The notes beneath the pieces are model-generated. The model saw only the letters and a list, made by a program, of their open reading frames with translations, searched no databases and was not told where the DNA came from. Made by a program: the position numbers and the translations under genes. Positions 1-64,000 of a stretch of 64,000 nt of DNA are shown piece after piece (position 1 is the stretch's first letter; every line of letters starts with the position of its first letter). Origin of the DNA: Eledone cirrhosa. Lineage: Eukaryota. Location of the stretch: contig OZ024742.1 in NCBI GenBank assembly GCA_964016885.1, positions 184,016,001-184,080,000 on the forward strand, given 5' to 3'.

Positions 1-469
1 TGTTGTATTGTACTGTCATTACTTTCCCAGCAAATTAACTTTAAATTATACTGTGAATATTTTATTCTATAAATCAAGGGAAAATATTGGCATATCAAAG
101 ATACTAAATGTTAAACTTTTCGTGACCCTATTAAGAATGAAATACATTGTATTCCAGTTAATTAGCGAACAGTTTAGAGGAATTATCAATCAATAAAATG
201 GTAATTACACTATAACATAACAAAAGATATATAACCTATGTTATATGAATTTACTTTATACAAAAACCCATTAAAACGGTGGTGTGTGTGTGTGTGGGGG
301 GGGGGGAATCATAGAACCTAAAACACTTTGGAGGGATCTGTTCAAAAGGATTAAGCTTTGTTCTTTTTGCATTTTTGGATTTTTTTAGAGCAGTAGATCT
401 GAGAAGACAATCTGAAAGTTTATAATTCAAAGATGGACCAATAATGGATCATATATTAACATGTGAAAT

Positions 470-656
470 AATTGTTTCTACTTTAGGCACAAGGCCAGCA
501 ATTACCCAGTGCATTACTGGTACTTTATTTTATCGACCCCGTAAGGATGAAAGGCAAAGTCAACCTCGGCGGGATTTGAACTCAGATCGTAAAGGGACGT
601 AACTATGCTGGAAAGCATGGCGTCCGACCCTCCACTGATACTGCCAATCCAACGCC
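470..656 (-). mobile_element. tRNA-derived SINE, family A (young, multicopy)
   Basis: The minus strand has a Pol III A-box-like GGATTGGCAGTATC and B-box GAGTTCAAATCCC, followed by GCCTTTCATCCTTACGGGGTCGATAAAATAAAGTACCAG (resembles the MetaSINE central domain). More than 10 near-identical copies occur in the window. Confidence 0.85.
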
Positions 657-1106
657 TTTTTCATGTGAAATAACATTTATTAAAAAGATTTTCAAAGAAG
701 AAAAAAAAAGCAATGGGATTTGATACCGTTGGTTTTCATGCACATGTACCTCCCTAAATTTAATGCACAGGGAGATTCCATATGAAACTATCCGTCCGAA
801 GGGCCGACAAATATTTTCCACCTTCCAAATGATAATCAGAAAAGAATTGGGTCGACCCGATGCGCTGGTAAAAGACACTTGCTTAAGATATTACTCAGTT
901 GGATCAAATCCGAGACCTAATCATTTCGAAGTGACCTGTTTAATCATTCTGCCATGCAGCGTCTATTACTTACGAATGGGGAAATATACATATATAAGTG
1001 TGTGTGTAAGTATATACATATGTAAGTGTGTGTGTGTGTAAATATATAAGTAAGTACGGTTTCATGAGCCATCAATGGCGGCTCATCTAAATGTATATAT
1101 ATATAA

Positions 1107-1141
<35 letters not shown>

Positions 1142-1289
1142 TGTATGTATGTATGTATGTATGTATGTATGTATGTATGTATGTATGTATGTATGTATGT
1201 ATGTATGTATGCATATATACATATATATATATGTGTATATATATATTAATTCAAAATATTAACAAAAAAGAACTTCTTGTGATCAAGTA

Positions 1290-1356
1290 TATTTTATTAT
1301 ACATATTTCAGAGGTACTGAGCTAACTTCAACAGTACGTCCTCATCAGATAAAATA
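1290..1356 (-). ncRNA. Type I hammerhead ribozyme
   Basis: Minus strand: TATTTTAT-CTGATGA-[GGACGTACTG..CAGTACCTCT]-GAAA-T-ATGT-ATA/ATAAAATA. Stem I is 8 bp; cleavage triplet AUA. Confidence 0.8.
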
Positions 1357-2620
1357 AGATGATGCATGACATACCCTGACATAGTAGATGGTTAAGATTC
1401 AGTCATGGTAGTGAGTAAGATATGACAAAACTCAATATTTATATACCTTAATATTGAGACATGAAAAAACTTACATATAATACATATAATACAGAGGGTG
1501 CGTGTGAGAAAGCTTAAAAATACATAACACCAATTTACATAACTGTTAGAGATTCAAATAATTTAAATTATTGAAGAAAGAGGAAAGAAAAAAGCAAGAC
1601 AGAGAGAAAACAGATGAGGGGATAATATAGCTAGAAGAAGTATAGAGAGCAAAACAGAATTGATCAAGGAAAGAGAGACAAAGAGGAATATTTTTTATAG
1701 TGTAAACATAGGGAGGGATGAATTATATATATCTATACAGAACTATACATTTGGGCATAGCTTTGCGAAAGAGTAAACTCGAATCTTTGAATTATTGAAT
1801 TATCTAGAAGTATTCATCAATCTAAATCTTAAATATAACTGGGTGTAATTATATGAAGGTTAATTTCCAGTCCTTAGTTAATTAGTTATATATACTATCC
1901 AAACGTATCCGATTGACCGTTAACTTTCAAATCATTTAAGTTAGTTCAGAGTAATGAATTAATCAAAGTGTATAATATTTCAGGCTATAAAAGTTTATAA
2001 ATATCTGTATTAATATTAAAGTATACTATGATATTTAATTTATAAAATCATATTTTATGAAATCATATTTAAACTATTTGCAAACATGAGAAAGAAGATA
2101 TAATATTTTCATCCTCACGAAGGTAATTCCTATTAAATTTTATTATATTATATTTAATTATTTATATTATATTGAAAATAATTCACATTATATAATTTAT
2201 AAAATAATTACAGTTATCATTTTTAAAATTAAGAATAACAATTAGAATGCCTTAAAGCATCTAAAGGCCTTATAATTAAACTTAAAAAAATATATTATTA
2301 AATTAGATATATGCATTTGTCTAAATATAAACAAAGATATATTGTCTAAAGATTAAGATGATACCTATCAGTTACATATAACATAATACAATACAATAAA
2401 TAAGTTACTGATAATATTGTTAAAAATTAAGGTTTTAGATCAATTATTATAATAGGATCATGTAATACATATATACTATAAATATACAAGTCAAACTTCA
2501 TGAATCATAAGGATAAGAACCAGATTCAAAGTAAAAAATGAAGTGATTGACTGGTTTAAAAATATAGATAATAAGAAAAATCACAAATTCATCCAAATGG
2601 ACATAGCAAGCTATTATTCT

Positions 2621-2730
2621 TCCCGCCGAGGTTGACTTTGCCTTTCATCCTTACGGGGTCGATAAAATAAAGTACCAGTAATGCACTGGGTAATTGCTGG
2701 CCTTGTGCCTAAAGTAGAAACAATTATTCT
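2621..2730 (+). mobile_element. 5'-truncated family A SINE inserted in the PLE RT motif, 8-bp TSD
   Basis: ATTATTCT is duplicated at 2613-2620 and 2723-2730. Removing the insert restores the DIASYYSSITP reading frame. Confidence 0.85.
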
Positions 2731-3206
2731 TCTATTACACCTAACCTATTAAATAAGGCTTTATCTCATGCTTACAAACATACAGCTCTAACTACGGATG
2801 AAATCGATATCATATTAACCGCTAGAAGAACTCTAATTAATTTCAACAATGAGTATTGGACCCGTTCGGATAGGAATAGAAACTTTGACATTACCATGGG
2901 ATCATCGGACTCAGCGCAGGTGGGGATTTTCATCTTAAATATGGTAAATAGAAAACTACCGGAGATTACCGGTGGTTTATATAGGGACGATATTTTATTT
3001 ACGGTTGTCAAACATAGCAATACAGAACTAAATAGGGTTAAGAAAACTATAATTGAATTCTTTAAAAATGACGACCTTAAAGAAGTTCTATTTTTGTTAA
3101 TATTTTAAATTAATATTAATAACTCCGGAAAACCATATCTGTTGAGTGCTTCCAATCTATTGTAAAACTCATTCTTTGATTTATTCATTGAACCTTGTTT
3201 AACCTT

Positions 3207-3338
<132 letters not shown>

Positions 3339-3372
3339 TACAGTATATGTGTGTGTATATATACATAGAGGG

Positions 3373-3408
3373 TCTTAACGTTTCGGACGCTAGTCCTTGA
3401 TCAGAAGA
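3373..3408 (-). ncRNA. Minimal hammerhead, core-mutated copy (CUGAUCA)
   Basis: TCTT-CTGATCA-A-GGAC-TAGC-GTCC-GAAAC-GTT/AAGA. Same family at 25861-25882, 47743-47778 and 51161-51196. Confidence 0.6.
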
Positions 3409-3589
3409 AAGAATGACAAATAAGATGGATTGAGGGGACGGGCGGGATGGAATTGGAAAAAATGTCTTTAGATAAAAATATTTTTTTCCAATTCCATCCC
3501 AATTCCCAATTCCAATTATGTTGACATCTCTTGGAAAAGTGTTGGTGCTGGCGTTTTGTGTAAGATTTATTTTTTTAGAAAAGTGGATG

Positions 3590-3793
3590 ATGGAGCGCAG
3601 AGAACTGGATTCACAATCTGAGGTTGTGAGTTCGATTCCGGGACCGGGCGATGCGTTGTGTCCTTGAGCAAGACACTTTATTTCACGTTGTTCCTTCTAC
3701 CTGGAGTTGCGACCGATAGATAGTATTAGTAATTGGAAAGACCAACGGAAACATTGTTTCCTCGGTCCGATTTGACGAAAAGTCGATCGTAAA

Positions 3794-3838
<45 letters not shown>

Positions 3839-3969
3839 ACGATCGACTTTTCGTCAAATCGACCTAGGAAACAATGTTTCCGTTGGTCTTTCCAATTACT
3901 AATACTATCTATCGATCGCAACTCCAGGTAGAAGGAGCAACGTGAAATAAAGTGTCTTGCTCAAGGACA
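3590..3969. mobile_element. tRNA-derived SINE (family B) plus inverted partial copy across a (TA)n array
   Basis: B-box GAGTTCGATTCC at ~3628 and TCCTTGAGCAAGACACTTTA. 3659-3796 is an inverted repeat of 3833-3969. A related copy lies at 34118-34320. Confidence 0.75.
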
Positions 3970-3985
3970 TATATATATATATCAA

Positions 3986-4058
<73 letters not shown>

Positions 4059-4089
4059 GAAATTAAAAGATGGTTAAAAAAGTTCCATG

Positions 4090-4160
4090 TATTTTATTAT
4101 GCGCATTTCAAAAACAAATATTATCCTGGGACGATATTTGCGTTCTCATCAGATAAAATA
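4090..4160 (-). ncRNA. Type I hammerhead ribozyme in a ~300-bp fold-back element (4053-4355)
   Basis: TATTTTAT-CTGATGA-[GAACGCAAATATCGTC..GATAATATTTGTTTTT]-GAAA-TGCGC-ATA/ATAAAATA. Stem III region ATGCGCAT is palindromic. Confidence 0.85.
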
Positions 4161-4355
4161 GGGAGACATGATATGAAGCTTAAAAAAACAACACTTGTGA
4201 GCAAGGTAGTGTCTAATCGCATAATAAAATACATGGAACTTTTTTAACCATCTTTTAATTTCTTCTTATATATACTCCAGTCCAATAAACTGTTGAGTGC
4301 TACTTAACCGATATTTGCATTGCTTTATTGTGCTACAATAAAACTCACCTCCTAC

Positions 4356-4389
<34 letters not shown>

Positions 4390-4795
4390 GTATATATATT
4401 CAAGGGCGGTGCCCCAGCATGGCCTCAGCCGGATGGCTGGAATAGGTAAAAGAGTAAAAGAGATATACATATGTATATATGTGCATGTAAATATATATAT
4501 ATACATATATACATATGTATATATATACATATATATCTATATGCATACAATATACATATATGTGTATATGATGGCTGCCCCCCTCGTTATCGAGTATGGC
4601 CATTACACTATATAACATTATTAATAATTATTAATTAATGCTATCGTGCAATGCCTGTGCGGACCGGGTGTATTTAACAATGCCAGGACTGGTTGCATTT
4701 CAGCGTACTCAATAGATAATGTAGAATACATTCCAGAGTATACAAATAGTTATTCGCTTCAACACAACACACGTAAACGGCTGTCTATATTAGTT

Positions 4796-4906
4796 CCCGG
4801 ACTCGAGTTTCGGCCATACTTAATGCAGCAATAGGGTGTACTGCACCCTCTGTCTGCATATATTATGCAACAATGCATAATCGGCGCATGTGGGTTCATC
4901 AGCGGG
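4796..4906 (-). ncRNA. Type I hammerhead with large branched stem II insertion
   Basis: CCCG-CTGATGA-[~85 nt containing hairpins TTATGCA..TGCATAA and AGGGTG..CACCCT]-GAAAC-TCGA-GTC/CGGG. The base of stem II pairs imperfectly. Confidence 0.65.
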
Positions 4907-5031
4907 TATCGCCTAATCAATAACCAATCAATCGACAGAGTTCAACCCCCAGTCCATGCCGGCTATGACTATATGTGACGGCCGACACAGTAAAGTGATT
5001 AGCAACTGGAATCTAATACAACTCCGTCCCC

Positions 5032-5100
<69 letters not shown>

Positions 5101-5138
5101 GGGACGGAGTTGTATTTATCGTATAATGTATAATTTAT

Positions 5139-5210
<72 letters not shown>

Positions 5211-5466
5211 CACGATAAATTAACGGAGGCATAGGCCCTCGCTATTCCCAGTAAATAATGTGCTCAAAGGAGAAGAGAGCCTGAGCTCTTTAAAATACAA
5301 TATGTTGAAAAGGTAACACACCAGAGAGAGATATACAGTACGTTATCAATAAAACAGGGGAAAAAACCACCAGTGTATGGAATCTATAACCTATGAAAGG
5401 CAGACTATAGACACGATAATTAAAAATATAAATTAAAGCGTAAATAAATACCTCTATAACTATATA

Positions 5467-5546
5467 ACACACGTACAAATCCAAAGATATGTTTCACCAA
5501 TAATTTGTTGAAAGAAATGGGTTAGCCTCGGTTCATCAGCGTGTGT
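5467..5546 (-). ncRNA. Type I hammerhead ribozyme
   Basis: ACACACG-CTGATGA-[ACCGA..TTGGT]-GAAAC-ATATC-TTTG-GATTT-GTA/CGTGTGT. Stem I is a perfect 7 bp. Confidence 0.85.
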
Positions 5547-5708
5547 AAGGCTATACATTTCAGACAACACTAAGAGAATTTTAAAATTGACTGTTCAGCT
5601 ACACGTGGGAGAGAGAAGTCACAGCGTGTTTAAGGGCAGTGAACCAGTGGCCTCTGAGGGACGAACTGCTAGAAAGGGCAGCCCAAAGCCACTATATATA
5701 TATAATAA

Positions 5709-5851
5709 TAATTGTTTCTACTTTTGGCACAAAGTCAGCAAATACCCAGTACATTACTGGTACTTTATTTTATCGACCCCGTAAGGATAAAAGGCAAAAT
5801 TAACCTCGCGGAATTTGAACTCAGACCGTAAAGGGACGTAACTATGCTGGA
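5709..5851 (-). mobile_element. Family A SINE, truncated
   Basis: Near-identical to 470-656. Confidence 0.8.
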
Positions 5852-6069
5852 ATAATAATAATGATTTCTTATAATAATAATAATAATAATAATAATAATT
5901 AAAAAGGACGAGGTGTTAGATCTTCATTACATTTATTGAGGTGTGACGCGCGTTTCGCGATTGATCAGCTCAAAGCTGGATCTGTAACCAAAGCTCGTAT
6001 ATATATATATATATAGTTAAAGAATGAAGAGTAACATGGTTGGCTGTACAATAAGAGGCTTTATTTAAA

Positions 6070-6180
6070 GTACTGACAATTGTTTCGTTGATTAGGTGAG
6101 TCTAGAGTTCGCTCATCGCTTGAAGTTGCGTCACTCGATCTCCAATACATTATTTACTTCTGGTCAACACATGAGAGTAT
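6070..6180 (-). ncRNA. Degenerate hammerhead
   Basis: TACT-CTCATGT (core with 2 changes)-GTTGA..TCAAC-GAAAC-AATT-GTC/AGTA. A second HHR, truncated at its core, lies at 5939-5998 (GAAAC-GCGC-GTC). Confidence 0.45.
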
Positions 6181-6247
6181 GTAGATATCCACGACGCAGA
6201 GTACGCACAACCTCTAACTGGATTACCTATAACGATAACTTGTTATC

Positions 6248-6316
<69 letters not shown>

Positions 6317-7112
6317 AAGAGAGTGTGTGTGTGTGTGAGAGCGAGAAGGGGGATAGCGAGAGAGAGAGAGTGAAATCGGCGATGAGACGATCATTAAAGA
6401 AGAAAATTGATTGAAAGTATCATCGTAGTAATATTGCTGATTATTAATGCTTAGTTATATGGTAATGTTTGACACATGTAACTGCCTAAGATTATATATA
6501 CGGGCTGAGAAACCTCTGCTAAATATATATAGTATAGTCGCTCTTTAATTGTTTTATAGGGCTTCCGGCGAAGCACGTGACTTTGTTTAAATGACAGCGA
6601 CTATGAAATTCGTATATGTAATAAGATCCGATATCTGTGTAGTAGTAGTAGTAGTAGTAGGAGGAGGAGGGTGAGGAGGAGGGGGAGTGGTGATGGTGGT
6701 AGTTGAAACGTTGGAGAAGGCTGTTGGAGTTGACAGCGGGATTTTTGGATGGATAATTGTAGAATTGTTGGTGATTGTAGCCAATATGGGAGGGAGGCCG
6801 TGGGGTGCACGGTGTTAATTGCCGGTAGTAGAGCGTGTGGTGTTGATAACGAAGTGTGTGTGTGTAGGGGCATGCATATGTGTGTCCATGTGCTTGTAGG
6901 CTGTGATTGTACATTTATGTGAGTGTATGTATATGAAACAATCCAGGAACTCCGGCATTTTCAAGAGCTAGATCCGAACATTCGGATCTAGCTCTTGAAA
7001 CGGCCGAAGCTCGGCCGTCGGGGTCCTGAATTTTGTCTTATTACCCCCTCTACTACCTCAAGTATCGAGTACTCTAGTGAGTAATGGTCTAATTGGTTTT
7101 TACCGCCTCTAT

Positions 7113-7155
<43 letters not shown>

Positions 7156-7156
<1 letters not shown>

Positions 7157-8403
7157 GAGGTGTGTCAGAAAAGTTCACACTAAGAGTTTTCTCCTTCAAA
7201 GTAATCCCCCTGGAGTATGTAACTGTAATCTTAGCTCTCTGCAGCGATCACACTTTTTTCTTCATAATTTTATATACATGTCCTCTGTTTCAGGTCGTCA
7301 AGCAATGAGCACAGAGCAACGAACAAACTTGAAGTTTCTGGTACGTTTGGGGGAAAACTCCGTCAGAAGCACTGGGATTGCTGCAGCAAGTGTATGGAGA
7401 TAAGACGATGTCACGCTCACGTGTTTTTGAGTGGTGCAAGAGGTTTAAAGAAGGACGCGAGGACGTGGAAGATGACCCCAGGAGCGGAAGGCCCGCAACA
7501 ACCAGAACTGAGGTCAACGTTGAGCGCGTCAGGCAGATGGTGCGTATCGATCGTCGTCTGACTGTTCGACTGATGGCAAATGAGCTGGGCATGAATCGGA
7601 ACAGCGTCTGGAAGATTCTCACTGAAGATTTGGAAATGCGGAAAGTCTGCGCGAAGATGGTGCAAAAACTGCTGAACGATGACCAGAAGGGTCGACGCAT
7701 GCAAGTGTGCCAGGACATCCTAGAGCGTCTTGAAACCGAACCAGACTTGCTAGGGACAGTCATCACCGGTGATGAGTCATGGATCTTCGAGTACGACCCG
7801 GAAACCAAACGCCAGAGCCTTCAGTGGAAGAGTCCGTCGTCGCCAAGGCCGAAGAAAGCACGACAGTCGAAGTCCAAATCAAGGTCATGTTGATCACATT
7901 CTTCGATGTGAGGGGGGATCGTCCACTGCGAGTTCTTGGCACAGAGCAATACGATCAACCAACATGACTACAAAGAGTTACTGCAGCGTTTGCTTCGTTC
8001 AGTGCGTGAGAAGAGGCGAGAGTTGTGGCAGGACAACGTGCCTGCTGACAATGCCTTGAGCATCCGACAGTTCCTGGCCGAGAAGAACATCGCCGTGTTG
8101 GAGCAATCCCCCTACTCCTCCGACCTGGCTCCGTGTGATTTTTTCCTATTCCCCAAGCTCAAGGGGGTCATCAAGAGGACCCGTTTTGAAGACGTGGACG
8201 GCATCAAAAAGGCCGTGACGACGGAACTGCGGAGGATCCCGGAAGAATCCTTCCAGGAGTGCATGCAAGCGTGACAGAAAAGGATGGAAAAGTGCATTAG
8301 ACTCCAGGGGGATTACTTTGAAGGAGAAAACTCTTAGTGTGAATTTTGGGTTTGAAATAAATCTTTTGTGACATCAGTCCTGGAACTTTTCTGACACCCC
8401 TCG
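7156..8403 (+). mobile_element. Tc1/mariner DNA transposon with long TIRs, inserted in (TA)n
   Basis: TIR CGAGG(T/G)GTGTCAGAAAAGTTC...ACACTAAGAGTTTTCTCCTTCAAAGTAATCCCCCTGGAGT at both ends, with TA on each side. Confidence 0.95.
7305..8337 (+). pseudogene. Mariner-type DD(34)D transposase pseudogene
   Basis: HTH region (VFEWCKRFKEGREDVEDDPRSGRP), TGDESW, PYSSDLAPCDFFLF and C-terminal [11 protein letters not shown]. Frameshifts near 7350 and 7880-7915, a deletion at the second catalytic D region, and a premature stop at 8272. Confidence 0.9.
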
Positions 8404-8435
<32 letters not shown>

Positions 8436-8486
8436 CATATACATATATACATAAATATATATATGTACATATATATATATACATAT

Positions 8487-8635
<149 letters not shown>

Positions 8636-8657
8636 CACATATATATATATATTTATA

Positions 8658-8694
<37 letters not shown>

Positions 8695-8696
8695 GT

Positions 8697-8737
<41 letters not shown>

Positions 8738-8768
8738 CACATATATATATATATATATATATTTATAT

Positions 8769-8836
<68 letters not shown>

Positions 8837-8838
8837 GT

Positions 8839-8879
<41 letters not shown>

Positions 8880-8910
8880 CACACATATATATATATATAT
8901 ATATTTATAT

Positions 8911-8990
<80 letters not shown>

Positions 8991-9199
8991 GTATATATGT
9001 ATGTATGTTCTGGTTAATTTTCATTGGTTGGTCGTCGGGACTAACGAAACGTATGTACCTGGTATGGCGCCGTTGTAGTAGCTGGCCTTAATAATTATAT
9101 ATATATAAGTGTGTGTGTGTGTGTGGTATGTGTCGGTGTGTGTGCCTATAAACTATATTATTTATGTAGATATGTGTGACGTTAGTGACGGCGACGACT

Positions 9200-11765
9200 A
9201 CGTTCTATTGGTGGTGGTGGTGGTGGTGTTAGTGCAACAGCATGGTATTGGTGGTGGTGGTGGTGGTAGTGTTGGCAACAGCATGGTTGTGGTGATGTTG
9301 GCAACAGCATGATTGAGATGGTGCCGGGGGTATGGGTGGTTGCTGCTAATTGTGTTGGTGGTGTGATAACTACCGTTATATGAGGTGTTGGTGGCGTTAT
9401 ATGACAGTGGCGGGTAATGGGGGGAAGTAGGAGTATTGTTACTGAAGTTAGTGGTAATTAGTTTTGATAATGGTGGTGGTGGTGGTAGGAATGGTGGTGG
9501 TGATGGTGGTGGTGGTGGTGGTGATCGCGGTGGCAGTAGTGGTGGTGGAGGTGATGGTGGTGGTGGTGGTTATGATGATGATGGTGGTGGTGGTGGTTAT
9601 GATGATGGTGGTGATGGTGGTGGTGGTGGTAGGAATGGTGGTGGTGATGGTGGTGGTGGTGGTGGTGATCGCGGTGGCAGTAGTGGTGGTGGAGGTGATG
9701 GTGGTGGTGGTGGTTATGATGATGGTGGTGATGGTGGTGGTGGTGGTAGGAATGGTGGTGGTGATGGTGGTGGTGGTGGTGGTGATCGCGGTGGCAGTAG
9801 TGGTGGTGGAGGTGATGGTGGTGGTGGTGGTTATGATGATGATGGTGGTGGTGGTGGTGGTGGTGGTGGTGGTGGTGGTTATGATGATGGTGGTGATGGT
9901 GGTGGTGGTGGTTATGATGATGATGGTGGTGGTGGTGGTGGTGGTGGTGGTTATGATGATGATGGTGGTGGTGGTGGTGGTGGTGGTTATGATGATGGTG
10001 GTGATGGTGGTGGTGGTGGTTATGATGATGATGGTGGTGGTGGTGTTGGTGGTTATGATGATGATGGTGGTGGAAGTGGTGGTGGTGGTGGTGGTGTTGG
10101 CAGTATTGGTGGTGTGGTGGTGGTGGTGGTCGCGGTGGCAGTAGTGGTGTTGGTGGTTATGATGATGATGGTGATGGTGGTGGAAGTGGTGGTGGTGGTG
10201 GTGTTGGTGATGGCAGTAGTGGTGGTGGTGGTGGTGGTGGTGGTGGTGGTGGTGGTCGCGGTGGCAGTAGTGGTGGTGGTGGTTATGATGATGGTGGTGA
10301 TGGTGGTGGAAGTGGTGGTGGTGGTGGTGTTGGTGATGGCAGTAGTGGTGGTGGTGGTGGTGGTGGTGGTGGTGGTGGTGGTCGCGGTGGCAGTAGTGGT
10401 GGTGGTGGTTATGATGATGGTGGTGATGGTGGTGGAAGTGGTGGTGGTGGTGGTGGTGGTGGTGGTGGTGGTGTTGGTGATGGCAGTAGTGGTGGTGTGA
10501 TGGTGGTGGTGGTGGTGGTGGTCGCGGTGGCAGTAGTGGTGGTGGTGGTTATGATGATGATGGTGATGGTGGTGGTGGTGGTGTTGGTGATGGCAGTAGT
10601 GGTGGTGGTGGTGGTGGTGATCGCGGTGGCAGTAGTGGTAGTGGTGGTTATGATGATGGTGGTGATGGTGGTGGAAGTGGTGGTGGTGGTGGTGTTGGTG
10701 ATGGCAGTAGTGGTGGTGTGATGGTGGTGGTGGTGGTTATGATGATGATGGTGCTGATGGTGGTGGTGGAGGTGGTGGTCGTGGAGGTGGTGGTGGTGGT
10801 GGTGGTGGTCGGGTTATGGTTTGCCGGTGGTGCTGATAACATAGCAGGAAGAAGATTTAGGGGCGTGGGAAGGGGGTTCTCGGCAGTTATAGTGACAATG
10901 GCGATGGTGGTGGATTTTCTCATCACTTGAACTGGTGGCGGTGGCGATGTAAGCTTCGTTTTTCTCTCGGCACTTGTGCTAGTGGCGGCGGCGGCGGTGA
11001 TGGTTTTTCTTCCTCGACTCTTGTAATGGTGGCGGCGGCCGCGATGGGATTTTTCTCGGCGGTTGTAGTGACTGAGGTATTGTTGTTGGTGTTGTTGTGA
11101 CGGTGGTGCGGTGTGGTGTCAACATCATCATCGTTGTAGTAAGGGTGGTGGCAGTAATTATGGTAAATCTGTTTCTAGTGATGATGGTGGTGGTGGTGGT
11201 GGCGATGACATTTGTAGAGTCTGTGGTAGTGGTAGTAGTAGTGGTAGTGGTATTGTCGTTATTGGTGGCGGTGATGGAGGTGGTGATTAGGATGAGGGTG
11301 GGGGTGATGTTAGTGATAGTGATGATGATGGTAGTGGTGGTGGTGCTGGTGGTGCTGGTGGTGGGATAATGGTGTTGCTTGAGGTGGTGGTGGAGGGAGA
11401 AGTGGGTTGTTGAGAAGAGGTAGTGGTGTGTGTAATGGTGGGGGTGGTGGTGGTGGTGGTGGTGGTGGAATAGTGGGCTGTTGGTACAGGGAGGTATTGG
11501 TGAGGGGTATGGGAGGGGGAGTAGTGGGAAGTTGAGAAGAAGTAGTGGTGAGGGGTAATGGTGATGCTGTTGGTGGTGGGGGCGAGGTAGTGGGATGTTG
11601 ATTGAAGGAGGGGTAGGGTGGGCTTGGTGTTGCTTGAGGTGGTGTGGTGGCGGTGTAATGGGGGGAGTAGTGGGCTGTTGAGAAGAAGTAGTGGGGAGGG
11701 GTAATGCTGGTCGTAGTGGTGAGGGGGTAGTGTTGGTTGTGGTGGTGGTGGTGGTGGTGTTAATG
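9200..11765. repeat. Degenerate (GGT)n/(GAT)n trinucleotide satellite
   Basis: G-rich on + strand, with internal higher-order duplications (AGGAATGG...GATCGCGGTGGCAGTAGT units at ~9487, 9631, 9748). Confidence 0.9.
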
Positions 11766-11869
11766 GTGATATAGAAACCGCAGCAATTGCTATAAACAAT
11801 CTCATTTTATTGCGAGGATACGTACTTTTACAACTTCCCGAATCCTTTCCATTTCTATCCCGCCCACAA

Positions 11870-14800
11870 AACCACCGCCATTACCACCAACACCACCACC
11901 GCCATTACCACCAGCAACAACACCACCATTACCACCAACACAACCACCACCATTACCACCACCAACAACACCACCAACAACACCACCAACAACACCACCA
12001 CTACCACCAACAATAGCACCAAAAATACCACCACCACTGCCACCAAAAATACCACCGCCACTACCACCACCAACAACACCACCACTACCACCAAAAATAC
12101 CACCGCCACTACCACCAACAACACCACCGCCATTACCACCAACACAACCACCACCATTACCACCACCAACAACACCACCACTACCACCAAAAATACCACC
12201 GCCACTACCACCAACAACACCACCGCCATTACCACCAACAACACCACCACCATTACCACCACCAACAACACCACCACTACCACCAAAAATACCACCGCCA
12301 CTACCACCAACAACAACACCGCCATTACCACCAAAAATACCACCGCCACTACCACCAACAACAACACCGCCACTACCACCAAAAATACCACCGCCATTAC
12401 CACCAACACAACCACCACCATTATCACCAGCAAAACCACTACCAATACCATGAACACCACCACCATTACCACCAACAACACCACCACCATTACCACCAAC
12501 AACACCACCACCATTACCTCCAACAACACCACCACCATTACCACCAACAACACCACCACCATTACCACCAACAACACCACCACCATTACCACCAACAACA
12601 CCACCACCATTACCTCCAACAACACCACCACCAGTACCACCAACAACACCACCACCATTACCTCCAACAACACCACCACCATTACCACCAACAACACCAC
12701 CACCATTACCACCAACAACACCACCACCAGTACCACCAACAACACCACCACCATTACCACCAACAACACCACCACCATTACCACCAACAACACCACCACC
12801 ATTACCTCCAACAACACCACCACCATTACCACCAACAACACCACCACCATTACCACCAACAACACCACCACCAGTACCACCAACAACACCACCACCATTA
12901 CCACCAACAACACCACCACCATTACCACCAACAACACCACCACCATTACCTCCAACAACACCACCACCATTACCACCAACAACACCACCACCATTACCAC
13001 CAACAACACCACCACCAGTACCACCAACAACGCCACCACCATTACCACCAACAACACCACCACCATTACCTCCATTAACACCACCATCATTACTACCAAC
13101 AACAACACTACCACCATTACCACCAACAACACCACCACCATTACCTCCATTAACACCACCACCATTACCACCAACAACACCACCACCATTACCACCAACA
13201 AGGCCACCACCATTACCACCAACAACACCACCACCAGTACCACCAACAACACCACCACCATTACCACCAACAACACCACCACCATTACCACCAACAACAC
13301 CACCACCATTACCTCCAACAACACCACCACCATTACCACCAACAACACCACCACCATTACCACCAACAACACCACCACCAGTACCACCAACAACGCCACC
13401 ACCATTACCACCAACAACACCACCACCATTACCTCCATTAACACCACCATCATTACTACCAACAACAACACTACCACCATTACCACCAACAACACCACCA
13501 CCATTACCTCCATTAACACCACCACCATTACCACCAACAACACCACCACCATTACCACCAACAAGGCCACCACCATTACCACCAACAACACCACCACCAT
13601 TACCACCAACAACACCACCACCATTACTACCAACAACAACACTACCACCATTACCACCAACAACACCACCACCATTACCACCAACAACACCACCACCATT
13701 ACTACCAACAACAACACTACCACCATTACCACCATTACCACCAACAACACCACCACCATTACCTCCAACAACACCACCACCATTACCACCAACAACACCA
13801 CCACCATTACCACCAACAACACCACCACCATTACTACCAACAACAACACTACCACCATTACCACCAACAACACCACCACCAACAACACCACCAACAACAC
13901 CACCACCATTACCTCCATTAACACCACCACCATTACCACCAACAACACCACCACCATTACCACCAACAACACCACCACCATTACCTCCAACAACACCACC
14001 ACCATTACCATCAACAACAACACCACCAGCATTACCACCAACAACACCACCACCATTACCACCAACAACACCACCACCATTACCACCAACAACACCACCA
14101 CCATTACTACCAACAACAACACTACCACCATTACCACCAACAACACCACTACCAACAACACCACCAACAACACCACCACCATTACCTCCAACAACAACAC
14201 CACCATTACCACCAACAACACCACCACCAACAACACCACCAACAACACCACCACCATTACCTCCAACAACACCACCACCATTACCACCAACAACACCACC
14301 ACCATTACCAACAATAACACCACCACCATTACCTCCAACAACACCACCACCAGTACCACCAACACCACCACCGCCATTACCACCAACAACACCACCAACA
14401 TTACCACCAACATTACCTCCATTAACACCACCACCATTACCACCAACAACACCACCACCATTACCAACAACAACACCACCACCATTACCTCCAACAACAC
14501 CACCACCATTACCATCAACAACAACACCACCACCATTACCACCAACAACACCACCACCATTACCACCAACAACACCACCACCATTACCACCAACAACACC
14601 ACCACCATTACTACCAACAACAACACTACCACCATTACCACCAACAACACCACCACCAACAACACCACCAACAACACCACCACCATTACCACCAACAACA
14701 CCACCACCATTACCTCCAACAACAACACCACCATTACCACCAACAACACCACCACCAACAACACCACCAACAACACCACCACCATTACCTCCAACAACAC

Positions 14801-17800
14801 CACCACCATTACCACCAACAACACCACCACCATTACCAACAATAACACCACCACCATTACCTCCAACAACACCACCACCAGTACCACCAACACCACCACC
14901 GCCATTACCACCAACAACACCACCAACACCACCACCACCATTACGACCAACAACACCACCGCCATTACCACCAACAACACCACCGCCATTACCACGAACA
15001 ACACCACCGCCAGTACCAACAACAACACCACCACCACCATTACCACTAACAACACCACCACCGTTACAACCGCCAACACCACCACCAACATCACCAACAA
15101 CACCACCGCCATTACCAACTCCACCACCATTACCACCAACACCACCACCACCATTACCATCAACAACAACACCGCCATTACCAACAACACCACCAGTACC
15201 AACAACACCACCACCAACAACACCAACAACACCACCACCAACAACACCACCGCCAGTACCAACAACACCACCACCACCAACAACACCACCACCATTACCA
15301 CCAACAACACCACCACCATTACCAACAACAACACCACCACCAACACCACCAACAACACCACCACCATTACCACCAACAACACCACCACCATTACCACCAA
15401 CAACACCACCGCCATTACCACCAACAACACCACCGCCATTACCACCAACAACACCACCGCCATTACCAACACCACCACCATTACCACCAACACCACCACC
15501 ACCACCATTACCATCAACAACAACACCGCCATTACCAACAACACCACCAGTACCAACAACACCACCACCAACACCACCACCAACACCACCACCAACAACA
15601 CCACCGCCAGTACCAACAACACCAACACCATTACCACCAATAACACCACCACCAACAACACCACCACCATTACCACCAACAACACCACCACCAACAACAC
15701 CACCACCAGTACCACCAACAACACCACCACCAACACCACCAACAACACCACCACCATTACCACCAACAACACCACCACCATTACCTCCAACAACACCACC
15801 ACCATTACCACCAACAACACCACCACCATTACGACCAACAACAACACCACCATTACCTCCAACAACAACACCACCACCATTACCACCAACAACACCACCG
15901 CCAGTACCAACAACAACACCACCACCATTACCACCAACAACACCACCGCCAACACCACCAACAACACCACCACCATTACCAACAACAACAACAACACCAT
16001 TACCACCAACAACACCACCGCCAACACCACCAACAATACCACTGCCAGTACCAACAACAACACCACCGCCATCTGCACTATCCCCACCAGCGCCTCAACC
16101 ACCATCCACTGGCACCACCAGCACGCACACCATTAGTATCACCATCACCGGCACACACTAACAGTAACATTAATATCAACAACACCACCACGATCACCAC
16201 CAAAAACACCACCGCCACCACCACCGCAACCACCACCAGCAACACCACCGCCACCACCACCACCACCACCACCGCCAGCAACACCACCACCAACACCACC
16301 AAAAACGTCACCACAACCAGCAAGACCACCTCCGATACCACCACCACCAATACCAGCACCAACACCACCACCACCACCAACACCACCACCACCAACACCA
16401 CCACCAACGCCACCACCAACAACACCACCACCAACACCACCACCACCACCAGCAACACCACCAGCAACACCACCACCAACACCACTACCAACAACACCAC
16501 CAACACCACCACCAACACCACCACGAACAACACCACCAACACCACCAACACCAGCACCAACACCACCACCAACACCACCACCACCACCAACACCACCACC
16601 AACAACTCCACCACCAACACCACCACCAACACCACTACCACCAACACCACCACTACCACCACCAACACCACCACCAACACCGGCACCAACACCACCACCA
16701 CCAACACCACCGCCAACAACACCACCAACAACGCCACCACCAACACCACCACCACCACCAACACCACCACCAAATCCACCACCAACAATACCACCACCAC
16801 CACCACCACACCACCTCCACCAACACCACCACCAACACCACCAAACAACACCACCACCAACACCACCAACAACAACACCACCACCAACACCACCACCACC
16901 AACACCACCTCCACCAACACCACCACCAACACCACCACCAACACCACCACCACAAACACCACCACCAACACCACCACCACCACCACCAACACCACCTCCA
17001 CCAACACCACCACCAGCACCACCACCAACACCACCACCACCAACACCACCACCACCAACACCACCACCAACACCACCACCAAAAACACCACCAGCAACAC
17101 CACCACCACCACCAACACCACCACCAACACCACCACCAACAACACCACCACCAACACCACCACCAACACCACCACCACCACCACCAACACCACCACCAAC
17201 ACCACCAAACAACACCACCACCAACACCACCAACAACAACACCACCACCAACACCACCACCACCACCAACACCACCTCCACCAACACCACCACCAACACC
17301 ACCACCACCACCACCAACACCAACACCACCACCAACACCACCACCAACACCACCACCAACACCACCACCACCAACACCACCACCAACACCACCACCACCA
17401 CCAACACCACCACCAACAACACCACCACCAGTACCACCAACAACACCACCACCATTACCACCAACAACACCACCACCATTACCACCAACAACACCACCAC
17501 CATTACCTCCAACAACACCACCACCATTACCACCAACAAGACCACCACCATTACCACCAACAACACCACCACCAGTACCACCAACAACGCCACCACCATT
17601 ACCACCAACAACACCACCACCATTACCTCCATTAACACCACCACCATTACCACCAACAACACCACCACCATTACCACCAACAACACCACCACCATTACCA
17701 CCAACAACACCACCACCATTACCACCAACAACACCACCATCATTACTACCAACAACAACACTACCACCATTACCACCAACAACACCACCACCATTACCAC

Positions 17801-20800
17801 CAACAACACCACCACCATTACCACCAACAACACCACCACCATTACTGCCAACAACAACACTACCACCATTACCACCAACAACACCACCACCATTACCACC
17901 AACAACACCACCACCATTACCACCAACAACACCACCACCATTACCTCCAACAACACCACCACCATTACCACCAACAACACCACCACCATTACCACCAACA
18001 ACACCACCACCATTACTACCAACAACAACACTACCACCATTACCACCAACAACACCACCACCAACAACACCACCAACAACACCACCACCATTACCTCCAT
18101 TAACACCACCACCATTACCACCAACAACACAACCACCATTACCACCAACAACACCACCACCATTACCTCCAACAACACCACCACCATTACCATCAACAAC
18201 AACACCACCAGCATTACCACCAACAACACCACCACCATTACCACCAACAACACCACCACCATTACCACCAACAACACCACCACCATTACTACCAACAACA
18301 ACACTACCACCATTACCACCAACAACACCACTACCAACAACACCACCAACAACACCACCACCATTACCTCCAACAACAACACCACCATTACCACCAACAA
18401 CACCACCACCAACAACACCACCAACAACACCACCACCATTACCTCCAACAACACCACCACCATTACCACCAACAACACCACCACCATTACCAACAATAAC
18501 ACCACCACCATTACCTCCAACAACACCACCACCAGTACCACCAACACCACCACCGCCATTACCACCAACAACACCACCAACATTACCACCAACACCACCA
18601 CAACCATTACGACCAACAACACCACCGCCATTACCACCAACAACACCACCGCCATTACCACGAACAACACCACCACCATTACCACCAACAACACCACCAC
18701 CATTACTACCAACAACAACACTACCACCATTACCACCAACAACACCACCACCATTACCACCAACAACACCACCACCATTACTGCCAACAACAACACTACC
18801 ACCATTACCACCAACAACACCACCACCATTACCACCAACAACACCACCACCATTACCACCAACAACACCACCACCATTACCTCCAACAACACCACCACCA
18901 TTACCACCAACAACACCACCACCATTACCACCAACAACACCACCACCATTACTACCAACAACAACACTACCACCATTACCACCAACAACACCACCACCAA
19001 CAACACCACCAACAACACCACCAACATTACCTCCATTAACACCACCACCATTACCACCAACAACACCACCACCATTACCACCAACAACACAACCACCATT
19101 ACCTCCAACAACACCACCACCATTACCATCAACAACAACACCACCACCATTACCACCAACAACACCACCACCATTACCACCAACAACACCACCACCATTA
19201 CCACCAACAACACCACCACCATTACTACCAACAACAACACTACCACCATTACCACCAACAACACCACCACCAACAACACCACCAACAACACCACCACCAT
19301 TACCTCCAACAACAACACCACCATTACCACCAACAACACCACCACCAACAACACCACCAACAACACCACCACCATTACCTCCAACAACACCACCACCATT
19401 ACCACCAACAACACCACCACCATTACCACCAACAACACCACCACCATTACCACCAACACCACCACCACCATTACGACCAACAACACCACCGCCATTACCA
19501 CCAACAACACCACCGCCATTACCACGAACAACATCACCGCCAGTACCAACAACAACACCACCACCACCATTACCACTAACAACACCACCACCATTACAAC
19601 CGCCAACACCATCACCAACATCACCAACAACACCACCGCCATTACCAACTCCACCACCATTACCACCAACACCACCACCACCATTACCATCAACAACAAC
19701 ACCGCCATTACCAACAACACCACCAGTACCAACAACACCACCACCAACAACACCAACAACACCACCACCAACAACACCACCGCCAGTACCAACAACACCA
19801 CCACCAACAACAACACCACCACCATTACCACCAACAACACCACCACCATTACCAACAACAACACCACCACCAACACCACCAACAACACCACCACCATTAC
19901 CACCAACAACACCACCACCATTACCACCAACAACACCACCGCCATTACCACCAACAACACCACCGCCATTACCACCAACAACACCACCGCCATTACCAAC
20001 ACCACCACCATTACCACCAACACCACCACCACCACCATTACCATCAACAACAACACCGCCATTACCAACAACACCACCAGTACCAACAACACCACCACCA
20101 ACACCACCACCAACACCACCACCAACAACACCACCGCCAGTACCAACAACACCAACACCATTACCACCAATAACACCACCACCAACAACACCACCACCAT
20201 TACCACCAACAACACCACCACCAACAACACCACCACCAGTACCACCAACAACACCACCACCAACACCACCAACAACACCACCACCATTACCACCAACAAC
20301 ACCACCACCATTACCTCCAACAACACCACCACCATTACCACCAACAACACCACCACCATTACCAGCAACAACAACACCACCATTACCTCCAACAACAACA
20401 CCACCACCATTACCACCAACAACACCACCGCCAGTACCAACAACAACACCACCACCATTACCACCAACAACACCAACAACAACACCACCACCATTACCAA
20501 CAACAACAACAACAACACCATTACCACCAACAACACCACCGCCAACACCACCAACAATACCACTGCCAGTACCAACAACAACACCACCGCCATCTGCACT
20601 ATCCCCACCAGCGCCTCAACCACCATCCACTGGCACCACCAGCACGCACACCATTAGTATCACCATCACCGGCACACACTAACAGTAACATTACTATCAA
20701 CAACACCACCACGATCACCACCAACAACACCACCGCCACCACCACCGCAACCACCACCAGCAACACCACCGCCACCACCACCACCACCACCACCGCCAGC

Positions 20801-23800
20801 AACACCACCACCAACACCACCAAAAACGTCACCACAACCAGCAAGACCACCTCCGATACCACCACCACCAATACCAGCACCAACACCACCACCACCACCA
20901 ACACCACCACCACCAACACCACCACCAACGCCACCACCAACAACACCACCACCAACAACACCATCACCACCAGCAACACCACCAGCAACACCACCACCAA
21001 CACCACTACCAACAACACCACCAACACCACCACCAACACCACCACGAACAACACCACCAACACCACCAACACCAGCACCAACACCACCACCAACACCACC
21101 ACCACCACCAACACCACCACCAACAACTCCACCCCCAACACCACCACCAACACCACTACCACCAACACCACCACTACCACCACCAACACCACCACCAACA
21201 CCGGCACCAACACCACCACCACCAACACCACCACCAACAACACCACCAACAACGCCACCACCAACACCACCACCACCAACACCACCACCAAATCCACCAC
21301 CAACAATACCACCACCACCACCACCACCACACCACCTCCACCAACACCACCACCAACACCACCAAACAACACCACCACCAACACCACCAACAACAACACC
21401 ACCACCAACACCACCACCACCAACACCACCTCCACCAACACCACCACCAACACCACCACCAACACCACCACCACCAACACCACCACCAACACCACCACCA
21501 CCACCACCAACACCACCTCCACCAACACCACCACCAGCACCACCACCAACACCACCACCACCAACACCACCACCACCAACACCACCACCAACACCACCAC
21601 CAAAAACACCACCAGCAACACCACCACCACCACCAACACCACCACCAACACCACCACCAACAACACCACCACCAACACCACCACCAACACCACCACCACC
21701 ACCACCAACACCACCACCAACACCACCAAACAACACCACCACCAACACCACCAACAACAACACCACCACCAACACCACCACCACCAACACCACCTCCACC
21801 AACACCACCACCAACACCACCACCACCACCACCAACACCAACACCACCACCAACACCACCACCAACACCACCACCAACACCACCACCACCAACACCACCA
21901 CCAACATCACCACCACCACCAACACCACCACCAACAACACCACCACCAACACCAACACCAACACCACCACCACCACCACCAGAAACACCACCAACGACAC
22001 TACCACCAACACCACCACCACCACCAACACCACCACCACCAACACCACCACCAACACTACCACCAACACCACCACCAACAACACCACCACCACCACCAAC
22101 ACCCCCACCACCACCAACACCACCACCACCAACACCACCACCACCACCAACACCACCACCACCAACACCACCACCAACACCACCACCAACAACACCACCA
22201 CCACCACCAACACCACCACCAACACCACCACCACCAACAACACCAGCACCAACACCACCACCACCAACACCACCACCACCACCAACACCACCACCAACAC
22301 CACCACCAGCAACACCACCACCACCACCACCAACACCACCACCAACACCACCACCAGCAACACCACCACCACCACCACCAACACCACCACCAACAACACC
22401 AGCAATACCACCACCAACAACAACAACACCACCAACAACACCACCACCACCAACAACACCACCACCAACACCACCACCACCAACACCACCACCACCACCA
22501 ACACCACCACCAACACCACCACCAGCAACTCCACCACCACCAACACCACCACCACCAACACCACCACCAGCAACACCACCAACACCAACACCACCACCAA
22601 CACCACCACCAACACGACCACCACCACCAACACCAACACCACCACTAACAACACCACCAACACCACCACCACCAACACCACCACCAACAACACCACCACC
22701 AACACCACCACCACCACCACCAACAATACCACCACCAACACCACCACCACCACCACCAACACCACCACCAACACCACCACAAACATCATCACCAACACCA
22801 CCACGTACAACGGCAGCACCAGCATCTACAACACCACCAACAACACCACCACCAGCACTATCACCAACACCACCACCACCAACACCAGCACCAACAACAC
22901 CACCACCAACACCATCACCAACACCACCACCACCAACACCAGCACCAACAACACCACCACCAACACCATCACCAACACCACCACATACATCAGCAGCACC
23001 AGCACCAACACCACCACCAAGAACACCATCACCAACACCACCACATACATCAGCAACACCACCACCAACACCACCACCAACAACACCATCACCAACACCA
23101 CCACATACATCAGCAACACCACCACCAACAACACCACCACCAACACCATCACCAACACCACCACATACATCAGCAACACCACCACCAACAACACCACCAC
23201 CAACACCATCACCAACACCACCACATACATCAGCAACACCACCACCAACACCACCACCAACAACACCATCACCAACACCACCACATACATCAGCAACACC
23301 ACCACCAACAACACCACCACCAACACCATCACCAACACCACCACATACATCAGCAACACCACCACCAACAACACCACCACCAACACCATCACCAACACCA
23401 CCACATACATCAGCAACACCACCACCAACACCACCACCAACAACACCATCACCAACACCACCACATACATCAGCAACACCACCACCAACAACACCACCAC
23501 CAACACCATCACCAACACCACCACATACATCAGCAACACCACCACCAACACCACCACCAACAACACCATCACCAACACCACCACATACATCAGCAACACC
23601 ACCACCAACACCACCACCACCAACACCATCACCAACACCACCACATACATCAGCAACACCACCACCAACAACACCACCACCAACACCATCACCAACACCA
23701 CCACATACATCAGCAACACCACCACCAACAACACCACCACCAACACCATCACCAACACCACCACATACATCAGCAACACCACCACCAACAACACCACCAC

Positions 23801-23968
23801 CAACACCACCAACACCACCACATACATCAGCAACACCACCACCAACACCACCACCAACAACACCATCACCAACACCACCACATACATCAGCAACACCACC
23901 ACCAACAACACCAACACCAACACCACCAACACCACCACATACATCAGCAGCAGCAGCACCAACAACAT
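11870..23968. repeat. ~12 kb (ACC/AAC)n complex satellite with 24-bp, 60-bp and ~4.5-kb periodicities
   Basis: 24-mer ACCACCAACAACACCACCACCATT. Unique marker ATCTGCACTATCCCC at 16071 and 20592 (offset 4521). A 60-bp CCACATACATCAGC array spans ~22980-23950. Confidence 0.9.
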
Positions 23969-24047
23969 GTAACCTTACATCAGAAGCGTTTCACATCTAT
24001 ATATCTATCTAGCACACAATTCCAGGTTTATACGTCTGTTCTTATAA

Positions 24048-24132
<85 letters not shown>

Positions 24133-24158
24133 TACATATTTATATACGTACATACATT

Positions 24159-24213
<55 letters not shown>

Positions 24214-24237
24214 ATATATATATACGTACATACATTC

Positions 24238-24380
<143 letters not shown>

Positions 24381-24893
24381 TACATACACACTCACACATA
24401 TGTAGAGAGGAAAGGAGAGAGTGGGAAATAAAGTGAGAAATACGTAGCGATAAGAGATGTATATATATATATATATGTATGTGTCTGTGTGTGTGTGTGT
24501 ATGTGTGTCTGTGTGTGCCTGCGTGCGTGTGCGCGCGCGCGCGCGTGTGTTTATACACACGCTTATATATATATATATATTCCCTCGAAATTGCTAGTTT
24601 TAACAAGAAACCTCTGGTTGCCTTGCTAACATACATACAACATACAACCAACATAGAGGCAACAACACGTTTGACTTTCTCAAGTTACAAGCGGCGGGCA
24701 GCAAGCAATCGGCGTCAGCAGCCATTAGATCTTCAACTATTTTCTCTAGTTGTTTACTGTATATCAAATAGCTTCCCTATCGATCTCTGCATTACTTCAA
24801 TTGCAACCACAACTATTTCAGCCTTTCAATGTTTCTACTATACACTTTTCCTTTTTGGTCTTGTTATTTTTATTGTTATATATGTGTGTGCAT

Positions 24894-25016
<123 letters not shown>

Positions 25017-25352
25017 AGAATAAAGACACACATATATATATATATGAGTATTTGTTTGTTGTGTTTATCTATTCCATTTATCTATTTTCTCTCCAACCTC
25101 ATTTCCTGCTTAAATAAATAAGAAACATAATACATACATACATACATACACATATATTTATATATATTTATATATATACATATATTTATATATATACATA
25201 TATTTATATATACATATATATATATACATATACATATATTCATATATACATATATATATATACATATATATACATATATACACACATATATATATATACA
25301 TATATACAAATATACACACATATACATATATATATACATACATATGTATATA

Positions 25353-25388
<36 letters not shown>

Positions 25389-25559
25389 CATACATACATA
25401 CATATATACATATATATATACATATATGTATACATACATTTATACATACATATATATATATATACATATATATCTATATATCTATATACATATATATACA
25501 TATATATATATTTATATATATATATATATATATATACATATATATCTATATATCTATAT

Positions 25560-25610
<51 letters not shown>

Positions 25611-25613
<3 letters not shown>

Positions 25614-25686
25614 GCCTTGTCTGACGAACGAATGAGGCCGTTTCTTGTATTCGTCTTATTCGGGAAACCCCTGGTAATGAGGTAAT
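25611..25686 (+). ncRNA. Type I hammerhead ribozyme filling a ~100-bp island between (TA)n arrays
   Basis: ATTGCCTTGT-CTGACGA-[ACGAATGAGGC..GTCTTATTCGG]-GAAAC-CCCTG-GTA/ATGAGGTAAT. Stem I is 10 bp including G-U pairs. Confidence 0.8.
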
Positions 25687-25708
25687 TATATAGTATTGTT
25701 TATTATAC

Positions 25709-25780
<72 letters not shown>

Positions 25781-26460
25781 AAAGGTAAACAGAAATAACA
25801 ACACAATCGGTACAGTATATGGAAGGTATATATTAGGTTAACGCCTGATATAGCAGGAAGAGGGTCTTAACGTTTCGGACGCATATATATATATATATAT
25901 CTATATATATATATATATGTGTATATATATATATATATATGTGTTTGTCTGTGTGTGTGTGTGTGTGTGTGAGTGTGTGTTTATGAGTGTGTGGGGTGGT
26001 GGTGGTGCAAACGCATTTTTTACTCTCACCACTTTGTTTATTTTCACCACACGCTCATACATATAAATACACACATGCGTGCACCCGCACACATATACAT
26101 ATACACATACACACTCACTCACACATACACTGTTAGATACACACACGTTTGTTTACACATAAACACAAATGTAATATATAAATACACACCCTACTTTTTC
26201 GTCTCTCCCTGTCATTTTTAAACTCTTTTACTGATTTACAAAAAATAAATATTTATATAAAATGTGGTTTAAATTTTTCATAAGAAATTACACAGATAAA
26301 GAAATATCGATCTTTGAAACAATTTCATATCAATAAAATTATGATAAACCAAATTATTAATCCCAATATAAGTAATTTAATATCAAGAGTTCTTTATATT
26401 TTCCTATCTATCTAACTATCAATCTTTTCCCCTCTCTCATATCTCGTATGCTCCCCTCAC

Positions 26461-26508
<48 letters not shown>

Positions 26509-26603
26509 AGCATACACACTCACACAACACATATATATATATATATATATAACACAAAGCGAGAACGAGGGCGCATTCTACTGACATGGCTTATAAAAGA
26601 GGT

Positions 26604-26676
<73 letters not shown>

Positions 26677-27018
26677 CACATATACATATATATATATTTT
26701 CATATTAAGGCTAAATAGTGAGTCTTGTTACTCTGGAGTATTAGCCATAACAAAGTGAATATTAAAACTCTACTTTGGTATTGAGTATCTTTTCTCTCAA
26801 CCGTCAACCACATACGGATATATATACATATATGCATATATATATGCATATATATACGCATATGTGTGTACTACAGCAAAACGTGTTGAATTCTACTTTG
26901 TTTAGTAGTTTTGCCGGTCTCCAAACCGCTGACGGATATAAATATATATTGAAAGCTCGGTTTTTGTGAGTCACTACTCAGAGTTTCTCGTTCCGAATGC
27001 GTATGAGAGAGAGACAGA

Positions 27019-27104
<86 letters not shown>

Positions 27105-27146
27105 GTGTGTGCGTGGGTGGGTGTGGGTGTGTGTGTGCGTGCGTGG

Positions 27147-27198
<52 letters not shown>

Positions 27199-27447
27199 GA
27201 TGGAGTTAAAAATATCGAGATAACATTACTAGAAAAAAGTAAAAATATCAAAGCCAAGGAGATCGGAATGTTATATTGGAAATATTTAATATTAAACATT
27301 TCCAAGGTAACATTCCGATTTGCTTGACATTTTTTCATTTTCTTTTTCTAGTATTGTTACCTCGATATTTATAACTCCATTTGCACACATATAAACTCAC
27401 ACACACATTATTTATAGATATATATATATATATATATGCACGTATTC

Positions 27448-27499
<52 letters not shown>

Positions 27500-27514
27500 C
27501 ATATATATATATAT

Positions 27515-27606
<92 letters not shown>

Positions 27607-27678
27607 ATAAACAATAATAAGCTCTGTAACGTACATAGAGCACTCTCTTTTCCTGGACCTTTCCGACGGAATTACTTC

Positions 27679-27774
<96 letters not shown>

Positions 27775-27782
27775 TATATATT

Positions 27783-27815
<33 letters not shown>

Positions 27816-28108
27816 TATATATATTATATATTTATACATATATATATATATATTTATATATATTATATATTTATGAGAGACTGCTGCTATAGTAACAGTC
27901 CAGCTGCTGTCTTCTTAACAAACCACTTTCCACTGATTGACCTCGATGTCACGTGATTGATTCTTTGGAATTTGCCACCGACGCAGTAGGCAGTGATTTT
28001 CTCAATGGCTAGGAATTTAGTCCACGCTTTGCTTTTTTCCATCCACTGAATTATTTTTGTATAAGTTCCCTGTGTCCACGTATTGCCTGGAAACTTAGCT
28101 GAGAATAG

Positions 28109-28165
28109 ACTTCCCTGATGACGAAAGTATGTTTATTCCCTTTCAGAAACTAATTAGTTGGGAGT
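28109..28165 (+). ncRNA. Type I hammerhead ribozyme in element ~27875-28340
   Basis: ACTTCC-CTGATGA-[CGAAAG..CTTTCA]-GAAAC-TAATTA-GTT/GGGAGT, with palindrome AACTAATTAGTT. The element's 3' part recurs inverted at ~30030-30190. Confidence 0.8.
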
Positions 28166-28351
28166 GAAATTTTAGTAAGTAAGTTAATTTTATAATTTTC
28201 TTATTTTACGTCTCTCATATTATTGTTCTGCAACCCCATGCATTGAACCACAAAGTTACTAAGACAAAACCTATATATTTGCTAGCATAAGTATGCATCT
28301 GTGTATATATATGTTACTAGATATACTAATTTCTTTATAATATTATATATT

Positions 28352-28382
<31 letters not shown>

Positions 28383-28414
28383 TATTATATATTATATATT
28401 TATATATATATTTA

Positions 28415-28465
<51 letters not shown>

Positions 28466-28726
28466 AATATATAATATATATAAATATATACATATATTAA
28501 TATATAATAAATATAAATATATAATAAATATAAATATATAATATATATAAATATATATATATAAATATATAATATATATAAATATATATATATATATGGA
28601 AAGTTATATTTAAATTGTTGGGTTACAACTAGTAAATATTTATAACTGATATAAAAGCACTCAACAAGTATTTGGAGTATATTTACGATATTAAATAAAT
28701 GGAAACTATATTTATAAAACCATATT

Positions 28727-28792
28727 TATTTCATTATATATATTTCAGGGATATCATATTAACAATATGTTATGCCTTCTTCAGACAAAATA
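28727..28792 (-). ncRNA. Type I hammerhead (mirror copy in palindrome)
   Basis: Reverse complement of 28932-28997. Confidence 0.75.
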
Positions 28793-28931
28793 CAATATAG
28801 ACAATTTTATAGATAAATAGATTTGACATACCGTTCAACATCGACTTGTATTTGAAAAATCAACTTTTTCAAATACAAGTCGATGTTGAACGGTATGTCA
28901 AATCTATTTATCTATAAAACTGTCTATATTG

Positions 28932-28997
28932 TATTTTGTCTGAAGAAGGCATAACATATTGTTAATATGATATCCCTGAAATATATATAATGAAATA
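28932..28997 (+). ncRNA. Type I hammerhead ribozyme
   Basis: TATTTTGT-CTGAAGA-[AGGCATAACATATT..AATATGATATCCCT]-GAAA-TATAT-ATA/ATGAAATA. Confidence 0.75.
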
Positions 28998-29037
28998 AAT
29001 ATGGTTTTATAAATATAGTTTCCATTTATTTAATATC

Positions 29038-29834
<797 letters not shown>

Positions 29835-30186
29835 GTAATTCCGTTGCAAAGGTCCAGGAAAAAGAGTGCTCTATGTATGTTACAGAGCTTATTATTTATT
29901 GTTGTTTATTACATAAATAAATATATATATATATTATATATATTATATATATAGATATATAGATATTATATATATTATATATATTATATATATATATATA
30001 TTATATATATATATATACATATATATATATACAGAGAATTAGTATATCTACCAACATATGTATACAGATGTATACCCATGCTAGCAAATATATATGTTAT
30101 GTCTTAGCACCTTTGTGGTTCTATGCAGGGGGATGCAGAACAATTATATGAAAGACGTAAAATAAGAAAATTTTAAAATTAACTTA

Positions 30187-30227
<41 letters not shown>

Positions 30228-30523
30228 CAAGAAATGACAAGACAAATACAGAGATGCAAAAAACACAGTCTTATTAGTATCGTGCTCAGTAGGAAGTAGA
30301 GAAGGTTTAACATTTCTCGCATATGTCCTTCTTCAGGAAATGGAGAGTTTGAAGAGGAAGACAGAAGTTTGAAACATCGGTGTTTGGAAAATAAAAATTA
30401 AAATTGAGAAGGCTAGGGTTGGTAGGTGAAACGTCCAGCATGCGGGAGTGGAGGCCGAGATGGAAAGTTCAGGTGTGTCAGAAGTATTATGTGTGTGCAA
30501 GATGGAGTGCATATGTGTGTGTT

Positions 30524-30711
30524 GGATTGGCAGTATCGGTAGAGGGTCGGACGCCATGCTTTGACGCATAGAGTTACGGCCCTTGCCATTCTGAGTTCAA
30601 ATCCCGCCGAGGTTAACTTTGCCTTTCATCCTTACGGGGTCGATAAAATAAAGTACCAGTAATGTACTGGGTAATTGCTAGCCTTGTGCCCCAAAATAAA
30701 AACAATTATTG
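30524..30711 (+). mobile_element. Family A SINE
   Basis: Full-length match to the reverse complement of 470-656. Confidence 0.85.
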
Positions 30712-30930
30712 CTTCTGTATGTATGTGTGGCTTGTGAATTGCTGATGGAAGTGCACGTGTGTGTGTCTGCGTGTGTGTGTGTGTGTACGTCCGTGTATGT
30801 TCCCGTGTATGCGTGTGTGTTTATGCGAATATACACGTGTGTATCTGTGGGTTCTTCAGACACACACACGCATGCACGCACCCGCACACGCACGCACGCG
30901 CACGCACACGCACAGGCACACACACGCACG

Positions 30931-30963
<33 letters not shown>

Positions 30964-31047
30964 GACCCTCCCCAAATATAACAATATTTGTTTCAACACA
31001 CGATTTCATATCAAAAGCTTGGCAAAACAAATACATATATATATATG

Positions 31048-31078
<31 letters not shown>

Positions 31079-31269
31079 ATATTGATAATCTGCAGTACTG
31101 GGACCGGGAAGCCTAAAAATCAAAAAAGTACTCAATACATAGTTTGATGCAGAGTGTGTATGTTAGTAAAAATAATATACTTTGACTAGTAAAAATAACA
31201 GATTAAAGTTTAAGCAAGAAATCGCTGCTTTCAACCTCTTCGGATTTTAGTCTTCACATTTATTATTAT

Positions 31270-31346
<77 letters not shown>

Positions 31347-31367
31347 CTCTCTCTCTCTCTATCTATC

Positions 31368-31400
<33 letters not shown>

Positions 31401-31487
31401 AAATGAAGTAATTCCGTCGGAAAAGTCCAGGAAAAAAGAGTGCTCTATGTAGGTAACAGAGCTTTATCAATAAATAGACAAGGATTT

Positions 31488-31547
31488 TTTCATTCTGATG
31501 ATTGAAAGCAAAATCTTTTGCTTTTAAGAAACCACTGGCAAATGGAA
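31488..31547 (+). ncRNA. Hammerhead with mutated cleavage triplet (GCA)
   Basis: TTTCATT-CTGATGA-[TTGAAAGCAAAA-TC-TTTTGCTTTTAA]-GAAAC-CACTG-GCA/AATGGAA. The same element family occurs at 27605-27680 and 29830-29915. Confidence 0.6.
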
Positions 31548-31612
31548 TAATTGCCTTATGTTGTTTATTACATAACTATATATATATATAGTTATGTAAT
31601 AAACTTATTATT

Positions 31613-31674
<62 letters not shown>

Positions 31675-31942
31675 CTTGCTTAAACTTTAATCTGTTATTT
31701 TAATATATATATATATAAATATATATATATGCGAGAAAAACCACAAACCCTTCATTAATTCTACTTTTGAAAAGCATAAGAACTTTGTAACCGGTAAAGG
31801 AAACAAATAAATATTCTTAAAAAGACTCCAGTTGTATTTTCGTTTTCATCTTTTTTCCTTTCACTCGTGTAGGACATCTCGTTTTTTTTTCATTTAAAAA
31901 AAAAACTCATTTTCTTATACACACACACATATATATATATAT

Positions 31943-32644
31943 AATTGTTTCTACTTTTGGCACAAGGCCAACAAATACCCAGTGCATTACTGGTACTTTA
32001 TTTTATCGACCCCGTAAGGATGAAAGGTAAAGTTAACCTCGGCGGGATTTGAACTCAGAATGGCAAGGGCCGTAACTCTACGCGTCAAAGCAAGGCGTCC
32101 GACCCTCTACCGATACTGCCAATCCATATATATATATCAAATATACAAATGTATAGGAACCCTAGATCAAATATTTATTATATATATAGTAGTTAGAGTA
32201 TTGGGCTTGCAATCGGATGGTTAAGTTCGAATTTCGGACCGGGTGATGCAGAGCGTCCTTGCTCCAGTTTACTCAGCTGTAGAAATGAGTTGCGATGTCA
32301 CTGGTGCCGAGCTGTATCGGCCATTGCCTTTCCCTCAGACAACATGGATGAGGAGAGACTGGTATCCATGGACGACTGCTGGTCTTCCAGAATCAACCTT
32401 GACCAGACTTGTGCGTCGTAGGGAAACTTTGTAAATGCAAATCCCATGGTCATTTGTGCCCGAGTGAGGTCTGTACTCTATGTATATAATTACTTCTACC
32501 TTTAGCACAAGGCCAGCAATTACCCAGTACATTACTGGTACTTTATTTTATCGACCCCGTATGGATGAAAGGCAAAGTTAACCTCGGCGGGATTTGAATT
32601 CAGAATGGCAAGGGTCGTAACTCAATGCGTCAAAGAATGGCGTC
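31943..32644. mobile_element. SINE cluster: family A (31943-32125 -, 32488-32644 -) and another tRNA-SINE (~32190-32470 +)
   Basis: Family A consensus matches. The middle element has B-box AAGTTCGAATTTC and GCTCCAGTTTACTCAGCTG. Confidence 0.75.
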
Positions 32645-32832
32645 TTTTGCAGAATATTTCCCCTCAAAAAGGTATCAAGTGATACTTTTATTAATTCTTT
32701 GTAAATTTGTCTTTTATATAAACTAGCTGATGCCATGGAAGTTCCATGGTTCAATTACAAACAAGCTTTAAAGACCAATAATATTTTAATTGCTATATTA
32801 ATGAGTTTATATACACACACACACACACGTAT

Positions 32833-32864
<32 letters not shown>

Positions 32865-32878
32865 CTGTGTGTGTGTGT

Positions 32879-32993
<115 letters not shown>

Positions 32994-34117
32994 CTAAAAT
33001 TAAACAGAAACGAAAAAGCAAACAACAGAGTACAATGAAGAAATATATTAACTTAAAACTTGCTATTCTAAGAAAAGAGTCTTTACATTTCAGATACCAC
33101 TCCTTTATCAGAAGCAAGAATGAGAAATAGAAATGGAAACAAGTTTTTTTTTTTAAAGCGCTTTTATATTCAGTCAGCCATACTCTTCGGTTTGTTGTTT
33201 CCCTCTTTTTTTTCCGATTTTTTTTTTTCGTTGTTGCTGTTTTTCTCTTTTCACTTTATTTTCCATTTTCCTTTCTGTTATCCTATATTTTCTTTCCCTC
33301 CCTCCTTCGTTTTCCCAATAACTTACCTAGTTATTGAACGCACTGGGGGTAGATATCTTGTCTTTAATGCGTAGAAATATCCGAGACCCCCAGCAGACAA
33401 CTGATGAAGAAACCCCCCCCCCCCCCAACTGTTCTTGCTTTCTTCTTATTCTTATTTTTAAGCATACCTTATCTAGCAACTACACAGCCAATTTTCTTCT
33501 TCATATATATATATATATTTTTCCTCCTAGCCTTTATCATTAGTGAATTGATTGATTGTTTGTTTGAAACCCTAGTTGAGAGCTTACTTCGAGACTGTGA
33601 ATAAATACTTTGTTCACACTTCTGAATGTACCCACCAAAACCCAGGAAGTGACCTTCCTCCTTTTAAGAAATGACACGAGACCTCACTGCCAATTTTACT
33701 ACTACAGTCGAATGGCTGTGTTGTCTCAGGACCTGATGAAAGTGGATATTTGGAACGAAAAAGCTGTTGACGAAGGGAAATCCTCGGTCCATCTTAGGGT
33801 ACAATACTGACTTGCAAATATATTACGCAACTTAGAGTGAAACTTCCGTCATCACAGAAACCTATCGAAGATATTTATCGATTAATATCTATCGATCAGG
33901 TCCAGGTTCGTCTTTAACCTGTCTCTATATTGTAGTATTAATGTGGCAACATGCCTCAGGTCACATTATTCCTTATGTCACTATTACCTAACTTATTGTG
34001 TTCACTCTGAGGAGATATTTCTTAATTACTTTATCAATGAGTGCTTTGTGACAGTCTTCGAAAATCAATCGGATGCCAATCTGCTACTTGCAGCTGCAAC
34101 TTCGATTATACTCATTA

Positions 34118-34319
34118 CGCGTGGTTAAAGAATTTGATTCGTAATCGTCAGGCTGTGAGTTCGATTTCCGGACCGGGTGATGCGTTTTGTCCTTGAGCAA
34201 GGCACTGTATTTCACGTTGCTGCTTCTACCTGGAGTTGCGACCGATAGATAGTATTATCAATTGGAAAGACCAATGGAAACATTGTTTCCTCGGTCCAAT
34301 TTGAAGACAGTCGATCGAC

Positions 34320-34320
<1 letters not shown>
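34118..34320 (+). mobile_element. Family B SINE ending at (TA)n
   Basis: Similar to 3590-3796. Confidence 0.75.
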
Positions 34321-34388
<68 letters not shown>

Positions 34389-35155
34389 GTGTATGTATAC
34401 AAACACTATATTGTCCAGAATTTAAAAAATGCTTTTTGGCGTTACTGCTACCGCCACGAGCACTCATTTACTCTCTTTATCACCCACTCACATACATACT
34501 CACAGCATACCTTTTTTTCTGTCTTTCACCCTTTTTCCATAAATAGTAGAATTAATTTTCGACATAGCTACTACCACGACGGCCACCAACCTCTTTCCCT
34601 CTCTCTCACGCATATTCTTTCCATTCCTCTTTCAAGCATCACATACGTTTTACACGAAATATACACCAGCTTTAACTCTGAACCTTCTGTAATAATTTAG
34701 CAGAAGATATCTGAAAACAGGTTTCTTAATTTAAATGTTTATCGCATCTTTACAATAGGATAGATAATTGTTAAAATTGACAGTGTTAGAGAAAAGACTT
34801 TAATATTTAATGTAATATTGTCATCGTGCTGTTTTGTACTTTTCAAAAATGTCTTGTAAGTACGGTTTCAAGTGGAACAAAAGTTTAATTGTTAATATCA
34901 TAGGAAATATTTTTTTAAAAGCGTCACGGAAAACTATAGATTTTCTAAAATAGGAAACGATGGTAAAAGGTTGGGAACCATTGCTTTAGGTTATGTTCGT
35001 TATTCTTGTATTGCAGCTTGGTATTGTAGTTTTGTTATCAACTATAAAGATACGCCCGGTATGTTAGTATATTTATATGTGTGTATGTGTATATATATAT
35101 AAATATATATATATATTTTTATATATATATATATATATAAATATATATATATATT

Positions 35156-35208
<53 letters not shown>

Positions 35209-35236
35209 ACATATATATATATACATATATATATAT

Positions 35237-35319
<83 letters not shown>

Positions 35320-35415
35320 TACATATATATGTATACATATATATATATATACATATACATATACATATACAAATATATATATATATATACATATATATAT
35401 ACATATATGTATACA

Positions 35416-35477
<62 letters not shown>

Positions 35478-37038
35478 ACTCTCTACAATGTACACACACA
35501 AACATACAGAATATATTTCTTATCACAGTCATGTTACTACAATAAGCACTTCGCTTTCCTATCATATAGTTATTTCTCCAAAGTTACTCATACATTTAAT
35601 CTTGTATGCTATTTGAACATACAATAATATTTGTGTATTTATACCCTAAAATAAATGATTAAAATATCATTCTTATCTTTAATCACTTCCATGTATCAGT
35701 AATCAACATAAAGTATTGGGGACTCGGTTTCTGCAAATTCCAAGTGTTTTGTTATCAAAATAGTTAAAAGGGCTTAACGTAAGATGTTCAAGTCTTTACC
35801 GGCAAATTCCCCATCATTGTCTCATTATTGACAGCTGGGCCCACTTGTTTAAAATCAAATATATGTAGGAAGCTCAGACGTTGAAAATAACTGTAATTAC
35901 AGTCAGTTGCTCTAAACTAGCTTATAAAAATCGGGTAAAACATTTTCTGTCTCTAGGGGTCTTTACCTGATTTTTCTCAGCTATTTTATAGCAACTGACT
36001 GTGATTGCAGTTATTTTCTTCGTCTGAGCTTCCTACCTATTATAAATTTATTGGCATATAGTAAGTTAAAAAATTCCAGCATCACACACGACTTTTGTTT
36101 AAACCTATGTATTTTCCTTTCAACTTTTTTTTTTACTATATCAACATTTTTCGTTGTATGTTTATGACCTATGTTGCATCTATATCTCTTTAAACAGCTA
36201 ACTTTAAACTTCAATTTAGATTCTAATAATGATTTGCTATTTTTTGTTGTTTAGCTTCAAGTCAACCCTAATTTAGAACTATGTTGAAAGGTACTCCAGT
36301 CATGACCATCCTGTTTTATATAACTAGAACTATGTTTCCATTGTATTTCTCGTTTTTGTGGGGTTTTTTTGGGACGTTAGAGTGTAAACTGAAAACTACT
36401 TTCATTGGTTCTCCTTTGGTTCTCCTATTTTTATTGATGTCAGCTCTGATTGAGCAGACCTATGAATTTCAGTCACGATCATCTCGTCATTTTTCTCTTA
36501 GCACAATGTACCCAAACCCCTGAAACTACCACTAATTCTACGATAAATAGTTTTAATTTTAATGTTTATATTTATTTAAATACTTTCCATCATAATTTCT
36601 TTTAAGGACATTTGTTCAGTTATATTCTAAACACCAACTTATTGACAAAGTTATAATACTAAATCCATATAAATTTATTTTCAGATGGTGGTTAAGGAGT
36701 TCGCTTATATCTACTGTAGCCTAGGGCTGTCCAATACTTTATGAGTGGAATTTGGTAAACGAAAACTTCATAAATCTGTCGTATATATATAGATATATAT
36801 GTATACGTGTGAGACCGTGAGTCTGCTTATATGTATGTTTGTATTTATATCACGTAACTAAGCGGTTCGACAAAAAAGAGATCGATAAAATAAATACCAG
36901 GCTTGAACAAAAGGCAGCATGATCAATAAAATCGACTAAAGTCAGTGACCACAGTCTCATGACATAGACAAGTGAAATTAAAGTGTCGTCCATTAGAAAT
37001 ATGATAACGAAAACGTTCATGAGCTCATATCTCTTAAT

Positions 37039-37694
37039 CAGCATTTCTCAACCGGTGTTCTCCGGAACCCTCGGGTTCCGGAAGAGGTCGCTAGGGTTTC
37101 TGCAAGAAACAGTGATAACTAAGCTATCTATGATAAACAGTGATAAATAAGCTTTCTATGATAAAAGAAAATGTTTACCGCGTGAACTACGATAAAAATA
37201 TAAAAGGGATAGATATTAAAAATGGTTTCTGATATAGGCACCAGGCCAACAACTTTTGGGGAAGGGACAAGTCGATTAAATCGACCCCAGTGCCTTACTG
37301 GTACTTTATTTTATCGAACCCGAAAGGATGAAAGGCAAAGTTAACCTCGGCGGGATTTGAACTCGGAATATAAAGGGCCGTAACTATGTCGTAAAGCATT
37401 TTCTTCGACGCTTTACCGATACTGCCAATCCACCGCATTTATAGATATTAATAATTGTCTCTACTTTAGGCACAAGGCCAGCAATTACCCAGTGCATTAC
37501 TGGTACTTTATTTTATCGACCCCGTAAGGATGAAAGGCAAAGTCAACCTCGGCGGGATTTGAACTCAGATCGTAAAGGGACGTAACTATGCTGGAAAGCA
37601 TGGTGTCCGACCCTCTACTGATACTGCCAATCCAATGGAACACAATACTTTTTATGCAGGAGTTCCAGAAGGGTAGACAGGTTGATTAATGCTG
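37039..37694. mobile_element. hAT-type MITE with two nested family A SINEs (37222-37436, 37452-37634)
   Basis: TIRs CAGCATTTCTCAACC / GGTTGATTAATGCTG. 8-bp TSD CTCTTAAT (37031-37038) / CTCATAAT (37695-37702), 7 of 8 matching. Confidence 0.7.
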
Positions 37695-37959
37695 CTCATA
37701 ATTCTCAGAGATTTGTCATGTTTTCTATCAACTACCTTTCATTTTGCTTAAAATTAGTCCTTTTACAAAACCCTGTATCTCTTCTATTTAGCTCTGTCGT
37801 TAATAATGTTTCATTGCCGGAAGATTAAGATAAGCATTCTATTTCTTACTAACGATTATTTTGTTTGTTTTCTTTATGTGTGCGTGCCTGGATGCGCATA
37901 TGTGCATATGTCTGTTAGTGTATCTGTATCTACATATGTATGACTTTATGCGCGTAGGC

Positions 37960-38160
37960 GTGTGTATGTGTGTGTATGTGTGTGCTTGTATAGGTGTGTG
38001 CATGTGTATGTGTGTGCTTGTATGGGTGCGTGCATGTGTATGTGTGTGCTTGTATGGGTGTGTGCATGTGTATGTGTGTGCTTGTATGGGTGTGTGCATG
38101 TGTATGTGTGTGCTTGTATGGGTGTGTGCGTATGTATGTGTGTGCTTGTATGGGTGTGTC
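37960..38160. repeat. 32-bp GT-rich minisatellite
   Basis: GTGTGCATGTGTATGTGTGTGCTTGTATGGGT, about 6 copies. Confidence 0.85.
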
Positions 38161-38744
38161 CATATATCAATGTGCATGTATGTGTTTCTGTGTACGTAAG
38201 TGTGGGCATGTGGGCGTGCATGCTTGTATGCTTATGTGTATCTGCCTATGTGCATATGTTTGTAAGTGGATAGGCGAACGCGTATGTATGTGTTTGTGTA
38301 TACGTCGTGGGTGTACGCGTATGTTTGTGTAGATGTACGTGTGTGCGTATGTTTGTGTGTACGTGCATGACTGTGCGTGTATAGTTGTGCATATGCGCGT
38401 GTGTGTGTGCGTGAGTGCATGTATATGTGTGCGTGCGTGCATGTTTCTTGCTCCTAAGTTTCATAGGTTTCATATAATGAATTAGTTATAATATCTCTAT
38501 TTACGTTCACTATCTTCCATTCTTTATCTACTATAGACAATCTATTAGCGAGGAATTTCGTATGGTTTTGTATATAATTTATCATCAATATAAAATGTGA
38601 ACTAGATACGTAGAAGAGATGGAAATGATAAAAGCGCCTACAACAACATATATAAGGAATCCGTCATTAGATGGGAACATGAACACATGTAATATAAATG
38701 CAAATCAAATTAAAAGGAAAAGCATGTCTCCAATAACTAACTAA

Positions 38745-39045
38745 TCGGTACTCCGTTGGTTACAACGATCAACGGAACATCCTGCTCGTGAAATTAATGT
38801 CCAAGTAGCTGAGCATTCTACGGACATGCATACCCTTAACGTAGTTCTGGGGGAGATTCAGCGTGACAAAAAGCGTGATAAAGCTGGCCGTTCGAATTAC
38901 AGACACAACTCCTGTTTGCCAGCTGAGTGGACTGGAGCAACGTGAAATAAAGTGTCTTGCTCAAAGAGACAGCGTGCCGCCGGGAATCGAACTCACGACC
39001 TTACGATTGTGAGCCGAGTACGCAAACCACAAAGCCACACGGCTC
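38745..39045 (-). mobile_element. tRNA-derived SINE, family C (older)
   Basis: A/B boxes on the minus strand (GTGAGTTCGATTCCCGG). The segment GCTCGTGAAATTAA..GCTGAGCA recurs at ~40620-40800, 54870-55050 and 60935-61115. Confidence 0.7.
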
Positions 39046-39438
39046 TATATGTGACCAATATAGGCGATAACATGGCAGAGTAGTTACAACATCGAACAGA
39101 ATATTTTGTGGTAGTTCCCGCTTTCTACGCTCTGAATTTAAGTCCTGTGGAGGTCAACATTGCTTTTCATTCTTTCGCGGTCTATAAATAAAGTGCCAGT
39201 CTAATACTGTGTTCGATTCATCCTCTTCTTACTCTTTTTCGGAAAGAGAGAGGGATAGGCTTCACAAGGTTTAATTAAGTGCCCAAGGTGTTTAAGATAC
39301 CACCACGACTCCATTAGGAATTCGGGATCCATGAATAAGGATACCATGTCATTCTACATCTGGAAACTATGGAAAATTTCTAAAAAGTTCACTAAAGCGG
39401 GGTTTGAACTCAAGAGCGGAGAGAGTCGGAGCAAAATA

Positions 39439-39628
39439 ATTGTTTCTACTTTAGGCACAAGGCCAGCGATTACCCAGTGCATTACTGGTACTTTATTTTA
39501 TCGACCCCGTAAGGATGAAAGGCAAAGTCAACCTCGGCGGGATTTGAACTCAGATCGTAAAGGGACGTAACTATGCTGGAAAGCATGGCGTCCGACCCTC
39601 TACCGATACTACCAATCCACCGCCCTTC
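39439..39628 (-). mobile_element. Family A SINE with ~18-bp TSD
   Basis: GAGTCGGAGCAAAATAAT at 39423-39440 and 39629-39646. Confidence 0.9.
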
Positions 39629-39758
39629 GAGTCGGAGCAAAATAATGTGGCATTTTCAGGGTCCATAAATATGGATACCACCACGTCAGTCTACACATGA
39701 AATTCAAAATAACTGTTTGTTTACTTGTTATATGTACGTAAAGGAATTGTGGAACAAA

Positions 39759-40010
39759 CTAGAAATCATGTTCTCTAATATGTCGTCCGCCTCTTGGTCC
39801 CAGCTGAGGAGGATGGAGAAAAACATTGCCTTGGATGGCGGCGAGGGAGACACGCTGGAATAACCACTTCACCTTGCGGGGCTCGCACCCACGGGCAGCC
39901 AATTCCGCTCCGATAGCAGAGAGCAGGGATGTGGTCCAGGGACCAAGAAAGCCGGAAGTCTCCACTGCTACAGGCTCTACCACAAACCTATAACCTTTGG
40001 AAAGTTTCTA
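39759..40010 (-). mobile_element. CRE-like non-LTR retrotransposon, C-terminal restriction-like endonuclease fragment
   Basis: VEPVAVETSGFLGPWTTSLLSAIG..WLFQRVSLAAIQGN is typical of the CRE-clade C-terminus. Confidence 0.7.
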
Positions 40011-40156
40011 AAATTTGACTACTGCGGGGTTTGAACTCAAATGTGCGAAGAGTCTGAACAACATACTGTAGTATTTAATCCGATGCTCTATCGACTTTTA
40101 ACAGTTCACCGCCTCGAAATATACCGCAACATTATGTATTATAATCAACACTAAAA

Positions 40157-40592
40157 CTGATGTACTTGGACCCCGTACAGTCGAGCTCCTCCGCAAGATC
40201 GGTACGTCGGTGACTCGTCTGAGGAAGGAGCCCCACGAGATGGGGTGCCTGTTGCACCGGGTGTCGCTGGCCATTGTCCACGAGAATGCTATTGCGGTCT
40301 TGTCTGCGGGGCGCAGCCCATTTACGGCCGCGCCCTAGGCCGAGAGCTCAATCCCCCACCCCACCCCGCCCCCATCCATCATTCTTCTGTGACACTAGAG
40401 TCCTATTCCTATTGCTATTCCCTTTCTTTTTCGTTTTTTTTTTTCTTTTTCTCTTTTTTTCTTTATATTTTCCTATTTTACATTCCATTCTTCTCAATCT
40501 AAATTTTCCTTTTCTCTTTTTCTATTTAACTGTATTTACATTGTTAATGATATCGAAATAAATTCCATTTACCTATTTTAAAAAAAAAAAAA
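40157..40592 (+). mobile_element. Second CRE-like 3' end with 3' UTR and poly(A)
   Basis: TDVLGPRTVELLRKIG..LLHRVSLAIVHENA, then a T-rich UTR, AATAAA and an A-tract at ~40580-40592. Confidence 0.65.
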
Positions 40593-41703
40593 TTCATGGT
40601 TATAACGGAAGGGGAATGAAACTCCGTCGGTTTCGACGATGAATGTTCCAGTTGTTCGATAGCTGGATCTGTCTGCTAGTGAAATTAACATGCAAATATC
40701 TGAGTATTCTACAGACACGTTTACACTTAACGTAATTATCAGGGAGATTCAGTTTGACGCTGGGTGTGTCATGGCTGGGCCACTGAATTGCAGGTAAAGT
40801 CTATCGAATTGTCTTCCAAACAGTTTCCATCTACACGATTCTACTTGTATGGGTCAAACCGAGGCCATGGTAAATGACACTTGCCCGAGATGACACACAG
40901 TGAGATTGAATACGGGATGGATATAGTACTAATAATATAAATATATATACCAACAAATCTCGCCTTCAATAAACAAACAGAAATAACATGGAGAATACAT
41001 TAAATGTTTAATACTGCTCTTATAATCATCACAGGGTGTAAAATTGCCAATAGCAACTAAGGTTGATTAGAATACTATATAAAAATAAAACACACAATCA
41101 ACAGTGATTTTGTGAAACTGGATGATATATAGACGGGGAATACGTATGTACTAGAGTAATTGTCAATAGACTTACGGGGATATATTAGAGTTTGCTTTAA
41201 AATGTTTAATATAGGAAACATTAGATGTGTTGTAAAGGTATGTGGCCTAGCAGTTAGTTGTGTTGGGATCATGATCATAAGGTAGTGGGTTCTGTCCTGG
41301 ACCGAGTAGCCGTTATGTTCTGGAGCAAGACGCTTGCTTCATTTAACGTTGCTTTTTATTAGGAATCAGCGTCTATCGTTAAAACAGCCGAGAAACCTCC
41401 TACGAAATGTAACCTTGTAGAAAGCCAGCTAAACCTGTATGGGAGGCGAGCTCTAAATTCCATATTTTTTCATTAAATATGTTAACTACAAACGATTTGC
41501 GGTGAAGAAAAAATATAGAACAATATCTGTCATCAATTAACATTTTGAACCTTTCATCAAATATAGGAGAAACCCTGGACAGTTTTTGGTTTGATTAGAT
41601 TTCATCTGCCAGGCACAGACTTCAGCATATATGCCAAAATATTGTGCCAAACATACTCTGTATATGTCAAATACATTTAGAGAATTATAAAATAAATGTC
41701 TAA

Positions 41704-41873
41704 TAATTGTTTCTACTTTTGGCACAAGGCCAGTAATTATCCTAGTGCATTACTGGTGCTTTATATTTCGACCCCGTAAGGATGAAAGGCAAAGTTAACC
41801 TCGGCGGGATTTGAACTCAGACCGCAAAGAGGCGTAACTATGCTGCAATGCATGGTGTCCGACCCTCTACCGA
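41704..41873 (-). mobile_element. Family A SINE
   Basis: Consensus match. Confidence 0.8.
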
Positions 41874-42766
41874 TTAATGAACATTTGTAATCGTAGAAAA
41901 GAGAATTATTCAGCGGATAAAATACTTTTAGATGCTATCTACATGAAAAGCAATATTTACTTTAGTGATAGTATATTTAAGGCAGAGTGCAATAAGTATA
42001 TTCAATAAAGCATGTTTATGCTGTGAGAAAAATAAGACGTTTTCTATTTTAACAGTTTTCTATAAGCATAGAATAGGGTATTATATAAATTAAAAGTCTC
42101 ATCAAGAAAATTGACAACAGAAAGATTCGTATTAAAATGTGATCAAAAGATTTAGACGTTTGAAAAAAAGAATCAGGTTCTTCTTAATCATATCTAAAGC
42201 ACAGCACTACAGTTTGTCATTATCAATAAGCCGTCATCCCAGTAAAAATACCCCATCTAGCTTCGGGGAAGTTTTCCTAAGTTAGGACAATATATATAGA
42301 CCAATAAAGTCAGGGATTTGGGACGAATTGCTTGCCCCAACATCAAATAAGATGCTTACAGATTTTCTTTTTATCCAGACGGAATAATCAAAATTTATCA
42401 TTATTTTTTCAGCATGTATAAATCACGTCTACTTCGAAATTCTTAATATCAGTTATAGTTTTATCAAAATGAATTGTCCTAAGTAATAATGGTAATATTG
42501 AAGTTTAAACATAGCGTGGAATTTCAAAACCTCACCGCACATATAAATATACCGTATTTACCGGCGCCGAAAACGTTTCGTCCTGTCCTCGAGGACAACC
42601 AAAAATTTGAAAAAGAATAATAAATAACCTTCGGCCACCAAGACGCATGGTAGATTATTTAGACTTATTTTAGGAAAAAGGAGTTCCCTCGGGTTGGTTT
42701 TGTTAGCGCCTAATTTGCATCGAAGGGTTACTCCTGAACATGTTATTTTTATATATCGATATTTGC

Positions 42767-42839
<73 letters not shown>

Positions 42840-42967
42840 ACGAAGAAAATGTGGTAAGGAACCAGGTGGACCATAACGCACCAAAGTCCAGAATTAGCCG
42901 TCGAAACGGCTTGAGCTCAGCCGTCGGGGTCCTACTCGTTCCTATATATATATATATATATATATAT

Positions 42968-43145
42968 ACGTAGGTCCCGGGTTGAGTCGGGCATAACCAC
43001 AGTAAGTAAGGTACTCAATACATGGCAGAGTAAACATTTTTTATTGTATAGAAGGAGCTTCTACAGGACTAGTACTGTTTCATTCCTGAAGATTTCATCT
43101 GAATGAAACAGTACTAGTCCTGTAGAAGCTCCTTCTATACAATTT

Positions 43146-43150
<5 letters not shown>
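42968..43150. mobile_element. Fold-back HHR element (stem I 5' arm lost at the inversion)
   Basis: Inverted repeat 43043-43085 / 43101-43143. CTGAAGA-TTTCATCTGAAT-GAAAC-A-GTA/CTAGT at 43086-43118. GTACTCAATA motif at ~43011. Confidence 0.6.
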
Positions 43151-43192
<42 letters not shown>

Positions 43193-43381
43193 CGACATGT
43201 TCAGGAGTAACCCTTCGATGCAAATTAGGCGCTAACAAAACCAAGCCGAGGGAACTCGCATAGATATTGTTTTCGGTATATCTATTTTAATATCTGCTTT
43301 AAAAAAACATAGCAAACATATAATCAGTTATAATAATGAAGTATTACCTACATTATATTAGCAATGTGGATACTGCCAATT

Positions 43382-43550
43382 GGTGGATTGGCAGTATCGG
43401 TAGAGAGTCGGACACCATGCTTTGAAGCATAGAGTTACGTCCCTTTATGATCTGAGTTCAAATCCCGCCGAGGTTAACTTTGTCTTTCATCCTTACGGGG
43501 TCGATAAAATAAAGTACCAGTAATGTACTGAGTAATTGCTGGCCTTGTGT
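43382..43550 (+). mobile_element. Family A SINE
   Basis: Consensus match. Confidence 0.8.
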
Positions 43551-44096
43551 CATACATGCTCAGACAACAGTTGTTTCTGGCTCTGAAGAAACACAATAAT
43601 CACCACAATTAAATGGATAATCACTTATGTTAAAATTCGTACTTATATCGTATATGCAATAACTCTTCGTGAGTCTATGTGTGTATATGCAATTACCGTA
43701 TTTCCCGGCGTCGAAGTCGTTACCTTTTTCCTAAAATCAATCTAAATAATCTACCATATACTCACATATATATATACACATATATATATACTCACATATA
43801 CTCACATATATATATAGATACTCACATATATATATACTCATATATATATATATATACACACACATATCGATATATATATATATTTATATTTATTAAAATA
43901 ACAGATTAAAGTTTAAGCAAAGAATCGCTGCTTTAAACTTTAATCTGTTATTTTAATAAATATTTGCTCTACGGTTCTTATATATTTGATATATATTTAT
44001 CCTTATCGAGCCCTCTTTGGATTTTAGTCTTCAAATTTATTATTATTACTATATATATTTATATATATTTATACATACAAATTTTACTATATATAT

Positions 44097-44371
44097 ATTA
44101 ATTCAAAATATTAACAAAATAGATATTCTTGTGATCAAGTATATTTTATAATACATATTTCAGAGGTACTGAGTTAAGTTCAACAGTATGTCCTCATCAG
44201 ATAAAATAAGATGATGCATGACATACCCTGACATAGTAGATGGTTAAGATTCAGTCATGGTAGTCTGAATTAATATTAATAACTCTGGAAAACCTTTTTA
44301 TTACTGTTGAGTGCTTCCAATCTATTGTAAAACTAATTCTTTGATGTATTCATTGAACCTTGTTTAACTTT

Positions 44372-44375
<4 letters not shown>
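44097..44375. mobile_element. Non-autonomous derivative of the 1243-3210 PLE
   Basis: 44097-44263 matches 1243-1412 and 44267-44375 matches ~3107-3210. No RT. Confidence 0.85.
44142..44208 (-). ncRNA. Type I hammerhead (paralog of 1290-1356)
   Basis: Same fold as 1290-1356; cleavage triplet AUU. Confidence 0.7.
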
Positions 44376-44422
<47 letters not shown>

Positions 44423-44815
44423 AAATGTGTTGAATAAGTAAAATTAGATTTCAAATAATGTCAAGTAGAATATTCATACATATTAAAGTGTATTGAATAA
44501 GAAAAGTAAGAAATATTGTATTCTGAAAGAAATATGCCTGAATGATTAACTGCTTCATATTAACATCCATGAGCACACCCACCATCCGTGTGTGTGTGTG
44601 TATGTGTGTGTGTCTGTGCGTGTGTGTGTGTACGTGTGTGTGTACGTGTGTGTCTATGTATGTGTGTGTGTGTGTGTGTGTGTGTATGATATCAAAGTTA
44701 ATATCAAAGTTTTTCATTCAGGCGTATTTCATTAAAAATACTTCTTTCTATTTTACAAAATTTAATATGTATAACACACACATACACACACACACATATA
44801 TATATATATACATAA

Positions 44816-44866
<51 letters not shown>

Positions 44867-44961
44867 CACACAGATATATATATATATATATACACACACA
44901 CATATATATACATACACACATATATATATATTCATACACACACACATATATATATATACAT

Positions 44962-45070
<109 letters not shown>

Positions 45071-45575
45071 AAAGAGAGAAAGGGAAATGTCGACATGACA
45101 TTGACGCAGTAATGGTTCGGTACACAATTTAATATTTTGAATCCCAATAGATATTATACACACACACACACACACACACACACATTTATATATATATATA
45201 TACACACACGCATATATATATATGATCGGTTATGGCTATCAAATGACATCAGCTTAAGTCCTGCATATAAAAAAAATATATATAGTGTATATACATATAT
45301 ACATGTATATATATTATTATACTTGGGGAGGGTCATATTGTTGTAATAATATTAGAACACACTCACTGTTTGGTTGGTTTTCGCTTCTGTATCTTTTATA
45401 TCTCTATAGTTAATTGATTTGGCAATCAATGTTTATCATTGATTGACGAACGGCTAAAAATACATATATATATATATATAATCTATCAAAGTTCTTTTGT
45501 TGCACATCTGCAACATCATCAGTGGTACTATTATGTTCCCTCCTATTGTATTGTAATGTCTACGCCATTTTTATT

Positions 45576-45629
<54 letters not shown>

Positions 45630-45630
<1 letters not shown>

Positions 45631-47680
45631 TATTTCCCTTAAGTCAGTATTGTTTGTTTGGGTATGGTTGTTGTTGTTATTCAATTCATTTTTTCTGTTT
45701 AACTTTGGTCTTCTTAGCTCCATCTCAGTTGCTGCTCTGATTTGCCTACCTGTTGGGTCATTTCTATGTTTAGATATTATTTTAATTTCTATGTTGTCTA
45801 TATTACCATCATGTCTTTGTCTGGCGTATTCGTATAGTACTGAACTGGTTTTTTTTTTTGTGTTTTTAGTTCCCCCCAGTGTTGGTCTATTCTTTCTCCT
45901 ATGTTTCAAGCTGTCTCTATGTATGTCGTTGTCATGTTTCTGCATGTACCCTCTGTACATCTTATGCTATAGACTACATTTCTTGTTTTACAGTTTATCT
46001 GGGGATTCACTTTACATATAACACATTTCTTATTTGTACAGTGGGTTTTCTTAAAGGGCTGTTTTGCTGATCAGGGATTTTATGGTACTTCCTGGCTTTT
46101 CTACCACTTTAATCTTTAAATGGGTCTTTCTTAGGGCCTTTCTACATTGGTTATCTAATTTCCCTCCAGGGGTAGCATCCACGAACATAGCGCTCTGGTA
46201 TCTCTGGTTGTCGTACAATAAGGTGGCTTTCCCTATCTAATGTTTACTCCTATCTAAGCTATTCCATAATTTGTTCCTGTATAATGGGCACATTTCTTTC
46301 AAGTCCAGTTCTATGAGGGTCTTATACTTCTCCCTGGCTCCTTTGTATACTCTGATTCTGTCTCTTTGGTTGTAACCAGAGAACTGCATGCGGTTGATGA
46401 AGTTTTGGATGTGTCTTTCCATTTCAGTTGGGTCGCACATGCGGGACACATTCTTCATCACTCGTATCAAGTCTGCGATCAGAATATTAAATTTAGCACT
46501 ATTGGACATTGCTGAGTTTTTGAGTATCAGGTATTTGGATGCCATGGGTTTGAGTGGAGAATTGGGGCCCTCTCGTCTATAGTGTTAATCCAGAGTTTCG
46601 TGTCTAATACTGGTAGTCTATTGTTAGGGTGTTTGGAAGGGTAGTAAACAGTTACAGTTATACTCTGGTGTGTGGAGTTAGCTATCTGCTGGATGCTCTC
46701 CATTGTGCTATTTTCTAAATCGTGTTTATTAGTACTCTCTTGTGGGGGTGTTCTTATTACTATATTAATATCGTCTACGTAACGAGAGTACATGAGGAAG
46801 ACTATGGAAGACTTCGAGGAGTTCTCTGAGTCTCCTCTCCCACCATACCATAAATAAATTGGCAACATCACCAGCTATGCTAACGCCAATGGCTGCTCCC
46901 TCATTCTGAGTGTAGATCTTTTCGTTAAATTTAAACATATGGCCCTTTAGGGTAGTTTTAATACTAGCCCTGTTGCATGTGCGACCATTTTTCTCACCTG
47001 ATCATTGTTTTGGGGTGTCCATTCCATCTTACCATGGGAGTCTTTTTAGCCATTGAGGTGTGTGTGTGGGGGGGGGGGGCTACCTCTTATGGGTCTACTG
47101 TAGGAGGCCCAGTTCATCTGTGTCGACATCGCAGAACTCCACCTCACTCTCAATGATTATTTCCACACATTTTTCCACAACAAAATCAATGTTAATGGAT
47201 GGGTACAGTGATACCACATCCATACTTCTTATTATGCAGTTAGTTAAGTTTTTGTTTTGTTGCATTCATTGATTCTGCTGAGGAGGTCCTCTGTACTGTC
47301 ACATATATCTGGGGACATCTTAATTATGGGGCGTATAATCATCGAGTGGAAGTAGGAGATCCTGTAGTTGCTAGCAATATTGGCTCCGCATACAGGTCTT
47401 GTTGGTGGTCCTGTCGTTGGGTCGTTGGTTGTCTTATGGTCTTTGCGGAGCCCATACAAGGGTGGTATGTCATTGTTAAACGCTTGGAAGTTGTTGGCTC
47501 TGTGTCTACCTGGCTTTAGGATGTCGGTCCACATCATCATGTGAGCGTTGAGGATCTTCTCCCTCTCCTCGTGTTTGTTGTGTTGTTTCGCTCGTGGTGA
47601 TGATTTGGAGTTGCATAGCCTTGATATAGTTCAGCATGCTGTCTATTGACATCCTACCAGATTTATCTGTGGGTAGACAC
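45630..47680 (-). pseudogene. Penelope-like RT plus C-terminal GIY-YIG endonuclease, decayed
   Basis: In order on the minus strand: PTDKSG, PPLYGLRKDHK..RPV, SMDVVSLYPSI, GAAIGVSIAGDVANLF, YVDDI, thumb region (SGY), Cys-rich linker, NVVYSIRC..YI, LNRKNE. Multiple frameshifts. Confidence 0.85.
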
Positions 47681-47742
47681 ACAATCGGTACAGTATATGA
47701 AAGGAATATATTAGGTTAACGCTTGAAATAGCAAGAATAGGG

Positions 47743-47778
47743 TCTTAACGTTTCGGACGCTAGTCCTTCATCGGAAGA
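47743..47778 (-). ncRNA. Minimal hammerhead (CCGAUGA variant) in a pLTR-like segment directly upstream of the PLE RT
   Basis: TCTT-CCGATGA-A-GGAC-TAGC-GTCC-GAAAC-GTT/AAGA. Confidence 0.6.
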
Positions 47779-48057
47779 AAGAATGAGAAATAAGATAGAT
47801 TGAAGAGACGGGCAGGTTGGAATTAGAAAACATGTCTTTAGATAAAAATAACAGGTCCATTCATGTTGACATTTCTCATATATATATATATATATAATGA
47901 GTTGACGGACCCAGCATATTTATCAATGCCAGGACTGGTTGTATCTCAGTGTACTCAATAGGCAATGTAGGATATATTCCCAGAGTATACATAGTTATTC
48001 GCTTCAATACAACACACGTAAAACGGGTGCCTATATATATATATATATATACATAGA

Positions 48058-49350
48058 TAACTTTCTTTTTATTTGCCACCAGGGCGTCAAAGAGTGGGAC
48101 AAGTACAATGGGGGGGGGGGGGAGTTTACATAAAAAGGCGTCCTCAATAGGGAGAAGGCAATAACAAAATATAAAAATATAAGATATAAAATATAACAAA
48201 AATAAATTGAATAACAAAATCCTCAATAGGGAGGAGGCGCCTTGGGGGGGGTCGCACACACCCCCGAAAAAGTGTGCAACCCTTCTCCTCAGGAGCACAG
48301 AGAGAGGGTGCTCCCTTGATCTTTCATCTTTCTCACCTACAGTCTGATGTAGAGTGAAGGCCCATTCACACGGGCCATTCTCGCCACTTTCACCCACCTT
48401 TCATAAAAACGGCTGGGGTGCAGCACCTCTCTCTCCATCCTGATCCTTCTTCCGAAATGATATCGGAAGAAACGGACCAGTTGTTGGCCATAGAGAAAGG
48501 TGTCTGACCTCAGTCCTTTCAGACGCGTTCACCATAAATCTCTTTCGCCATGGCTATTACGCACAGAAACACCGCCTCTCCTTCGTTTTTGAAGAGGGGA
48601 GGCGGCTTGATCGTTACAATAGACTCGGTGGTCAACCGGATCGGTCCCACCCGTGACAGCAGTCGTTCGACATAGCCCCAGAGATCGGCAATGCCCGAGC
48701 AGTGTACCAATGCGTGTGCAACGGTTTCCTCGTCGCACCCGCATCTGGGACAGATCTTTTTCGAGGGGTCCCTACCCGGGCGCCGGTGTCTGTAGAGCCT
48801 TTCTCGAACGGGCAGAGCCCCTCGGTAGCACTGCCAGGCCAGGGACCTCTGGAAGTTATCCATAGGTCCCGGGCTGAATGTCCTACCGAACAGGTTAGCC
48901 AGTTCGTTTCCTCCATGCCTAGGGCTTCTCCGAGGGCGTCGTCGCACCTGCTAACCACCAGCCCTCTATAGAATGACGAGGTGGATTCTCCACTGACAGC
49001 CGGATCCGCCTGCCAGAGAGCCGTGAGCGCCTGGGCACACTCGGTGTGCCAGGCGCCCAGTTTTCTCGGTCTTTGCTTGACCGAGGATTGCAACTCGGTG
49101 AGCGAGACGAGTCTGGGAAAGGCTCGCCTCACACCGGTTGACCGGTGAGGAATACCTGGAGGTGCCGTAGCCTTAATGCGTGTTTACGCATCATCAGCCA
49201 CGGCATCCCCAGCCCTCCTTTCGAAGGGTGTTGACAGCAGATGGATCTCCTCACCATAGGAGCCCGCTTCTTCCAAAGGAATTGGAAGATTGCGCGATCC
49301 ATTTTGGCGAGCGTTTCCCTTGGGCAAGGCACGACGGTCAGGCGGTAGTA
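48058..49350 (-). mobile_element. 5'-truncated L1/Tx1-clade LINE (ORF2 C-terminus and 3' UTR)
   Basis: IFQFLWK..GGLGMP, WQCYRGALP and CCHC zinc knuckle CPRCG..ETVAHALVHC. Frameshifted, GC-rich, with AATAAA at the 3' end. Confidence 0.9.
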
Positions 49351-49715
49351 GATGGTGATAGACTGATAGATAGATAGATTACACTATACCTTGTCATGTT
49401 TCCAGTCGTAAGAACTTTTATTCATATTTGTTTAACTACTCGTTTCTACTTTGTGGTGTCGTCTCATATGAATACTTCTAAGTTGTAGGGTAACCTGTGT
49501 TCAATATATTATGCAACACCATCTTTATGCACGAAATTGCATTGCTCTTGATGTACCTTATGAGGAACGTTTTGTTCATTCGTCCCATGTTTTTTTGTTC
49601 TCATGTTCAATTTTACTGTTTATATATATATATGTGTGTGTGTGTGTAAATGTGCATACACACACATACACACACATATACATATATATATGTACACACA
49701 CACACACACACATAT

Positions 49716-49809
<94 letters not shown>

Positions 49810-49969
49810 CAATGTGTAATCGTAGAGGTAAATATACTATATTCTATAAAATATCCAAACGGATGTATACCTTCCTAGGTCCTCAGAGTTTCGCCGAAGC
49901 TGATGAACGAGGCGAAATGAATTCGCTTCGCAACCTGTTCTCAAGCTATGTATGTGTGTGTGTGTGTGT

Positions 49970-50011
<42 letters not shown>

Positions 50012-50188
50012 CTTAAGAACTATTAAACAACGAAAACAAAAAACACGCTAGCGTGAACAACATATGAGTGTGAGGTTGTTTTGACCTTACTGTGAGGACG
50101 GTGTGAGATTGTTGTGAGGTTGATGTTTGGAAGAGAATGACGCTGCCCAGATATATTATATCAGCAGCATTCCACTTTTTACAATAAT

Positions 50189-50260
<72 letters not shown>

Positions 50261-50420
50261 ATACTTTGGGAGGGTCATGTTGCCAATAAGAAACACACGC
50301 ACCAGTTGCTTTCACTTCAATTTATTATATATTTATAAATTTATAAATTTACAAATCTACAAACTTATAAATTTCTGGTTGGTTGGTTGGTTCCACAACC
50401 AGATAGTTGTTTATATATAT

Positions 50421-50465
50421 AGTCATAGTCCTTTCGTCACACACTCTGTGACCTCTTCAGTGACT
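50421..50465 (-). ncRNA. Minimal type I hammerhead in element ~50255-50730
   Basis: AGTCA-CTGAAGA-G-GTCACA-GAGTG-TGTGAC-GAAAG-GA-CTA/TGACT. The element has a 33-bp inverted repeat (~50253-50285 / 50640-50672) plus a tail. Family also seen at ~30961-31030 and 45312-45345. Confidence 0.8.
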
Positions 50466-50726
50466 GGGGATTCCTTTCTTCGTTTCTGTGCCTTTCCTTT
50501 CTTCTATCCTACGCCATTTTGTTTCTGTGTGTGTGTTGTGTGCTCAGTTTGCGCATGCGCCACATCCGGGTGTCTGTGTGTGTTTGTGTTCATTTTTCTA
50601 TTTTTCTATTTCTATTTTTTTTTTATTTGTTTATTTATTTGGCAACATGACCCTCCCAAAGTATAACAATATCGGTTTCAACACACGATTTCAGATAAAG
50701 AATCTTGCTAAACAAATTCAGAAACG

Positions 50727-50780
<54 letters not shown>

Positions 50781-50991
50781 TGTTATACACACTCCCACAC
50801 AAATATTACCTCGTATTCCTATACTGCGATATATATATCTCGCTAACAATTTATATTATAAACACTTCAATTTTCAGATGTATATAACATCACGGTTTTT
50901 TTTAACTTAAGAAACAAATACTGTAAAATAATGGAAAAAAAAAACACAAATGGAAACAAATATATATATACATATATATACAAATATATAT

Positions 50992-51045
<54 letters not shown>

Positions 51046-51089
51046 TAAGGGCGAAAGCAGCGATTCTTTGCTTAAACTTTAATCTGTTA

Positions 51090-51130
<41 letters not shown>

Positions 51131-51160
51131 AACAGAAATAACAACACAATCGGAAGAGGG

Positions 51161-51196
51161 TCTTAACATTTCGGACGCTGGTCTTTCATCAGAAGA
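51161..51196 (-). ncRNA. Minimal hammerhead with intact CUGAUGA core
   Basis: TCTT-CTGATGA-A-AGAC-CAGC-GTCC-GAAAT-GTT/AAGA. Confidence 0.6.
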
Positions 51197-51426
51197 AAGA
51201 ATGAGAAATGAGATAGATTGAGGGGACGGGCTGGTTGGAATAGGAAAAAATGTCTTGAGATAAAAAATAAGTACATATATATATATATAAGCAGACACAC
51301 ACACTGATATCCACTTGTTTGTGGTAAGACCGAGAACGATATTAGAACTCAATGTAGCCTTGAAGAGATGGTTTCAACGAAATTAGGCGACAAGTTTCCC
51401 CCAAAGATTCTACCCAAGCTACAGAG

Positions 51427-51518
<92 letters not shown>

Positions 51519-51959
51519 ATAAACGTGCTGCGTGGTTGCAAATGGGTTACATATGAATACAGTGGTCCTTCATCAGTGATCTTCCAACCATCATCGGTAT
51601 TTCTTCGCTTTAAAGACCATATACCTCCGGTGGGTGCGAGCAACGGCTAAAGAAAGTCGTTGGGACACGTAAATAAAGGGAACAGCGAGAGTGTAAACAA
51701 ACAAAGATGGTGAAGCAACGAAAAGTGAGGAAGAACGAGTCAAGTCCCAAATTTCCATGAATATAAGTTCGGTGAAATCGTGAACGAGAGAGAATAAAGA
51801 CCATCAGAATTATTTTTGAAAAGCATTAGAAATGCGCAACCGGTAAAAACTTAGAAACCAAAACTGAATACTAACCAATACTTATTACTAATTTTTACTT
51901 ATTCCTAATTAAACTATTTTTCACTGGGAACAATTTGTCAGCATTTTCTTTTCCTTTTA

Positions 51960-52052
<93 letters not shown>

Positions 52053-52481
52053 ATATATAGCATTAAACATAATATGGATGTAGATGAGAGCATATACTAT
52101 ATGTTTATATACAATATACACATGACAAGCTCGCAAACAAAGAAAAAATACACCACATAGCAAATAGAAAACAACCGCTGGAAATCCTCATTTGCATATT
52201 TAACATGTCCAACAGATGTCCATCACGCTAAACCTATATAGACTAGTCAATTATTTCAAAGTAGGTTGAATGAATGTCACTGATGAGAGATTAACGCATC
52301 TTGAAACAGCTGTCGGTCATTCTTGACTGCCATTGAGTTATGTGACATGTTCACAGAGACAAATAATTTTTTCATACCGAAAAAATATTTTTTCTTTGAT
52401 AGTGAATTTCTCATGTTTATTGTATATAAACTAAGACTGTATGCTTTCATATACACCCCTACTACTACTACTACTACTACT

Positions 52482-52547
<66 letters not shown>

Positions 52548-52574
52548 TATATATATATATATACCAATCCCTTC

Positions 52575-53317
52575 AGATTTTAACTTCATTATCTCCAATA
52601 ATACACGACTGGAATATGTACATCAGTTCCCATATCTCAGAAGCCTCTTCTCCAGAGAATTTGTTTGAGGCAGGGTCCGAACTGCCCATCACACTCGAAA
52701 AACTGTTCCATCGTGTCTTAGGAAATAAGTACATGAAATTTCAAGTGCATTGCGTGATGGTATTTACGTGGTCTTTGTACTGCCGGGTTATTCGAAAGCT
52801 GAACGATTTCATCAACAAAAAACTTTGATCAATTATAGACTGTCAGGAATTTTTGCAGTCTTTGAACGTTCCAAAGTCACCAGCATTGAGTCCTTCATCA
52901 TCAAACATCAACTTAGATGGACAGGTCACGTCCACTGCATGAATAACACAAGACTTCCCCGTCAAATCCTCTACAGTGAACTCAGTACTGACAAGAGATC
53001 ATGCAACCGCCCTATGCAACGCTACAAAGATTAATTGGCACAAAAATAAAGGTCACCAACATCGACCCAAAGTCCTAGGGATAACACGTGAAAAACAGCA
53101 CAGTGTGACGTCATCTTGTCAAAATCAGAATTGAAGAGGGTAAAAAGCTGCGACAAAAGATTCGCTAACTCCAACCAAGGCCTCCATCGACCATGAGATG
53201 TGATCTGTGTAGACAATTTTTCTTTGCAAAAATCGATCTTGCCATCAACTGGAGGCACCGTCATAAATGAGCAAATTTGAAAGAAGGAATAATATACTCA
53301 GAAAGGAGGAAGAGCTG

Positions 53318-53320
<3 letters not shown>
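52575..53320 (+). mobile_element. RTE-clade LINE 3' fragment
   Basis: LEYVHQFPYL, ERFHQ and HQLRWTGHVHCMNNTRLPRQILYSEL..RYKD are RTE ORF2 C-terminal motifs. Decayed. Confidence 0.85.
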
Positions 53321-53394
<74 letters not shown>

Positions 53395-53826
53395 GATAAA
53401 TCTACCAAGAGTTTACGGTAGTGTCCAATCCGTATGAAGAACTCAATGTAATCCGGATATCATGGAAAGATCATTGATAGTTTGTATAATTTTGTACATA
53501 GATCTGTTGAATATGCATGCCAATTCTAACACATATATATCCTAGAAACGATCGTTAAATAATGAACTTTTTTTGTTTAATATAAGGAACTGTTTCATTG
53601 TTTTATTCATTATTTTTTTTTAATATTTTATATATATATATATATATATATAAAGAATGAATAATAACAGGTAGACATCATAAAAAGGTAATTTATTCCG
53701 TGTGCTTACAAGTGTTTCCACGGTGGTGCTGCAGCCTAGTTATGCTATGTGCAAATTCACAAGTACTTGCAGAACTCAAATATCCAATGCTGTGACCACT
53801 GTTATCCATCTTGGATAATCCTATAC

Positions 53827-53936
<110 letters not shown>

Positions 53937-54006
53937 GTGTGTGATTATATATATATATATATGTGTGTATATAAACGCACACACACATACATATAAAGTG
54001 GGGGAG

Positions 54007-54056
<50 letters not shown>

Positions 54057-54090
54057 ATATACATACATACAAAGGCCTATATATGTGTTT

Positions 54091-54122
<32 letters not shown>

Positions 54123-55241
54123 GCACGCGAGCATTCATGTGTGCGTATGTGTGCTAAAATCGAATAACTGAGCTTAAAGCATGGTGTCAAATTTCTCGGT
54201 TTACCTTGTAGAGTAAAAATTCCTATCCTACGACAAGAACGAAGAGAGGAAGATGGAAGGTAAATCTCAGATCTCGTATCTCTTCATATATCGCTGGGGA
54301 GACTTAAAGATAAAACCGTAATAAAAACAACTGACAGACTGAAGGACTCGCTTCGTGCTCAGAGTAATAAATAGAGGAACTCACATAAACAACAACATAC
54401 ACACTTCTCCCATCCCCCAAATTAGGAGGATGACGCATGCGCAGATTTGTACAACGGTAATATTGTATGTTAAAGGGACAAGAGCAAGGTAGTGATGGTG
54501 TATAAAGGTAGGTGTGTGTGTATGTATATGTGTACGTGTGCGTATCTGTGTATATGTGTACATATGTGTATGTGTGTATATGTGTACGTATGTGTATGTG
54601 TGTATATGTGTACGTGTGTGTGTGTGTGTGCATATGTGTATGTGTGTGTATGTGTACGAGTGTGCATGTGTACGAGTGTGTATGTGTGTATATGTGTATA
54701 TGTGTATGTGTGTGTATATGTGTATATGTATGTGTGTATGTGTACGTGTGTGTATATGTGTGCGCGTGTGCATGTGTACGTGTGTGTATGTCTACGCGTG
54801 TGTATGTGTGTATATGTGTACGTGTGTGTATATGTGTATATGTGTATGTGTTAGTATGCGTGTGGTGGATTTGCGTCGGTTCCGACGATGGATGTCCGAT
54901 TTGTTTGAACAATGAAATAGCCGGCTCGTGAAATTAATGTGAAAGTGGCTGAGCATTCCACAGACACATACATCCTTAACGGAATTCTCAGGGATATTCA
55001 TGGTGATACAGTGTGTGACAAAAGTAACCCTCTGAATTATACAGGGACACATTACACCACAGGCAGGTGAACACACGACTTTATGATAGAGCTGTACATT
55101 CTAACCACAGAGCTACATGTCTTCACAAAGACGCGTACACGACTACAAATAAAGATTATCCAACGGAGTTCTCGGTAAATCCATAAGGCATTCTAGTTTG
55201 TGTATATATATGTATGTATATAGTACGTATGTATATATATA

Positions 55242-55306
<65 letters not shown>

Positions 55307-56689
55307 GTGTGTATGTGTGTGTGCGTGTGTATGTATGTATATACGCATATTGTATGTATATATATATATATATACACGTATACTGTATGTATGTATGTAC
55401 GTTTGTATTGGCGAAGCCAAAACAAAATGTATATACTGCCTCAAGGGCAACACCTAACCTTGGATCTAGATTTGGTAGCGACTTGGTATACTTGGAAACA
55501 ACATTCCAGCATGGCCACAGTCTAATGACTAAAATCAGTAAAAGAGTATAAGACTGTCCAGCAATTGACATTGACAAGAATGTTGCAAATATGTATCACA
55601 AATCAGTGCTAGAAATAGTTGCACAGTCTTCCTCAAATTATACCATATCTCATTTTGTTAGAATAGCATATTGAATAATGTAGTCCTATTTACACTTGTC
55701 AGAATAAAAGACAGGATGGTCACAGCTGGAATGACTTTCATCATAGGTTTTATCAATCAGGAATAACCTGAAGCTAAACAAGCACTATAACAGCAGTAAC
55801 CACAAGAATAACAGCAGCAACCACAGCAGCTACAACCACAGCAGCTACAACCACAGCAGCAGCAACCACACCAAGAACAACAGCAACAACGACCACAGCA
55901 ACAGTTCAAATCCCACCGAGCTTAACTTAACGGTTCATTTTATTTTATTTTATTTATTTATTATTATTTTTTTTTTTTTTTTGTCGATAAAATAAAGTAC
56001 CAGTCGAGTGCGATCTATTGACGGAATTATTAAGGCGATGAATGAGACGCCTTGTAGTATTTGTTCCAGCTCTTTGCATTCTAAGTTCAAATGCCACTGT
56101 GACGTACTTGGGGGGGGGGGGGTAGTAGATTTAATCCGTCATCTGGTTCAACACTACTATCTTCTAGTCTTTGGGTAGATTTAGCAAAGCTCTCTCTGTC
56201 GAAATCATACTGTTCATGTCTTTGATCTGAGGATATCTTCCTCACTGTCTGCAGTCTCGGAAGCCTGAAGAGGGTCATAGGCACAGCCACCCATCCCTAA
56301 GCAAACAATAAAAAAAACAATAAAAAACAACATTGCTGGGTGGGAGAAGTGATGCTTTTTTACGACTTTAAACATGTATGTAATATTGGAAAAAGATGTT
56401 CCAATTCAGTGAAATGACTAAATATGTTTTTTTATTCATAGAAGTAAAACACTCTCATAGACTTTTAATAACTAGAACATAACTACATCTCATGAGAATT
56501 AATACTTAGGTATAATTATAACATAACGAAATTCTACAAACGTACGTAAAGAGAGATACTTTTTTTAATGATTAGAACTAAATTGATAATGTTAATTGCA
56601 GTTAATTAAGTTAACTGGATGAAATATTTATTTAGATATACAGAATAGCACGCATCTATCGTTTCTGACAATACAAGAGCAACAACACT

Positions 56690-57170
56690 GACCCACTGTT
56701 GGTACATGGAGCTACAGTAAACCTGTTGGGGGAGGGGCCACATGTGTGACATTTCAGACAATATAGAAGCAGGAGCTTTAGTTTATCTGTGAGGGCGGGG
56801 GCGGTGAGTGACAGTCAATCTATGGAGTTACAGTTTACCTCTGTGGGGGTGTAAGTGGCACAGTCATGATATGGAGCCAGTTTACCTCTGTGGGGGTGTA
56901 AGTGGCACAGTCAGGATATGGAGCCAGTTTACCCCTGTGGAGGAGCGAGTAGCACAATCAGTGTGTGGGAGAGTGTGTGGTACAGTCAGTTCACGGAGCT
57001 ACAGCTTACCTTTGGGGTGAGGAAGTGAGTGGCACAAACAGTATATGGAGTTACAGTTTACCTCCATGAGGGAGTGGATGGATAGCGGGTAGCACACGTG
57101 TAACATTTCTGACAAAACAACAGCAGCATCACTGACCAACTGTAAGTACAGGGCGTTACAGTTTACTTGT
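56690..57170. repeat. Degenerate ~45-bp minisatellite
   Basis: Recurrent GGAGC/TTACAGTTTACC..GTGGCACAGTCA. Confidence 0.65.
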
Positions 57171-60100
57171 GTGGTGATTATGGTTGGAGGTTAAGATGTG
57201 ACAATGATAATCCTAGCCAAGAAATGATTTAAGTCAGCCTCAGTGTTCCTCGCATTTATCAAAGGGCTTCTCTCGCCCGAGTCCCCCTGAGTCAAAGAAA
57301 AATCAGTATATTTGAGGGAAACAGTTAGGTATAAGGATTACCAAAAGCGTCAACAATGCTAGATAAACTTGATCTACTTGTAAATTTGGTGGATGAAGTT
57401 GAGTTAATCGCTCGTTTAGATAGATATTGTTTTTTGTCTTGTAAAGGTGTCCATCCATACTCCACACGCCAAATTGAAAGATATTGTCAGTTTCGACGTC
57501 AACGGCTCGATCATGAAACAAATAACACTTAATTGATTGTTGTTAAACTTTGGTTATAAGTTGGCATGGAGGAATATATGTTCTTTTCATGCTTTCAAAC
57601 AGAAACAGTAAGTATGGGAAGTGAAGTAAAAAAAATAGTTCAATAGGGAATTGAAACTATTTTACAGTCTCCGGCAAGTCAAGTGTTTACTGCGACTTTA
57701 AGCTGCCCGAAATGCAATAATGATGCCACAATGTATTACGTTTGAAAGTTCTCTTTTGCGCTTCTTTTTATTACAAAAGTTTGACATCACCGAAAACTCT
57801 GCTATCTGATAACAGATTAACTCTGAAGAGATGTGAAATAGCGGTGTCATTTTAGGTTTTAAGAGAATATAATTATGTCTAGCTTCTCACATTGACATTC
57901 GAAAACAGGACATAACATTACTTTTAGCCTGAAAGTACTATAACACAGCCATAATATAAAGCTTCTCAAGAACAAAAAACAACATGCTAAAATATTTTCC
58001 TCATCCAAAGACTATAAACAAATATGAATAATACTTACTTGACTCATACTAGAATTGTGAGGGGTAGTCAGTATTACTACACCCGGTGGCAATAGACTGC
58101 CATTAAAAAAAAGTATCCTTGTTTTGTGTATGTGGGATGGGACAGATACTGAAGAACACCCAGGGGCGTATTATTCAGAAGGCTGCCTAGAATTCTTTTG
58201 TTGTAGTGGGGCAAATGATTGAAATACCAGAGAAGAGCCAAAATACCTGAAAAGCTAAGGGTACGGCCATGGGTTAATACGGCGACAATCAAACTTATCT
58301 TCAAGATGTGCTCATTGGTTGATTTTAACTCAATAATCCAAACTAACGAAATACATATCTATTAAACAGCACTCTCATTTCTTCCGACAGTGACCAATGC
58401 TTCATATGTGTAATGTTTCCGATGTTATAGCTTAATGGAGTTAGCCAACAAATGTAAGGTATAGTAATCAACTGCACAGCGCAGTTTAGAAACTAAAGAA
58501 GGATCAACCATTTAACGATTAGGCTTAGGCCCTATCGACTAGGCTAACTGCTTCAAAATAGAGAGAAAGATCCCGAAACAGAAAACATAACCTTAAACAG
58601 TTAAAACTCAAAACCGAACATTTTGATGAGAAAACACTTCCTTTGCTACATTACCATCAGTTAGGAGTTTGGCAAAGATCATATTTCCTATTGTAAATCA
58701 GCATATAACTTGATTTAAACAGTAGCTTTTAATTTTTAATTTATTTATTTTACTTATGGTGGTTTCACCCTCTCACTACCATATTTTTAATTTTAAAAAT
58801 TCCATGATTTTCAAATAATTTTGAAAATGATGAACAAATTTTAAAGGATTTAGTAAGATGACTACCTTTCTCATTATTAAACTAGTGTTTGGAATATAAC
58901 TTATAATGGAAGGTTTTTAGATAAATATAAACAATTTAAAACAAGGCTTTCTGCCCCTTTTTTTTAAAGTCAACTTTGAAATAATAATCTTTACTGAAAA
59001 TGAATGCGAGTAACTTAAGTACAGAATAACAGTATTTATGAAAATTTGTTATAAAAGTGTTCAATAATAAATTTATCATTAGTTAGTTGTATTTGTTCGC
59101 CCTAATCATAAGCTTAGAGAGAAAGTTCAGCAACTTACAATAGTTGTAGAATTAAACATATTGACAAAATAATAACTTTCTTCGTTAGAAGTTAAATGCC
59201 GAAACACTTGCTTGAGAGGGGTTTCTTCTTTAAAGATCTTCTGCCGTCCAGCTCTTCTGAGAGTTTCTTAAAACTGATGTGAGTTTCATTCCCACGGGCG
59301 ATGCTGCCACGTTTTCCCTCTCTATAGGTCTCTATGAAGCAGCTTACAATAAGTTAACATACTTTCTAAATTCAAGATTTGCTTCATATTTCTTGATTAC
59401 CATTGATTCTTTCTTTAAAACTTTGTATTTTTTTTTACATCTAAATCCATTCAAGTATTTAAAGAAACTTGCCCCTCACGTAATAACAAATTTCCTGAAA
59501 TCTTCTCAATATAAAAATCAGACATGGCTGTGGAGGTTAAACGTTTATTTCGCAACCACGTTATTTCGAATTCACTCTCACTATGTGGCACCTTGGACAA
59601 GTGCAACCACTAGCCTCAATTTGACCAATGCTTTGAGAGTAGAATTTGGTGGATGGAAATTGTGTGGAGGTTCGTCGTGTATATGTATGTATATGTATGT
59701 ATATATCCCTCTCCATATCTAAACACAATCGATTTCCACTAGAGAAGGAGAGAGAGCAACACAATTTAAAAACTATTACAAAACCAACTGGGGAACAGCA
59801 AAATGTTAAAAAGAAATTTCTCAACATAACTTGGAGGTCTACGTCCAATATTTATACACAACGTATACACACACACACAAAACATCTACATTCACAACAT
59901 CCGTCACCCCTATACTAATAATTAGAGCAGGTTGGTTGTTGTTTTACAGAGAGGGCTGGGCCATGGTCTTGAAGGACACGTTTGAATTTAATTTATTGCT
60001 GTTGCTGTATGATCGGGGTGTAGGCTCGACTAGGATTATGATTTGCGTTTGCTTGGTCGTGGATGACATGGATTTCGTTCTCGTTAAGGCACATACAAAC

Positions 60101-60615
60101 TTAATTATATATAAATGGTAAATGTAAATATATGTTTTGAGACAATAATAACACTTGCCAGAAAATTAACTGTAGTGAGCAGAAACAAAACACGTGAGAG
60201 AATTGGGAAACTAGTGAAGGAAGGGGAGAGAGAGGGGGAGAGAGAGTGTGTGTGTGGGGTGGGGAAGACAGACAGATAGACAGTAGGACAAACAGAGTGA
60301 GTGTATGGGGGGGGGGGATGCAGACAGACTGACAGAGAGAATGAGAGAGGAAAAAGATAGGAAGTGTAGATAGTTAGAGTTGGGAGTCAATCTGAGAGAA
60401 TAAGAGGTAGAGGGGGGAGGCGAAAGAGGTGGAGGGGCAAAAGAGGTGGGGGATAGAGAAGTAGATATAGAACGTTACAGAGGGGAGAAATATAGAGGGT
60501 TTAAGGAGAGAGAACTCACAATGAGCTGAGATAAACTTGGGTGCCACCCACCGTTTCTACATGGATAATAATCTACATCTGTATACACACATGTATCCAT
60601 ATACATACATATATG

Positions 60616-60890
60616 TAGAGAGGGAGAGAGAGGGAGAGGGAGGGAGGGAGAGAGAGGGAGAGAGAGGGAGAGAGAGGGAGGGAGAGAGAGGGAGAGAGAG
60701 GGAGAGAGAGAGAGGGAGAGAGAGAGGGAGAGAGAGGGAGAGAGATGGAGAGAGCCAGAGAGAGGGAGAGAGAGGGAGAGGGAGAGAGAGAGGGGGGAGA
60801 GAGGGAGAGAGAGGGAGAGAGAGAGGGAGAGAGGGAGAGAGAGGGAGAGAGAGAGGGAGAGAGGGAGAGAGAGGGAGAGAGAGAGAGAGA
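60616..60890. repeat. (GA/GGA)n polypurine tract
   Basis: Near-pure purine tract on the + strand. Confidence 0.9.
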
Positions 60891-61426
60891 AAGATGTATG
60901 CACGCATCTATAGCGGAATGGATCTCCATCGCTTACGACTACGATAATTCCAACAGAACAGCTTGCTCGTGAAATTAACGTGTAAGTGACTGAGCACTCC
61001 ACAGACACGTGTACACATAACGTAATTCTCAAGGAAATTCAACATGATACAGTGAATGACAGGACGGGTCCATGAAATTACTGGTACAATTCATTTTTGT
61101 CAGTCAGCTGAGTATACACACTATCATATCCACACACATTTATCCACACACGCATATCTACACACACACAACCACTACACATAGATCTATATCTATGTAC
61201 ACACATCTATTTCTTCCTCCCTATTCATTCCTCTTTTCTCTTATTTCATCTCATTTTATCTCTCTCTTCTACTTCACCTATATATGCACACGTCTATATA
61301 CATACTTCTATTTATAGATCTATATGCACACATCTATAATAACATACGTCAACTAACATACGAAAGGCAATTATTTTGCTAAAGTGCAATATAATGTGTA
61401 ATATTAAAGCTTCTTCTCTCAATATG

Positions 61427-61498
<72 letters not shown>

Positions 61499-61708
61499 GC
61501 TTTCTAATATATTTATGAATGAAAACTAACTCAGCGTTTTCAACAGATTGAATAACTTCCTTTCTCACAATCATATTGACTTATCGATTATTGGAGCTAC
61601 CAAGAAACCATTGAAAACAGGAAAGCTCCAACCTCAACATCTTGTGCGTGTGCGCGCGCGTAGTTTCTCATCAATACACACACATGCGTATGTGTAGGGA
61701 CAGATATG

Positions 61709-61886
61709 CGGATTGGCAGTATCGGTAGAGGGTCGGGCGCCATGCTTTCCAGCATAGTTACGTCCCTTTACGATCTGAGTTCAAATCCCGCCGAGGTTGA
61801 CTTTGCCTTTCATCCTTACGGGGTCGATAAAATAAAGTACCAGTAATGCACTGGGTAATTGGTGGCCTTGTGCCTAAAGTAGAAAC

Positions 61887-61891
<5 letters not shown>
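61709..61891 (+). mobile_element. Family A SINE
   Basis: Full-length consensus match. Confidence 0.85.
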
Positions 61892-61932
<41 letters not shown>

Positions 61933-61945
61933 ATATATATATGTA

Positions 61946-61980
<35 letters not shown>

Positions 61981-62274
61981 TAGGATTGGTGCCCTGAAAT
62001 AGCGATGTATACATGAATGCATGTATAGTGTATTTGGTAATTTAATTAAAAACATTTTGAAGACGTTGCGCTATCATTTTAAAGTAGTGACTATGTCATT
62101 TACTTCTTTTTTCGGCAAAGGAAGGGAGAGAAGCTGACATATTCTGTTTCACACTGTTGGTGTTCCTCAGGACAACGTACTCCCCGACTTCTGCCGAAAA
62201 TTATAGAGGCTGGATTCTTAGAGAACACCAGTAATAATCAGGAACTGATTATACAGAACGATTGCCGGTCCAGC

Positions 62275-62312
<38 letters not shown>

Positions 62313-62592
62313 AATAGAATGAAACGAAATTTCATTTCTCACTCTTAGTACGGCACTTACTTAAATGTAAGTATGTATGTATACGTATACGTACATACAT
62401 ATATGTATACAGACGTACAGTAGTATGTATATATATATACATACATGCACACATATATATATGCACGTATCGGTTTACCGAACATTTATTATAATGCTCG
62501 GTTTGTTTGTTTGTAAACAAACAAACAGCCCGAATTACGCCGTACAGTGTTTAGGCAACCACGTCACCTTTTTGTTCAACACTGACACAGGA

Positions 62593-62635
62593 ACGATGTA
62601 CTAGTTTCAAGCTTATTAGCTATCATCAGCATTGT
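62593..62635 (-). ncRNA. Minimal hammerhead (mirror copy)
   Basis: Reverse complement of 62746-62788 with one stem I change. Confidence 0.75.
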
Positions 62636-62745
62636 ATACCTTCCTGCCAGATGGTTGAACAATATGCAAATTAGGCTGCTCAGCCGTTAATAATAATAAG
62701 GAAAGTATATACTTTCAGACGATCAACCATCTGGCAGGAAAGTAT

Positions 62746-62788
62746 ACGATGCTGATGATAGCTAATAAGCTTGAAACTAGTACATCGT
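62746..62788 (+). ncRNA. Minimal type I hammerhead ribozyme
   Basis: ACGATG-CTGATGA-T-AGCT-AATA-AGCT-T-GAAAC-TA-GTA/CATCGT, with palindrome ACTAGT. Confidence 0.85.
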
Positions 62789-63005
62789 TCCTGTGTCAGT
62801 GTTGAACAAAAAGGTGACGTGGTTGCCTAAACACTGTACTGCGTAATTCGGGCTGTTTGTTTACAAACAAACAAACCGAGCATTATAATAAATGTTCGGT
62901 AAACCGATACGTGCATGTATATATGTGTGCATGTATGTATATATATACATACTACTGTACGTCTGTATACATATATGTATGTACGTATACATACATACAT
63001 ACTTA

Positions 63006-63049
<44 letters not shown>

Positions 63050-63101
63050 AGTATGTATGTATGTATACATACATACATATATGTATACAGACGTACAGTA
63101 G

Positions 63102-63133
<32 letters not shown>

Positions 63134-63136
<3 letters not shown>

Positions 63137-63883
63137 GTGTCCCAACGACTTTCTTTAGCCGTTGCTCGCACCAACCGGAGGTATATGGTCTTTAAAGCGA
63201 TGAAATACCAATGAAGGTTGGAAGATCACTGATGAAGGACTAACTTTATTCATGTGTAACCCATTTGCAACCACGCTGCACGTTTGTTTTCAAATTCACA
63301 CATATTTTCCCCCGCTGTGACCCGTCTATTTCGTTCTTACTGCTTCCTCTTTCTCTGTATCTTTACCCTTTCTAACAGTCACTCTCTCTGTTAGCCTCTT
63401 CCTCACCCTTCACTCACTCACTCTCTGCTACTACCTTTCCTACTTCCTCCCGTTTGACCTGTGCGTAATTCTTTTCTCGCGCACGCTTGACCAGGCTGGT
63501 TGTTCCTTTTTTCTCTCTTGTCTACGATTTCACAGAACCTATGTTCACCGAATTCAGGGACTAGACTCCTTCTTCCTCCCGTTTGACCTGTGCGGAATTC
63601 CTTCCTTGCTCACATTTCGACTAGGTTTGATGGTCTTTATTCTCTCTCGTTCACGATTTCACCGAACTTATATTCATGGAAATCTGGGACTTGACTCTTT
63701 CTTCCTCATTTTTCGTTGCTTTACCATCTTTGTTTGTTTACAATCTCGCTCGTTCCCTTTATTTACGTGTCCCAACGACTTTCTTTAGCGGTGGCTCGCA
63801 CCAACCGGAGGTATATGGTCTTTAAATCGACGAAATACCAATGAAGGTTGGAAGATCACTGATGAAGGACTAACTTTATTCAT
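63134..63883. mobile_element. Non-coding element with 120-bp terminal direct repeats (630-bp period), flanked by (TA)n
   Basis: 63134-63253 matches 63764-63883. An opposite-strand copy spanning the repeat lies at ~51515-51805. Confidence 0.75.
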
Positions 63884-64000
63884 ATATATATATATATATA
63901 TATAACGAAGGAATTATGGTAAGGAACCAGATGGACCATAACGCACCAGAGTACTCAATACTTAGGGTAGTAGAGTGGGAAATAGGAAAAAAGGAGAGAA

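Follow-up and report, generated by a model that had tools for sequence, protein, structure and literature searches.

A covarying bulged hairpin, repeated in tandem, in the leaders of Hydra-clade Penelope-like elements of Eledone cirrhosa

Penelope-like elements in the window

The window, that is the whole stretch of 64,000 nucleotides that was analysed (contig OZ024742.1, positions 184,016,001 to 184,080,000 of the forward strand), comes from the 3.0 Gb genome of Eledone cirrhosa. Its features are listed below by position in the window; H1 is the first of the two hairpins described in the following sections, MFE is minimum free energy, RT is reverse transcriptase, and the family letters (A–M) are labels of this analysis.

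2450–3105, + strand: Hydra-clade RT fragment, family D; an internal jump links it to its own pLTR end
3122–3149, + strand: H1 hairpin, family D (ACTC-CGGA..TCTG-[TT]-GAGTGC), holding the motif at 3140–3149; long end at about 3209; MFE fold as drawn
4056–4355, unstranded: family E fold-back unit; short arm (−) whose hammerhead core starts at 4152, H1 on the long arm (+)
4274–4300, + strand: H1 hairpin, family E
4705–4739, − strand: H1 hairpin, family G; no (TA)n within 80 nt
7047–7072, + strand: H1 hairpin, relative of family A (CCTC-TAC..GTA-[TC]-GAGTAC)
26767–26788, + strand: H1 hairpin, family I; MFE prefers another fold
27621–27643, + strand: H1 with a GCTC/GAGC stem, outside the pattern of the initial annotation; same family at 29866–29888 (−) and 31440–31462 (−)
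28598–29038, unstranded: family C fold-back unit; long arm (−) with a hammerhead core at 28784 and H1 at 28657–28678, short arm (+) with a core at 28940
31128–31155, − strand: H1 hairpin, family L
42840–42942, unstranded: family A fold-back unit with one long and one short end; the long arm lost H1 by a short deletion
42969–43148, unstranded: family B fold-back unit; H1 at 43011–43031 on the long arm (−), hammerhead core at 43086 on the short arm (+)
43966–44013, + strand: H1 variant (GCTC-TA..TA-[TC]-GAGCCC), relative of family L
44090–44374, unstranded: family D fold-back unit; short arm (−) with a hammerhead core at 44200, long arm (+) with H1 at 44282–44314
47951–47986, − strand: H1 hairpin, family G
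51345–51427, − strand: H1 hairpin with a 55-nt loop, family M (ACTC-TGTAGC..GCTACA-[TT]-GAGTTC)
53393–53625, unstranded: family F fold-back unit; the long arm (−) is 5′-truncated inside the loop and so keeps only the 3′ strand of H1 (53439–53448)
63951–63976, − strand: H1 hairpin, family A; MFE prefers another fold

With part of the RT fragment (2713–3105) as query, near-full-length copies were retrieved whose 5′ pLTR belongs to the family of the sites at 3140 and 44305 (family D), and Hydra ORFs likewise follow in families A, B, C, E and F. The elements carry a single ORF (open frames of 750 aa and of 784–786 aa) with VY..YIG (GIY-YIG) C-terminal to the RT, RWR in place of RWK, DKT, and a linker reading CNCRNRPDC in family D and CNCPDRSIC in family A. 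These motifs, together with a by-eye likeness to published consensi, assign them to the Hydra clade; Pfam gave no informative match for five fragments from the window. A core predicted by pattern match to be that of a hammerhead (CTGANGA..GAAA) is present in families B, C, D and E and is non-canonical in the tandem units of family A, and Rfam reports no hammerhead at these elements. In a sample of 1.254 Mb of unselected genome, 144 of 162 3′ ends are bounded by a microsatellite, which fits insertion into (TA)n. The family A unit measures 3.5 kb and is thus longer than is typical of Hydra elements (generally under 3 kb); two loci (L341 and L342) hold head-to-tail arrays of it with a period of 3.53–3.54 kb, and their 784–786 aa frames are open, so family A is probably young.

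A hammerhead family outside the Hydra clade (window 47680–47790), with no similarity to the Hydra protein (best E 0.83), has no hairpin, and of its 17 copies listed 14 terminate at or close to the same position. The interval 45900–47870 (−) holds a broken non-Hydra Penelope-like RT that is fused to an end with a hammerhead; this end lacks the hairpin and has mostly a single 3′ terminus. The window further contains a 12-kb array of a 24-bp CAC/ACC-rich unit (11871–23938), with a 1.3-kb TGG-rich array ahead of it on the other strand (9471–10809). What we take to be a mariner-type transposase fragment, from its DESW..YDPETK peptide, lies at 7290–8000 (+), and 48400–49360 (−) is presumably the C-terminal zinc-finger region of a LINE ORF2. 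An abundant interspersed repeat of about 190 bp, which we assume to be SINE-like, occurs at 470–660, 2620–2725, 5710–5850, 30520–30710, 37440–37640, 61710–61890 and elsewhere, and often adjoins (TA)n.

The motif as one strand of a bulged hairpin

The initial annotation had described a motif, (T/C)(A/G)TTGAGT(A/G)C, lying at 13 sites. All 13 were recovered on the reported strands, displaced by at most 10 nt; the one at 26779 reads TATTGAGTAT. The motif was said to keep a similar distance from the terminal (TA)n, which holds for 12 of the 13 sites (42–69 nt from motif end to the next (TA)5) but not for the one at 4705–4714 (177 nt); the corresponding distance is 39–60 nt in eight family references and 25–79 nt across clusters. 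Positional enrichment, the check proposed with the motif, was found in the window and in held-out DNA alike, against a null of no enrichment: the strict motif is concentrated 25–75 nt 5′ of (TA)5, with 8 of 9 occurrences in this zone in the window (0.6 expected), 23 of 27 in a held-out 200-kb flank (2.2 expected, background 8.0%) and 17 of 28 in 39 held-out random 10-kb stretches (1.4 expected, background 5.1%). The enrichment is confined to one strand, the reverse complement falling in the zone at 1/10 occurrences in the window, 3/36 in the flank and 1/41 in the random stretches. The form YRTRGAGTRC is also enriched in the zone (6/14 in the flank), so the fourth base of the motif is free.

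The sequences around the motif had been called mostly unrelated, and flank similarity does place the 13 sites in 9–10 families; they therefore do not collapse into one or two homologous ones. (Family counts rest on flank similarity and protein comparison; one clustering, which chained several families into a cluster of 50, was not used for them.) The motif is thus cross-family in that many families carry it, but the six that could be traced to an ORF (A–F) all belong to one clade, Hydra. Their proteins are 38–62% identical, and similarity between their leaders is limited to short matches, at the motifs or among families C, D, E and F; the motif is accordingly shared by descent within one clade and was kept while its flanks diverged. 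Its reported position downstream of the hammerhead is true of a family and not of each copy, since in many short copies the hammerhead lies only on the inverted partner arm.

That the motif might be a coding signature (I/V-E-Y/C/F), a chance occurrence or the product of one or two families can be dismissed with near certainty. One frame of the 10-mer does give a plausible tripeptide, and the frame of family A is open across the motif; however, the synonymous GAA form is not enriched in the zone 25–75 nt 5′ of (TA)5 (2/7 and 0/4), which argues against coding, and the sites lie upstream of an ATG that aligns with homologues. The coding motif was rejected on these two grounds, and the protein divergence given above speaks against an origin in few families.

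The motif is the 3′ strand of a bulged hairpin, RCUC-YN..NR-[UN bulge]-GAGY-RC. Nearly every site in the window has ACTC or GCTC upstream of it, and the bases that come next pair with those preceding the TN of the motif: CGGA/TCTG at 3140, CAGT/ACTG at 4291, TGCAT/ATGTA at 31137 and, spanning the 55-nt loop, TGTAGC/GCTACA at 51354. The descriptor RCTC-stem-[TN]-GAGY-RC matched 92 times in the 1.254 Mb of unselected genome, and 82 of these matches lie 25–85 nt 5′ of a microsatellite (7.5 expected). Neither bulges starting with A, C or G (2/7) nor seven other stem cores (3/34) were enriched near microsatellites in the same sample, whereas three looser descriptors also were (no bulge 16/25, 1-nt bulge 6/6, tail other than RC 21/48), although these may be the same sites in another register. 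A loose detector with G-U allowed throughout the lower stem matched almost anything, and its counts were not used.

Pairing could be assessed independently on elements from outside this genome. A profile of 58 homologues yielded 98 Hydra loci from metagenomes and MAG bins; a metagenome scan with a single protein as query gave no matches, and viral contigs gave none either. Sites were defined by the two anchors alone, with no pairing imposed: 107 of 137 GAGYRC sites have an upstream RCTC, and 70 of these are non-redundant. The first three pairs next to the bulge are formed in 69, 54 and 49 of the 70 sites, as opposed to permutation means of 53, 29 and 28, and none of 20000 permutations reached the observed pairing, a control that removes relatedness among the loci only in part. 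Pair 1 is C-G in 41 sites and U-A in 27, and Y-R in 69 of the 70. The fourth lower pair varies on both strands, being ACTC/GAGT in most H1 of this genome and GCTC/GAGC in H2 and in 67 of the 70 outside sites. Two loci (L270 and L282) carry GCAC..TT-GTGCAC, with GCAC/GTGC replacing GCTC/GAGC; this compensatory flip of the central pair speaks for pairing but not for a strict TAR triple. The bulge begins with U in 69 of 70 sites, and its second base is U in 50, C in 14 and A in 5; TN precedes 118 of the 137 GAGYRC sites in the UTRs, and an unpaired RC-U follows the stem in 67 of the 70. Pairs 1–3 include 12 of the G-U type and 3 A-C, an excess that favours the sense strand as the structured one. 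Thermodynamic folding is weak, the MFE structure being the drawn hairpin in 6 of 12 window sites with z below −2 in 2 of 12.

The outside hairpins lie in the leaders, 24–120 nt before the start codon. On the sense strand they number 59 in the 5′ UTRs (14.1 kb), 20 in the 3′ regions (38.4 kb) and 3 in the ORFs (177 kb); on the antisense strand the corresponding numbers are 2, 5 and 1. Among the 54 outside loci with at least 150 nt upstream, two strict sites were found in 30, one in 15 and none in 9, and several loci with one or none show variant hairpins or 5′ truncation by eye. Variant leaders with GAGATC, GAGAAC, GAGCTC or GAGCCC tails occur in L245, L258, L235, L240, L242 and L266 and would probably be caught by a covariance model. 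Twenty contigs of bacterial MAG bins (L270–L289) carry Hydra-clade elements, most likely as host DNA within the bins.

The initial annotation had suggested looking in other taxa. In the consensi given in the supplement of PMC8557442, as far as it was covered, the hairpin can be recognised by eye in Hydra-2_Amil (coral), Hydra-2_Ajap and, twice, Hydra-1_Ajap (sea cucumber), and is degenerate or absent in Hydra-1_Crog, Hydra-1_Obim and Hydra-1_Amil. Searching the Naiad, Chlamys and Hydra consensi for six 8-mers, which misses other 8-mers and matches split across lines, gave 22 matches; four are these Hydra hairpins, and the rest are mostly without a hairpin by eye. One hairpin-like match in the Naiad_Mmer 3′ UTR, about 500 nt from the end, is probably due to chance.

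The motif had not been recognised as a described one, and this still stands: no published description and no Rfam family was found. Rfam gave no match at gathering score in 16 loci, two chance matches (E up to 1) in six loci, and, on the window, 378 matches of which the best 150 all score below gathering and lie on microsatellites. As far as Rfam and the openly accessible text of the literature were searched, then, this is an undescribed paired RNA element of Hydra-clade Penelope-like elements.

Two hairpins, two ends and fold-back insertions

In full-length copies two tandem hairpins, H1 and H2, separate the hammerhead from the start codon. Two kinds of 3′ end occur in each family, a short one immediately before H1 and a long one 30–80 nt after the motif, and in full-length copies of family D H2 stands just past the long end. 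Predicted from family D, H2 was then found 6–9 nt past the long end in families A, E, C and F, followed by the Hydra ORF. RCTC stands at one dominant spacing past the long end in 443 pattern matches of family A (some counted twice), 287 of E, 171 of C and 323 of F, while reversed-control patterns for these four families gave none; the searches were conditioned on RCTC within 14–16 nt and hence show the existence and spacing of H2, not its frequency. The loci inspected in these families have the full H2 plus the Hydra ORF. H1 and H2 are 70–138 nt apart. Family B (two subfamilies) has no bulged H2 and only a 4-bp GCAC/GTGC hairpin 7–10 nt past the long end, yet long ends are made; a family B1 pattern with RCTC gave a single, chance-like match. 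For family G, no read-through copy with H2 was present among 13 pattern matches, 10 of which were inspected.

The ends are positioned relative to the hairpins. Among the 144 microsatellite-bounded 3′ ends of the 1.254 Mb sample (a count that leaves out the 18 ends without such a boundary), 131 lie 2–13 nt 5′ of H1 or H2, where 50.7 would be expected if ends were spread over all TAT/ATA sites; this zone was chosen after inspection of the junctions, and the plain hairpin serves as the H2 position of family B. The distance from an end to the next hairpin is nearly constant, with medians of 6–12 nt in 15 of 16 family/end pairs, and of 15 truncation points in the outside loci, 11 are no more than 4 nt away from a hairpin. 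The H2 loop of family F is about 110 nt long, so the end tracks the 5′ strand of the hairpin and not the bulge. Insertion junctions overlap UA-rich microhomology. The distance of 35–80 nt from motif to 3′ end noted earlier is therefore to be read differently: the motif, as part of H1, does lie near the terminus, but the near-constant distance is that from an insertion end to the next hairpin. H1 is tied to the other, shorter end, and the terminus itself is tied to H2, which truncated copies lack. What had been seen was thus H1 as a passenger inside the tail; the hairpin next to an end is not copied.

It could be argued that the hairpins are regulators of the 5′ leader, with TAR-like control of elongation or translation or a role in cis packaging, and that UA microhomology alone sets the ends. 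Their position before the start codon and the bulge pattern, which copies that of TAR and 7SK, suit such a role; however, only 36 of 135 TAT/ATA sites in the references fall in the zones that hold 131 of 144 ends. We regard this account as very improbable, though the hairpins may have a second, regulatory role.

Every fold-back unit with both ends classifiable combines one short and one long end (54/54, 27 expected; five further units with an unclassified or read-through arm are not counted in the 54). This bears on a different account, in which the hairpins direct cleavage or termination of the transcript 5–10 nt upstream, so that ordinary target-primed reverse transcription (TPRT) would start from two RNA 3′ ends. 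Ends at a fixed offset from a downstream structure are what such processing would leave, but independent RNA species would not force a short and a long end into every unit, and in PMC11167929, in the portions drawn on here, initiation is internal and not at RNA ends; this explanation, too, is improbable, if slightly less so than leader regulation.

Two further arrangements were observed. At window 42870–42890 and at a second locus (L349), H1 has been lost by a short deletion between the hairpin arms, as if the RT had skipped a folded stem. Short tandem units made of a hammerhead, H1, H2 and a few codons occur at L322, L323, L379 and L384 and at G000 C9:23835467–23835890 and are reminiscent of retrozyme-type mini-elements.

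A proposed role and comparison with known systems

The covariation of the hairpin, the tandem H1 and H2, the end offset of 2–13 nt and the short-plus-long composition of each fold-back unit are direct observations. As insertions stop a few bases before either hairpin, the pair likely tells the RT where copying starts. We consider it probable that the tandem hairpins are RNA handles bound by the protein of the element and that reverse transcription begins just upstream of them, in an RNA-guided double initiation. The hairpin would act as sense-strand RNA, and the RT-endonuclease would bind it, probably by way of an arginine-rich stretch and a TAR-like U.A-U pocket. Structure prediction for a homologue (pLDDT 92) gives a fold closest to that of telomerase TERT, and a basic stretch before WFNPP, with R485 in 98% and R487 in 97% of 58 homologues, is a candidate reader of the hairpin. 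The nicked (TA)n target would pair with a UA-rich template of 2–5 nt just 5′ of the hairpin and prime the cDNA, and under this proposal the hairpin itself would not be copied. Two priming events on one RNA, at H1 and at H2 and on opposite target strands, would give the inverted pair; the tail would correspond to the H1–H2 spacing, with H1 riding inside it. With the start sites at the 5′ end of the unit that bears the ORF, a tandem or circular template would be needed for full-length copies. The shared cis signal for RT/endonuclease proposed by the initial annotation thus remains the best reading, but its unit is a bulged hairpin and not a linear 10-mer, and the binding and initiation steps are those of the model just outlined.

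A more specific version, in which Hydra-clade elements independently evolved paired TAR-like arginine-sandwich hairpins and two telomerase-like protein copies bind one RNA and launch two primed reverse transcriptions on opposite (TA)n strands, is put forward tentatively, its odds being somewhat below even. If true, it would give Penelope-like elements as a whole their first defined RNA recognition element, and a simple ruler rule would explain both the one-sided tail and the fold-back insertions.

The hairpins might instead act in single-stranded DNA, where GIY-YIG would recognise a cDNA or donor intermediate and nick a few bases upstream, the ends being resolution cuts. Covariation and end offsets fit DNA as well as RNA, and the portions of the literature cited here include both a proposal of endonuclease-mediated tail resolution (PMC8557442) and a citation of earlier work in which the tail is needed for endonuclease recognition (PMC11167929). 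We nevertheless think it unlikely: it is the sense strand that is structured, and first-strand cDNA does not provide that strand; the conservation pattern fits an RNA major-groove pocket; and in the sole in vitro system, as described in the part of PMC11167929 used, the tail ends are RT start sites on RNA.

The origin of the inverted, one-tailed insertions of Penelope-like elements is a question for which PMC8557442, in the part used, calls for mechanistic work. A covarying, twice-repeated RNA element at a fixed offset makes it testable with few RNA mutants. The hairpin also provides a ligand for structural work on an RT related to telomerase and a marker by which Hydra elements and their ends can be annotated; it might, in addition, serve as a portable tag that brings about internal initiation on an RNA of choice.

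The elements agree with the Hydra clade as characterised in the sections of PMC8557442 (Craig et al. 2021) used here in their single ORF of RT and C-terminal GIY-YIG, in RW(K/R), DKT and CxCX5C, and in the predicted type I hammerhead, the (TA)n targets, the inverted 5′-truncated partner and the tail at one end. They differ in tail length, 62–134 nt here compared with 30–40 bp there, and the Hydra section and supplement tables of that paper, as far as covered, describe no hairpin after the hammerhead.

The closest mechanistic precedent is the Poseidon element PAc. According to the portions of PMC11167929 (Frangieh et al. 2024) used here, its protein nicks both strands of AT-rich DNA; in vitro, its reverse transcription begins internally, at two positions that bound the tail, uses both target strands and depends on RNA lying 3′ of these positions. 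Two sites bounding the tail and the use of both target strands are common to the two systems, and the RNA required by PAc lies where the Hydra hairpins do, 3′ of the sites. PAc, however, belongs to another clade, its sites are inside the ORF, and those portions of the paper define no binding motif; the Poseidon RNA in its Fig. S1 is without this hairpin by eye, and the in vitro precedent thus relies on another signal.

The local pattern R-U-N-G-A-G opposite C-U-C-Y is that of the TAR bulge: like the arginine sandwich motif of HIV TAR and 7SK (PMC6189040 and PMC11885821, each in part), it combines a purine-containing pair, a bulged U, a free second base and G-C, A-U and G-C pairs. In TAR, by the part of PMC11885821 used, U23 is indispensable and the base after it free; HIV-2 naturally has a bulge of 2 nt, and swaps of the flanking G-C pairs are not tolerated. 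Unlike TAR, the present hairpin has its bulge on the 3′ strand, the loop on the other side and a conserved unpaired RCU after the stem; two loci flip the central pair, and H2 of family B shows GTG/CAC. On this comparison, the likeness is one of local pattern and not of homology. The 3′ stem-loops of the stringent LINEs UnaL2 and ZfL2 (PMC1636434 and PMC4176376, as far as covered) are likewise small irregular hairpins that serve as cis signals for the element's own protein. In those LINEs the hairpin stands in the 3′ tail, 5′ of initiation, and is copied, whereas the Hydra hairpins are paired and lie 3′ of the proposed start site, uncopied from it: the short ends fall ahead of H1 and the long ones ahead of H2.
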